Part shown: positions 1-64,000 of the stretch, piece after piece
How the letters are laid out: each line of letters begins with the position of its first letter
Position numbering within the stretch: position 1 is the first letter of the stretch
Assembly (NCBI GenBank): GCA_965113315.1
Contig: OZ220364.1
Strand: one strand, 5' to 3'
DNA: 64,000 nucleotides
From: Podarcis vaucheri
Taxonomy: Eukaryota
Translations under genes and position numbers: made by a program
Notes under the pieces: generated by a model
The model's database searches: none
Seen by the model: only the letters and a program-made list of their open reading frames with translations
Told to the model about the DNA's origin: nothing

Positions 1-246
1 AATGAGGATTAGAATAGATTGTTTGAACAGATATAAACTTATAGCAGGAAGTCCATACAGTAATGAAATGTGGGTCTGTAAATATACTGGTTTTATTTGG
101 GGGTTGTTTTTTTAAAAAAAATTCCCAACAGCATCTTTTCTTATAGCCTGATAAGGAAAATGTGAAATTGTAAGCAGAGAGAGAGAATGCAATTTTACTT
201 TTAAAAGGAAATCTTCACTTTCTAATTCTGTAGCCAGTGTACTTAC

Positions 247-377
247 CTGTATATAGTTGTGGGTGGGGCACTCAGCGTGTCATAGATAAGTCTCACGTGA
301 CCTTGATACAACTCTAAAGCCAGGGGATCGTTGTCTCCTTTGTATAATAAGATGCCATTGTCTTTATCTGTTGCTAC
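247..377 (-). CDS. SLIT3: SLIT3 exon, 131 bp, laminin-G ([43 protein letters not shown])
   Basis: aag acceptor, GTAAGT donor; LamG GILLY motif. Confidence 0.94.
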
Positions 378-3300
378 CTTTAAATGTCAAAGTAAAAGTG
401 ATTAATGGCAATATATATATAAAAAGCAAAGGCATATACATAATATTTATGTATTGTCACAACAACTATTACCTCATGTATAGTTAGTAAATACCAAAAC
501 ATTTATCTCAAAGCTATTGCACTGTGCTCTTTGGTAAAGAAAATGGTTACTTTTTTTACAGTGTGATGGCACTGGTTGTAGCCTGCACCATTAAAAGGAA
601 AGGTGGCAAGCAGACCAGCCAACACAACAATCCTTTATCTTCTCGCTACTGCCACCCAGTGCATATCTTGATTTTTCTCTGGCTGCTTTCAGTGAACAGC
701 CTGTTAGCCTTTCAGATATTATCGGGCCTAACCTACTCCCTCCTCTGCAGAGAGTGATAAAGCAATTAGGCATGGCATAAATAACAGGTCCTCAGACTAA
801 TTCCGCCCCCCCTTCCACAAATTACTATATGCTTTTACTTAAGGTTTTAGGAACCTTTAGTAAGGCAAGAAAGTTATCCATAAATAGAGATAAATGCATT
901 CTATACCTATTCTAGACTTTTCCCCTAACCAAGTCAGTATTCAGCAATTTTGGCATCCCTTTGTTCAACTTCCGGGTCTTTTTGTGGTCTCTTCCACATT
1001 CCTCCTGTTGCAGTGCCCAACTATTCTCTTATACTTCCCAGTGTTTCAGTTCCCTCCATCTCTTCCAGCTTTGTCAACTGCAACTCTTCAAATGTCTGAT
1101 TCCACAGCTTTCTAACTACCCTATTTCCATTGCCTTTCCAAACTTTTACCAATCAGGAGAGTAGCTTTCTGGTAAAGTTTTTATTTCCCCTTAATTGTCT
1201 GCTTCCTAGGCTGAACCTTAGGCCCTTGTATGCAAAATATCCTGATCAAAACATCCCCTTTTAAACTTCCTATGAGCAACTTCCCGAACAAAACATCCAT
1301 TTGTGCTTTTAACTTTACTGTGAACTTTTGCCCCCCTGTGCTGTAGAGCCTTTGAAGTAAAAAACCATTTTACAACCCAAGTTTTACAACCGAAACCTAA
1401 ACTCAAAATGATTGAAAGTTGCTCTTTCCTTCGCATGTACCATTTTAAGTGTGGCATCTCTAGATATTTCAGTAAGCATTTCTGTGTGCAGTGGGCATTA
1501 GGAATCAGATCACAGTTACTGTGCTTATTCTATAAAAGGAGTTTTGCTAGGACAAATGTTCACTGAAAGTTAATAAACGGGATACATACAGTTTCTGTTA
1601 CCACCAGAAACACAACCAGGTAAAATGTACACTAAGAATTACTCATGTCAAACATCCCTCAGGTCAGTTTTGAAGAGGGAAGCTTGTGAAAATATGAAAC
1701 TTTAAATGTACACTGAAGCCAAGTACTAAATTTATTAAATTTCTATACCGCCCCTCCAAGGATCACAAAGACATAATACAGTAAACAAAAGCAATACCCG
1801 TCCCCCCAGTTAGGAAATCCTGAGTTTACTTGTTTATATAATTTATAGTTAATTCTTTCTGCTTAAGAAGCACTCATAATGGCATGCATCTTCTCTCATT
1901 TTTTTTTACTTTTTTGATAACTTGTTACCCAAAATCTCGCATAGCTCAAAGTGCTTGAGAAATAAAATGACAGAACGTAACACAACAAACTTCTAAAAAT
2001 ATTATTCAACTGCTGACTGCTTATGAAAACAGCAGCCATGAACTGAAGGCTTTAAAATAAGTAAACCACTTACAATGACTTCAGAAAATGGTGCAGTGCC
2101 CTGTCAGGACAGGCAAGTCAAGTGGTAGGCTACACCACGCCAAGTCTCCTGGCTGCATCCTTCAGTAGTAACAGCTGATATACAATGGACCATTTCAGAA
2201 TTAAGATTAAACCACCATCCATGCATTCAGCAGTTGTGTAAAGTGGTTGTATGCACATACTGACGAATGCTTGTTGAATGCTTGTGTGAGTTGGGGAGGA
2301 ATTCCAAATGTCATATTTAGCAGGGACTCTGCAAGGTCTCCTCTCATGTGGAGATGCTCTATGAGTCTTCTAATATGTTGTCCATGCATACAGATAACAG
2401 GGTAGCGTTTCTACTGAAAACATTTTCACTGCAGGTAGCAGTGGCAGTAGGCATGACTAGCTTCTGCAGCTTCCCCCCTGCATTATTTCAGCTTTCCCTG
2501 TATTGTGATTAGTTTAGTTCCACACAAGTTTTCAAGCATTTAGCCACTGCTCCCGAAGTTTTATCTATACGTCTTCTCCCAACCTTCTTATGTAGCTACA
2601 TGCTTTAAAAAAGGCCTTTGAGGTTCTCAGAAACAAGTAAATGTGCCAGAGTGCAGACTGCAGTAAATGTGCCAGAGTGATTTTTAAATTGGAAGACAAA
2701 TGGCAATATTTGAAACTGAAATATTCACTTTAAAAAAAAAAAATCAAAGTATTTGCTCAGACTGGTAACTTTTTATTTATTTCAGTTCTTTTTATTTGGA
2801 AGCACCCCTTAATCCTGTTTTAAGAGATGCTTCATTAAAGCTAATTTTTTACTTGTGTGGCATTAGCTACCAGATGGTGAAGCAATATTTTAACTGCAAA
2901 ATAAGCTTTGAGAACACCATCTGTGAGAGATCCATGTAGTAAACAAGTCTGGCTTTTATATTATCATTCAAAATCTACTTTTGTCATAAACCTGTTTTCA
3001 ACATGAAGCCCAAGATGTGGCCTGTATGACTGAATGTGCCTCAGCTCCTAGATCATGGCGCATTTTGCTTTTTTATGCAAGCAAAACCAGAGAGAATGAA
3101 GAGAGGTTGAGCAACGTCAAAAAAATAAACAAAATTGTTTCTTCATTTTTTTGTTCCATCGTATTGAGTGAGGAAAGAAATTATGGCTCTCTCCCAGTAC
3201 AAGATGCTTAAACTGCATCAGGAGCGTGTGAAAGCATGCAGATTAATTTAATCAGCTTTTAAAGTCATCAGGTGTTCCTTCCAATGATGGTTTAAGTGGG

Positions 3301-6300
3301 TATTGCTTATCACAGTAAGACTGTTTTCGCTGGTAGTAAATGTAATGTGTGTGCTGCCCTTTGTATAAGTTCTTTGCCACATTATATGGGAACAGAACTG
3401 GGTTGACTTACTTGAAGGGAGATGTTTGCTTGAGGGCGGATTTTGGCTTGTGAAAGTTCAACGTAGGAATCCTTTCCAACAAAATTGACGGTAATTAGTT
3501 TCTCACACTTCTGGCCAGCAAAACCAGCCAGGCAACGACAGACGGGTTCCTGGTGCACGACAATGCACTGCGCTCCGTTTTGGCATTCATAGTAGTCACA
3601 AGGGCTTGTCTGGAGCAGAACCATCGGCGGAGGATTTTCACAGAAAAGCCCACTTAAAAAATAAGAAAGTAAGAATGTTATTCTAAACCCACCAGAAGTT
3701 TAAAGATATGAAGTTCAAATCTAAATGTGCCGTTGTCAACTCCTGCTGCTCTAGAGTGTACAAAAGTGACAAATACTGGGCCAAAACCAAAGAAACATTT
3801 CCAGCTCTTGTGTTGGTTTTTTAGGTAATCCTGTGAGTACATAATGGACTATATACATATGAGTATATATGTTCACGACAGCACTTTATCAAACCATATG
3901 AGCAGGAAACATTACATATCAATTACCGGTACTTCAATCCTACACCCTGAGTGGAAAATCACCAGTGGTACATGGCCGATGGGGGTGGGGTGGAAATCAG
4001 GCTAGAAAACACTCATTTAAATTCATATTTAAATCAAAATGTGTGACTGAATTATTTGACTGCTAAATATGCAGCTAGATATTCATGTGACATTTGGAAA
4101 GGAAAACACCACCAACCTTTCAAAACTATACCATTCACTTCATTAAGTTTTTTTTTAATGAAACAATATATCAGGCACTTGTAAAATTGCAGCAAGGTGG
4201 TTTTGAAAGCAAGGCACACCGTAGTCTCTTATAAGAGGTTTGAAAATAAATATTTGTAATCATGTTCTTTGCAATTACCAGCCTTCCGTTTCTAATGAAG
4301 TTTCAACTTGTTTTTAATTTGTTATTCCTGTGTGTGTCCATTCTGTTCATATTTTGGCTAAAATAGAAACCGACTAGAATTCAAGTCTTTTCAGTGACAT
4401 CTGCTCCTCTTTTCAGGAGTGGTTTTACTAATAAGAAAAATGTATTCTCTCTTAGGTCACACTTACAGCTAGTGTCTAGTTTTATTGAGCCACAGTCATG
4501 CTGCTTACAAGGTAGCTATGTGGGGCTGCTTCCTATCACTAGCAGTGAAACAGACAAGTAGTGATGTTCATGGTTGGTCCTAAATGAAAGTGAGGCACAT
4601 CTAAGAAAACTGTTATGTGAGAAATAGTTTTCAGATGTCAGCCACAACGTAAGACTGGGTCAGAATGTGAAGAAGTGGTTCTAGATTACTTTTGAGCAAT
4701 ATTTGCATTGTTTTGTCTTTCCCTGTAGTGCCTCCAAGTATTCTCATTTTTTTTGAATCCCCCCACCCAATGCAATTTGCTTTCCCTTGTGGGATAGGGC
4801 CAATGACAAGACACTTCACTGAAAAATCACCAGGGGGAAGACGTGCGAAGAGCTACTGTGACCTTCCAACAACAGACTACTTCATTGTCTGACTCTGATC
4901 AGAATGCTGATACTGCATGTCCATGAAGACAGCTGTGCTCACCCATAGTTCTCAAATGCTGCCAGACTGGCACATTAGGCAGGCACAGAGGTGGCAAGGA
5001 GCTGTATCATTGACCCCTGGCAATGAACTGTATGAGCATCTTCCTGAAAAAAAACTGAGAAGCAAGCGAGGTTGCCTGGACAGGAGGATCATGCCTCCTC
5101 AAGACTGGACAGGCTGCATGTGCTGCTCTTAACAGGGAAGCCACTCTGAGGACCCCCTTCTGCCATCATCATCACCACCATCATCATTAGCAGCAGCAGC
5201 AGCAGCTTTTCCTGTTGGAGATCCTAGCAGATTCCTTCTACAGGCAAAGCAGGAGCTGAAATGCTGAGCCAGGGGGTGTTCCAGGTGTTGCGGGAGGAAA
5301 CCAACACCTGATAGGTGATTTCCGGACCTCCCCCTGGGCCTGCACTCCTGGTGGGGGCCAGTTTCACCAACCCTTAGGTATGCCTCTGACCAGGCAATGT
5401 GGCTAAGCTGAGACAGAGAGGAAGATTTATTTCTTTATTTTTCTGCTGGTTGTCCCAAAGTTCTTCTTTATAACAACTTTCCAAAACCAACCAAACTATT
5501 TGCATAACATAATGAGCGTATCATTAACATGAAAGTCACACCATAGCACACAGAAAATGTAAAGCAGACTATGGTGCATGCCCTCTTTCCAAAGACATTC
5601 TATAGACTTTCCAATTAAGAGGTTTATTCTGTCATTGTTGCAGAAAAGCCCCTTTGATGGATTTAGAGTAAAAGCAAGAAGCTACAAGCAAATGTACGAT
5701 ATTAATAAAACCCACACAGTTTAAGAACTGAAAATGTGTGTGAAGATAATACCACAACTTCTCTGAACTAAGCAAAGGAGAGCAAAAAACAAAAACAAAA
5801 AGCCCACGGCAAATCTATGCATGTTTCTCAGAACTAAGACCACACTATTTAATGGAGCTGACTCTCAGATAGCATGCATAGGGCTGCAGCTTTGCTTAAT
5901 ATAAATGAATAATTAAGAATTCTTTTTTTTTTTAAGACATTGAATGGAACAATACATCCTAAAATATGCAGACAATATCCAGACAAAGGTAGCAACAGAG
6001 ACTGTGCACTATGTTTTGCACTGAATGTGCAGGCTTTTTCAAAGAGCATTAGCTTGAAGGGCTGGAATCCCTCAATGGCTTCAATGGAGGATTTCCTCAC
6101 AATACAAATAGCATCTTCAGAGGAAGGATTTTCCTCAGCACCAAAGCAGGAGAGGAAAGGGTTGCATTTCCCCTCTGTGCATGATGCAACCCTGGTGATC
6201 TATCTTCCAGGTAATGTTATGCATTTCAGGGGGACAGAGGACCGCACATTAAATCCAAAAACTGCATTTAACCTCACAACTTGTCTGGCCCCGTGTCTCT

Positions 6301-9300
6301 TGTTTTTTTGAAAGTTGAGTCAGAGAAGGGAGGATAGATGGAACTGTGTCTAATGTACCTTCTCTTCTAGCAATTTCTTACTGTGAAAAATGACAGTTGA
6401 CTCTCCTCGGCTTAAAGTGATGTGAAGGAGGAGCTGGGCTTTTAAAACTTACATGCAAAGATATTGCTTTCTTGTTGCTTAAGTCACATTCTAGTATATA
6501 TGAATCAGTCGCAAGCACAGGTTTTGCCAATCTTTCTTGACTGCAACTCTATAAAACTATGAAATAGCTTATTAGTGTGAGCGCTTCTGAAATAAATAAT
6601 ATGGCCACTTTCTCCCAGATATTGACTCTGTGTTATTTTTTCCCTTAACTTTTGTATGAACTCTCTTTAGAATTCATGAACCCCTGGTAAGTAAAGTCTG
6701 ACTTATTAAACCTTCCCTTTAGCAGTCCACCTATTTTTCTGATAGATGTCACTATGGAGGGGAAACATACATTACAACTGCTGAGCTTTGTATAATGCAT
6801 GTTGTTTTATTTCTTTGTTACATAGCTATTTCAGAAGTTCTCCCACTGTGACATTTTGCAGCAAGGAGTTTCTCCAGAAATCCTTTAAGTAAGCAGGGAT
6901 CATACCAAACTGTACAACCTAAGTCTGCAACCACAGGCACTTCATTAAAGTTGGAACCAGATGTCAGGTTCACAAAAGTGCCCTGAAAAAGAATTGTGAC
7001 ATTGGCAACAGCTGCAACAGCCTCAAAGCCCGTCTACAAGGGTGGTGAGACTGCAGTTTCACAGCATCTTCACGTTGTTATGATGCCACTAAGTCTTCAG
7101 CAAACTGCAGTCTGTTAGCTTTTTTTTTTTTTTAACAGCACTTTGTTTGGGCTACTTCATCAAAATTTAGGCCACAGTCCTAAACACACTTACTTGGGAG
7201 TGGGCCACGTTGAAATTAGCAAAATCAAAAATATACTCATGCCGACTGACATCCAACAGTGTTTCCTGGGGGAACAGTCTTAATAAATTCATAGATATAT
7301 TTCATATGTAGGTTTACAAATAACATGTATAATGAGGTCAGGATGAATTTTTGTGGCGTGTAAAAAATGAGCAGAAAAGGTTGCTCAAAACCTTCCTGTA
7401 TCATGACGACGATGATGATTTATTAAGTTTATATATCACCCTTCATCCAAAGATCACAGGGTGGTTTAAAGCAAAAAACTAGAGAGTACACAAGATAATA
7501 ACAAAAATAAATAAATAACACACCCCAACACATGAAGCTAGGTCAAACTTGCCCAGGCTTGCGCCCCAGGGAGGTCACTTCAGTGCTGCTAACCTATCAG
7601 TTTGACTTCACTGCTGGAGGCACAATCCATTGTCTCTCAAGACAGGTGGATGCCAACAACATCATCATTCTGGGCTGTGAGTGCCTGTATGCTCCTCATG
7701 CCATGTTATGTCCACACCAGTGGGTGCTACAAAGCTACAAATCACATAGACTGTTATTTGAAGAAGTAATTGAATCAAAATATAATCAATAAGGGTTTAT
7801 GTATGATTGCCCACTGCTACCCATGAAATGTCAAAACGATTGGATTGGACGTATACGGAATATTGGAAGTTTTATGGAGAGAAATATGGTAAAAGAATTG
7901 GAAAGGGTTCTCCCTTTATTCATTTTTAAAATTAGAGTCACAGGGGTATACTGCTAAAACACTCCATTTAAACAACATTTTGCTTTAAAAAAAATAGACC
8001 GGAAGTGTTGAACTGAGGTTGTGTGGGTTATGTGGGTGCACCAGCAAATATGCCAAGTGTATTCCAACAATGTATCCTCACAGCTCTAACTTCACCACTA
8101 CTCTACCATACCCTATTCTGATAAGTGGCAACAAAGCTGCTGTTGGAAGGGCAGGACTCTGGCATCTTCCCACTGCATTGTAGTTACACTTTCATTAAGC
8201 TAGTATTTCACAACATTAAAAAGACCCCAACCCCAACCCCCACTTTAGATGGGAAAGTGTTTAGTTTGTTTAAACTTGCTTAAACAAAATTAACAGGGCA
8301 ATATAATGGTGCTCACCACAAAGGTTATAGCAAATGTGTGTTGAGCTGTGATACATCCCCCTGCCTGATATGCCACTGCCCATGTCAAAATTGAATCTCT
8401 TAATACTGCTACTTACGCATCCTTCTCAAAAAAAAGGGGAAACTGTCTGTTTCAAATAGATGAGGACATCAGTGTGCGTGAATCATGAATGGTGATTTCA
8501 CACAAAATGCCTAGCTGGAAGTAGCCTGGTACATACATGACAAGATCATTCAGTGTTTTAGCTAAATTGGCTGCAGTTTATTACATTCATCCTAATTTCC
8601 ATTCCCATAGGCCACCAAAAGCAATCCTTCTTTTTCATTGGCACTTAAGACTTTCAAATAACTACACAGCTAATGCCCAAGGCATGTACCACTGCTCTCT
8701 TTTGTAAATGAATTGAAATTGATTTTACATGCACGCACATCAGAGAACTCAACTTTGTGGTGCTCACAGTGTTTGCCATTGCTGTCTTTAAAATAATAAA
8801 AAAGGGATTCCAAATCCCCAGCAGAGCAGCCTGCCAGGAAAATACAGAAGGCAAAGTTCGTGTAAAGAATAATAAGTAGAAGTATTTTGTTACCAGAATT
8901 TTAAACTTCATTTTAAACTCCCATGCCTAAAGTGTAAAGAGTTCACTACAGAAGAGTTCAGTCTCCATTGCTCTAAATGTAAGATACAGCTCCAAAGAAC
9001 AATAAACTGGTTTGTCATTATGAGAACAAGCCCTTTGGGCTGGCATTCTCCTCCACTGCTCCTCTTTCCTCCTCCGGTATGACCATGAGGAGATGGAAAG
9101 ATTTCACTTCTGATTTCAGTTAACTACAGTTTAGCATTACATCTGTGCCCTAATCTGTGATTAATCTTATGATTTGTTGAAACAAAATAATTTCATAAAA
9201 TGAAAGCGGAAGTGAAAGCTTCCAAATGCCTTCTGACAGTCATGCCAAAGGAGCATTGAAGAGGAAGTATACATACAGTGTTTTATTTATAGTGTCTGCA

Positions 9301-12300
9301 GAAGACATTTGCTGCCGTCCCTTTCAACAATAAACTATACACGAGTGCTACCCTCCCATCTCACTTTCTCTCAGGAGAAACTGTTGTGAAGTTGTGTCAC
9401 CTCCCCTTTCACAACAGGGGCGCTGTCCTTGGCTGGTGTGATAAATTTGCTTCTCCCTTCCCACTGCTGGCCCATGAGTCCACCATGGTGGCCATTGGCT
9501 CCAGGGCCTGGGCTGAGCTTTTGTGGGAGGTGACTCTGCCTCCAATTTGCTGCCCTGGGCAGTTGCCTGGTTTACCCTCTCATAAATACATCTTTGCAAT
9601 GCTCATTTCATTGTCTTTTTTGTTTGGCAAGGTGAGGAACACAACAGGTGAACTAGGAGTGACAGAAAGGGATAAAAATGGAAAATGGAAAACTGCAAAT
9701 CTTCTTATATAAGGCAAAAGCATGAGCACCTAGGACAGCATAAAATACTCAAGCTATTAAAAGTATGGTTTTATTATAATGCATCTATGTTCTTTATAAA
9801 TTCCATATGAACGTCAAATGATGACGTTCTTTTACTGCTTTTGTTCCTGATGTTTTTAGAGAGTGCCACACTTCTTTTCTATTTGACTAACTTATTTATA
9901 TTTTTGGAAAATTCTGGTTTTGATTGCAAGTGGCTTTGAATCTTTACCAGAAAGGCAGGATATAAATTCTGAAAACAAACATACAAAACATTTATCGTGC
10001 TGAAGTCTCTAGACTTTCACAGGCACTGTGCTCCCACTACATTGGTTCCTAAAAACAATGTCCCCCAAACCATTTTTTTGGGGGGGTGGCATGTTACTTT
10101 TAAGCATGGTACGTTTCGAGCAACATACTTTAAAATAATGTGCCACCAACAAATGGACACTTTTAGGAACATAGGCGATTTAGGAACTTAGACAAATCTA
10201 TCCATTAGCCTTTTTCTGTACAACCAGCATAAAGTCAAAGATTTAAGGAGAGAATAGAACAGGAAGGGTGAACAAAGAAATTCATTTCCTTATCTTATCT
10301 TTTATAAGCACTGAGCTTTTGAAAGCATGGCCTTACATCACTTTAAGAATCAATACCTGCTCTTCAGAATGCTAAAAGCAGAGTAATGCAACAGAAGTAC
10401 ATGGTAAGAACAAAAGGAAAGAAGCAATGAAATCGGGAAAACAGTAAATTGCTGTAGGTTCAATGACCAGAGAAAAGGTTCACAAATGCTCCTGCATTTC
10501 TATTTTCTCATAGCTCTTTTTTTCCAGGTGTGACTGCTCTCTTGCTGTGAATGTGTTCTCAAATACAGAAAATATTTGACTGGAAGGAAGCAATATCTAA
10601 CCCTCCAGGCAATGATTACTGAACTCATTTGGTGAAGTGTCCTTATCTTTGACATACAGTGAAATTTTCAGAAGAGTGGCCTATTGACAGCTGACAGAAC
10701 TAAACTTGGAAATTGTCAAGACAGAGCTACAGAAATCCTGTACACCAAATGCAAAGCACTTTTATGGCAATCAGAATCCGAACACTTAGTGTGATGATGG
10801 TAGGAATTCTATGTAACATAAAGCGTAACTTGAACATTCCCAATCAGCCTCTGGGCGTGTTGTTGCCTTACATTTCTTGTGAATGTAGTTTCATGGTGGA
10901 GCAACAGAACGTGCTTCCTTCACAACTTTCTGCTTAATACACAGTGGTCTCTGATGGGGATAAAAATGTTGGGGAGAAGCCTTCTGCACATGACTCTTTG
11001 TACATTCAAAATGAATGGCTAAACTGGGCTGTACACTGCACGATTAGCAGGCCCTTAACCTGCTACTGCTTTGAACAGTTTTTAAAATTAACATTGAGGG
11101 GCATTTTACAAAAAAACAAAGCACCAAACAAATGTTTAAATCAGACAGGCATGCAAGATGCTGGGATAGGAGGGTAGAGAACCTGCTGAAGTAAAGATGC
11201 AGGATGAATTATTGATAAAGCTGCATTTACATGGAGTGTATCAACCAAGTCATTTAGAGCAGATTCTTTGAAATTAATGTCATGACTAACTTAGGTCCAT
11301 TAATTTCAATGTGTCTACTCTGAGTAAACCTTAGTTAACAACAAGTCTATGAATTTTATTACTCTAAGTTGCTTTGATACTCTTTTGAAGAAAAGTACAA
11401 CAGAGTGAAGACGAAATCAAAGATAAGTTCATGGTTTAATAAACTAACCAGGGTATTTATGTATAAAATAAGTGTCTGCCCTACGAGGCCTCAGAAAACG
11501 GGAATAAATTATTATTATGCTGATATGCAATGGAAGGTCGTTCCAAATGAAAGTGCTGACACACTAAAGACCCCATTCCAACACCAGGCAGAACAAATCT
11601 CCTGATAGGATGGTATCTGCAGGAAGCTCTATCCTGCAGAACACAGTGATCAACTGGGTATGTAGGGGGCAATGACTGGAAGTAACAGTGTGCATGCCGA
11701 AAATGGCTTTGTCATACAAGTGGATTGCTAGATGTTGTGCAATTAGCTTCTGAACCATTAAAAATAGTTCCATGAGCCTGTACATTCCAATGTCAGAGTA
11801 TTATCTGGAGGGAGCCCATGCCACTTTGCTTACCTGAATCCTTGAGGACAAATGCAGGTGTACCCATTGACAGCATCTACACACAATGCACCATGGCGGC
11901 ATTTGTGTCCCGCACAGTCATCTTCATCAATTTCACAATGTTTTCCACTGTAGCCAGGCAAGCATTCACATCTGTAACAAGATCAATCAGTGAATCCATA
12001 AGCATAAATCAGTGTTCAATTATATCAACAAAAGTGTTTGTGATGTGAAGGTGAAAGTGCTATAGAAACCAAAGCATAAAGGCCACAGCAAACCTCAATA
12101 TATCTGATGAGAAATAAAGAGTGTTAGTATAGTATTTGTTTTTGCAGCCCATAATAGGAGGCTAGGTGAGTACAAATATTGACTTGAATCCTGAGAAGTG
12201 CCAATGGAAGGGGGATATCAGAAAGATGACTGTCACAACAACACCTGGCAGCCCTTAATCTCCCCAAAGCTGCTCCTGAAGGTCAGGGAACCTTCTGAAA

Positions 12301-15300
12301 CTGGGTGGACTGTGTCACTGCAGGTTGACGGGGAATTGCATCACAGCCCACTATACCCAGGAGGGTCCTCCATAGCTCAGGGGAGGCTTTTCAGGGGCTG
12401 CAGAGGAGAAAGAGGCAGAAAGGTCCGCATCCTTTCTGCCAGTGCTATTCATATTAAAGTGACAGGAGTCCTATATTGCATTGCATATATATAATTTAAA
12501 GTATGATGGGGAATCTCTGCCTGCAGGCAAAACATTGCCCGCTAGATGTTCAAACTTGAGCAGCATGGCTGATTTCACCAAACCACACCCACTTGCTTGA
12601 CACCTGACATCATATGTGATGTTAGGTATGGGGCAGGTAGAGATGTACATTGGCAATGGAAAACAAGTCTTTGGCTCTACCACCCATCAGCGGATGGAAG
12701 GTAAATCTGAAACCTGCCAGATCAGGTGTGCAAGCAAGTTTTCTTGCAGACACACCCAATGCCTACAGAAAGCTAGATTTGGCTCTACTGTCCGTCAGCT
12801 GACTTCAAAGTACCCAATCACAAGGCATCACTATGACATCAGGTGACTGACAGGTGGGCACTCCCACCTGCCCGTCAAATTTTGCTCTCTAAGGTAGATC
12901 CTAATAAGGATCTGGCCTGTGGAGCCAAAAAGATTCCCCAATTTCTATTTTAACGTGCCAGTAACAAAATAGTGTAAAGATTCTTTGTTAAAGCCATTGT
13001 AACTAACTGAAGTTAAACCGTATTCTTTAATAAGTAACCATACATACTAACATCACTGTTTATAGTAATAACCATTTAAAGCAAGTTCTTGGTCATTTAA
13101 AGCAGGTCTCTCAAATCGTGAAAACATTTAGATAAACTTCATAATTCCCTCAAGGTAGTGTATAGTGAAGCATTGTATCTTATGGAAATGACAATCACTT
13201 AATAAGCCTGCATTTGAACTGTAATTATAATGAAAAGAAGCAATAAATATTTGTTTCTCAGATCTTAATATGAAGATAAAAGAACAAGTTGATGCCATTC
13301 CACCACCTTCAGATGGCAACTCATTTCTAGAAAGCAGATTGGAGGATCCAAAGTAACAACAAACATAAGCTATTATATATTTATTACTGTTGTTAAGTTG
13401 CTTGTATTAAAGTTGTGTCAGCATTTCCATTATATACCCTATTTTCCGAGGTTTATTACTCAACCATAAAAAATGTGCTCTAGGCTGAAACTTGGCATTC
13501 AAGGTCTCAGGCCAGGGGGAGCAAATCTCTCTGGAAATCTAGGCAGTCTCTCAAAATCTTAGACACTATGCTTTGGACTGGCTTGAATGTATTTCAGCCT
13601 ATAAACCACATTTCAAACCTCCCAGCTGGATGTTGCTGTACAGCTGGAAAATAATAAGCATATCATTCAAACCAGAACAAAAGAGAAACATCCATTACTT
13701 CCCCAGTTTAGCATATGTTACATATTTTGGAGATTGTACTTTCGTATACCTCTGAACTCTGGATGTCAACAGCTTATTTAATTCTAATGCTAGCCTCTTT
13801 ACTTCTAGATTTCCTCCTGCACTGCAAAAAAGACTGGTGCAGAAAGCTGGAAAGAAAGGTGTATTAAGATTAAGAGGAAATATGTGGGATAACTTCATGT
13901 CACCTTACTATGTGGTTGTATTTAGCGGCCACAGGAAGTAAGGGCATAAAAGAGACAGAAACTAGACAATCTATAGATATGGAAACTGATTCATCTTATG
14001 TTTCATGGGTGTTTAAATAGTACCCAGGGGAAACAGATTTCTAGTCTTTCAATGTATCTGGATTACTAATTTCTAAATTTGTAGTTTGCATCTGTATGTT
14101 ATATAATGATACACGAAGGTAGTTTTATACACTTCCATTCCTGTAGCCCAAAGCAAGTTAAGACCCTACATATTTCAGAATCAGACTTGTTTTATATGCA
14201 GACACCGTAAGCATTTGAAGCTGTATGAATTGTGCTCACTTTCACAGGATAGGTTGTAATCAAGGTAGGGTGGTCCTGTTCCCTATTTGAAGGACCATTG
14301 GGTCAAAGTCTGGTTTAAAGATAAAGAACCACTTGAAGGAAGAGCAAGGGCTTGAAGTTGCCTCTCAACAGTTAGAACCTGGACAGCAGCAGCCTGAGAG
14401 ATAACACAGGTCACAGTTTCCCCTACTATGGTGAGATGTAATATATTTCTGATTATCATAATTATTTCTAAATTTGCATCTATACATTCAAATAATAAAA
14501 ATCAGTATGTGCTAATTTTATGCAAATTGATGGCCTAGTCTGTTCTTTTTTTATTATGCCTTTTCTATGTTTAAGTAACCACTTAAACCAGAGACATGGT
14601 CTTTAAAGTGACCAGCAACAAAAGTAGTTGGTCTTCTCCTTTTTGAATGTGCAAGGAAACACACTACTCCAGTTACAAGTTATTAATTGCTATTACAAAA
14701 TATTAACTATTATTACAGAGCATAAGCACTTGCTTGATTTGATCAACAGGGAAGCATAAGGCTGGCTCAGATATTAGCTCTTCTACTCCCCTCATTGCAG
14801 GTAAGTTGTTACTAGGCCGTATAGGGCTTTAAAGGTTAAAACCAGCACCTTAAACCTGATCCTGTACTCCACCGGGAGCCAGTGCAGCTGGTATAGTACC
14901 GGGTGAATGTGATCTCGCAGCGAAGACCCCATAAGGAGTCTCGCCGCGGCATTCTGCACCCGCTGGAGTTTCTGGGTCAGTCTCAAGGGCAGCCCCACGT
15001 AGAGCGAGTTACAATAATCCAGTCTGGAGGTGACCGTCGCATGGATCACAGTGGCTAGGTCAGAGCGAGAGAGATAAGGGGCCAACTGCTTAGCTTGGCG
15101 GAGATGAAAAAATGCCGCCTTTGTTATAGCTGTAATCTGCGCCTCCATGGAGAGGGAGGTATCGAAGATTACACCCAAACTCTTAACGGACGGTGCTGGC
15201 ACTAATTGCACCCCCGCAAGAGATGGGAGGTGTCCCCTCAATCCCATATCGTCCCGCCCCAGCCAGAGGACCTCTGTCTTCGAAGGATTTAACTTCAACC

Positions 15301-18300
15301 GCTTCCAGACATCTGGTCAGTGTGTCTGGGGCCGAGTCAGGATGGCCATCCATCAACAGATAGAGTTGGGTGTCATCAGCATACTGATGGCAACCCAGCC
15401 CAAAACTCCGGACAAGCTGGGCGAGGGGGCACATAAAGATGTTAAAAAGCATCGGAGAGAGAATCGCACCCTGAGGCACTCCACACACCAAGGAGTGGCA
15501 CGATGACAATTCCCCCCCCAAGCGCCACCAGAGAGAAACGAGCGCAGCCATTGAAGGACTGTGCCCTGGATCCCCCACGTCGGCAAGGCGGTGGTCCAGG
15601 AGTTCGTGTCAAAGGCTGCTGACAGATCTAGAAGAATCAGCAGCCCCGACCCGCCTCGATCCAGCTGCCTGCGGAGATCATCTGTTAGGGCGACCAGAGC
15701 CGTCTCGGTTCTTCTACCACCTCTATTGCTGTTTTATTTCCTGTAATTTCATTTTTTTTTAATTTTAATGTTATTGCAAGTCACCTTGGAATTTTTAAAC
15801 TGGAAATGTGGCTTATAATTTTAAATAATGAAAGAATAAATAAAAATGAAATGAATACCTAGGGAACATGTGTTAAAAAATCAGGTAACCTATAGGTTTT
15901 CAACAGCATGCAATTCTCCCTCTGCATTTTCTGAACTCAGCAGCCTTTGTGAAGGTGCTACCTGGAACTATTTGGTGGAACACTAAAACCTTCTGCTAAA
16001 TCCTCCCTAAGGACCTGCCTTTTCAGCATGTCTGAGAGCACTTATCATTATTCCCCATTTTCCTATGAATAGTGTATCTCTTTTCTCTTTCTTTTGGCTT
16101 ACCTCACAATCTAATGATTTCATGCTCTTTTGACAAGTTTGTACACCATCAGCTCTCCATTATAATCTCCATCCACAGCCTATATACCTGATCCTGCACT
16201 CATTCACATCACATAAACATCTACAAAACATTAGAAATCAGGAACAATTGTCTGAAGGCACTAATTCAGAATTCTATTGCCGTTCAGAACAATAATTCTG
16301 TAATTAATCATCTCTGGAACACAAAAAAAGCAAGTTGGAGATCTGGGACTATTCTTTCTCAAAAATGTAGCAAATATATAGCAAAACAGCTCAGCAATGC
16401 TTCAGGCACACTGGCATGCAAACGGTATCCATCATAAGATGCTATGGGAGGAAATAGCAGCATTTAATCCTGTTGCTTTATCGATCCCTCTTGTCCTAAT
16501 ATAAAGTGATGTAATAATGAACGATGTGCAGGTCCCTATTCAAAGCTGCTATGGATCACTTTTATGATGTGTATTGGCTATCACAGTAATGATAGAACCA
16601 CCACTTTTCTTGGAAGAGCTGTATTAAATCAGTGCTTTATTCTGTCAGGTAGTAATTCCAAGCTCCAGAATAATAAAGATTATTTATAACAATACTCTAA
16701 TACGTACATTCTGGGCAATTGGAACAACAGGTTTATTTCTGTGAGAGATGAATTCAGTTAGTTAACTGTATATACGGCTCTGGACATTTTTGCGGAGAAT
16801 GACACAGAAATTCTTAAAATAAAAATGAACAAATTGCAATTAATTATGTAGAGGGGGCAATTATATATATATATATTTAAATGCCCCCTTTCAATAATCA
16901 CAGCTAAAAGTGATCCAAAATATGTTAGTGCAGCAAAATACTTCAAATTATTGCTTTCACTTCCCTAGGTGCTGATTTTCCCCACCTTGTGTTACTGCAT
17001 TTGTTTTGTTACTGCTGAGTAAGTATTCCCCTCCCCCAAGTAACTACTAATCACAGTAGAAACTAATTACCAGATTTCCTTTATCTCCATAAATGGTGAC
17101 ATCATGCTATGCAGGGATAATTGAAACGGTAATATTTAACTTACCATTCTTTCTTCGCTTTGAAGAGGATTATAGTTCAAGATTCTCTGTTAAGTGCTAC
17201 TGTGGAATTCCAAAGCTAGTTTTTGTGGACCTCGCTTTAGAGTTGTGCCATTATTTTTGGAAATTTATTTCCATCTCTCTAACTATATTTCAATCTAGAT
17301 TACCTTCGGTTTGCCTTTGATTCGATGCCTGCTATGCTCAAATGCATCTTGTTCCAAAACTAAGAATACTGAATTTGCTATTTCCCCAGCCACCATTGTT
17401 CTCCAACAGCAGTGAGTACATGGCATGGTAGGTTATGCATGCTGCCCTCTAATGCTCAAAGACAGGAAACACAGATCTTTGTCTGTTACTTGCTCTCCTC
17501 CTCCTCTGGATCAATTTCTTGTCTTGACTCAGAGCAGGAATGTGTGTGCACTCCCAATTCTTCTACTCCTCCTCAGGTTTGTATAGCTTGTCATAAAATG
17601 GACTGGTCAAAAGGAGGAGGGAAACAAGGAATGGACAAACATATGTGTTATCTGACTTCTGAAACAAGATGGAGGCTTTACCCACCACACCATGTGTTTA
17701 ACACCTCTGAGAAACACCTTTCAGGTGAGAACAGTTCCATTTCCTGATGCTGTTCTTCAGATGCATTCTGTCCGGAGATGCTGTTCTTCAGATGCATTCT
17801 GTCCGGAGAAAACAAACAAGAGTGCTCTGACACAGAGCTTGAAAGTGCTGACTGGGCGTGGAAAATGTGGACAAAAGTTAAGTGTGAATAAGTCCAGAGA
17901 TGGAGAGATTCGGTGGCTACAATGATATAAAAGGCAACATTGGCAGCACCAAGAGTGGTGAGATGAGAATGACTGTAAAGGAGATTCCGTGTCAAATTAA
18001 ATTGGAAAAAGCAGGATCAAAGTGCAGACTCCTCTTTTCACTTCATCCTCACATGTGGAATTCCATAGGCATTTCTCGAAAACAACACTCAAGGGAATTT
18101 TGTTAATTAGGATACATGCTCCCCCATGTAGTTTACAATGGCCCATTCTGAAACTATCAATATGTGTTTGCTTACCTGTATTCTTTGTCAAAAGAGATAC
18201 ATTTGGAGTCATGTTTGCAAGGATTTAGCTCTGGGACACAGTGGTTGATCACCTCATCACATAGCTCCCCTGGGGTAGAAACAAATTAAGAGGGCTTTAA

Positions 18301-21300
18301 AAACAACTCTGATGTGAGACATTGGTTGATTTTCTTGAACTATCGTGGAAAAAGGTTTAGGGACAAATGGCCATTGAAGAATAACAGATTAATGCAAAGG
18401 TCTGATGGTGTGCGGACCAAAGAAAAGTGAACCCACAAACTGTTGAACAAGCTGAATCTTGAGGCACAGATTAAGGGCTTATCCACACTTACTGTTCCTC
18501 TGTGCTTTCAAGGTGCAGTTCGCTCTCTAAAGCTCTATGTCAGAGTGATATTTTCTTCTTCTTCAGTGCTTTCCTTGTGAAAACCCAATCTTTGTCGCTG
18601 AATTGGAGCAAACAGCAATTTGGGGTTTCAGTGGATTGCGTTTGCTCCAATGCAGCTGTAAAGAGTGGGCTTTTGTGGGGGGAAAGCTGGGGCAAAACAA
18701 TAAGCTGTCAAACATGAACCTGGAATGTCCAGACATGCATGGAAGTCAGAGCAACAGTAAGCATGGATGAGCCTTTATTGTGGCCTAAGCCTTTCTGGAC
18801 AAGATGAAGAGGCATCTGATGAAGTGTTATCAGGCCACAATAAACCTGTTTGCCCAAGGTGCCACAAAAGTAAGTTGTTTTTGTTGCAACACACTGCCAC
18901 AGCTGCCCTCGGGATTTGGAGCAGCTCACTACCTCACACCAATAATTATATCCATTTCAGTGAACAGGTTTTACAACAGGATAGAGAGTAATATCACATA
19001 CACTGTTCCTTGCTTTGGCACAACATTAAGCTTTAACTGGTACTTGACCACATGACAAGGTCCCTGGATCCAGCAGCAAAGAGAACTAGTGACTCATTTA
19101 TTAACATGTGGAGTAACATTATTGCTGCAAAAATGTTTTGAACAAAGCACTAACTTTCATTTAGAGCCAATGTTTTATTTTTCCTGCAAGAATATTGTAA
19201 GTTTATTCAAAATGGTAAAAATAGTCTATTTTGTAATGCTAAACAGATTGAAGACTTCATATGATTTATAAACATCTACTAAAAGAGCACAGAACCTCCT
19301 GAACCCAAATAATATACTGTCTTCTAGGTAATATGGCCCTCAAGGGCAAGGAATAGTTCAGCTGGTTTTAGTTATTACCTGTTCAGTCTAAGGTCTAATT
19401 TTGTATTTTTAACTACTAATAATGAACAGATCCACAATGTTCAAATCCAGCCCTATTTGGTTACACTTCTGTAACTTAGACTTGAGATATTGCCCATGGA
19501 GGATGCAAAACCCTTTTTGTATATGTAATATCTGGTTTATTAAACCCTTATAACATATTTGTTCCAGAAGTCTACTGAGCAGTCTGAGCCACAATGTAAA
19601 ATTGCACAGATAAGTCCTATATATGTAGATAGCCCAACATGCATTTCAAACACATAACTGTCTCTAAATAGCCACAACAAAAGCTTCCACTGGCAAAAAT
19701 GAAGCTGTAAATATGCAAACAGATCAGAGTCAATTCCATATTTTGCTATATATTCAGCTTAATGGCAAAACTCATTACTGGAGGGAAAAACCAAACAATA
19801 ACATCCTACAATATTACTAGTACTTATGGCTAAAGCACTGTACACTCACAAGCCTGTGCTAAGTGTCTGTTGTAAATGATGCCAAAAGGAATTGAACAAA
19901 GTCAGAACCACATGGGGTTCCCCTAACTATAAATAATTTATGGCACTCACCTTGCTTGAAGGGAGGGGAGCAGTGTTAACTCAAGTCAGATTCAGGGGAA
20001 TGACCAAATGAGTATTCAAAAAGTATATGGTTGTGTATAGTTACAGCACAACTCAACCACTTTCATAACTTGCTGCTGTTCCCAGCAGACACTCCAAAGT
20101 GCTAGGCCTATTGCATATCAACCTGGGATTTTCTTACAAAAGAGGGGAAATCAGTTTGGGGTATACTGGAACAGTTATAAATCCAGCTGACACCTGTTCA
20201 GTTCTGCAGAGAATGCCAAACCAGAGAGTTTTCTTTTCTAAATCAGGACAGTGCATATTATCTTGTGTACAGCACCTAGTTATGTTGGATGCTTCGGCAA
20301 TAATAATTATTTATATTGTCTAAGCACATGGGGGGGGGACCACAAAGCATGAATTTATGCTGGCATTGCAGATTTGTTATAATGGAACTGCATTCAAATA
20401 CTAAAACAAATGTTTGGAGACTGGGGAATCCAGGCAATTTTCAGAGCATCACAGCTACAAAGTGGTAGAACCATTTTACCAAGAATTGGCACCTGTCAAT
20501 AATGGCCCAGGCCTTCTAATAGTTTTAAGGATCTCACAACTTATTATGAAACTGAGAACTTTGCTAAAACTGAAATTGAATTTTTCTAGTACCAATGAGT
20601 TGTAGTAAATATCTTATATTTTGTCTGTTGGCCAAACATATGAAGCTTAATTTTATTCAACAAGTCATCCTTCACTAACAGACAGAACTACTGGGCCATG
20701 ACCAATCTCTCCTACATTTGAAATCTTCATTTAAAGAATAAAGAGGCAGGTTCAGATAAATAATTAAATTATATGCCATCATTTTTCTCCACTGATATCA
20801 TTTATTCCCTGAGCCCACACCAGGCTGGAAATCACTATAATAAATTCAAGTGTAATTAAGAACACAATTCTATACCCATTGATTCAATGAAGCTTCCTTC
20901 CAAGTAGGTAGAAGATTGTAGTCTCAATGTCATATTTAGTAGCCAACTAATACACTTTTAGAAAAATGACTTTTAGCAAAATTAAAGCAGTGCTACTTAC
21001 TCCTCAAATTTGTCAAGCCCAAAAGTAATTTCTGAAAGAAAATCTTAAGAATTTTGTATTTTCCCAGACCATATGTCATCCCTATGCCTCTACAAGAAAG
21101 CTTCTTCCTGATATATAAAAGATATGAGCTACCATCTAGTTCCTTGCTCTGCCCAACTACAAGACCTAAATCTGCCATTTTAATTATGCAATAAGCAAGA
21201 AATCTAACCTTACTTCTATCATTTCCACAGTAACTGAGCTGCTTACCACATCGTCTCCAATGTGCTTATCCACATGGAACTGTGGGGTAATTTGGGCACA

Positions 21301-24300
21301 TGAATATTAAACCTACAGATTCACAGCATGAAGCTTAATTCTTGTTCCTGAATCACTTCTCAATGACATCACATTTCCTCATCTCAACTTTTGCATGTAA
21401 ACTAAAACATATAAGCTAGAATTTTTTAATTTATTATTATCACCTCCATTTTTTCATCATTATATTTTATTTGTAAAGCTTTGAAAATTACAAAATACTG
21501 TGTAATACATTTTTTAAAACAGAATTCTCTGCCTCTGGGCTAATTCTTTGCCTCATGTGTCATAAAAGTTTTTTTAATTGCATTGCTTGAAATAAAAAGT
21601 ATCTTTTTCAGTACCATACCAAACTGAACAAGAAACCTAAAATGTAATTTACTTGACATACAAAATTATATTTTGGCATGTGCTAGCATCCCCTAATGTA
21701 CTAATATTTTCATATTTTGCATTTTTTAATGCAACAACAACCACTCTTCACCCTAATGTTCCAGAGCAGGTTACAACATTAAAACAGTTTAAAGTAGCTT
21801 AAATTTAAAATAATATATGTAACAAACGTTATCATGCACTGGATTAATGTGTGAATGACATTCCTAGTTGCACACTAGGATCCTTTAGCGCTGCTTTGTC
21901 TTATTTTTTTATTTAAGAGTCTCCACCCGTACGTCAGAATCTGGTTGCCACCAAATCCCTGTAAGCTGGGATGGTGGTACAAGGTGGATGTTGGAACTGA
22001 AAGCACAAAGGTCAAAAAAGCAGGATGCTGAGGTCTGCTTTGAATCCAGTGCTATGACTATGGGAGAAGTCAGAAACTCTTGGAATGTAAAGCTGGAGAA
22101 CCTTTCCCAGTAGACTCCAGTTGCATATATGTGTAAATAAGCCATATATCATGAAGACACCAGAAGCTCTGTTGTGCCTCATTGTTCAGAAACATAGACT
22201 CTGGGTTAAAGCGAGCCTGCAACCCCTGGAATCTCGTGCTGTTCAGAGATTGGGGTGACATGTAACAATATGTTAATACAGTGGTACCTCGGGTTAAGTA
22301 CTTAATTCGTTCCGGAGGTCCGTTCTTAACCTGAAACTGTTCTTAACCTGAAGCACCACTTTGGTACCTCCTGCTGCTGCCGCGACGCCAGAGCACGATT
22401 TCTGTTCTCATCCTGAAGCAACGTTCTTAACCTGAAGCGTATGTAACCCAAGGTACCACTGTACTGACTCATCCTGACCTCCTATGACTCCAGAACTAAG
22501 GCAGCTAAACAACAAGCTAACATAGAAACAATCTCCATGGAGCTGGTTTCATTTAATTATTTTGCCAATTTACCACAATGGAATTACCACATCAGAATAC
22601 ATGCCATTTGTTTCATGCCACATTCAATGTTTTAAACCCATAATCTGAATCATATTGTTAACTTGTTCAGTGGAAGGGGAAACTACTGGGTGTACCAACA
22701 ACTTTTTTAAAAAACCAAATTTCCTTCCAATTTTAATAGCTGATTGGTTAAGGTAAAGCCAAATACCATATGTTCTGTATTTCCATTGCCTGAATATAGG
22801 ACACTCCTTACATTTGTTTTTAATATTAATTATAATAAGAAATAGGACATGGAAAATATTTTCAGCTTTATTCAGAAACATCTTGTGCAGAGCCCAAAGC
22901 TGGGGGGGGGGGATATTGAAAGGCAACTCCCCGCCCCAAAAAGGCAGGAATAAAATGAGCATTATACAATTGGCTAACATTTGCAACCACCTAAAGAAAA
23001 AAATAGCATAAAGTTGCAAAACAGTAGGCACCACGTTCATATATTTACTAGGACTTGTGGAAACAATCTTTGGCAAGGTTTTTTTCCTTTAGCAATGTAT
23101 ATGCAGTGGGCAATGTTGCCACATAAAAGCATTAAAGCAGCTCTGCTACATCAGACCCAGAGTTCATGTAGTCCTGCAGCCCAAAGCAAGCAAAATGCTT
23201 CAGGGAAACCCACTACTGGGTTATGAAGCCAAAAATCATTATTTAGGGTACATTACTACTATATTATGATTTGGATTTGATATAGAAGAAGAGTTTGGAT
23301 TTGATATCCCGCTTTATCACTACCCTACGGAGTCTCAAAGCGGCTAACAATCTCCTTTCCCTTCCTCCCCCACAACAAACACTCTGTGAGGTGAGTGAGG
23401 CTGAGAGACTCAGAGAAGTGTGACTGGCCCAAGGTCACCCAGCAGCTGCATGTGGAGGTTACACTGCAAAGTAAAGGGTGTGCCACTTCTAGGCACATAA
23501 TCTTTCCAAGGTATTTCCATAATCAAACAAGGTCACAAAAAGTAACAAAACAAGAACTCAACACAGACTAAAAGATTAAGTAACAGAAGAGGTTTTTTAT
23601 ATCAAAGGCATTTTTATTGGTTTCATATTTAGTCACTAGGGATAAAATCTTGACCATGTTTAAGCCAAAAAGAGATTCTTCCAGTGGAATTTTGCAGTAA
23701 TTTTAGCATCTGTCTATCAAATGGCAATATACTCCAGAAGAAACCTACAAACTGCCAGACCATTCTTAACTTTTAGGCATGAGAAACCAGCCATGCTTGT
23801 AAGGATGACATAATTCCCTGAGAACTGAATTGGTACCACTTCAGATATTACTGGTGGTAAAATTGTTCAGCTGTAATATTTTTAAATAAGGTTGAAACAG
23901 TATTTGACCCTATTTTTATTCAGCTGTGTGATCATGCTCAGCTGTAATGGGGGGAAGCCTTCCTAGATTATGTGCAAAATTAACCTACATACTGCTTTTA
24001 GACAATGTAGGTTTCATATTTCACTGAATTATACCTTACTTTCTCTTTTCCAAGCTATATTATCCAACCTTTAGTGTATTTCATCTAAATTCCAAGACAC
24101 TTCTACAATCACTCTCTTTTGGGAGGAAAAAAATCAAATATACAACTATACAAAGAATATACAAATGAATTCAAAACTCTTTTGAGAATCAGTACAGGAA
24201 ATAGCTCTAAGCTGCACACAAGTCACAAGGCAGTAATAAAATTCTGTTTCCCTAGTATGATCAAAATAGATTTTCTTGAAATAGAAAGCAATAATCTCTG

Positions 24301-27300
24301 AACCTAAATATCCATTCATTTCTGAGCAGCACACTTGAAATAATGAAGACAAACATGCAAGCAGGTAAACAAACCCCAGTGAGCTTTGTTATAGACTTAA
24401 GTGGAAGATGACTGAAAATCTTCCCCGCAGACTGACTTTTTGTGCCAAGAGCTTTAGATTTGAGCTATTCTGAGCAGAGACAGAAGTAACTCAATGAAAG
24501 CCACTATCAACGCTGAAATCCCATCCTAAGCCCCTGTTCAAAATTATTTCCAGCGAGTCTGTTGAGATGCAGTATCCCCATCTCACATCAAATGCTTGAA
24601 AACACCATTTTGCTTATTTCAAGATGAGAGGAAAGATGCTGTTTTGTTTGTTTCAATTTTTTTATCCTTTATATATAGAAAGCAAAACTATAAAGTAAAA
24701 CTAAATGGATAAAAATTAGATATAACACAAAAATAACTACTGACTCAAAGCATCAGTTACTAACTTCTCCTCTTGGAGCTCCAGCAAGTTTCTGGCAGAA
24801 AGATGGTTAAAAGCCACAATTAGTTTTCGTTCAAGTGTAAGGTTTTTTTCCCAGCCAACCATTTACAAAAGCATCCCAAAAGGGCCCCAAACAACATTTT
24901 AAGAGTTTGGGAAATTTTAGATTTACTTACCAAGCCGCTCAAACCTGATACTTATTAAATCCCATGATATGTAATACACTCCAGCTTACAAGGAGCCTTT
25001 CACTAAGTGTCTGATGCTCAGAGAGTAGCAAGACCAGTTCACATTTTCATGGTTTATAAGAGCGTAGATATTTTCTTACCACTGCACAGTGAATATAAGC
25101 AGTTATGATTTGGTGGCTTGTATTCTTAGATCCTTGGGCAAATACCTTATATATTTGCTTACCTGTATAATTAGGGAGGCAGAGGCAGGCATAATTGTTT
25201 ACTCCATCCATGCAAGTTGAGTTGTTCTCGCAATCATTATCTTCACAGTCATCTGGATTACTTTCACATTTTTCACCCTCAAATCCAATAGGGCAGGAAC
25301 AACTTTTAATAGAAGAGTAAACAAGACAGAAAGACTAATTTACATTTCAGACTGAAATAAGTTGGTAGCATAAACAGCACAAACTAGTTTTGCACGTGTT
25401 GACCACTAAAGGTCATCAGTATTGAACGAAGAGGGTTGGCACCCATGAAAGGTCCCCAATATGAACTATTGACAGAATCCAGCAATATCCAGCACTGAAG
25501 GTTCCTAATAACCACATCTGAAAACCTGGCTATAAGCCAGGCTTCAAAATTATTTGCTGGCCGTATGTCGGAAAGCCAATAACAGAGACTCTCTGGACCG
25601 GACAGAAATGGGTAAAGCAGATATAAAAGGCCAGAGATTCAGGAGGGAGGGGCAGAATTGCAGTGGGCGATGAGGTAAGTGAACAGGGAAAAAGGTGTCT
25701 GTTTTGCAAGCTGAATTGTAAGAGGGAAGAGCAGGAGGCAGGCTGTTTTATGCTGCAGAGAGAGTCAGTGTTTGGGCTCTCTTTGAATCGGAGGCTGCAG
25801 CAATGGAAGAAACAGGACCCCTTTGGAATGTAATGCTCTGCACTCTATCTAGGCTCAGCTTGTATATATGTGTAAATAAACCATAAATCATAAACCAAAG
25901 TCTCTGCTGTCCCTTATTGTACAAAAGAAAACACAGACTCTGGTGAGTGTGCCTGGTACCCCTGGTACCACAGCTCAGAGATTGTGGTGGTGTGTAACAA
26001 TACTAGAGAGAGCTGTTTTAGTAATCTGCTTGGTCGGGGAGCCTATTTAGGCTGAAAAGTGAGTTAAAAGTGAGGTAAAAATACTTTAAAAAACAATAAA
26101 AATTGTATGATTAGTAGCCACCATTAATTACATCTTTTTACATGTGACTGTGAATGCATGTTTGTGTAATAACTGAGAACAGGAATAATACTGAATTATG
26201 TTTTATTTATTTTCTAACTCAAGTCTATAGCAGCTCACCAGTAACAGGCAACACAACAAAAAAAGACAGCAATGTTTTAAATATGTGATTTCTGGAACAT
26301 TTTAAGCAGTTCACTTCTTTATATATAAAAATATCCACATACCACAGTTTCACTATAAGAAGCATGAAATTTGTTTGTAATTATACATACCACAATTTAA
26401 ATTTTTTAATTTTTTTTTTTAAAAATTAAAAATGCAATTAAGAGGGTAGATTCACAGAAACCCTCCCTCACACAATATGTAGAAAAGTAACAAGTACCGG
26501 TAAGTTGCCCTCCTTTGCCCTCAAATGTGTGAGAACTACCCCTTCTTATGATGCGGAAGCATTAAAAAAATGCAGCCCATCACTTGAGTATATTCTAGGA
26601 CAGGAGAGGGTAACATATGGCCTTTCAAACGTTCTTCCCATCACTCCCAGCCAGAATGCTCAATGGCCGGTAACGATGGGAGCTTTAATTCAGCAAGATC
26701 TGAGGCCAAATTTAGTAATCCCTGATCTTGAAAGCTACAGTATGTGTTGTGTACACTGGAGTCTGTGTGCTTCCTATGCAAAAAGCCTGAGGTGGGAAAA
26801 CCCTAAATAAAATATGTAGCTGGATAAAGGAACAAACAAAGAATAAAAAGCAGAGGCAGGCAATTTTGTAGAAGTCAACATTGCTGAGTCAAAAGTATCT
26901 GCTTATTTCATATTCATGAACAACAAAAAAGGGACAAGTGGTCTCTCCTGAGCCAAAGGAGCAACTTTTCTTTTTAAAGTATAAGGACAAAGTAGTACAC
27001 AACTATACAGCATGACAACACAAAACTTGGATACTTGCAGACCATATGCCCCCCAAATAATAAAAGAACCATAAAAGCAATTTGAACTGATTGTGCAGAA
27101 CAGCTCCTGACACTTCTCATCCCACACTCACCACTCATAGGTCATAATAGCTGGAAGGGACAGGGATATATCTTTAGAAGGGATGACTGAAAACAAACTG
27201 CTTGAATCAATTCTACTTAAAGCACACTAAATCAGTATGAAATATTTTCTTTGCCTGTCTTTTACCTCATTAGTACCAATAAAAAACGTCCTCTTTCTGA

Positions 27301-30300
27301 CCCTTTGGTGATACTCAGGATCACATGAGGCAGATAAGGGAAGACAGGAAGAGCTGGCACAGCATCTTTTGTAGCCAAGAAAGGGGATGGGGGGAGTAGG
27401 ATAAAAGAACTCTAATTAAATAAAGTGATCCATTCATCATGTCTCCCGTTTCCATTACAAAACCCCATTTTTCAGGGCTTTATAACTCAGCCATAAAAAT
27501 GTGCTCTAGGCTGCAACTTGGCACACAAGGTCTCAGTTTGGGAGCACAGATTCATTCTTTCATTTGAAAAGAAAAGAAAAATGAGAAGCCTGTACTAGCT
27601 TCTTTTATTGTCTATTTCTGTATGCCACATTCTGACTAGAACAGGTGATGTTTACAATAAACAGTATACTACTAATAAGGACTGGCAATAACACAACACT
27701 GTTCAAACAATATGCATTTCCATCATTAGCATACAACATTCAAGCTATAGTTATAAACTCAGGAACCATATCTTTGTTTAAAAAAAGACAGAAAAAGAAG
27801 AGAGAACTTTTGAAACTAGAAGTATTATTTATTGGCATATGTAATGAGCGCCTATTTACTTATTTAATCCAGACTAATTAACTGCTAAATAAATACACTG
27901 GTACCTCGGGTTACTAATGCATCGGGTTACAAACACTTCGGGTTACAAACTCCACTAACCCGGAAGTAGTAACTCGGGTTGAGAACTTTGCCCCAGGATG
28001 AGAACGGAAATCGCATGCCGGCAGCAGCAGCGGGAGGCCCCATTAGCTAAAGTGTGCCTCAGGTTAAGAACAGTTTCGGGTTAAGAACGGACCTCCTGAA
28101 TGAATTAAGTTTGTAACCCGAGGTACCACTGTAAATAAGCACTAAGTAGTTTAAATATAATACAAGCAGGTCCTGCTTTCTGAACACAGTATGTTCCATG
28201 GAAACTGTTCACATAACGAGTCCATGGTTACCATTATTTCCTATGGATATATTTCTAATCTAGGATTTTTTGAATCTCTCTCCCTGCTTTTTCAATGGTT
28301 GCAGCCAATTAGCAAAAGAAAGACAAAATAAAAAACTGATTTGTCTCAACACTCCTACTCTCTGATTCATTCAGTCTAGTTCCCCCCTCCTTCTATTGTT
28401 TCTGCCCAGAAATGGTTGCTGACGGCCAGCAAAGCAAGGAAGTAAGAAAGCCATTTGTTTGGATAAGTGAATCTGCAGAGCATATAGCAAGATTTGGGCA
28501 TAATTGTTAATGTGAGGATAAGTGAATTTTTGGATAGCGAGCATGTGGATAGTAGGACCTAAGTATAGTATAAATTATTCCTTAAAGATAGCCATTAATC
28601 TAGACAATTTTTTGTTCCAGATGTAGTATTGTAATGTGCTTTTGAAAATGGCAATTGATGCAAAATGTAGTGGCCATGGAGGTAATGGGGCAGTGGATTG
28701 AATGCATTTACCGGTAATCCCCATTTTAAAAGTTAATCTGGTTGGCTTGGTGCTAAAAGTCCTGCTCCCATATATACCTGCCCATGCCTTGAGATGTACA
28801 GATGAGGCTTTCCTGGTGGTCCCAATACAGCCTGAAATACACAGCACAAGGCTTTGCGAAAGGACCTTTTCAGTTGTGGCCCCATGCCTGTGGAATTTCT
28901 TTGCCACTTAAATGTGTCTAGCTCCTTCAATAAATGTGTCTAGCTCCTGTGTCAATAATCAAATAAATAAATGATGTAGCTGGGAGAGCTACTGCGAAAA
29001 TTATGTCTGTTCTGACTGGCATCTCAAGCAAGAGGACTACACTGCATTAAACACAAACCACTCATTTCCTTCTGTGTGCCACACTAAGACTTCAGGGATT
29101 AGTCTTAAACTAGTTCTTCTGGTGAACTGAAAAGACTCAGGGACACATTTCATTTCATATGCAAGCATAAGCTACGGCAAAATTACTGCCAGAGAAAACA
29201 TAAAGATTAATCAAATCTGAATGTGTAGTCAGAGAGGTTGGAAACTTGATTAGAGCAGAGGTTAGGAATTAAGACAGGCATGGCCAAACTTGGTCCTCTA
29301 GCTGTTTTAGGACTACAGTTCTCATCACCCCAGACCACTGGTCCTGTTAGCTAGGGATGATGGAAGTTGTAGTCCCAAAACAGCTGGACGGCCAAGTTTG
29401 CCCATGCCTGAATTAAGAGATTGGAGGCCTGTACATATGCGATACAGTAGTACCTCAGGTTAAGAACTTAATTCATTCTGGAGGTCCGTTCTTAACCTGA
29501 AACTGTTCTTAACCTGAGGTACCACTTTAGCTAATGGGGCCTCCTGCTGCCACTGCACCGCTGCCATGCAATTTCTGTTCTCATCCTGAAGTAATGTTCT
29601 TAACCTGAGGTACTATTTCTGGGTAAGCGGAGTCTGTAACCTGAAGCGTATGTAACTTGAAGCGCCTGTAACCCGAGGTACACTGTATTAACAACTCAAA
29701 TTAAGGAAGAAATATTCTCTCCCCCATTCCTGGATGTGATTATATGTTCTACAAAGTTATAGCAGCTGGATCATGCGGTCCTATATTTTATTGAAGAGGG
29801 CTACCAATCACCATGTTGGTGGGGGTCTGACATTTTTGAAAGATGCAGGTAGTTTTTTTTTGTTATGGAAATTTATAACATAAATTATAGTGGCAAAAAT
29901 GAGTTGTGTGTACAAGGCTTTAGAGTGGGAGGTTTCAGGAAGCTGCTGACTACATAAGCCACAATAAGGACCAATTACTATGGCTGCATATTCCTTCCCA
30001 GAAAGGGTATTTCTGTTACCATAGTGTAATTGGCTGAAGATTCTTTACACATTTTCCCTACTGAATGGGAACCACACAATCTCTTTGTTTAAGTTGTAGT
30101 AGCCATGCACTTTTCAAACATATTCATTGGGCCAAACTCTAAACCCTTTAAGGTGCAGAGGAATGTTGTATTTTCACTAAGAAACATGCATCTCAGTCTA
30201 GCACAGAACAGCACAGAACTTAATGATAAACTTTTAAAATATTTTTATCTTAGTAGAATTTTTATTTTAACATACATTTTAAAATATTTTTATCTTAACA

Positions 30301-33300
30301 GAACTTGAGATGGCTGGCTATATTAAATGTACTATATTAGCATGCTCTATCAAGTGATTTAGTATTTGAATGAGATGAATGCTGGCCAGATGTACTGCAG
30401 TTTACAAATCAGCTGTTGTGTTCAAAACAGCAAATGTTTTAGAGCCCTTTGGCTAAAGAACTACACACACCTGCATATCAACTGGACAGACTCAATAGCC
30501 CATAAACACCAAACTCATCCATCAACTGCGGAACATTAACACTGCAAAATCTATCAGTTAAGTTAAAAAAAACTTAAGTGAACTTTGTATTATTGGAATA
30601 ATGCAAAGCACATTGGTGCACTTCAGCTGAACATGTACACTCAGCACAGCAGCTATATAGACTTCATCACAGTAGGCAAGTTCCAAATAAAATTAAATAT
30701 TTGTGAGTAACATATATCTCAATGGATTAGTTAAACACATGCTTAAACCTTTCCCATTCATATCAACAGTACATAAAAATGCTTTTCTGCAGTTTGATTT
30801 TATCTGATACTCTTAAGGCTTCAGCAATGATGAAAGGCTGGTATGAAGGTAGGTTTGTATTCATTCTTAGTAAAAACAGCATGGTACTAATATAGCACCT
30901 TCCTGATATCTGTGCCACATTTCTCACTGGGCAACTTTTGACACAGAAGTGTATAAGCGGATATTAGCTGGAAATCAGTATTTATTCTGATCTATTTATT
31001 AATGTTAATTAATTTTAGATATTATTGTCACCTGTATCTCAGAATGCAATGCTGGGATAAACCCCTACAGCCCTGAACACAAAAACACATTCTAAAAATG
31101 TAACTGTTAAAATATGTACCAGTGGGATAAGAACAATATCAGAAATATAGACCGTTGCTCCTGGAGGAAGCAAATAAAAACTGTGAAATGGGTACATCTA
31201 GCTTTGTTTGCTGTTCCTTAAACCAGGAATTTACATGAAGAAAAATACAACTTTAGAATAAACTGTTTACTGCTAAAAACCTGAATTTGATTTTGATTCA
31301 ATGTTTCATTTTATCCCATGCCCTTTGCTGACACTCTTGTGGCAGCATGTTATAACAGTAGATAGGAGTAGTGGGATCACCTGCTGTTTAGGCCCCTTAT
31401 GTTACCTACAAACAGCAGGATAAGGAAGGGTGTGAGGATGGAGTTTCAGTAATAACAGGGTGAATTTCCTGGCTTATGTCACCACCTTCCCATTACTCAA
31501 AAGATAATTTTCTTGTCTGTGACTACAGGAACTTGGGAGTTAAATCACTTGGCATTTCATATGGAGAAACACTTTGGCTTAAAATCCCCTCTACAAGAGC
31601 AAAGATTTGACAAGCTTGGCAGCTGAGCTTATATATTTATATGTTTCTCTGGGAGGTGAGAGGGGGAGTGAATAGAATATATAATCTCTTTCACAGGCCA
31701 CACAACAGAAAGTTCCAAGGGGGCCTTCTCTTTTGCACAGGAGAGATAATAGTCTCTCATCTTGACACACAAGGGTTTTAGGAAGGCAATTCTGCTTCTG
31801 CCAGCAGAATCTACACAGTGAATTGAAATAAAACAGAAAAAAATCAGTGCCAGTAAGTTCAGAATTTAGTGATGTCAAATTCCCCTCTAGGTGGCTTACA
31901 GCACATATAAAAAATTGTAAAACATCGGACATTAAACATTTCCCGATATAGGGCTGCCTTCAGATGTCTTCTAAACGTCAGATAGTTGTTTATTCCTTTG
32001 GCATCTGATAGGAGGGCGTTCCACAGGCTGGGCGCCACTACCGAGAAGGCCCTCTCCCTGGTTCCCTGTAAATTCACTTCTCGCAGTGAGGGAACCACCA
32101 GAAGGCCCTTCAAGCTCCAACCCACCTGTCCCCCTATTTCCAAACCCTTTCTCTTTAAATAGTTCTTGGGGGGAAACAGCTTGCCCAAAAGGGCAATGGC
32201 ATCCTTTTGTCTTGTACACTGCAGTGCAATGTGCTAGGCCCCATAACTTTTATCAAAAACTTTGACAAATGACTTTCACCAGCATCTCCAGTTCAAACAC
32301 TTTCCATAACAAGAACCTAACATAGTCTGTCATAACAAGGTAGCCCATTTTAAAGGAAAATATGTCACAGTAAAATCAAACTGAGGTGATGATCCAGCTG
32401 AAAGTTAAGTATTGTGATTCCAACTGTTTTGAATGGGACAGTTAAGTATGTGCTTAACACACCCATTCAAAACAATGGAACAAAATGCTTAGGTTTACTT
32501 GGTTCATGACTGTGGCGTTTGCCTCCTAGATGGGTCATAAGGAAAGGGTTAAAATGAGTGTGATGGCCAGTGAGAATGCAAGGGGGGAGTAAAAGTTAGA
32601 GTGGGAGGTTTTGAAAGTTAGTTGAGGTTTGGGAGTTGGAGAAGGAAGAGGGAAGAATAGGCAGTGGGTTGGTCGAGTTGCATTGCGTGGCGAGTTCCCG
32701 CCCCCCACCAAGATAAATAAACACACGAGACACCATAAATTAAGGTTAATTGGGCGAATTAGGCCACAACTTTATTGAATTCAGGAATGAGAGGCATTGG
32801 CTTAGGCATTGGTCCTAACGACTATCCGGCTCCAGCCCATTTGCTGGAGACACGGTGAAGGGTTAACACTGATCGGGGGAGTCTCCCGCTGAGGCACGTC
32901 GGCTAAGAGCTCCCCCGGGTCACCGCTCTGGGGCGTGCCTTTGGCCCACACCTCCATAGGCTTCGGACAGGGCCACGCCCCCCGGAGTCCTTTAACGGAC
33001 CACCCTTCGTTCACTGGGGGGAGGTGATGGCGTTCCTCCCCCCCACACATCCTCTTAACCCCTTCTTACCAATGCCTACCGCCAATGCCGAAGAGTTGTG
33101 ACGAGTTGCTACGAGGTAGGCGAAAAACCAAAAGGCTGGAAATTGCCAATTGGGAAAAATTCCTACCATGCCCCTTGCGGCGACAGGCCAAAGCCCATAG
33201 CAAAGTCAGACCTACCTAAAGCCCCAACTAAAGGGAGGGAGGGTGGGGAAACGTGGAGCTAGCCGGAGAAGAGAGGGCGAGCCCCCTCCGCTCCGGCCCT

Positions 33301-36300
33301 AAATAGGGCAAGCCACGCCCCCTCCAGCCAGCCGATTGGCTGGCCGGGAGGCGTGGCCGGATGGGATTCCCCTGCTCTCGCGGGGGCTGAGACCAGCCCC
33401 CGCTCACGTGGGGAAGGGCGTGATGCCCGCAACCCCACCTCCTGGGGCAGGCCCGGAAGTGGCTTTGCGTGGCGAGTTCCCGCCCCCCACCAAGATAAAT
33501 AAACACACGAGACACCATAAATTAAGGTTAATTGGGCGAATTAGGCCACAACTTTATTGAATTCAGGAATGAGAGGCATTGGCTTAGGCATTGGTCCTAA
33601 CGACTATCCGGCTCCAGCCCATTTGCTGGAGACACGGTGAAGGGTTAACACTGATCGGGGGAGTCTCCCGCTGAGGCACGTCGGCTAAGAGCTCCCCCGG
33701 GTCACCGCTCTGGGGCGTGCCTTTGGCCCACACCTCCATAGGCTTCGGACAGGGCCACGCCCCCCGGAGTCCTTTAACGGACCACCCTTCGTTCACTGGG
33801 GGGAGGTGATGGCGTTCCTCCCCCCCACACATCCTCTTAACCCCTTCTTACCAATGCCTACCGCCACCGAGCAGCCGCTCGCCGCCAATACTCTCAAGCC
33901 TGAATCCACTCCCTTATCCCCTTAGCAATATCCATCAGCCAAACATCGTTACCAGCATCCGAAAGATGCACGCCATCATACCGGTAGAGGGCCTCAATGT
34001 TGAAACGAATGCCTGGGTGGCTAATGACCAACCCCCCCAGGGCTGCCACTCTACGCACCACCGCCCGATCCAAGGCTTTCCTAGCCCTATTTATAGCTAT
34101 CGGGCACCTGCAATCTCTCCAAACCCGCCTCTCCATCAGCGAGGCCCAAATAATTGTGACATTCGGGTAAGCTGCCTTCAGCTCCTCGAAGTCGCTAAAA
34201 ATGTGCCACTGCAAATCAATTGCCTTCCTGTAGGCTAGGTCATTTTCCCCTAATTGTATAAGCAAAGCATCTGGGGGGCCCTCTACTGCCGCTCTGGTCA
34301 TAACTGCCGGAAGCATCTCGGCCCAGCGCATTCCCCTCCGGGAGACCCAGGAAATGGTGATGTGAGGTGGGAAGCCCAGGCATGGCCCGAGACCGGAATT
34401 AATGGCGCGGACCCTGGCCCAATGCACAATACTGTGCCCGATAATCCAGACGCGCGCCCCCATGTCACCTGTAGGAAATTGAGATAAAAGGCCATGGTCA
34501 ATCACTATCACAAATTCTTTCTCAAATAACGTTTGTACGCATTAGACTTCCAGCGACCTAAGTCCCTAATCCTTTCTGTTGTAAGACCCAAGTGCATTGC
34601 CGTGGTGGCTGCTCCGATCCTGAAGGAGTGTGCTGCAAAATCAGCCGCGGGGATGCCGCATGCTGCTATCGCTAAGCGCATGACCCGAGTGAACTGGTGA
34701 CGCGTCAAAGGTAAACCATCTGCATGGATCAATAGAGGCCCTGCCGAGGTGACCCTCAAGGATAAAAAGCGCCTCGTGTCTTTTACTGGGCATGGGCCAG
34801 GCCTGCCAGTAGGCATCAGCTGAACCAAAGCCCCCCTCCCGTACTGGTCCGTTTTGGAGCTGCGTATTCGTATTACCAAGTCCTCCCGTGACAAGGTAAC
34901 ATCGCTTAAAAGCAAGCCCCGGGAGGAACCGTGCCAACCTGCTTCATAAACTACCTCACCCACGCGCAGAGCTCCAAAAAAGGCAATGGAATATGCCGCT
35001 GAAAATAGGCGCGCCTCGTACTTTGACCAGCATACTGCACGCAATTTTTTATGGATTTGGGAGAGAATGTCGAATGATATCGGCCTTCTCGTATCGCAGT
35101 TTGGGGGCTGTAGCCTGCGCCAACCCTCTAACGTCCTTCGTATAACAAAATCGTCACAAGGATCTGTGGAAAATACCGCCTTGCAAAAGAATGAGATTGC
35201 CGCGGCTTGAAGGTTGAGGGTTCTGGGGGCGCGGCCCAAACGTCTTAGGTAAACTAGGTACGATAGCACCTCAGGCTTGACGGGAGGGGCATTGCTCTTG
35301 ATGGCTCGGGTTTTGCGGCGGAAGTTTAAAAAATCTGACCAAGCCTTCTTATAGGATCTCAAAGTGGAAGGTGCCAATGAGGCCATTACTCCCTGAATCA
35401 CTTCTGGCTCCCAGGCCTCTGGTCCCCATGCCTCTGGTCCCCGAGACTCCAAAGATGTTCCGGGAACGGCTGCGGCAGAAGCTCTGCATCCGGTGCCAAC
35501 GATCGGAAGCGGTCCATCTGAAAGCGAGATAGGGCGTCCGCGATGTCATTATTTACACCAGGCACAAATTTTGCAGAGAAGTGGATGTTGAGCTCTAAAC
35601 ACCGGAGAACGAAGGAACGCAGGAGGACGCCTACCCTTGGAGACCGCGCGACCTGCCTGGAAAGTACTGCCACCACGGCCTGATTGTCGGTGTGGAAGCA
35701 CACCCTATGGTTACTGAAGGTTTCCGGCCACAGGTGCACCGCCACTACTATCGGAAAAAACTCCAGGAAGGTTAAGTCTCTGGTAATGGGCCCCCCTTGC
35801 CAGTCGGCGGGCCAGCGCTGAGCACACCATTGGCCCCTAAAGTAAACACCAAACCCCAGAGAGCCCGAAGCATCTGAATGGACCTGGAAGTCAACCTGCA
35901 GCGACAGGTTGTCCTGCCACAGGGAAATGCCGTTGTAGTTCTGCAAGAACCTCAACCAGACTTCCAGGTCAGACTTCACTTCCTTGGATAGCCGTACTCT
36001 ATGGTGAGGGGAACGCAGCCCTGCTGACAATTTCGCGAGGCGGCCGCAGAATGGGCGGCCAGGGGAAACCACGCGGCAAGCAAAATTTAAGTGACCTAAC
36101 AGAGACTGGATTTGCCTGAGCGTAACTTTTCTTAGAGGGAGCAGCTGCCGAATCAGGTCGCCAAGCGCGATGAGTTTTTCCCTGGGAAGCTTTGAGGTCT
36201 GAGCGACCGTGTCCAGCTCGATACCCAAATAAACCATTGTCGTGGCCGGACCCTCAGTTTTGTCGGCGGCTAGAGGAACCCCCAGTTCCCCTGCCAATGA

Positions 36301-39300
36301 TATGAAGGCTTCGAGGAGCTCTGAGCACTTAAGGCTGCTATTGGCCACGAGGATAAAGTCGTCCAGGTAGTGCGACACGCCCTTGGCGCCGGTTCTAAAG
36401 CGAAGCGCCCAGTCTAGGAAGGTGCTGAATGCCTCAAAGGCTGCGCAGGCCACAGAGCAGCCCATGGGCATTGCCTTGTCTACAAAATATGCCCCCTCAA
36501 ATTTGAAGCCAAGCCACCGAAAATCTTCTGGATGAACTGGCAGGAGTCTAAAGGCCGACTCAATGTCACATTTTGCCAGCAGTGCCCCCTTGCCGAACTT
36601 GCGTATGAGCTGCACCGCTTGGTCAAACGTGGCATACCTAACTGTGCAGAGTTCCTGTGGTATCGCATCATTGACAGACCCCCCCTTAGGGTAGGAAAGG
36701 TTGTGGATCATGCGATACTCACCGGGCGCTTTTTTGGGGACTATGCCTAACGGGGAAATATGGAGGCCTTCGATTGGAGGGGCTAGGAAGGGGCCGGCTA
36801 CCCTTCCTGCTTTAATTTCCTTACTAATTTTCTTTTGGGCGACCTCGGGCATCTCCCTCACCGATTTTTGGTTTGGAGGATCACCTGAATTGGGGGGAAA
36901 GGCTACTGGGATCCTGAAACCAGTACTAAAGCCCTCCCATAAGTATTGCGCTGCCGTCCTGTTAGGATAAAGATCTAAAAGGTTTTTTAACGGTGTCAAC
37001 TTGATGGGGGACCAGGCTAAGCCCAGACTGAAATTACTGTCTGCCACCCTGGGGTCCGAATGGCGCTCCGTGGCCACCTCTCGGTCCCTGGTTATGGGCG
37101 CCTCTCCCACCCCGAAAGGGCTGCCTCCCTTTAATGCAGGCAGTGGCTGGGTGGTTACCTAGGCATTTTTCGCACTCGTGGCTGTACTTACAGACAGCCC
37201 GTGCACAAACCCCCTTGTTGTACTCCCAGCAGAGTCGCCTCTGCTTTGCAGCGGTTTTCCAAGGTCTCGACGACTCCTGGGGCTTCTTCTCCACGAAGGG
37301 ACCCACGTGGTCAGACCAGTAATTTTGGTCCCTCAGATCCCAGCGCGTGGACGACAACAGTGATGCATTTCTGCGGAAATCTTCATCATAATTTAGGGCA
37401 GCAATATCACCCGCTAAATCCCGTGCCCTCCTGACATGAGCTAGGTACGCAATCAAGTGCATCGCCCGCTTTGGATAAGCCGCGCTGACGACGCCCATGA
37501 ACACCTGGAACCCATCCAGCCAGTTGTCAAAAGTACGTTCGGGTCTAGGTGTCCTGTACCTACGATTACCATACTTGCGCTTCTTCTCCCCTTTACCTGT
37601 AAGCTTTGCTGGAGGTATCAGTCTGAAAACATCTATAAATTCTCCATTAAGGATCTTATTCCTCTTTCTTGGAGATAAATGAGAGCCTACGATGAAATCC
37701 GTAGACAGATTAGTGGACGTTTTAACATCCTGGACCAAAGCGCCATCCTTCCATTCGAGGGTCCCGTTAAAGGATTTCCTGTAGGAATTGGCCCTCCTCT
37801 CATTGACCCATAAAGGAAGACCCACAACGTCCTCCCCGTGGCCCCAATACTCCTCCCTAGGAGCATCACTATCTGAATCGGAAGAAGAAGAGGTACCTGA
37901 ATCATCCTCTGAATCCGAATGCCGACACTTCTTCTTCTTCTTTGAGGTGTGCTTCCTCTTCTCTTTCCTCTTCCCCGAGTGGCTCACAGGAATGGCTTGA
38001 TCCGGAACGGCTACCGGCTGCGCTGCTTGCGCCCCCTGGGCTTCCTCGTCGGAAGAAGAACTTGAGGCGCCCTCGGCTGATGCTGTCTGCAGTGGTGGGT
38101 TCTGAAAGAGACTTGGAACACCTGGATCCTTTTGCGGATTAGTAGCCCCAGGACAATGAACGCAAGTCTTACCCTTTCTGCCTCCCCTCGGGGCCCCTTT
38201 TGCCTTGGCCGGGCCGGTCGGCTGTGCCCGGGTATTCCTTTTGGGCCGGGGTGTTGACTCCTTGGCTGCCTTCAGCGCTGCCACCGCGGCTGCAGAAGTG
38301 CCGGGAAGTTGCACCTCGTTAGGTTGTGTGTCTGGGATGAAATCCTGAGTGAACGCTCTTGGTGCCTCCATCGCGGATACCGCCACCACCGGTGCCGCTG
38401 TCGATGGTGCCCCTGGAGCCAGCCCTGGTGCCGCTGTCACTTGCGCTGCCGGTGTCGCTGCCCCTTGTCCTGAGGATCTATGCCTATAGAAATCCTGAAA
38501 CGCTGTGAAAAAATCTGCCAAGGCTTGAGGGTTACTTGGGATTACAAAAGGTTGGGGCTCCTCCTGATTCCCCTGAGGCCCCCCAGCTGCGGTGGAGTTT
38601 ACTTGGTTACCTTGACCGGACATGATGTGATCTAGATTCTTGCTTATCTTGATCAATGAAACACCAACAACGTAGTATGGCTAATGTGCGTAGCTCAGTA
38701 TCGTCTGCACTGGCAAACTTTAATGGAATGATAGTTAACACACACAACTGCTCCTGTTCGATACTTTGCCCACCAGTAGAACAGCAGACAATCACCGTAG
38801 CTCAGTATTGTCCGCACTCAACCCAGTCGCCCAGAATTGTCCTCCCTGGATACCCACCAAAGAGCACTTTAGATATATGTATATGTATTATTACTATTCG
38901 TATCGCTGTAACTATATATTTATTTGCTTATCTATCGATTGCCGAATTGAATGATTGCAACTATATCACAATTAAAATTGTTAAGAGCAGGTAAAGCAAT
39001 GAAATGTAACGACCAATAGATGAGTTGGCCCAATGAACCAACTTCTAATTAACTTAAACGGAATAAAGCAACTTAATTAACGTGCAATTATAAAGGAGAG
39101 GAAATTAGTGAATGCGTGAGCTATCCCCAGCCTTCCCTTATATATTATAGAATGTCTACCGGCAGTCTATAGCCAAAGACAATAGAGTAATATCAGACTA
39201 ATTTCCTATGAACCAAATTATAATTTGTTTAACTGCAACAGAGAGGCAAGGTCACTTGAAAGATAATTGCAGACAAGGAGTTTTATCAAGCAAAGCAAGG

Positions 39301-42300
39301 CACCCTAGGAGCCCTCTACGCTCCTGCAAATAAACCAAATGAATTTAATTACCAGATAACTGTAGGCTAATATAATAAGCGGTCTATTTTACTTTGTATA
39401 AGGGGCACCTAAGATCTTAAGCTAAGCAGCCAATTGAAATGCTTTATCGGATAGTATACGTCCTATAACTAATTAGGAATAAGCCTTATAAACTCTTCAA
39501 GCACTCTGTAAATATTCCCCGCCACCCGGGGCAGCCCCTTCTTGTGCTGCCGGTATCGTGTGAGCCGTGCTGCTAGCTAGCTCTTTAACCCCCTTTTCCC
39601 AATGAATGAATAGGTATTGCTCTATACCTCCTATATTTACTTATGGAAGGAGTGAGGTAGACAGTCTAGCAACAGGCTTAGATCCCACCCGGTTTGCCTA
39701 GCCTAAGATGGCCGCCGCCGCCAGGCCACGTGGGCAAACAAAGATGGCGGCCGAAGGCTATCCGTTGCCTAGCAACGGAGGAAACCCCCAGGCAAAGTTG
39801 TGCTACAGACGAAGACTCCCGGACAAGACGGACGCAAGCGATAGACAATAGAAGCCCGTGCTAGACCAAGTCCCGCAAGAGAAACAAACCGCAATAGCAG
39901 GAAAGCGACCACACAGTGAGCAAAGAATCAACGCGCTCCAAGGATCAGTGCCTTAAACCTCCCGCCAAATTCAATTGCATAACAAGATACAACCTGATCC
40001 GAATCTCTGCAGAGCCACGTGGGTGGAGCGAAGGAGGAGGGTTGCCGGAGGGAGGTAGTCAGCTGGCTGGCGGGACGCGCGCTGCCTTGGAGGGCTGAGA
40101 GATCACTCCCCGAGCCGCCGGAGACCTACGAGCATAAGCCCCCCCCCCCAAGGAACAAAAACCAACCCCAAGCGATCTCAGCTCTTTCTGACCTCGCGGT
40201 GCAACGGAGCACGCCAAGTCGATAAGGAGAAAAGGACTCCCCGACAGTGATTTCAGCTCAAAAGTAAAGCAGCGGCAGTCACTGCAGCAAGGCTAATGGC
40301 TGCTGAAACAACGGTTCTCCGGTTGGTGAGCGAAGGAGCGCTGTACGCTAAACCGATACGGGGAAAAGAACTCTCCGCCAGTGATTTCAGCTCAAAATTA
40401 AAAGGAAAGCCGCGGTAGCCACTCCGCCCAAGCTAATTGCTGCTGAGATGGTTCTCCTGTGGTGGGCGAAGGAGCGCTCCGAAGCGCTTGTGCTGATGCA
40501 GTTCCACGCGGCAGCAAGAGGGCGAGTGGATTTCCGACGCGATCAGCTGGAGAAACGTGGAGAAACGTGGAGCTAGCCGGAGAAGAGAGGGCGAGCCCCC
40601 TCCGCTCCGGCCCTAAATAGGGCAAGCCACGCCCCCTCCAGCCAGCCGATTGGCTGGCCGGGAGGCGTGGCCGGATGGGATTCCCCTGCTCTCGCGGGGG
40701 CTGAGACCAGCCCCCGCTCACGTGGGGAAGGGCGTGATGCCCGCAACCCCACCTCCTGGGGCAGGCCCGGAAGTGGCTTTGTGAGAGAGTGAGAGGAATT
40801 GTTAGGTTGAGTCAGACAGATAGTTGGAATAATCAGTTTGGAGTTGTTAGGAACTAAGATTAAGAAACTGACAAGAGAAAAATTAACTGAAACTATACGC
40901 TTGTTCCTGCATTTAAAAATAAACTTGATTATTTGTTAATGTTAACAACTGTCTGGACTCCGTGTGTCCCTGTGAGAAACGGGGTGGTGGCAGCGAATAA
41001 AGCAATCACAGTGGTGGCACAGGGTCAATAGACCGTCAAACGTCCGGGGGCCCTGTGTGATCGCCACAATGACCTAACACAATTTTATCTTATGGGACGT
41101 TTTTGTATGATAGCCTTTTCTGTTTCACAATAATGACAGCTAAGTTGCATTATCCACTATCTTTGTTTTAACACAATTTGCTTTCAGTTACCTGAATCCA
41201 TTGTCTGTAAGATGGCAAGTGCCTCCATTCTGGCAGGGATTCTGAATACAGGCATTAATAGGAGTACTGCAGTCTCGACCCTAACAACAACAACAACAAC
41301 AAAAAGTCCATGTAAAATGGTTACTCCTATTTTATCTTTGATGCAGACGCTGATTCTCATCTCCCTTGCCTGCATTTTCTCATTGAGAGACACAAAGGAT
41401 GCAAACTTCAGAAACAGATCATCCAGTCCTATTCACTGAAAGCATTTTCCTTAAAGCAGGGTTTTGAGAAGAGAAGAAGAAATAGTCAAGTGGGAATCGA
41501 AAATATAGTTATTTTATCACCTAGAGATAGTTGCTTCTTATGTAGTAATGCACTTGTAAAATATCAAACATAAGCAATAAGAAATGAATATATATGAGAC
41601 ATAAAGCAAGATACATAATGTTTGTAACTTAAACAACATCTCAGCAAAGTCGCATTATGTACTATTGACTTTTATCTTTGTAGCAGAGTTAATTCGTTAA
41701 AGATACCAAGCAAGTTAGTGTTTATACCATGGGTAGGCAAACTAAGGCCCAGGGGCTGGATCCGGCCCAATCACCTTCTAAATCTGGCCTGTGGATGGTC
41801 CAGGAATCAGTGTGTTTTTACATGAGTAGAATGTGTGCTTTTATTTAAAATGCATCTCTGTGTTATTTGTGGGGCCTGCCTGGTGTTTTTACACGAGTAG
41901 AATGTGTGCTTTTATTTAAAATGCATCTCTGGGTTATTTGTGGGGGCATAAATACAGTACGGCCCCCCACAATACAGTACGGCCCACCACAAGGTCTGAG
42001 GGACAGTGGACTGGCCCCTGCTGAAAAAGTTTGCTGACCCCTGGTTTATACCTAAAAGCAAACTTTCAGTTGACAAACACCTCTGTCAAGCTGCTTTGCT
42101 TAGTGGTCACCTAACTATCCTTGTGGAATCAAAGCTTATTAAACTGTTGTCAGATTGGCATGTATGCCTATGTAATCAAATGTGTCATTTATGCCCACTA
42201 ATACACACAAAAGGACACCTGCAACAAGCTACACTAAATTAATGAATAAATAAATTTTAAAAGCAAGTCAAGGAGACTGCATTTTGCATACAACACCAGG

Positions 42301-45300
42301 TAAAGCTTAAATTTCTTTGCTCTTCAGATACTTTCAATGTTGTATCTTTAAAGCATAACTTCAAAAGAATATAAAAGGCTGATTATATCTTAGCTAGAAA
42401 TATTTTATCTGATTTCTACAGCATTAAGCAGTGTTAAACATTGCACCAAGAACAGGGAACTTTCCCCAGTTCAAGGGCCACCTTCTGGTGCCAACATCTC
42501 AGTGATAGGCACGGCCAGAGGCAAAATGAAGTGAGTAGTGAAGTAGTGAGTAGTAGTCTAGATTCTGCACGCACTAGCACACTTCTCATTCCAGCTAGAC
42601 AAAAACACTTAAGGTGGGGTAGAAAGCAGGGCTGGTGAGGTTGTGTGGCTTGGGAAGACACCCAAGAGTCAGATAGAGAGGCCTGGAAGGCACATCTCGG
42701 GTTAAGTCCTTAATTCGTTCCGGAGGTCCGTACTTAACCTGAAATTGTTCTTAACCTGAAGCACCACTTTAGCTAATGGGGCCTCCTCCTGCCGCTGCGC
42801 CGCCGGAGCATGATTTCTGTTCTCAACCGGTAACAAAGTTCTTAACTTGAGGTACTATTTCTGGGTTAGCGGAGTCTGTAACCTGAAGCATATGTAACCT
42901 GAAGCGTATGTAACCTGAGGTACCACTGTACATAAATATATAGATTTTGCTTCACTAATGCTTATTGGAATAAAACGATGGGAGGAAACTGACATCATAC
43001 TAAGGTGATTGTTCTATCAGGGCAAGCATTTCATCCAGTTTATGCTGCCACATTTTCACACATTTCATCACCAATCTACTGAGGACAAAAAGCAGCTTGG
43101 ATTTGATAAGATCTTTCTTGCTAAAGATAACATTCTGAAACCTTTGCTGGGCAAATGCAAGAATGTGACAGAGTGCATCAGGGAAACTGAGTTCATTGTT
43201 AAATGGCTGCATTGCTTATAAGAGCAGCAGTGCTTTGAATCTGATGTTTCGGGAATGTGCTTTGTATGCAATCTCAACCACCTAAAAAAAGGTGTGGAGC
43301 TAGAGTACATCTCACAAGGGAGACATGAGAGCTCTCACAGGACTTCTCTGTCTCAACCATAATTGGGAGTAGTTCCCCTTGAACTAGGAATTTCTCACTT
43401 GCAAACAAATTCAGTTACAGATATAAAGAAAGCATAAAGTCATTGATTGGCATCTTGACTCACACAAAGATGAAGTATAATTTGTAATAATAAATAATAC
43501 CTGGGGATCTTACAAGAGCCACTTGTTGCCCAGTGGCTGCATTGCTAACCTTGGAAGGAAGAAGTGGTACAATCAGCATTCTACACCACTACTTGACATG
43601 ACTAACATAATTCAAATGCATCTGACTTCCTGTTTGAACACAACTATATCCATTTTACTTTAAATTTCTCTCAATACTACAGCATAAATGGCTTTTATTA
43701 GTTTCCAAAACATATCAATATTTTGGTAAATATGAAAATGGCCTCATAGAGGAATTGTTGGACCCCCTTTCATAAACAACCCTCTTATACCATCTGAAAA
43801 GCCACTCCTGAAAACCAGATTAAGTTCAAGAGTGGCCTCTGACACAAGGAGCTGAAACTGAAGAAAAGTAAATAGGGAAAAACTTAGTGAATGTACAGAA
43901 CAACATGGACATGCCCAAGGGGCTCTTTGGATCCCCACCCCCGGAGATGTGTTTGAATGGAGGACCATGTCTGTGTGGCACTTTAGATGCACAAAGTGTT
44001 TTAGAGTACATGGAGAAGGGTATCAAACTTCAGAAGAGATTAAGCACACATCTTGCATACGTAAATGTCCTAGGGTCAATTTCCTACCATCTCTAAATCT
44101 CAAGCGGCAGGGCTGGGAAAAACCCTGCCTGAGATCTTGGAGGGCCACTTGCCAGCCGGAGTAAACAATACTGAGCTAGATGGACCAATTGTCTGTTCCA
44201 GTATAAAGCAGCTTCATATGTTTACAATCTTTGCAAGTCCTCAGCACAGCCAAGGGCTTTGGGACTTCAACACATCCAACCCCTATGAAGTCTAAGCAGA
44301 GTTTTACTCTGGTTTCCCACTCATTTACACAGTAGAAAGAGTTAAAAAGTGGTATTACACCAACTTATGATCCATTGCTTACAGAAGTTCATTCGATTAA
44401 TATTGATATACTTTTTGGGAGTGCTTCTTTTATGTCTGGTGAGGCACTACAGTGCTCATCAAGGAATATAAATGTCCATGCAGATAGCCTCTAAGCCGGC
44501 CTTCCACCAATCCAGTGACATCCAGATGTTTTGAACTCCAACTCCTATCAGCTCCAGCCAGCATGGCCAATGGTGAGGGATGATCAGAGTTAAAGTTCAA
44601 AGCTTCTGGATGGCACCAGACTGGGGAAAGCTACTCTAATTTAGCTACAATTGGTCCCCAAGTTCCATGTCTAAGACTTTATCCAGTGAATTCTACTCAA
44701 TTAATTCAACACTCCAGCTTCATTTGTGACTACTTTCATCTGCAGCAACACATGCAGCTGAAGACTTGCTACATCTTCTGTGCTCCAGATAAGGAAATAT
44801 TTTTTGAGTTGCCTGACTGAATAATCAATTAAACTCTTTCAACCATTCTTGGATTAGGGGTCCTGCCATCTAACTGATGTAGCAACGCACTCCTCCACAC
44901 AAGATTTTCTTCACATCGACATCAAACAAGGAATAACAAATGCTGAAAGGGCAGACTCAATACAATTTATCAAGGTAAAGGAAATAGCTTCCAGATGGAC
45001 AGACGTGTTTGGTGCTGGTTGGTGAGAAGGAAGCAAGGTATTGTTACTGAATTAGCATCACACTCTAGAAGAACAGCTTGGTACAAAAAGAATTATCTTT
45101 TCATATGGTTCACATTTGAATTTGTCAAATGTCACTCCTGTAAAAAATATATGTGGCAACAATGTAGAGGTTTTCTTGAGGGTTGTAGAAGGGCTTCTAC
45201 TCTCTTTCTCCCATGTCTCTGGTACTAGTTGCTCTTTTACTCCATACTATCTGAATACGGCCCATACAGATGCAACAGTATTTTTAGATTAGTATGTACA

Positions 45301-48300
45301 CACACATAATGTCTTCAAAATCTCAAGACGGTATGAAATGGAAAAGTTATGAAATGTGTTAACATTACTCGACATCTGGACAGCAGTTTCCCCAGCTGGG
45401 CACTATAGCATTTAAAAGGGAGCCCAGGAAATGTCATTTCTTCCTTGAAACATCTTTGTACTCATCCCCAAAAATCAGATGCTCCAAATTCATATCCCAT
45501 ACTAATTTCTGCCACCTATGCATCGCTAGCAGAGGTTGTTCATCATAAACACCATCCCCACTGCTGCATTGCATTAGTTAAGTAGTCAAAAGGCAAATTA
45601 AATTTCCACTGAGAGGTGTGGCCCAGCTGTTATCATACCTTGTAGCCGAACGGGCAAGTACATCGATAAAAATCCAGTGGGTCATTGCTGCAAGTCCCAT
45701 TATTTTTGCATGGATTGGATAGGCAAGGGTTACACTTGGATAGAATACTGATATCAACAACTCCTAAAAAGAAACAAAAGCACAACTGAAAAATGTGTGT
45801 GTACAGTTTATGTAATGAACATTGATTTTTATTCACATAATTGTTTACAGTAAGGGAAAAAAAGCAAAGGACAGTAGAGAAGGGCCTGTTCTTACGGATC
45901 AGCTAGATCTTTAACACCAACCTCTTTAACAATAGTGAGTGGTCCAGTCTGTAGGGTAGAAAAATGGACCACCAGATAAGGGAGGAACTCCTTAACTTAG
46001 GTGTGCTGATAATTATTAGTTTAAACACAATTAAAAGGTAGTGGTGGTGAAACCAAAAACTGAAAGACCAAAACTTGTATGTGTTTTGTCCTCTTTGCTG
46101 CTGCCATGGAACTCTCCTAGCACGATAGCAATGCAGAGGTACAAGCTTTCAGTGGGCCTGATGTCTCTTACACTGATAGGAAGTATTTGGTTTGCTACTT
46201 GCTTCCCTTCAGCCCAGAGCTTATAGTTTAGGGAAATTAGACTTGGAAGCTGCCGCAACAGAAACTTATCTCCTGATCTGAAATCTAAGATCCTTTAAGG
46301 TGTTTAGAGTTCTGCCCCTTCAGCTCAATGTGGGTTACCACAACTGCAATAAAATATATTGCTTATTTAAAGATCTGAGCCACCACTCTCGAAATGGAAT
46401 ATAGATTACTGTATGCCTTTCTCTGCAGCATAGGAAGAGTAAGAGACCTTCTATGGTTCTTACAGCTTAGCAATAGTATTGCATGAGTGGCAGCAAAGTA
46501 AGATGAGCAGAAAAGCTACAACGGTGTATAGCATATCTTGTTATTAAGCCTGACATCTATTTTTCAATTTTGAAGCAAAATAGTTGAATGTCATGTTTTC
46601 TATTTACAGATAGTAAGTGGTTCCCTTTCAACTTGAAACCTTCTTGTTTCTTTAACTCCCCATGGTAGTTGAAAAAGGCTACAAATGTAAACAGTAATTA
46701 AAAGCATAAAAATACATTAAAACACACACAGAGAGACCTCACACATTTTCCACATATAGAAGGAAGCTTCATAGTTTATTACATAGAGAACTGTGCAATT
46801 ATGAAAATACATGTGACACTTTTATCTTAGCAAACTGTTTGAAAGGCAGGAAGCTTCTGTGTCTATCTACAAAAGTGATTGATATGGAGGCAGCCTATAG
46901 CTATGCATGTTTGCCAATATGGAAACAATAGGATTTCAAAGACTGAAGGGCTCAGGAGCTTTACATTAATGAGTAACGAAAATGCCGGTAATATCTTTGT
47001 CATACACTGCCAAACAATAATGAGTGATAATTTATTTTGCATTAAAATGTTTAATCAGTAAAATTTAGAAAGCAAAAACTTTGTGAAATCCTTCGTATGA
47101 GAGATGAAAATGTTTAACCAAAGCCAAATGTTTGCAGTCAAATTCTTTGTGTTAAAACATGGTGAAGAAGTTTTATCTAGAAGGGATTTTTTTGCCATTT
47201 TCCTTGGGCATTTAAACTAAAGACAATACAGGTAACTTGCACTTATACATAATGAACTTAGTGACTGCAGCTTTGTTTGGTGTGGGGGAAAGAAAGAAAT
47301 AGATGAAAAGCAGATGAAACCCACTCTCAATTTATTTATTCTTTGCAGCCATATACACAGACTTTCAGAAAGTGGTGTGAGGGGTCATCAGCATCCTAGA
47401 GCCTTCATCCTAACTTCCCAAAGCCGGGTAAGGCAGCTTCCTATGATGTAGTAAGAATCCCGGTATATGGCAGGGGGTTGGACTCGATGGCCCTTGTGGT
47501 CTCTTCCAACTCTATGATTCTATGATTCTATGACACTGCACACTAAGGACTTGTACCTACCTTTGCATTGAAAGTGGTGGGTTGGTGTTGTAAGCAACAG
47601 CCTGTCTGTCATGTCATCTGGACTGCTGCATCGTGCGATTCCTGGCTCTTTGTAGCCTGCCTTCACCCATTCAGAAAGCCAGCGCAGGTTGCAGTCACAA
47701 TGCAAAGGGTTGGTACCAAGTGCCCTAAGGTGGGTTAAAATACAGGTGCATATATAACCAACAGTTGTTCAGAGAATCCCTAAAACTATTTGTCTCATTT
47801 TATCAAAATATTTAAACAATAATACATTTTATGGACATATGATTAAAAGAAAACTTTCTGATGGTCAGCCATTAATCTGTGTCCCTGATGCTGGCTCTTG
47901 ATATGTTATTTGGCCAGTTCAGCATTTAAAAGCATCAATTCTCTTTCTTCCACCGTTCCTCATGTATACTACTACTCCACAGCTTCAACACAAATTCCCA
48001 TCTTTCTGCTATGGAGGAGACTGAATAACTAATAATATCCTAAACGTAGCAGGCATCATCCTTGAGAATTAACAGCTCACACTTGGAGATCAGAAGTAAG
48101 GAGATAGAGTTTTCCGTTCAGGTGATACTCAACCAAGCCTGCCTTAAAGGCAGCCTTGACCACATTCAGTTTGATAGAAAGAGGCCCACCTTACTCAGAG
48201 TCACTGCTAATTTGAATGCAGATGAAGCAGAACCATGTCCATTTACAGCAATGTGTGGGAATCATAAAACCTCCCTCCCTAATTATGGATTAGGAACCTA

Positions 48301-51300
48301 TTCTGGTTTAGGAGAAGTAAGACCATGGTGTTATTCAGGAAAGAGAGGTGGCAATTAACTCTTTCACTGCATGGTCCAATCATGGATATCTCTCAGAGGA
48401 TCTGAAGATACTGACTAAGTCCCAGAAGCACAGGACCGTAGGGGGAGAAAACATGTTCATTCTTCACAAGCTCTCTCTATTTTGTTTCTCACCCTCCCAC
48501 TACCTAGTCAGGCAACTTATCCTGTAAAGCACAACGGCTTTCATCTCTCTGTAGGGGACATATTAGCCTTAACCAATACTTTACAATACTTTTCTATGCC
48601 TTCTACCAAAAACTTCATTGTAAGACCACTTAAGATTTGACTTTATTGAAACTCTGAATTGATCAGACTCAGAAACTCTGAATAAACTCTTGCAGTTCAA
48701 GTGGAATGTTTTGGGAGAACGATCTAAAGGTTAAGGGGTATGATCCCAGTGGCATTATGCTGGTTCTAACCAAGTTTTTACTCCACAGGAGTGCTTAGCT
48801 ATAGTTCCTGCAGAGGAAAAACATTATGATGGGTTCATCCCCTAGAGAGAAAGTTAAGAAATTATTTACACATACAAAAGTGATCAAAATTAAGCCTACA
48901 TGTATACTTTTTCCATTAGAGATAACAAAAATAATTTCTTAAAATGGAGTTCATGCTCAAAAAATGTTTTTTTGGGGAAAGCGGATGGAATACTGAGAGA
49001 TGAAATTCCACTAATGTTGTTAATGTAATTCCAGAGACATGACTGATTAAACAATTCTGCCCTAGACAAATTCATGCTGAGAGTTCATGAGTTGAACTAC
49101 CGGCAGGGGTTCATCCATCAACGTTAAGTAAATGGAACAGCAATCTTTCCTGAAAGGGGACAAATGTACCCCATTTATAAATTCTCACATAAGAAAAATA
49201 ATTTTGCATACTATATATGAGCTGTTGAACAAGCATGTATCTGGAGTTCCACAAACATACACTTATGAATTGCCCAAATGCTCAGGAAGATCTTGAGATG
49301 GAGAATGAGATCAAAGAGACATCTACAGGAAGAAGAGCTGTAGTAAGGGGTGGCTTAAGATACTGTAAATGTGTGTTCCGGTCAAGAAAAAGAGGCAAAA
49401 TTTCTAAATGACTCCCCCAGAACAATACCTTTAAAGTCCTAAATGGCTTCGGTCCTGTATAGCCAAATGAGCATCTCCTCCCACAGACCCTGAAGTCCAG
49501 ATCCTGAGGTTCAGCTCTGAGGCCTTTTGGCAGTTCCATCATTGTAACAAGTGAAGTTATAGAGAACCAGGCAGTGGCGCCCGCCCTTTGGAAAGCTCTC
49601 ATCAGATGTCAATTATACAAGTTTCTGTAGACATCTGAAGGCAGCCCTGTATAGCAAAGCTTTTAATGTCTGATGTTTTGCTGCGTTCAGTTGGCTTTTA
49701 CTGACCAGGGACTAGGTGGGATGAGGGTAGTTAGAATGACAATAAAATGTTTTATTATTTAATATATTGTGAGCTGCCCGAAGCATTTTGGATGAGGTGG
49801 GTTTCAAATCAAACCAAACAATAATAAAAATTTGCAGTGTACATGCTTTACATTTGGCTGCCTACAATTATGATCTGGTAGATTCAAATGCTTCTAATCA
49901 TTTCAAAAGGCAAGTGCAGTTTTCCAAGTTGGACAATTCCAGCATGAGGTGGAATTCCAGCATAATATTTACAGTTAAAATACATTATAACAAACCCAAA
50001 CATATTTATGATAGGAGCCTATGTGTGGTAATATATACTCCTACTAATAAAACATGGTTCTGCTAAACTAAAATAATGAAATGACCTTGAATATATTATT
50101 CCAAAATAAGGCTTTCAAGCTTTACACTCATTATTTGCAGTAGAGGTTGGATGAAGGAGCTAATTAAGAGCTGATATTACAGAAACCTCCTAAATACTGC
50201 ATTAAAAAGTCTATTCCAAAGACCCAAACCCTATGATCATGGTAGTGATTCCGACGATCTAATTTACTTGAGCCAGAAATTTTAGAACAATGTAAATTTG
50301 CCTACGCTATCAGTTTAGACAAATTCATCCCTTTCATATTCTGCTGACATTTTGGCATTAAAATCTTGCATCAAAAATGTGCACAGTATTTTAAAGTATT
50401 AAAAACTTGGCGAAAATTTCGTTTAGCCTCAGTCACTGCTTAATGTTTCAAATGTAGCTAATTTTCAGATTTGCTCTGAAGGTGAAATTTGCTCAGTGCT
50501 GGTAAGAATAAATGCAACTGCAATGTGAAATAGCTGTACAAATCCTACTTAGCAAAATGATTTGTACAGTGTCACTAGTCTATTGAGGGTAACAGTACTT
50601 ACAGATGGGAAAGTGACACAAGATCATTAAAAGACCCTTCAGGAACGCTGGAAATATCATTGCCATGAAGAGTCCTAAGAGAGAAGGGAATAATACAATG
50701 TTAGAATGCAGCTCGACCAAATATTATGTTAAGAAGTGCAGGTGTTTTTAACCACTTTTCGAGGCATATTCAATACATAACTTAGGAAACTACATATTTT
50801 GCTGCCTTCACAAATTAAAGATAAGGTGGTTTGAGGAAGATGCTTTTTTATTTAAACCAAGGGAAAAATCACTCATAGATTGTAAACTCTTTCATCAAGC
50901 CTTGCATAAGAGGGCAAAGGGATACAATTTCATATAAAAGTGAATCCTAAAGGAGGAGTTATGGGGCAAACTATAAACACGTACTTTCAGAGAGGAAGTT
51001 AAGGTCTGTGGTGACATCCACCCATTCCATAATATAAAAATATCTGAGATTTTGTCCAACTGGGGAATTATTTCAAGACCTTTGTATCATCAGGAAAACT
51101 TACCATTTCTAATTTCTAATCAACAAATCTGTTGCAGATACAATATGGACAATTGGATTGTAAAAACAATTGTCAATATTATATCAAACCAAGATACAGG
51201 ATATCACAGACTGTCTCTCTGACCTTCCATTCTGCAGCACAAATTCCAGCTGTTAGGTGCAACAGCAATTAATCATTTGCATCTACCAAACTTAGAGTTA

Positions 51301-54300
51301 ACTGGGATAACCACTTAACTCAGGATCTGAAACTGTCTTGAAACGTGGTTAAGTGTGAACACATTAGCTTTAACCACATGATCCTGTGACATGATCTCTG
51401 TGCTGATTCACAGAATTTACATACATTTTTTTTTTTTTTGCTTTCTCTTGTGGACTGTTTTAAGCAGATATTAGTTTAACATTTTGGACTTTATTCTTAA
51501 CAAGAAGAGCAAGAAATAAATATATTATCCAGTGATTCTGTGTTTCTGTTTTTAACTGTGGGGCATTCTGTCAGGAGTAAAGAGCTGTATTAATACCATT
51601 TTAACACAATCAATATTATAATTATTGGTACACCCTAGCTCAATAATGTTTGAAACAGGCACTGTACTGTGACAGTATTCCAAACAGTTCAAACAAATAC
51701 AACAATTACTGCATTGCATTATACGTGGGGCTGCCACTGAAGATGGTTTGGAAACTTCAGCTAGTGCAAAATTCAACAGCCAAGTTGCTCTCTTGGGTAA
51801 GACGGTTTAAGCTTATAAAACCAGTTCTGGCCTGATCGCACTGGCTGCCAATTAGTTTCCGGGGGCCCGATTCAAATAGCTGGTTTTGATCCCATAAAGC
51901 TTAAATGGCTCAGGCTTAGTTGAATCTATTCCAGCTTGATCACACAGCGCAAAATCCACATTACATGTGGATGTGTCCAAAGTGTACACACAATAAGGAG
52001 ATACATTGTTATGATTGTACCTGCATAACAAGTCTTATCTAACATCTCTTTGTACACTCACACTATTAACTTTTTTTAGAAATTTAAGCATACTCCTAAA
52101 ACACTAACATATGAAGATGTGTTAAGAAGAACCCAGCCTCTGAGCTACAGGACAAGGCTCCCACTGCAATACCTATAACTAAATTTAGAATTAGGCATGT
52201 ATTTTGATTGATAAGATAGTTTCCCTTTTTAATATTGATAGAGCAAATTTCTGGCAAACAAAAAAATTAGGAAAGGAGTGGCTCATGCTTGAAAGGGACT
52301 CTTTACCTGCACATCAAACCCAGACAGACAATGAGCTATGTATCCTTTCTAGAAAGAAACCTGGAAATGCTTTTGCTGATTATTTCTCACTGAGGTTCTC
52401 TTGGGAATCCTGATAATAAATAAATGACACTAACAGATTGCACACTGTCGCTCAGAAGCACTTCCCCGCCCCCAGGAGAATTGATTTTTAATAACAATGT
52501 AGATGACATGTGGCGAGGGTTGTTGCTGACACCAGAGTTTTGTAGACTATAATAAATCAAATCAATCTGGAGGCTTCCAAATGCACAGAACTCAGAAAGA
52601 GAGACACTCATTCATGCGTCATTTCACTTTTGCACAGATGTGGAAGAGCTCCCACCCTTTTTCTCACTCATATTTTTCTTAGAGCAAAAGCCTCTTCCCA
52701 CTCCTGTTTCTCTTAGAGCAAATGCCTGTTCCAAGATATGATGAAGCAAGTCTTCTAAGCAAGACAGTATCTGCATTTATAAAACTGGGCCTGAGTTTGT
52801 ATCATTTTTCTGCCATGTCCTGAAAAATATAGGTAATTTTGATTTGCTCATAACTTAACATTTGCACAATTGCATATAAAAAAGGTTATCATATGCTACT
52901 ATATCCTAGAATTGAGAACCTTGATATACAAATAATATACTAGTCAAGACTTCATAGCATTTCTCAAATGATGAGAAAAAGAGTCACTAGCTAATGTACA
53001 GAAATTCACTGTGTGTGAAGTTTGCCCTCAGCATAAAAGACTAACATACTGCCTCATCAGCATGCAGATTACTGGTTTCATCCTGCTGTACGCAATCTTC
53101 AACTGACCTGCAACTCACCCTTGTCTCCTTTCACATGTCCCCAACAATGCCTATGAATATCTCAGAGTGGCACATTGCCTGGTGTGCCAGAAAGAAGGAG
53201 AAAGGAAGCTTTTAGAAACATGTAGGAAGTGCATCCCATGTGCTTCTGGAAGTTTATGCTCCATTTATTACTTGGAAGTGATGAACCTCCTTGCAGAAAA
53301 TAAGAGCAGCTACTGCAAATATGAATGATCTATTTCCTATAGTCCCTTCTCTATTCCTAGAACAGGCACATACAGAACTGTACTGGAGCCAGCCAAGAAG
53401 GGAAAGAGAAACTTATAGGTTCAAAATCCTTGCACCTGATCCTAGACGGGACTTCTGGCAATGCTAGATATCAGCCTCTGCCATACCGCATAAGAACATG
53501 TATGTTTTAATACAGGGGTTGGGGACCTGTGGCTATTCAGATGTTGCCAGACCTCAGCTCTCATTATCCCTGAGCATTGGGCCAGTCTGCATTTCAAGCA
53601 TCTTTAAAATTAATAATCATCTTAAAGCTCAAAAGGATCTCGCTCTCTACACAAAAATCCAATATCCCCCTTGAACAGTGGTTACAGGTTATTTTATATC
53701 TCAGTGCAAGTACATTGAAACTAATTGTCTGGAAATGAGCGTGATGTGGTGACTCAAGTGAAAGCCATCTGCTCGTTAAAAATCTTGCTGTTACCTGCAG
53801 CCTCTTAAACTATAACCCAGCCACAGTGAACAAGCAATACTTACAACACCCTGAGAGACTTAAGCCCGTTGAACGCATGGACTGGGATACACTTCAGCTT
53901 ATTGTAGCTCAGGATCCTGGGATAATAAAAGAACACAGGTTGCATTACTTCGTCATTGATTCACTGAAGCAAAAGCAGAACAGAAATCAGAATTCATTAA
54001 CTTAGAAACATTAAATGCTTAGTTAATGCAACTGATCTCACACTGAACAGCAATTACAGTGTATGCCAGAACTACTAAGTACTTACAGTGTTGATAGCTG
54101 TGTCATATTACTGAAGGTGTAATTGGCCAGCATGCTGATGCTGTTGTTGCTTAAGTCACTGAAGAAAAATACACAAAATAAAGGTCATTGATGCAATGAA
54201 AATAAGTCTTTTCTTAAAGTTAGCTCAAAGTTCAAGTTGTTTCAAAGCAAATAAATCAACAAGGACCAATTATCTGAGAATGTAATGCTGTAAGAAAACC

Positions 54301-55406
54301 AAACCAAATACTGTAAAAAGTAGAAAATTTTATTATTGAAATTTCAAACAAAGTTACGCTGGCAACTCCTCCATGTGCCTGGTGCAGAGATTGCCAACTT
54401 TTTTTGACCAGTGAGAATGCTTTGAATTTAGAGCAAGTTGTATTGAGGTTGTAACGGGAAGTGTGGCATAACAAAAAAATAGAGACCCCTGAAATTTTTT
54501 TGTTTATCTTGGGAAGTCAGCCTACCATGGGGAGTTCTACTGGTCTTGAATGTGGAGATCATACAATATTGATTTTACATGCACTTACCAATACTTCTGC
54601 TGCCTAATAGCAACAGGGAGCATTCCTTAGCACCAGGGAAAATATACAAGGTAGCCACATAAGTTTCTAAGATGACTAGTGAAATATACTTGGAGTCGAG
54701 AGTGGATTTCACGCTCTTTATTCAGCTCATAGTGGTGAGGAGGAATGGAAGTCCCCCCAGAATGTCTGCCTTATATACATTATTTACACAATGGGCCCCA
54801 CGTGATTGGCTAATTCTGGGATTCTCCTGTAGGCCAATCAGGTTGCGGATTCACTTCCACCTGGAGCTGGATTGGGTGGCTCCTGTGGACCAATGAGACT
54901 ACGGCATTATGGATCCTATTGTTCTACAACCAATCAGACTGCTACATTTTGGATCCTATTCAACTCAGTACATAACACCTAGAGACTGACTTTATTTTTA
55001 AATGGAAGTCCAAAGCAACTGCCCAGGGGCACCAGTGAAAGCCATCATGGATGCATGGATGCTATACTGTTCACATGCATTTCTGCTGTGAACTGCCCTG
55101 AGATCTTCAGATCAAGGGCGGTATAGAAATTTAATAAATAATGTCTGGCAACTCTTGGTACCATAAGTCGTTATGGTAATATATTGCTGTACAGCAACAC
55201 ATAAGATGCCCCAACATGATAGAAAGGAACAGTGCTTTTTTATGGCACTACTCAACGGTACGCAGCACCAGCACCATTTTTTCCTAGGAAAAAAGCACTG
55301 GAAAGGAAGGGCTGGCTCCAAATTCTGAGATACTTACATTAGTGTCAAGTGTCTGAACAGGGAGAGTTCCTTTGGCACAGCAGGTAAATGGTTTCCTTCC
55401 AGATAT
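247..55406 (-). CDS. SLIT3: SLIT3 (slit guidance ligand 3), partial multi-exon CDS spanning the window (LRR domain 4 to start of laminin-G); gene continues beyond both window ends
   Basis: 12 exons with GT-AG boundaries and compatible phases, translated by hand. Peptides such as [39 protein letters not shown] and [16 protein letters not shown] match my recollection of SLIT3 rather than SLIT2, which has LPRTSP at the EGF5/6 linker. Confidence 0.95.
3412..3652 (-). CDS. SLIT3: SLIT3 exon, 241 bp, EGF5/6 linker, EGF6 and start of laminin-G
   Basis: aag acceptor, GTAAGT donor; overlaps ORF 3382..3624 ([20 protein letters not shown]...). Confidence 0.95.
11834..11971 (-). CDS. SLIT3: SLIT3 exon, 138 bp, EGF4/EGF5 ([45 protein letters not shown])
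   Basis: cag acceptor, GTAAGC donor; EGF pattern. Confidence 0.94.
14812..15710 (-). mobile_element. L2-clade LINE ORF2 (RT) fragment, frameshifted
   Basis: [13 protein letters not shown] and QYADDTQLY in one frame; SRLDYCNSL and [13 protein letters not shown] in another. Confidence 0.9.
17746..17807. repeat. Perfect 31-bp tandem duplication
   Basis: GATGCTGTTCTTCAGATGCATTCTGTCCGGA x2. Confidence 0.9.
18176..18269 (-). CDS. SLIT3: SLIT3 exon, 94 bp, EGF4 ([30 protein letters not shown])
   Basis: cag acceptor, GTAAGC donor; phases fit. Confidence 0.93.
22279..22461 (+). mobile_element. Tc1/mariner-type MITE
   Basis: TIR CAGTGGTACCTC / AGGTACCACTG flanked by TA. Confidence 0.85.
23291..23458 (-). 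mobile_element. Squamate SINE 3' portion (5'-truncated)
   Basis: GGATTTGATATCCCGCTTTATCACTACCC...AAGGTCACCCAGCAGCTGCATGTGGAG, recognised as a common lizard SINE-type repeat; family name not certain. Confidence 0.6.
25163..25302 (-). CDS. SLIT3: SLIT3 exon, 140 bp, EGF2/EGF3 ([46 protein letters not shown])
   Basis: aag acceptor, GTAAGC donor; calcium-binding EGF pattern. Confidence 0.94.
25397..25999 (+). mobile_element. Degraded solo-LTR-like repeat (related copy ends at 22267)
   Basis: Its 3' ~170 bp (TGTGTAAATAA...CAGAGATTG...TGTAACA) resembles 22100-22267; TATA and AATAAA present; left end and TSD uncertain. Confidence 0.45.
27896..28131 (-). mobile_element. Tc1/mariner-type MITE, same family, inverted
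   Basis: Same TIRs, TA flanks. Confidence 0.85.
28740..28975 (+). mobile_element. Degraded L2-type LINE 3' fragment
   Basis: [13 protein letters not shown] motif in ORF 28702..28911; AATA-rich tail. Confidence 0.55.
29275..29410. mobile_element. Palindromic hAT-type MITE
   Basis: TIR CAGGCATGGCCAAACTTGG / CCAAGTTTGCCCATGCCTG; perfect 8-bp TSD AATTAAGA; degraded relatives near 44495-44635 and 59613-59752. Confidence 0.85.
29445..29685 (+). mobile_element. Tc1/mariner-type MITE, same family
   Basis: Same TIRs and internal sequence, TA flanks. Confidence 0.85.
31890..32113 (-). mobile_element. L2-type LINE 3' fragment
   Basis: [14 protein letters not shown]...[11 protein letters not shown]-terminal motif; related plus-strand copy near 49430-49830. 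Confidence 0.7.
32683..33084 (-). repeat. Ngaro split direct repeat B2 (element 3' end)
   Basis: Copy of B1; AATAAA on the minus strand at 32771-32776 followed by GT/T-rich sequence. Confidence 0.95.
32771..32776 (-). terminator. Putative poly(A) signal in B2 (twin in B1 at 33553-33558)
   Basis: AATAAA with downstream GTGTCTCGTGTGTTTATTT on the minus strand. Confidence 0.6.
33248..33467 (-). repeat. Ngaro split direct repeat A2
   Basis: Identical copy of A1; shares TTG (33465-33467) with B1. Confidence 0.95.
33465..33866 (-). repeat. Ngaro split direct repeat B1 (402 bp)
   Basis: Matches 32683-33084 (offset 782); the two 82-aa ORF-track translations inside are identical. Confidence 0.95.
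33894..34463 (-). CDS. Ngaro ORF4, SGNH/GDSL-family hydrolase (esterase-like), 189 aa from first ATG
   Basis: Block I WIIGHSIV, block [10 protein letters not shown], block V DGVH; intact frame. Confidence 0.88.
   Translation of the reverse strand: MGARVWIIGHSIVHWARVRAINSGLGPCLGFPPHITISWVSRRGMRWAEMLPAVMTRAAVEGPPDALLIQLGENDLAYRKAIDLQWHIFSDFEELKAAYPNVTIIWASLMERRVWRDCRCPIAINRARKALDRAVVRRVAALGGLVISHPGIRFNIEALYRYDGVHLSDAGNDVWLMDIAKGIREWIQA
34508..35386 (-). CDS. Ngaro ORF3, tyrosine recombinase (lambda integrase family), 292 aa from first ATG
   Basis: Catalytic set R (GALRVGE), K (SKTD), HxxR (AHSFRIG), W (GRWKS), Y (AYKRY); ATG in good Kozak context 11 nt after the ORF2 stop. Confidence 0.93.
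   Translation of the reverse strand: MASLAPSTLRSYKKAWSDFLNFRRKTRAIKSNAPPVKPEVLSYLVYLRRLGRAPRTLNLQAAAISFFCKAVFSTDPCDDFVIRRTLEGWRRLQPPNCDTRRPISFDILSQIHKKLRAVCWSKYEARLFSAAYSIAFFGALRVGEVVYEAGWHGSSRGLLLSDVTLSREDLVIRIRSSKTDQYGRGALVQLMPTGRPGPCPVKDTRRFLSLRVTSAGPLLIHADGLPLTRHQFTRVMRLAIAACGIPAADFAAHSFRIGAATTAMHLGLTTERIRDLGRWKSNAYKRYLRKNL
35398..37110 (-). CDS. Ngaro ORF2, reverse transcriptase + RNase H
   Basis: RT motifs [23 protein letters not shown]; RNase H motifs [23 protein letters not shown]; no stop codons. Confidence 0.95.
   Translation of the reverse strand: MGEAPITRDREVATERHSDPRVADSNFSLGLAWSPIKLTPLKNLLDLYPNRTAAQYLWEGFSTGFRIPVAFPPNSGDPPNQKSVREMPEVAQKKISKEIKAGRVAGPFLAPPIEGLHISPLGIVPKKAPGEYRMIHNLSYPKGGSVNDAIPQELCTVRYATFDQAVQLIRKFGKGALLAKCDIESAFRLLPVHPEDFRWLGFKFEGAYFVDKAMPMGCSVACAAFEAFSTFLDWALRFRTGAKGVSHYLDDFILVANSSLKCSELLEAFISLAGELGVPLAADKTEGPATTMVYLGIELDTVAQTSKLPREKLIALGDLIRQLLPLRKVTLRQIQSLLGHLNFACRVVSPGRPFCGRLAKLSAGLRSPHHRVRLSKEVKSDLEVWLRFLQNYNGISLWQDNLSLQVDFQVHSDASGSLGFGVYFRGQWCAQRWPADWQGGPITRDLTFLEFFPIVVAVHLWPETFSNHRVCFHTDNQAVVAVLSRQVARSPRVGVLLRSFVLRCLELNIHFSAKFVPGVNNDIADALSRFQMDRFRSLAPDAELLPQPFPEHLWSLGDQRHGDQRPGSQK
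37034..38623 (-). CDS. Ngaro ORF1, Gag-like protein (529 aa from first ATG) with basic/acidic low-complexity region and C-terminal Cys/His zinc-finger region
   Basis: Uninterrupted ORF; ATG at 38623; [32 protein letters not shown]; [15 protein letters not shown] basic tract; position upstream of RT. Confidence 0.85.
   Translation of the reverse strand: MSGQGNQVNSTAAGGPQGNQEEPQPFVIPSNPQALADFFTAFQDFYRHRSSGQGAATPAAQVTAAPGLAPGAPSTAAPVVAVSAMEAPRAFTQDFIPDTQPNEVQLPGTSAAAVAALKAAKESTPRPKRNTRAQPTGPAKAKGAPRGGRKGKTCVHCPGATNPQKDPGVPSLFQNPPLQTASAEGASSSSSDEEAQGAQAAQPVAVPDQAIPVSHSGKRKEKRKHTSKKKKKCRHSDSEDDSGTSSSSDSDSDAPREEYWGHGEDVVGLPLWVNERRANSYRKSFNGTLEWKDGALVQDVKTSTNLSTDFIVGSHLSPRKRNKILNGEFIDVFRLIPPAKLTGKGEKKRKYGNRRYRTPRPERTFDNWLDGFQVFMGVVSAAYPKRAMHLIAYLAHVRRARDLAGDIAALNYDEDFRRNASLLSSTRWDLRDQNYWSDHVGPFVEKKPQESSRPWKTAAKQRRLCWEYNKGVCARAVCKYSHECEKCLGNHPATACIKGRQPFRGGRGAHNQGPRGGHGAPFGPQGGRQ
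40562..40781 (-). repeat. Ngaro split direct repeat A1 (220 bp, element 5' end)
   Basis: Identical by eye to 33248-33467 (offset 7314). Confidence 0.95.
40590..40781 (-). promoter_or_regulatory. Putative Pol II promoter in repeat A (ETS, E-box, CCAAT, GC box, TATA-like)
   Basis: CCGGAAGT 40767-40774, CACGTG 40719-40724, CCAAT 40649-40653 (minus), GGGGCGTGGC ~40626-40636, TATTTA 40614-40619, in canonical order on the minus strand. Confidence 0.6.
41192..41280 (-). CDS. SLIT3: SLIT3 exon, 89 bp, EGF2 ([29 protein letters not shown])
   Basis: tag acceptor, GTAACT donor; EGF cysteine spacing; phase 0 to 2 fits both neighbours. Confidence 0.92.
41728..42043 (+). mobile_element. hAT-type non-autonomous element with internal tandem duplications
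   Basis: TIRs CATGGGTAGGCAAACT / AGTTTGCTGACCCCTG; perfect 8-bp TSD GTTTATAC. Confidence 0.85.
42696..42928 (+). mobile_element. Tc1/mariner-type MITE, same family, left TIR tip missing
   Basis: Internal identity to the other copies; right TIR plus TA. Confidence 0.8.
45639..45763 (-). CDS. SLIT3: SLIT3 exon, 125 bp, EGF1 ([41 protein letters not shown])
   Basis: tag acceptor, GTATGA donor; overlaps ORF 45633..45836. Confidence 0.95.
47464..47533 (+). mobile_element. CR1 LINE extreme 3' end
   Basis: GGTTGGACTCGATGGCCCTTGTGGTCTCTTCCAAC followed by (ATTCTATG)n, the typical CR1 tail. Confidence 0.8.
47561..47724 (-). CDS. SLIT3: SLIT3 exon, 164 bp, LRR-CT of domain 4 ([32 protein letters not shown]...HFQCK)
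   Basis: tag acceptor, GTAGGT donor; overlaps ORF 47520..47705. Confidence 0.95.
49426..49830 (+). mobile_element. Degraded L2-type LINE 3' fragment
   Basis: Similar to 31890-32113 (AGACATCTGAAGGCAGCCCTGTATAG); A-rich tail. Confidence 0.6.
50603..50674 (-). CDS. SLIT3: SLIT3 exon, 72 bp, LRR ([23 protein letters not shown])
   Basis: tag acceptor, GTAAGT donor; LRR consensus. Confidence 0.94.
51700..51915 (+). mobile_element. Degraded L2-type LINE fragment
   Basis: [25 protein letters not shown] motif. Confidence 0.65.
53845..53916 (-). CDS. SLIT3: SLIT3 exon, 72 bp, LRR ([23 protein letters not shown])
   Basis: cag acceptor, GTAAGT donor; LRR consensus. Confidence 0.94.
54087..54158 (-). 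CDS. SLIT3: SLIT3 exon, 72 bp, LRR ([23 protein letters not shown])
   Basis: cag acceptor, GTAAGT donor; 72-bp one-LRR exon. Confidence 0.94.
54680..54977 (-). mobile_element. Solo LTR, 298 bp
   Basis: TG...CA ends; flanks ACTAG/CCTAG (4/5 TSD match); internal CCAAT-containing tandem repeats; TATA and AATAAA on the minus strand. Confidence 0.65.
55338..55406 (-). CDS. SLIT3: SLIT3 exon, 69 bp, LRR ([22 protein letters not shown])
   Basis: cag acceptor at 55407-55409, GTAAGT donor; LRR consensus. Confidence 0.93.
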
Positions 55407-56242
55407 CTGAAAGCAATATATATTGAAAATGGTTATAGGCTACATCTGTGAATGTCCAACCAGAAACCATCATAATTGTGAGTTTGTGTTAAATACTTTA
55501 AGCAGGTTTAATTGTAAATGATGGTTGTAAATTCCCAACTACACCAAAATTTGTTTCCAGCCAGTTCAATAGGGTCAGAATGTGTATACTGATACAAATA
55601 TGCATCCAGTTGCACGATTTCAACCACTGCTTATCCAAAAGCGTATTTCTGCATAGTGATAGCCATCATCAAATCAGATGTCTCTGTCAGTGTATGTGAA
55701 AGCAAAGCCAAAATTCTATTGTTAGATTGCAGTGATTGGGGCGGGGGGCTTGTATCTGTATAAGACCATTTGGGTTCTTTTAAAACTTCTTCTTCCAGGG
55801 TCTTTCTGGAACATGTCAAGTTAAATCAGTTTTGTACTACCTCTGCCAAACACACATTATTTGTTTTGACAGCATCAATTTGCAGTTTGTGTCCTATGGA
55901 CCCCTTCAAAATCCTGGCTGGTAATAAAGATATAATGTGACATCAAAATTAGTCTAGTTTAACATAAAAATTAGTTTTTTTTAAAGCAATGTAAAAATAA
56001 AAGCTATTGGGATGCACCAGACTCCACAACATTAACTTTATTTTTTAGAACATAAAAGCACATAAAGAGAGCAGTGCCAGTATATGTTTTGTTAGGGGAA
56101 ACAAACTTGTGACATGTAATTTGGGGAAAGATACAACCCAAAAATTAGGCAATTCTTACTGGGCTACCAGAAAGCCCAGGAGAAAAGGAGAAATCTAAAA
56201 TGCCTAGGTTTAAAGCTGAGATTATAGTAAGTAATGGAAGTA

Positions 56243-56460
56243 CAGTGGTACCTCCGTTTGTGCACAGGATCCATTTCGGAGCTCCGGTCAGATCCCGAGG
56301 TGTGTGTATCCGGAGGTGCTGCTTCTGTGCATGTGCGTGGCACGTAGAGCACTTCTGCACATGTGAGCACAGCAAAGCCCGGAAAAATACTTCCGGGTTA
56401 GCCGCGTACGTATCCCGAAGGGTACATAACCTGAGGTGAACCTAAGTAGAGGTACCACTG
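56243..56460. mobile_element. Tc1/mariner-type MITE, related TIRs but different interior
   Basis: CAGTGGTACCTC...GAGGTACCACTG, TA flanks. Confidence 0.8.
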
Positions 56461-58507
56461 TAGTTCCTTGTAACCCAATCCTCTAATGCAGTAGCCTCAA
56501 ATCTTTGCTACCACGGACCACCTGAAATTTGCTGAGGGTCTTGGAAGACCAAATTATTTTTCTGTCTAGTGTAGCAATTGTGATTCTATAGAATTTAAAT
56601 CGTAATACAATAAAATACAATATAAGAAATAAAAGAAGCAATAAATACCGTACATATTTTAAAATCAGCACTAATTTCCAATGCAATGGAAAGCCATAGA
56701 CATGTCACAGACATTGAATGAAGCTTGTGGGTGACTGGTGGTCAATGGACCACAGTTTGGGAATCCCTATTCTAATAGGCAGTGGTGGAGTTAGTTACAC
56801 AGAAACCCAACCAGTTTATATGTGTTAAAATTCGCAGTTTGCTAGGTGTTTTTTTGTTTTTTTTGCCCTCGTTTAGTTTGTAAAAGGATTTGAAAGTAAA
56901 GTAAAAGAGTGCATCTCTAAAAGAAAGGGTACTAGGAGTAATACTGGAGTAAGTAAATACTGGAGTAAGTAAATATTAGATGTACTGATGGAGTGGCTTG
57001 CTTGAATATCCCTTTTCTTCTTTCGTAAATCAGTGAGCTTACAGGAAAATACTACTGTTTGCTTTTTTAAAAAAGAAAATTAGTGAATACAAAAATAATC
57101 TTTTCCAGAAACCTGAAATAAACTCATTTACCTCTTCTAGAGAGCACATTAACAAAGAAGGGGGAGGATCGCTTATGTCCTTGCTATAAGGTTGTGCTTA
57201 ATTAAAGCTACTAAAAAGAACTCCAAATGCAAATTGACCTCATTAGAATTATTTCTGCCCTCTGACTGCAAACTGCTCATGCAGGCAATATTTCAATAAC
57301 ACATCAGAAGCTGACTCAGTCTAGCTGTGTTAATCCATACAACCATTTACTTTAACTGCTTAGTAAAACTGTAAAATGAATACACAATGACTGATAATAA
57401 CTGAGGCAGCAATATTTAAGATTTAAATGCAAAGTCAGATATTATTAAATCTGTATTTAAATTTTACAAAATAAATTATTGTAAATCGGTGCCTCGAAAA
57501 CATAAGTAGGAACAGGCAATTACATTTTTCATGTGATTATACACATGATCTGGCAGTGCCAAATTTTTACCCTCCAACACATTTAAGGGAATTTTATGTT
57601 TTTGAAGGGTGTAAGAATGATGCCCCAAGCCTTTTCGCTTTGCTCTTTTCAAGCTTGTTCATAGCTGATCTACTGCACCTTCAGCAGCACTTTAAAATTT
57701 TAATAGGGTTTCTTTTCCCTTCATGACCACAGCAAATTAGGACCATTCAATGAGTAACGATGTCTCAGAGCCAATCAGATACGGCTATGTGTTGGCATCA
57801 CTGAGGGCATTGCCTTACTCTGAAGCTATGATATAGCTCTTAGTTATGCCAGAATGCACACTGGAAAGTGCATTAAATCATGTTTCCCATTGAGAGCAGT
57901 ATAATGCAGATCTGCAGTCAGGTGTGCATTCCAACAGTTCCTAATTTGCCACATGGCACTGAGAAGGTTTCATTGCCAAAGTGCAGCACAGAAAAACAGG
58001 GAGCACTGGTTTAGTTGCCAAGGCAAAGGGGACTTGTCCTCTTTTTACCAGCTGAAAATGTCTTTCTGAGTGCCCTTAAAATGTAATTGCAAATTAGAGA
58101 GGTGCTTTTTTGAGAAGAACAAAAATGAAACTCTTTCCTGACCCAGTTCAGCTCACCTTTAGATTGTACAGTATATTGCCTAAATAATAATTTATCTTGC
58201 TTACTGTGACATGCAAAGTGAGCCGCTGAAATTTACACGCATTTGGGTAAAAGTTGCAATTTCATCAATCTAAATTAATTTGTTATTTTTGAAATAATTG
58301 CATACAGCAAGTGCACAGCAATCTCAGGAGAAACAAGGATTCCGGTGCCAATTTTCATCATGGTTGCTTATTGTGAAGCCAATTTTCTGAAACCTGTGAG
58401 AATTTCATTACTCTATGCATTGCTTCATAGAGCTGACCATTTGATATTGCTGTTTGGGATTTGAAATGCAGCTTACATATTTTAATGCAGTGACCATTAA
58501 AGTAGAT

Positions 58508-58761
58508 CAGGGGTAGGCAACCAAAGGCCTGGGGGCCGGATGCGGCCCAACCGCCTTCTCAATCTGGCCCACGGATGGTCCGGGAATCAGCGTGTTTTTA
58601 CATGAGTAGAATGTGTCATTTTATTTAAAATGCATCTCTGGGTTATTTGTGGGGCATAGAAATTCGTTCGTTCCCCCCTCCCCCCAAAAATATAGTTTGG
58701 CCCCCACAAGGTCTGAGGGACAGTGGACTGGCCCACGGTTGAAAAAGGTTGCTCACCCCTG
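58508..58761 (+). mobile_element. hAT-type non-autonomous element, same family as 41728-42043
   Basis: CAGGGGTAGGCAAC...GTTGCTCACCCCTG; TSD AAGTAGAT/AAATAGAT (7/8). Confidence 0.82.
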
Positions 58762-59362
58762 AAATAGATAATCATTTGAAAGAATAATGAAAACACCACA
58801 ATGAAAAAGTTTTTCAACCACAGTGTGCTATGTGAGGTGCAGTTTTATTTTAATGGAAACCAGTACAGGGCCATGCAAGCTTTCTGTTGAATTGTTTGGT
58901 TGCCATTGATGTTAAAGGGGAAATTCTTTCTATTTCAAATTAACAGGTAGTATATAAATAGCAGCTATTATCCAGACAGTACAGGTCTCTAAATCTACAA
59001 ACTGATTTCTCTAGCATCCATTCAGCTTCACACTTATGATTTTCATCAGCAGTAATGACAGAATACTGCAGCATCAGTCAGCACTCAGTTTATAGTAATG
59101 ATGTAAGCTGCTCAGTTTTCTCTTCTGAATGTGCCAGACCTAACTATATGGATGCAAAAAGGATTCAAAAGAAATGCAGTGGCAAAAAGAGAGAGTTATT
59201 CTTCATTACTGTGAACTGCAGCAAAACAGAGTCCCGCCCCCACCCTTTGTTAAAGCACATTCCTGCATCCCTAGTAGCATATGCATTTGGTTGTTGAGAA
59301 AACTATGAAAACAAAAGAACAAATCATGGTTTTCCCCACAACAGGCAGACAAGCAAAGCAGC

Positions 59363-59363
<1 letters not shown>

Positions 59364-59406
<43 letters not shown>
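59364..59406. repeat. (ATT)14 microsatellite
   Basis: Perfect trinucleotide run. Confidence 0.95.
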
Positions 59407-59407
<1 letters not shown>

Positions 59408-60430
59408 AAACACTGCTGAAGCAAACTGCCTGAATTCTGTATTCTGTATCAGGCATTGGTGAAGCATCCTATAAGATTACATGGGGTCCATCCCATATAA
59501 CACAGTATATTGTACAGTCATGGAAAAGTAATCATGTCTACAGTGTCTACAGTCTTTCCCAGAACAATAGTTAATATGGTGATTACAGACTTAGCTTAGA
59601 CTACTGCTTTGGACAGGGGTAGGGGATCTATTGCCCTCCAGATCTTGTTGGACTACAATTCCATCATTCCTGACTGTTGGCCATGCCAACTGGGGGCTGA
59701 TGGGAGTTGGAGTCCAGTAATGTATTGAAGGCCCACAGCTTTCCCACCTCTGTGAGGGACAAAAAAAGTCAACCCCGGTACATAAAATTACAAAGTGGGA
59801 AAAGAGAATTTTTTTACTCTTTTCATAATACCAGAACTTTGAGTCTTAGCAACAACAACAACAAAAACCCAGAAAGCATTTCATAACACAATAAATACAT
59901 GACGTATGGGATTTAACTATCATAAGAAATGATGATGGCTGCTAGAGTATATTTTTTTTAAGAGTTAGATGTATTTTTAGAGCTGCTATCAGCCAGGATA
60001 TCTAATAGCAAGATCCATGCTCAGAATAATATATTATGAATACTAAATACTGGGGATAAACAATGTGGCTTTATGCCCCGTAAGCTCCCTAGATGCTTCT
60101 GGATAGCCACTGCATGAAATAATATGCTAGACTAGATGGGTTTGATCCATTCTGTTGTTCAGATTGGGTTCAGGGAAACATGCTAAGTGTGAAAAAGAGA
60201 GTAGCTAAGAGATGAAGGTAAAGAGATGTGTAATTAGGCAGCAGTGAAATAAAGGAGAGTAACTGAGAGATGTGGCGAAGTGAGAGAACTGGAGATAAAA
60301 AAGTGCACTATGGGATGTCTACTATGAAGTGTTATTAATAAAATGGTGATATTAATAGAAATTGCTTGGCAGACAAATGCAAAAAAGTGATTCCAATATG
60401 ACTTTGACTCATGTACCTAACCAACCAATA

Positions 60431-60656
60431 CAGTGGTACCTCGGGTTAAGTACTTAATTCGTTCCGGAGGTCCGTTCTTAACCTGAAACTGTTCTTAACC
60501 TGAAGCACCACTTTAGCTAATGGGGCCTCCCACTGCCGCGGCAGCACCGGAGCACGATTTCTGTTCTCATCCTGAAGCAAAGTTCTTAACCCGAGGTAAT
60601 ATTTCTGTGTTAGCGGAGTCTGTACCCTGAAGCGTATATAACCCGAGGTACCACTG
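60431..60656 (+). mobile_element. Tc1/mariner-type MITE, same family
   Basis: TIRs CAGTGGTACCTCGGGTTA / TAACCCGAGGTACCACTG, TA flanks. Confidence 0.88.
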
Positions 60657-61239
60657 TACATCTTTGACATTGCCAACTGTCAATTCCAATACAGTATTTT
60701 ACAATGGTGACAATTCATTTTATTTTTTGTTTAATTTGTTCAGGACTTTTGAATGCTGCCTGATGACATAAAGTTCTCAGGGTAACTTACAAATAACACA
60801 TTTAACTGTGCATCAAGTAATAAGATATGTGGGCCAACCATCCTCTCCCAAACTGATCAATGTTCTAAACTCAGGAGTGAGGGTAGCAGTTTCAGTTCAT
60901 GATTAAGATAGGAATATACAAATTTGGATTTGGATTTTTAACACATTAGATATCTATTCTTAACACATTTAAGTACTTTTGGCTTGTGGTTTGAATTAAG
61001 TCGCTATGAATAAAGAGATAAAACTTTTCAAAAAAAGATTTGGATGAAAAGGGGGAAAACTGTTACATGCTTACAAATTACTACACAGCATATAAGACTG
61101 TGACGGTACAGCTAAGTTCACAGTAGTCAAAGGCATCGTTGTCATCCCCAGTCATGCCCATCTTTCTCCTGCCATCCATTGCTGAAGCTATGCTGCATCT
61201 CACAAGAACACTTTTTTGGATTACTTTTATTGAGAAGAG

Positions 61240-62040
61240 GACAGGAGAAGCCTGACCCTGTTGCGACTACTCACTCCTTTACATGTTATACCATTGGACA
61301 TGGTATCCTTCTAGACCAACTTGGTAGATTGGGTGTTGGAGGCAATGTGCCTCAGTGCTGCCACCCCTATCTCTGGGACCAATTTCAGAGAGTGGCATTT
61401 CCAAGGCCCCTGGCAGTTATGTTGTGGGTTGTACCCAATGCTGTTTAACATATATGTGAACTGGTTGAACATCTATGTAAAGTAAAGTCGTTTCTTAATC
61501 TTAATCTTGGGCTCCACAGATGATGTTCGGCTACAATTCCCATAATCCCTAACCACTGGTCCTGCTAGTTAGGGATAATGGGAGTTGTAGTCCAACAACA
61601 TCTTGATGCCTAAGGTCGAGAAAGGCTGCTTTAGGGTATTTGGAGAATGGTGTCGCCACTATGCTACCACCCAATGCTATTTCTGTTCAACATCAAAGTC
61701 ATATGTGGTTGTGCAAGTCCTAGGACAGTATTTAGGATGAACCCCAGCAAATTAGAAGCCTTGTGGGCAAGTGGTTTCTGGGTCTGGGATATCACTCAGT
61801 GGCCTGTTCATGCACTGACAACCCTGACTCGGGCATTGAGAACTGCAAGAATGGACAACTACAATGCACTTTATGTGAAACTGCCCTTAAGGTTGACCAG
61901 AAACTGCAGCAGGTGTAGCATACAACAGCTAGGCTGGTGAGTGGTGCAACTTTCCACCAGCATGCAACATCTCTATTAAAAGAACTGCACTGGGCCAAGT
62001 TTACAGTTTTGTTATTAATTTACAAAGTTTTAAACAACCT
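61240..62040 (+). mobile_element. Degraded L2-type LINE fragment with a palindromic MITE-like insert (~61500-61630)
   Basis: HGILLDQLGRLGVGG, MNPSKLE and RMDNYNALYVKLPL motifs in different frames. Confidence 0.55.
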
Positions 62041-63429
62041 ACATTTCTAGATTCCTTGATACCAAACTTGAAAGCAAATCTAGCTGAACAATAACATATT
62101 TTTCCTCTGGGAATTCAACTAGACCTAGAAGTATGCTCTAGGATACAGAATTTCAGCATGTGGGGGAGGGGTAGGCAGCTGATCCACAACATTCATTTAA
62201 AGCATATTCAGCATAAATTTGAAGCATATGGCTTCTCCCAAAGAATCATGGGAACTGCATCTTGCAACTGCTCTGAGAGGGTGAAACTACATTCCCCAGT
62301 TTGGGGGGAAGTAACGTGCTTTAAATGTGCATTGCATGTGCTTTAAATGTATGGTGTAGATCTGCCCTCAGTTCACTACTGCTGGAGAAAGAGTACTATT
62401 TTAAGTATTACTTTAGCATTTTGCTATGGTGAAACTCTACCTGCTGCAGAATGAAATTTTCCATCTGTCTGTGTATCCATTTCAGTGTAACATTATTTAG
62501 GACCTGTTGCAGTAAAAGATTTCCTGTTGTATGGATATTCTGGAACTTTATATACAGCTCTAATTTACTAGGTCTTGTTAGATGTATGGCAGGCTTTTTA
62601 TTAAAATGTAATGTATAAACATGCATGATTACATTTTAATAAAAAGCATTTCAGCTGAACATGTTTGTCACACAGCGGATGCGATTTTCTCTTGGCAAAT
62701 GGAAGTTTATAAATGCAAGGCTCCACAGCATTCATTAATATGCTACTAAATAAATCCTCCCCTTTATTATTGGAACTATGTCAGAATGCCAGATCAAGCC
62801 AGTCAGAGAGAAAGACAGATGGGATGCCAGAGAAACTCTCTAAAACACTGCATCAGCTATCGGCAAAAGCATACTATCCACACATCAATATTAGTTACTA
62901 CTCTGAAGTTTAAGATGGAGAAGAGAGAGCTAGAATATTAGATACAGACCCTGTATAAGAAAGCAGATGCACAAGTACCATTTGCAGAATGAAGTATGAA
63001 GCTCAGTCATTTCTTATTTTGTGACAAATGCTGCTAGCAAAACTACTTCCAGCATTGCTTTCAGGAGACATATCATGGAAGTCACACATGTCTCTCAAAA
63101 AAAGAAAATGGAATGCTGGTGCATTATTTTGGACAGAAATGGAAAGCATCCAAAGGCATATTTGGAGTTTGTGGATCTTTCACTGGTCAACACATGTATT
63201 ACCTTCTGACATCTTAAAACACAAGTATGACTCTATGCAGGAAGTGGGTATAAAATAACTAAATTTAAAAGTGACTTCCTGAGCACAATTTTCTAATATA
63301 GAAAATAAAAACATGAAAATGAAATTAGATTCACTGGTCTCTATGGTAGTAAAAGTGTGGAAACTCCCCCACCTCCCCACACAGTACTGATCCCTAGGAC
63401 GCAAAAACGCAAATGACTTTTAAGGACTT

Positions 63430-63870
63430 CTAAGAGCATAAGGAGAGCTCTGCCAGTGGTCAAGCAGGTGCTCATGACAAGCCTGCAAGCATCCCCCCCC
63501 CCAAGCCCATTCCTAGCAACTGGTGTTCAGAATAAAACTTGTTCCAGTGGTGGAGGCAGAGTACAGGTATCATGGCCTACAGCCGCTGATATCCTTATCC
63601 TTCATCAATTTGTCTAATCCTCTTTTAAAGCCACCCAAGCTGGTGACCATTCCTACATCTTGTGGGATTGAACTGCATAGTTTAACTATGTGCTATGTGA
63701 AGGAATACTTTCTTTAGTTTGTCTCGAATCTTCAAACACTTAGCTTCATTTATATAACTGCATTGTGATGTTGACAGTTTCATTTCAGTCCATTTCCTAA
63801 TGATCCTTACCATGGAATCCATCTTTTTCACAGTTGCCATGCACTAGGGTCAACATCTTCATTGATCTCT
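63430..63870 (-). mobile_element. Old CR1-like LINE 3' fragment
   Basis: Resembles a reverse-complemented CR1 ORF2 end by eye; degraded; boundaries approximate. Confidence 0.4.
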
Positions 63871-64000
63871 CCATGACAGCCCTCACACCTCCTTCCCAGG
63901 GCCACTGCCCCAGGAGCTGCTTCCTCTTCCCTGCCTAGGGCCACCAAAAAAGGCCTCAAGGGCCACAGGCAGCCCACGGGCCACATGTTGGATTACTGTG

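Follow-up and report, generated by a model that had tools for sequence, protein, structure and literature searches.

A recently inserted, apparently undamaged Ngaro-like retrotransposon, very probably autonomous, with a predicted SGNH esterase gene in a lacertid-lizard genome

The 64,000-nucleotide stretch of DNA analysed here (the window) very probably carries an autonomous tyrosine-recombinase retrotransposon of the Ngaro-like type (order DIRS) that belongs to a lacertid-lizard family and is recently inserted and apparently undamaged. The element occupies 8,099 bp (32683-40781), as delimited by its repeat structure and an empty-site contig, and reads on the minus strand from 40781 to 32683, as do all features described below; the initial annotation had not stated this orientation. 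Its framework is a set of split direct repeats in the order A1...B1A2...B2, in which the 220-nt copies A1 (40562-40781) and A2 (33248-33467) are identical, as are the 402-nt copies B1 (33465-33866, with AATAAA at 33553-33558) and B2 (32683-33084, with AATAAA at 32771-32776), with 0 differences in either pair. B1 abuts A2, the two overlapping by the trinucleotide CAA (33465-33467), an arrangement that models the circle junction; B2 ends in CAA (32683-32685), and a unique spacer of 163 nt (33085-33247) separates A2 from B2. In a contig from a related organism the target is uninterrupted, with left flank, TTG and right flank joined (27/30 matches, 7/7 beyond the core), and this match fixes the element boundaries; because the contig differs at three of the 30 positions, it may stem from a paralogue of the repeat in the flank instead of from the orthologous locus. 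Interspersed repeat sequence of very high abundance directly borders the element, which differs from its flanks in GC content (54% versus 38-39%) and CpG observed/expected ratio (0.71 versus 0.19-0.21). Coordinates, repeat identity (judged by eye) and CpG richness against a CpG-poor, presumed intronic host sequence had all been put forward in the initial annotation; the coordinates proved exact, and the other two observations were reproduced by counting.

Esterase domains of the type encoded by the last gene of the element are also found in large, host-like 'ZNF318-like' gecko proteins, as might be expected if no transposon had inserted here and the region were a segmental duplication or a cluster of genes domesticated by the host. 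Such an origin is scarcely credible, being contradicted by the contig with an uninterrupted target, by the multi-copy state of the family in reads of several organisms, by a complete split-repeat architecture with identical pairs, and by a base composition foreign to the flanks.

The leader, ~1.9 kb without an ORF (38624-40561), holds two diverged units of ~134 nt that are 77% identical (40211-40342 and 40345-40478), as well as an AT-rich part (38880-39650) where CpGs are retained (observed/expected 0.67); an Rfam search of the leader gave no match. Repeat A1 is the presumed promoter, with a CCAAT box (40649-40653), a GC box (40627-40635) and a TATA-like TATTTA (40614-40619), and the AATAAA in B2, ~90 nt before the end of the element, is the presumed poly(A) signal. 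Both the promoter-like and the poly(A) motifs stand where they would be expected. Two results weigh against the proposed reading: the B repeat folds only marginally better than shuffled versions of itself (z = -1.8), and no inverted-repeat arms were found around the CAA core. The interval 31500-42000 contains no inverted repeats of at least 40 nt.

Four ORFs free of internal stops are encoded, with no hydrophobic segment in any of them. The gag-like ORF1 (37034-38623; 529 aa from the first ATG) comprises a disordered N-terminal part rich in Ser and Lys, then a conserved core and, close to the C-terminus, a CCCH finger with a CCHC knuckle after it; it matches no Pfam family above threshold and its AF2 model is poor, and its core is 48-65% identical to Podarcis gag parts over 275 aa (55-73% over a 195-aa core). 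ORF2 (37110-35398, frame open from 37158; RVT_1, E=2.4e-13) encodes RT and RNase H, the catalytic YLDD and D-E-D-D residues being invariant among 21 relatives (D182, Y248-L-D-D251, D413, E450, D525) or nearly so (D475), with a C-terminal motif that aligns to Ty3 RNase H. The 314-aa tyrosine recombinase of ORF3 (34508-35452, frame open from 35545) belongs to a family whose profile matches Cre (E=3e-11), and its complete catalytic set R-K-H-R-W-Y (R163, K200, H275, R278, W301, Y309) is invariant. ORF4 (33894-34463, frame open from 34541; 189 aa from the ATG) matches Lipase_GDSL_2 (E=9.5e-5), conserves the S-G-N-D-H residues S11, G44, N74, D163 and H166, and yields an AF2 model of pLDDT 93.6 whose top Foldseek matches are SGNH folds. 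The intact ORFs and complete catalytic motifs noticed at first reading are thereby substantiated, the motifs falling in invariant alignment columns save for the nearly invariant RT D475.

Assignment to Ngaro, as originally proposed, is made from anatomy and domains, namely split direct repeats, RT/RNase H and a tyrosine recombinase with neither a methyltransferase nor inverted terminal repeats, the RT tree having been built without the Repbase references DrNgaro1 and DIRS-53_XT. An SGNH hydrolase ORF after the recombinase, the feature of the hydrolase-bearing Ngaro subgroup, is present, and the SGNH-bearing YR elements of Xenopus are Ngaro-like ones (PMC9210276). Placement in another tyrosine-recombinase group, DIRS1-like or PAT-like, is highly improbable: PAT-like elements also have split direct repeats (PMC6681497), as seen here, but Pfam detects no methyltransferase domain in any ORF and RT and RNase H fill the whole 570-aa ORF2, leaving no room for one, while the DIRS1-like hallmarks of inverted terminal repeats, internal complementary region and methyltransferase are all missing. 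The position of the SGNH ORF as in the Xenopus Ngaro-like families (PMC9210276) and the nearest non-squamate RT relatives, which are amphibian (45-50% identity), likewise speak for Ngaro. An LTR retrotransposon or endogenous retrovirus was rejected on the grounds that the ends are different repeats (A and B), that a tyrosine recombinase takes the place of an integrase, and that there are no Pfam matches to rve or RVP.

Among proteins, the closest matches come from lacertids (Podarcis muralis 91-95%, Zootoca 75%), in keeping with the lizard-like host initially surmised. Podarcis muralis LOC144326307 (P0139), derived from an internally deleted copy, is 95% identical in the RT part and 91% in the recombinase, and Zootoca vivipara LOC118082278 (P0001, P0145, P0262) includes gagN-recombinase and gagN-esterase isoforms modelled with a common donor; both loci, undescribed and annotated through automatic gene models under the names 'uncharacterized protein' or 'xerD homolog', belong to the same family as the element or to sister families. 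Beyond squamates, the architecture is not new, as the first reading had allowed: the Xenopus Ngaro-like families (PMC9210276) also have four overlapping ORFs (gag-like, RT/RNase H, tyrosine recombinase and SGNH hydrolase), A (236 bp) and B (152 bp) pairs that are 100% identical, as the pairs are here, and signs of recent amplification with potentially active copies, which applies to the lizard element too. They differ from it in host, frog and not lizard, and in RT sequence (~50% divergence; Xenopus RT proteins are 48-50% identical to ORF2), and the lizard element has a much longer B (402 nt), an A2-B2 spacer and a 1.9 kb leader. Zebrafish DrNgaro1 and the original Ngaro group of Goodwin and Poulter (2004), compared through the descriptions in PMC9210276 and PMC6681497, share the defining A1-B1A2B2 layout, RT/RNase H and tyrosine recombinase and, as far as these accounts of them extend, the absence of a methyltransferase. 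Rather than founding a new type, the lizard element is a well-preserved addition to one previously described from frogs and fish. As far as the searchable literature goes, such elements are indeed poorly characterised in squamates, as first suggested; esterase-bearing relatives are, however, already annotated in all major squamate lineages.

With no differences across the 622 nt of paired repeats, the age of the insertion has a 95% upper bound of about 1.2-3 My at an assumed 0.8-2e-9 per site per year, and the identity of the repeats could partly stem from assembly polishing. Near-identical contigs (~99-100%) are present in reads of two or more organisms (A and B), and the best-supported differences from other copies are synonymous at 10/10 sites in RT, 6/8 in the recombinase and 4/4 in the gag core; mostly synonymous differences, together with ~99% identical contigs in at least two organisms, indicate that the family was recently active. 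Identical repeats, retained CpGs, the empty-site contig and near-identical copies in reads all support the very young insertion first suggested, and the element is potentially mobile or polymorphic today, as judged from its sequence. It may instead be a structurally intact copy that is immobile, either recently dead or host-silenced, in a family whose amplification is over, with repeat identity owed in part to polishing or gene conversion; this is a real, if lesser, possibility. The element differs at several sites from the most abundant variant in X1 (4.7% over 37897-38449), and its high CpG content invites methylation silencing, yet all four ORFs and every catalytic residue are intact, none of the 622 repeat positions differs and CpGs are retained, and the mostly synonymous differences are the pattern of a replicating lineage, not of decay.

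Expression of the four genes can be modelled from sequence motifs and gene predictions (NCBI isoform models from one Zootoca locus and from Podarcis). Gag would be translated from full-length RNA. ORF2 lies in the +1 frame relative to ORF1 with an open overlap of 122 nt, and RT/RNase H would probably be reached by frameshifting within it, a candidate +1 shift motif being CCCTTTCGG (37112-37120). Recombinase and esterase would probably be made from spliced RNAs, each fused to the first 242 gag codons: a candidate donor CAG|GT (37892-37906, exon end 37897) follows 242 gag codons plus 1 nt, at a position whose homologue in Podarcis P0260 and the Zootoca LOC118082278 isoforms is the '...EDDS|' junction. 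Two candidate acceptors stand in donor-compatible phase, TTTCAG|AT before the recombinase (35511-35525, exon start 35517), predicting a 578-aa gagN-recombinase, and CCTACAG|GT before the esterase (34460-34477, exon start 34468), predicting a 433-aa gagN-esterase. DGPLP follows the recombinase junction both here and in Zootoca P0145, and homologous gagN-esterase fusions are modelled in P0260 (428 aa) and P0262 (397 aa). No spliced joints appeared among the matches listed from presumed RNA runs of another organism.

One CAA (TTG on the other strand) is present in the uninterrupted target, and CAA also marks the B1/A2 junction and each end of the element, a pattern in agreement with the trinucleotide rule at the junction and ends of DIRS elements (PMC7192593). 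Combining this anatomy with the published Ngaro/DIRS model, RNA polymerase II would start in A1, downstream of the CCAAT, GC and TATA-like boxes, and transcription would end at the AATAAA in B2; with a start inside A1 and a stop inside B2, the RNA would lack the start of A and the end of B. The internal B1-A2 copy would supply the missing ends during reverse transcription, giving a DNA circle with a B-A joint equal to the internal B1/A2 junction. The Cre-like recombinase would then exchange strands between the CAA of the joint and that of the target, and integration would leave CAA at both ends with no other duplication, which is the anatomy observed. Dictyostelium DIRS-1 (PMC7192593) similarly uses a tyrosine recombinase, restores its termini from an internal copy of the joined ends, and has a species-specific trinucleotide at the circle junction and, after integration, at both ends, comparable with CAA here; it differs in having inverted terminal repeats, an internal complementary region and a methyltransferase but no esterase, the reverse of the lizard element.

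The product of ORF4 is predicted to be a cytosolic SGNH serine esterase lacking a membrane segment. By sequence profile its closest solved relative is the zebrafish ZfL2-1 LINE ORF1p esterase (PDB 4c1b, E=3e-8; PMC3905857), which is likewise retroelement-encoded and shares the SGNH fold, the Ser-Asp-His triad and the Gly/Asn oxyanion residues at ~21% identity, and which has been shown to be active and to bind acidic phospholipids (PMC3905857). By analogy with this L2 LINE ORF1p esterase, the ORF4 product most likely binds lipids or membranes, or acts on them, while particles are assembled or transported. The gene context is different: in L2 the esterase makes up the C-terminal domain of ORF1p, with a coiled coil before it and pol downstream, whereas ORF4 stands alone as the last ORF, after the recombinase, and has GHS in place of GDS in block I. 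Membership of the CR1/L2-type LINE ORF1p esterases was rejected on this context, the fold and catalytic residues being alike and the kinship real. The env-like 3' position of ORF4 and its probable expression from a spliced subgenomic RNA would also suit an env-like or receptor-destroying surface protein resembling viral haemagglutinin-esterases, in an element spreading virus-like from cell to cell. This is very unlikely, since neither ORF4 nor gag-N has a signal-peptide-like or transmembrane hydrophobic segment (maximum Kyte-Doolittle 19-residue mean 1.1-1.3), the nearest solved relative is a cytoplasmic LINE esterase and not a viral one, and squamates and amphibians fall largely apart in the RT tree, as vertical descent predicts.

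A wider proposal, advanced tentatively and on balance doubtful, is that a lineage mobile today in an amniote inserts at CAA in an abundant host repeat, produces its recombinase and esterase as spliced gag-N fusions, and shares its esterase, by descent or exchange, with L2/CR1 LINE ORF1 and a host 'ZNF318-like' multi-esterase family; if true, the shared esterase would suggest that unrelated classes of retroelement have a lipid or membrane step in common. To our knowledge, Ngaro replication has never been studied by experiment. A complete young lizard copy supplies exact termini, an empty site and an intact four-gene set, which together define the action of the recombinase at its CAA core, and the purpose of the SGNH esterase, a long-standing question, becomes directly approachable, kinship with the L2 LINE esterase providing a concrete lipid- or membrane-binding hypothesis. 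DIRS-order elements are absent from birds and mammals (PMC4350176). For annotation, many squamate protein entries named 'uncharacterized protein', 'xerD homolog' or 'ZNF318/638-like' represent either proteins of Ngaro elements or chimeric models.

The minus-strand retrotransposon, of Ngaro type (tyrosine recombinase, order DIRS), extends over 8,099 bp from 40781 to 32683 (5′ to 3′) and comprises, in that order, repeat A1 (40781–40562), a leader of ~1.9 kb, four open reading frames (ORFs), B1 (33866–33465), A2 (33467–33248), a 163-nt spacer and B2 (33084–32683), with the trinucleotide CAA forming the overlap between B1 and A2. Repeat finding and pairwise alignments gave 220 nt for each A copy and 402 nt for each B copy, with 0 differences within either pair as the initial annotation had claimed, and its repeat lengths and both end coordinates proved exact. 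All four frames, likewise on the minus strand, are free of internal stops, again in keeping with that annotation: ORF1 (38623–37034; 529 aa counted from the first ATG; gag-like), ORF2 (37110–35398; 570 aa; frame open from 37158, +1 relative to ORF1; reverse transcriptase (RT) and RNase H), ORF3 (35452–34508; 314 aa; tyrosine recombinase) and ORF4 (34463–33894; 189 aa counted from ATG; SGNH esterase). The CpG richness it had noted is reflected in a GC content of 54% and a CpG observed/expected ratio (o/e) of 0.71, against 38–39% and 0.19–0.21 in the flanks (~12 kb per side); the AT-rich part of the leader has retained its CpGs (o/e 0.67) and is thus part of the young element, not old host DNA. 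Just 3′ of A1, the leader carries two tandem units of ~134 nt each (40211–40342 and 40345–40478; 77% identity). No further copy of any element part was found within the window, no Rfam match at E ≤ 0.1 within 32000–41500, and no tRNA by ARAGORN in the whole window; the RNA fold of the B repeat gave a marginal z of −1.77.

The termini are delimited by an uninterrupted version of the target. The 5′ end reads ...CTCTCTCA-CAA-AGCC..., the B1/A2 joint ...CCACG-CAA-AGCC... and the 3′ end ...CCACG-CAA-TGCAACTC.... A contig from X15, a read run of organism D guessed to be RNA, tracks the left flank to 32661 and continues for 30 further letters, of which 27 match ‘left flank + TTG + right flank’ (7/7 beyond TTG), compared with 22/30 for the occupied allele (2/7 beyond TTG). 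This contig is an uninterrupted target version; given its three mismatches it may represent a paralogous copy of the flank repeat rather than the orthologous locus, and, paralogue or orthologue, it demonstrates that the element is an insertion, that its limits are 32683 and 40781, and that a single CAA in the target is found at both element ends after insertion. Trinucleotide behaviour of this sort has been proposed for DIRS elements (PMC7192593). A TTG/CAA core is supported; a symmetric, ‘loxP-like’ site is not, as inverted repeats of at least 6 nt are absent around the B1/A2 junction and CAA core. The DNA that received the insertion (32450–32682, and rightwards from 40782) is itself an interspersed repeat of very high abundance, with a word depth of ~57,000 in X1 (organism A, possibly the assembly's own sample) versus ~800 for the element's coding part; primers at 32600 and 40850 lie in this repeat DNA and would not be locus-specific. 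Position 32654 is G in all 23 contigs and A in the window, and none of the contigs listed bridges 32682/32683.

Every testable defining feature of Ngaro-like elements was found, and the DIRS1-like, PAT-like and LTR element definitions do not fit. Xenopus elements with a four-ORF layout, an SGNH hydrolase and 100% identical split repeats have been published, together with potentially active copies and amplification dated to the last 3.2 My (PMC9210276), in agreement with the initial view that the architecture is not new; the kind is thus already known, and what is new is this copy, very well preserved and in a little-described host group. The present analysis contributes exact termini, for which an empty site and a CAA core give support, a relationship between this esterase and that of an L2 LINE, evidence that copies have been under purifying selection, and the caution that the flanks are repeat DNA.

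The catalytic motifs of the encoded enzymes are complete. ORF2 matches Pfam RVT_1 (E=2.4e-13). When it is aligned with 20 relatives (lizards, snakes, amphisbaenians and frogs), no substitution is seen at RT positions D182 and Y248-L-D-D251 or at RNase H positions D413, E450 and D525, and D475 is nearly invariant; the C-terminal motif is alignable to Ty3 RNase H. As a single sequence, ORF3 gave marginal Pfam matches (Phage_int_SAM_4, E=0.0015; Phage_integrase, E=0.11) and nothing relevant in the PDB; a profile built from 23 family members was the sole route that reached Cre recombinase (E=3e-11). By this profile, ORF3 H275-x-x-R278, W301 and Y309 align to Cre H289, R292, W315 and Y324, and R163 and K200 are likewise invariant in the family. 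ORF4 matches Pfam Lipase_GDSL_2 and conserves all SGNH blocks across 16 sequences (GHS with S11; G44; G-E-N74-D; D163-G-V-H166); its AF2 model (pLDDT 93.6) has only SGNH/GDSL esterases as best Foldseek matches, and a sequence profile places it closest, among solved proteins, to the ORF1 protein esterase domain of the zebrafish LINE ZfL2-1 (4c1b, E=3e-8), the runner-up being weaker by about four orders of magnitude. ORF1 matches no Pfam family; its conserved core of ~195 aa shares 55–73% identity with Podarcis gag parts (48–65% over a 275-aa stretch), a CCCH finger is followed by a CCHC knuckle, and the AF2 model of the gag core (pLDDT 51) is too poor for use. No membrane-spanning hydrophobic segment was found in any of the four ORFs.

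Repeat A contains, on the minus strand, a CCAAT box (40649–40653), a GC box (40627–40635) and TATTTA (40614–40619), ~50–90 nt before its end, and AATAAA lies ~90 nt before the end of B (32771–32776 in B2, 33553–33558 in B1, minus strand). Under the published replication model of Ngaro and DIRS elements (PMC6681497, PMC7192593, PMC9210276), the transcript would lack the beginning of A and the final part of B, both would be restored from the internal B1-A2 copy in reverse transcription, and a circle with a B-A joint would be integrated at CAA by the recombinase. The open overlap of ORF1 and ORF2 (122 nt) contains CCC-TTT-CGG at 37112–37120, and the only variant listed in it is synonymous in the ORF2 frame and non-synonymous in the ORF1 frame, which weakly favours a possible frameshift from ORF1 into ORF2. 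NCBI models of Zootoca LOC118082278 join one gag N-terminal exon (‘...EDDS’) to the recombinase (‘DGPLP...’) or the esterase, and the Podarcis library protein P0260 has this exon joined likewise. Homologous to that junction is a candidate minus-strand donor, CAG/GT at 37897/37896, with candidate acceptors TTTCAG/AT at 35518/35517, followed by DGPLP, before the recombinase, and CCTACAG/GT at 34469/34468 before the esterase, both on the same strand. The donor and both acceptors are phase-compatible, and spliced gagN-recombinase and gagN-esterase fusions are predicted, of 578 aa and 433 aa by length count. Among the runs guessed to be RNA (X15–X20, from another organism), X15 alone was examined, and no spliced joint was present among its matches listed. 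ZfL2-1 ORF1p has esterase activity and binds both acidic phospholipids and liposomes (PMC3905857); by analogy, the favoured reading is that the ORF4 esterase may act in a lipid or membrane step while particles are assembled or transported. Capture of GDSL ORFs is also documented for rotifer LTR elements and Penelope-like elements (PMC5408684).

The repeat pairs together show 0 differences in 622 nt. At assumed substitution rates of 0.8–2e-9 per site per year, the 95% upper bound on age would be about 1.2–3 My, and tighter in truth because CpG-rich sequence mutates faster. Contigs of the element's family are present in 4/4 runs, namely X1, X5 (organism A, another sample), X3 (organism B) and X15. 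X1 pieces differ from this copy across ORF2–ORF4 by 0–1 letters per 190–310 nt, and X3 pieces by 14 letters in ~1,980 nt (~0.7%). Over the gag N-terminal part at 37897–38449 the only X1 contig listed differs by 26/553 letters, so this copy is not the most abundant variant there; outside that interval X1 divergence is ≤0.5%. The same contig stops precisely at 37897, the base immediately preceding the candidate splice donor; coincidence, an assembly-graph break at an SNP or a mosaic boundary could each account for this.

Differences between copies were sampled (40 of 452), and the 34 best-supported ones lying in a single ORF were classified, 23 of them as synonymous. Synonymous and non-synonymous counts among these are 10 and 0 in RT/RNase H, 6 and 2 in the recombinase, 4 and 0 in the gag core, 2 and 7 in the gag N-terminal part, and 1 and 2 in the esterase; this mostly synonymous pattern bears the mark of lineages replicating under selection, not of post-insertion decay. 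X1 word depth is ~700–1,900 over ORF1–ORF3 and ~3,000–4,900 over ORF4, and very uneven (3,800 to 540,000) over the repeats, spacer and left flank, depths not being equivalent to copy numbers. The 3′ parts and repeat region are thus more abundant than the coding part, compatible with truncated, deleted or non-autonomous relatives, and some short stretches are common to far more abundant repeats. One X1 contig joins 33368 (A2) straight to 35446 (the ORF2/ORF3 border), skipping 2,077 nt, and is an internally deleted relative without recombinase and esterase; taken with the rise in depth towards the 3′ end, this joint suggests that many copies are defective or non-autonomous.

The best RT matches are from Zootoca vivipara and Podarcis muralis (75–80%), and P0139, a Podarcis muralis model (LOC144326307) of a deleted copy, matches the RT part at 95% and the entire recombinase at 91% identity, so Podarcis has this family or one that is its very close sister. 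On these matches the host is most likely a lacertid, which sharpens the earlier description of a lizard-like genome. RT identity is 54–60% in other squamates and 45–50% in frogs, and in the RT tree lacertids form one clade (100/100) and squamates a group (84/84) comprising two or more old lineages, with the amphibians in a clade of their own (100/99), a shape that would agree with long vertical persistence. A search of the protein library with the esterase returned 1,438 cluster representatives, among which proteins with the N-terminal leader and esterase were named from Podarcis, Zootoca, Lacerta, Sceloporus, Hemicordylus, Paroedura, Eublepharis, Elgaria and Rhineura, and also from frogs. The statement that such elements are poorly characterised in squamates therefore stands for the literature, in which our search found no published description of esterase-bearing Ngaro-type elements in lizards, but not for squamate annotations, where relatives are widespread.

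In a 422-aa protein of the pearl oyster Pinctada imbricata (P0236), a tyrosine recombinase with 44% identity to ORF3 is accompanied by an SGNH esterase domain, so the recombinase-esterase pairing reaches well beyond vertebrates. Two gecko proteins, P0259 (Sphaerodactylus townsendi, 3112 aa) and P0261 (Paroedura picta, 2677 aa), are collinear (39% over 2,363 aa), each with a matrin/U1-type zinc finger, an Arg/Ser-rich part and 4–6 SGNH domains that share 31–32% identity with the Ngaro esterase (E 6e-80 to 5e-130); a C-terminal esterase is also present in models named ‘ZNF318-like’ and ‘ZNF638-like’ from Eublepharis, Elgaria and Zootoca. These look like a host gene family sharing the esterase domain, or partly chimeric gene models, and a Pfam search of the gecko and ‘ZNF-like’ proteins added little.

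No host exon was identified in the window, which leaves the host intron of the initial annotation putative. Elsewhere in the window, two adjacent minus-strand ORF fragments of LINE reverse transcriptase at 14792–15578 (RVT_1, E=3e-10) are the remnant of an old non-LTR retrotransposon. An interspersed repeat of ~235 nt occurs in five copies of 80–89% identity (42696–42930, 29454–29687, 60440–60646, 27894–28122 and 22288–22435); it is probably a SINE, and ARAGORN detected no tRNA-like part in it. The right flank contains, at 41812–41945, a direct repeat of a 63-nt unit (period 71 nt, 97% identity).

Follow-up and report, generated by a model that had tools for sequence, protein, structure and literature searches.

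A Ngaro retrotransposon in the Podarcis vaucheri genome

The 64,000-nucleotide stretch of DNA analysed here (the window; contig OZ220364.1 of assembly GCA_965113315.1) contains an apparently intact Ngaro tyrosine recombinase (YR) retrotransposon of 8.1 kb on its minus strand (Table 1). The split direct repeats are arranged A1...B1-A2-B2, as in the definition of Ngaro elements given in the part of PMC9210276 covered. The order gag, RT/RH, YR, with the YR frame at -1 relative to that of the reverse transcriptase (RT), is likewise that of Ngaro, as are the SGNH ORF that follows YR and the lack of a methyltransferase match in a Pfam scan. ORF1 gave no match in the Pfam scan, while the ORF3 translation, read directly, shows the HSFRIG and RW motifs. 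The closest proteins come from Podarcis and Zootoca. Three further copies are ~100% identical over 401 nt, so this is a young family.

The 5' region of the element (38730-40550, minus strand) is long, at ~2 kb, and carries a 73-nt direct repeat at 40196/40330. Coverage by probable-RNA contigs falls at ~38730 and resumes near 39850-40070, which may reflect a leader intron or divergence of the relative from which the contigs derive. A short MITE-like repeat with inverted ends is present elsewhere in the window (copies at 27901-28138, 29443-29681 and 42696-42935). Many of the Ngaro matches listed, often decayed, sit on a single 41-Mb contig (C41), perhaps the W chromosome or other heterochromatin.

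Table 1 Annotated and predicted features of the Ngaro element in the window
Feature	Position	Strand	Basis
Ngaro YR retrotransposon, apparently intact	32683..40781 (ends approximate)	-	split direct repeats, four ORFs, end sequences
Repeat A1	40557..40781	-	100% identity to 33243-33467 across 225 nt
Repeat A2	33243..33467	-	pairs with A1
Repeat B1 (at least 300 nt)	33458..33757	-	99% identity to 32676-32975
Repeat B2	32676..32975	-	pairs with B1
ORF1, Gag-like, 529 aa, ATG at 38623	37034..38623	-	lacertid homologues at most 88% identical
Cys/His zinc-finger region of Gag	37136..37231	-	C/H columns identical throughout an alignment of 26 ORF1 proteins
ORF2, RT/RNase H, +1 frame	35398..37158	-	RVT_1 E 2.5e-13
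ORF3, tyrosine recombinase (YR)	34508..35545	-	Phage_int_SAM_4 E 0.0018, under curated cutoff
ORF4, SGNH hydrolase-like	33894..34541	-	Lipase_GDSL_2 E 1.1e-4, under curated cutoff
Predicted +1 shift site CCC_TTT_CGG	37112..37120	-	TTT is Gag codon 503
Phase-1 splice donor CAG/GTAC in gag	37890..37900	-	exon end 37897
Splice acceptor in frame with recombinase	35517..35540	-	GT..AG joint 37897 to 35517
Candidate phase-1 acceptor before ORF4	34468..34490	-	12/16 pyrimidines then CAG; phase fits gag donor

A candidate +1 frameshift site at the ORF1/ORF2 overlap

Within the overlap, the ORF1 frame reads CAG (37123), CCC (37120), TTT (37117), CGG (37114) and GGT, and the ORF2 frame reads CCT TTC GGG GTG, i.e. 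+1, having opened 41 nt upstream of TTT. The first-pass annotation had placed ORF2 in the +1 frame, open only from 37158 after a TAG at 37161-37159, and all of these coordinates proved right on re-reading. The same holds for its first ORF2 ATG at 36852, downstream of the GFSTGFRIP segment and inside RT, and for its reading of CCC TTT CGG at 37120-37112, from which a UUU-to-UUC slip enters the ORF2 frame. By frame arithmetic, a +1 shift would add 571 aa from 37113 to give a predicted Gag-Pol of 1074 aa in total.

The arrangement corresponds to the PA-X class of shift sites in combining an in-frame UUU_CGN (YCC_UUU_CG) with a downstream ORF in +1. TTT_CG occurs in frame once among 549 ORF1-frame codons, and another one is present in ORF2; taken by itself, the lone in-frame TTT_CG of the window element is not beyond chance. 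No excess 3' RNA structure was found, with z-scores of 0.16 for the window site and means of -0.34 (30 sites) and -0.44 (18 sites), values that denote no excess structure, which differs from independence of structure.

Conservation of the site in the source genome and in lacertids

Junctions were compared across 100 loci of the source genome, 40 of which had been hand-picked from 120 further listed matches in favour of distinct open-frame lengths. Removal of 3 loci without a zinc-finger match and of 19 duplicates left 78 unique junctions. TTT_CGN is present in 69 of these (CGG 47, CGT 16, CGA 4, CGC 2), while eight of the remaining nine have CA or TG replacing CG, as expected from CpG decay, and the last reads TTC_CAG. 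The first-pass annotation had proposed asking whether TTT_CG is kept in the ORF1 frame without synonymous change, and had named free change to TTC or AGR as evidence against a shift. The motif is indeed kept, with N taking all four bases, and the 78 junctions include one TTC_CAG and zero AGR.

Clustering at 90% identity gave 35 clusters, of which 25 subfamily representatives have an open ORF1. TTT (25/25), CCC (25/25), CGN (24/24) and the preceding CAG (23/23) are invariant in this set, compared with 13 TTC and 12 TTT for a control invariant Phe in the same representatives; other conserved Pro codons use all four forms, as does the next Gly. CAG_CCC_TTT_CG (37123-37113) is nearly invariant among the closest subfamilies, and site conservation exceeds the amino-acid need. 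Selection acts on the nucleotide sequence of the motif itself.

More distant loci (RT 62-77% identical) carry TTT_CG in 24 of 30 cases, nine of the 30 repeating earlier loci; in the remaining six the site is broken or changed. Flanking codons vary around the kept TTT_CG, with TCC, TCG or CTT before it and AAA, AAG or GGN after it. One subfamily has an ORF2 that opens only 17 nt upstream of TTT, with no ATG until 519 nt into RT. At the protein level, F-R follows the zinc finger in 30/34 ORF1 proteins, and two Zootoca isoforms of one locus are jointly encodable only by TCC_TTT_CGT, which is the PA-X sequence. A profile search for distant Gag proteins gave almost only lacertid proteins, and the DNA-level comparison covered the source genome and the metagenome and MAG elements.

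The G run that follows the site invites a different reading. Gag and Pol are fused in frame in twelve of the sampled copies, in nine cases by a change from G7 to G6, and the same fusion is seen in a Podarcis protein (P0022), as might be found if the polymerase slipped on the G run to give an in-frame RNA, or if ribosomes shifted by -2. We regard this as very improbable: the G run is missing in many subfamilies (21 intact junctions have a single G), the window element has G4, and the codon before TTT is too variable for -2 re-pairing. The fusions themselves come from a choice of loci biased towards long open frames, and some may be assembly errors in homopolymers. Losses of one base from the G run span several subfamilies (L062-L064, L067, L068, L075, L076, L078, L083; also L029, L046, L082) and could reflect cis-favoured slippage or assembly error.

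Recurrence of the site in divergent elements

Metagenome and MAG scans yielded 88 loci (80 of 159 matches, plus 8) with an RT identity of 36-50%, probably representing host-animal DNA, while viral contig scans found no relatives. The loci were called Ngaro-type by RT similarity, Gag zinc finger and YR, most contigs being too short for split repeats. Bacterial and archaeal MAG records (L181-L188) also hold Ngaro-type contigs, likely through host contamination. ORF2 is in +1 for all but five of the metagenome loci with a recognisable zinc finger. An intact overlap is present in 54/88 loci, from which four (short ORF1 or overlap) and three near-duplicates were taken out to leave 47 elements. YR was found in 31/47 (29/31 elements with enough DNA), and lies in the -1 frame in 28/31.

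An in-frame TTT_CG lies inside the overlap in 30 of the 47 divergent elements. Codon shuffling gives an expectation of 5.4 elements, which rises to 17.3 when amino acids are kept, with a maximum of 29 in 2000 draws. Control windows of equal length, which are the most conservative control, contained the motif in 11/47 elements, twice (Fisher p 1.5e-4). At 11/47 the background is appreciable, and the F-R dipeptide is frequent in the RG-rich tails. Within the overlaps, TTT_CG occurrences are distributed 36/2/5 by frame, and F-R pairs are written TTT_CG in 36/63 cases as opposed to 60/185 outside (p 9e-4). An unbiased pentamer scan of the overlaps ranked TTTCG top (z 10.7, with the runner-up at 4.4), and 22/35 elements have the site after clustering at 65%. 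The site goes beyond chance because it is conserved both in the subfamilies (TTT in 25/25) and in the divergent elements (30/47 versus 11/47).

The site lies upstream of, within or downstream of the zinc finger, and its position clusters by clade in a quick tree, on which the site-less elements are scattered. An early idea that long-overlap elements are site-less was wrong, as their site sits upstream of the zinc finger. The motif is not universal, since it is absent from 17/47 distant elements: in five of these, A or C comes next to TTT_C, in the place of G, and the other 12, including a 4-member clade, are without any TTT_C. No alternative motif stood out among the 17 (best z 2.8).

Three further sequence patterns were observed in this set. 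GGA_CCC_Y in the overlap is common to five members of one site-less clade (L166, L175-L178) and is possibly a different +1 site. The ORF1 of site-less L107, L131 and L162 ends in AGG/AGA/CGA_TTC followed by a stop, where a stop-dependent shift is possible. A conserved C-x-C-C-K-Y lies directly before the RT N-terminus in one clade (L104, L105, L109, L110, L114, L118, L125, L129, L133, L136, L143).

The last ORF2-frame stop is located a mean of 60 nt upstream of the site, versus 62 nt expected for an untranslated frame, and the ORF2 frame is without stops for 103-385 nt downstream of it. This is the pattern expected if ORF2 translation begins at the site. The ORF2 open frame tracks the site. 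A length correlation (rho 0.88) is given no weight, being in part circular. RT might instead start at its own AUG or CUG, by means of an internal promoter or entry, with TTT_CG kept by amino-acid or dual-coding constraint. Indeed, an ORF2-frame ATG occurs before or near the RT start in 39/47 distant elements, and a CTG is found 9-12 ORF2 codons upstream, at shifting positions, in 38/58 source-genome copies. However, the ATGs occupy at least 30 different positions, and 22/58 copies lack one ahead of RT; variation is free at the base after TTT_CG despite altering the ORF2 residue; and stops accumulate at the background rate in the ORF2 frame upstream of the site. Initiation at an ORF2 start codon is thus unlikely in our view.

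Splicing of the recombinase, and a test for splicing at RT

Four contig runs of a relative from two studies, guessed to be RNA and with 10-15% of the words, were inspected for transcripts; such contigs drop rare forms. The gag donor (CAG/GTAC) is present in 59/78 source-genome copies. One probable-RNA contig (X1, depth 10.5) contains the joint from this donor to the recombinase acceptor, with a short side of only 25 letters. The CAG of this acceptor is found in 24/24 metagenome elements containing it, versus 431/859 RT Gln codons. The recombinase is therefore likely spliced rather than frameshifted, and the predicted GagN-YR fusion has 578 aa. At the candidate acceptor before ORF4 no RNA joint was seen in the probable-RNA contigs; the predicted GagN-SGNH fusion, from a joint of 37897 to 34468, has 433 aa.

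The existence of a conserved gag donor, in an element that appears to splice to its recombinase, raises the question of whether ORF2 is similarly reached by splicing near the junction, with CAG/CCC as the acceptor; CAG precedes CCC in 23/23 of the close subfamilies. Against this, the junction CAG has 5/16 upstream pyrimidines compared to 13 at the recombinase acceptor and 12 at that of the hydrolase, its phase is mismatched to the known donor, and it is replaced by CGG or AAG in other families. No position before the RT start has AG in more than 10/50 rows of the metagenome set, and in the source genome AG reaches at most 20/54, with the anchor misplaced in some rows. Unspliced contigs bridge the ORF1/ORF2 junction in three runs (X1, X5 and X7). 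Among the joints listed, the sole gag-to-ORF2 joint (37511 to 36793) has non-canonical ends, skips 717 nt and keeps the gag frame. A spliced mRNA supplying ORF2, set out beforehand as evidence against recoding, was thus looked for, and neither a conserved pyrimidine tract with an AG in frame before RT nor, among the joints listed, one delivering RT was found. The same test detects the recombinase acceptor, demonstrating that it works where an acceptor exists, and we give little credence to a spliced ORF2.

Proposed route to Gag-Pol

We consider it very likely, from the comparative evidence, that a low-level +1 shift at UUU_CGN yields Gag-Pol and is the source of RT. Conservation, together with recurrence at non-homologous positions, lends support to the original suggestion of Gag-Pol synthesis by virus-like +1 recoding. 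ORF2 would be reached when a small share of ribosomes slips by one base: by analogy with PA-X and PLEKHM2, tRNA-Phe on the P-site UUU would re-pair on UUC with the CGN codon waiting in the A site, leading to the junction peptide QPF-GVGEAP. The 1074-aa Gag-Pol would be made at ~1% of the level of the 529-aa Gag, without a stimulatory RNA structure. For PA-X, mutation of UCC that placed CCC (or TCC/GGG/AAA) at the E site reduced shifting by 40-70% relative to UCC (PMC3498833, part covered), hence shifting may be weak at the CCC site of the lizard. The recombinase would likely come from spliced RNA using the phase-1 gag donor, as one contig and conservation suggest, and the hydrolase perhaps from spliced RNA using the same donor.

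With less confidence, we also lean towards UUU_CGN +1 shifting being a general and ancient Pol route in animal Ngaro, the site having been relocated across clades relative to the Gag zinc finger. One pre-mRNA would then give rise to four Gag-headed proteins: Gag itself, Gag-Pol through the shift, and two fusions spliced from one donor, Gag-recombinase and Gag-hydrolase. If this is true, Ngaro elements form a large reservoir of naturally occurring PA-X-class sites in chromosomes.

In the literature searched, the way in which YR retrotransposons express RT when the frames overlap and a start codon is lacking has so far only been guessed at, and the present model specifies where the shift would occur, in which direction and with what junction peptide. 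The PA-X class, so far comprising viruses and two vertebrate genes, would gain a widespread group of retroelements, and the model would account for database entries that start Pol at varying chance ATGs. Moreover, a supposed YR frameshift is reassigned to splicing. A shift in Ngaro would set the Gag:Pol ratio, and dozens of natural variants are available for the study of +1 slippage.

Comparison with known systems

Comparisons in this section refer to the parts covered of the papers cited by PMC number. No Ngaro/DIRS shift site was found in the literature searched, which includes PMC3783388, PMC8547959, PMC6681497, PMC13003380, PMC3266345 and PMC7192593 in the parts covered; Poulter and Butler 2015, Goodwin and Poulter 2004, Repbase and supplements were outside its scope and may bear on novelty. 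The covered part of PMC5009743 has no mention of DIRS or Ngaro, and the Ngaro description in that of PMC9210276 says nothing of a shift site or of how RT is reached. Xenopus Ngaro elements with an SGNH hydrolase, e.g. DIRS-53_XT (PMC9210276), share the A1...B1-A2-B2 repeats, the overlapping gag, RT/RH, YR and SGNH ORFs and the lack of a methyltransferase match. Poulter and Butler 2015, as quoted in PMC13003380, considered the YR ORF probably frameshifted, in contrast to the present element, in which splicing seems to serve YR and frameshifting RT.

YCC_UUU_CG shifts at ~1% in mammalian cells without structure, with +1 junction peptides (PMC3498833, PMC11451614). Influenza A PA-X (UCC_UUU_CGU; PMC3498833) and human PLEKHM2 (UCC_UUU_CGG; PMC11451614) share with the Ngaro site the YCC_UUU_CG core, a +1 downstream frame, the lack of a required structure and synonymous-site conservation. 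They differ in that the shift leads to a short alternative tail and is backed by mass-spectrometry evidence, whereas the Ngaro shift is predicted and would deliver an essential polymerase. Furthermore, their 5' codon is UCC, while that of the Ngaro element is CCC here and varies across relatives.

Yeast Ty1/Ty3 resemble Ngaro as retrotransposons making Gag-Pol through a +1 shift, but are LTR elements with another motif (Ty1 CUU_AGG_C) that depends on scarce yeast tRNAs and reaches efficiencies of up to ~40% (PMC5052127, PMC3498833). UUU_CGN is also the predicted shift site of amalgaviruses (PMC5052127), in which, as in Ngaro, a structural ORF1 is followed by a polymerase in +1, all four CGN are used, a minority of members are without the motif and the site is predicted from sequence. 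Amalgaviruses are dsRNA viruses with an RdRp, in contrast to the chromosomal Ngaro retroelements, and the position of the Ngaro site relative to the zinc finger differs by clade.
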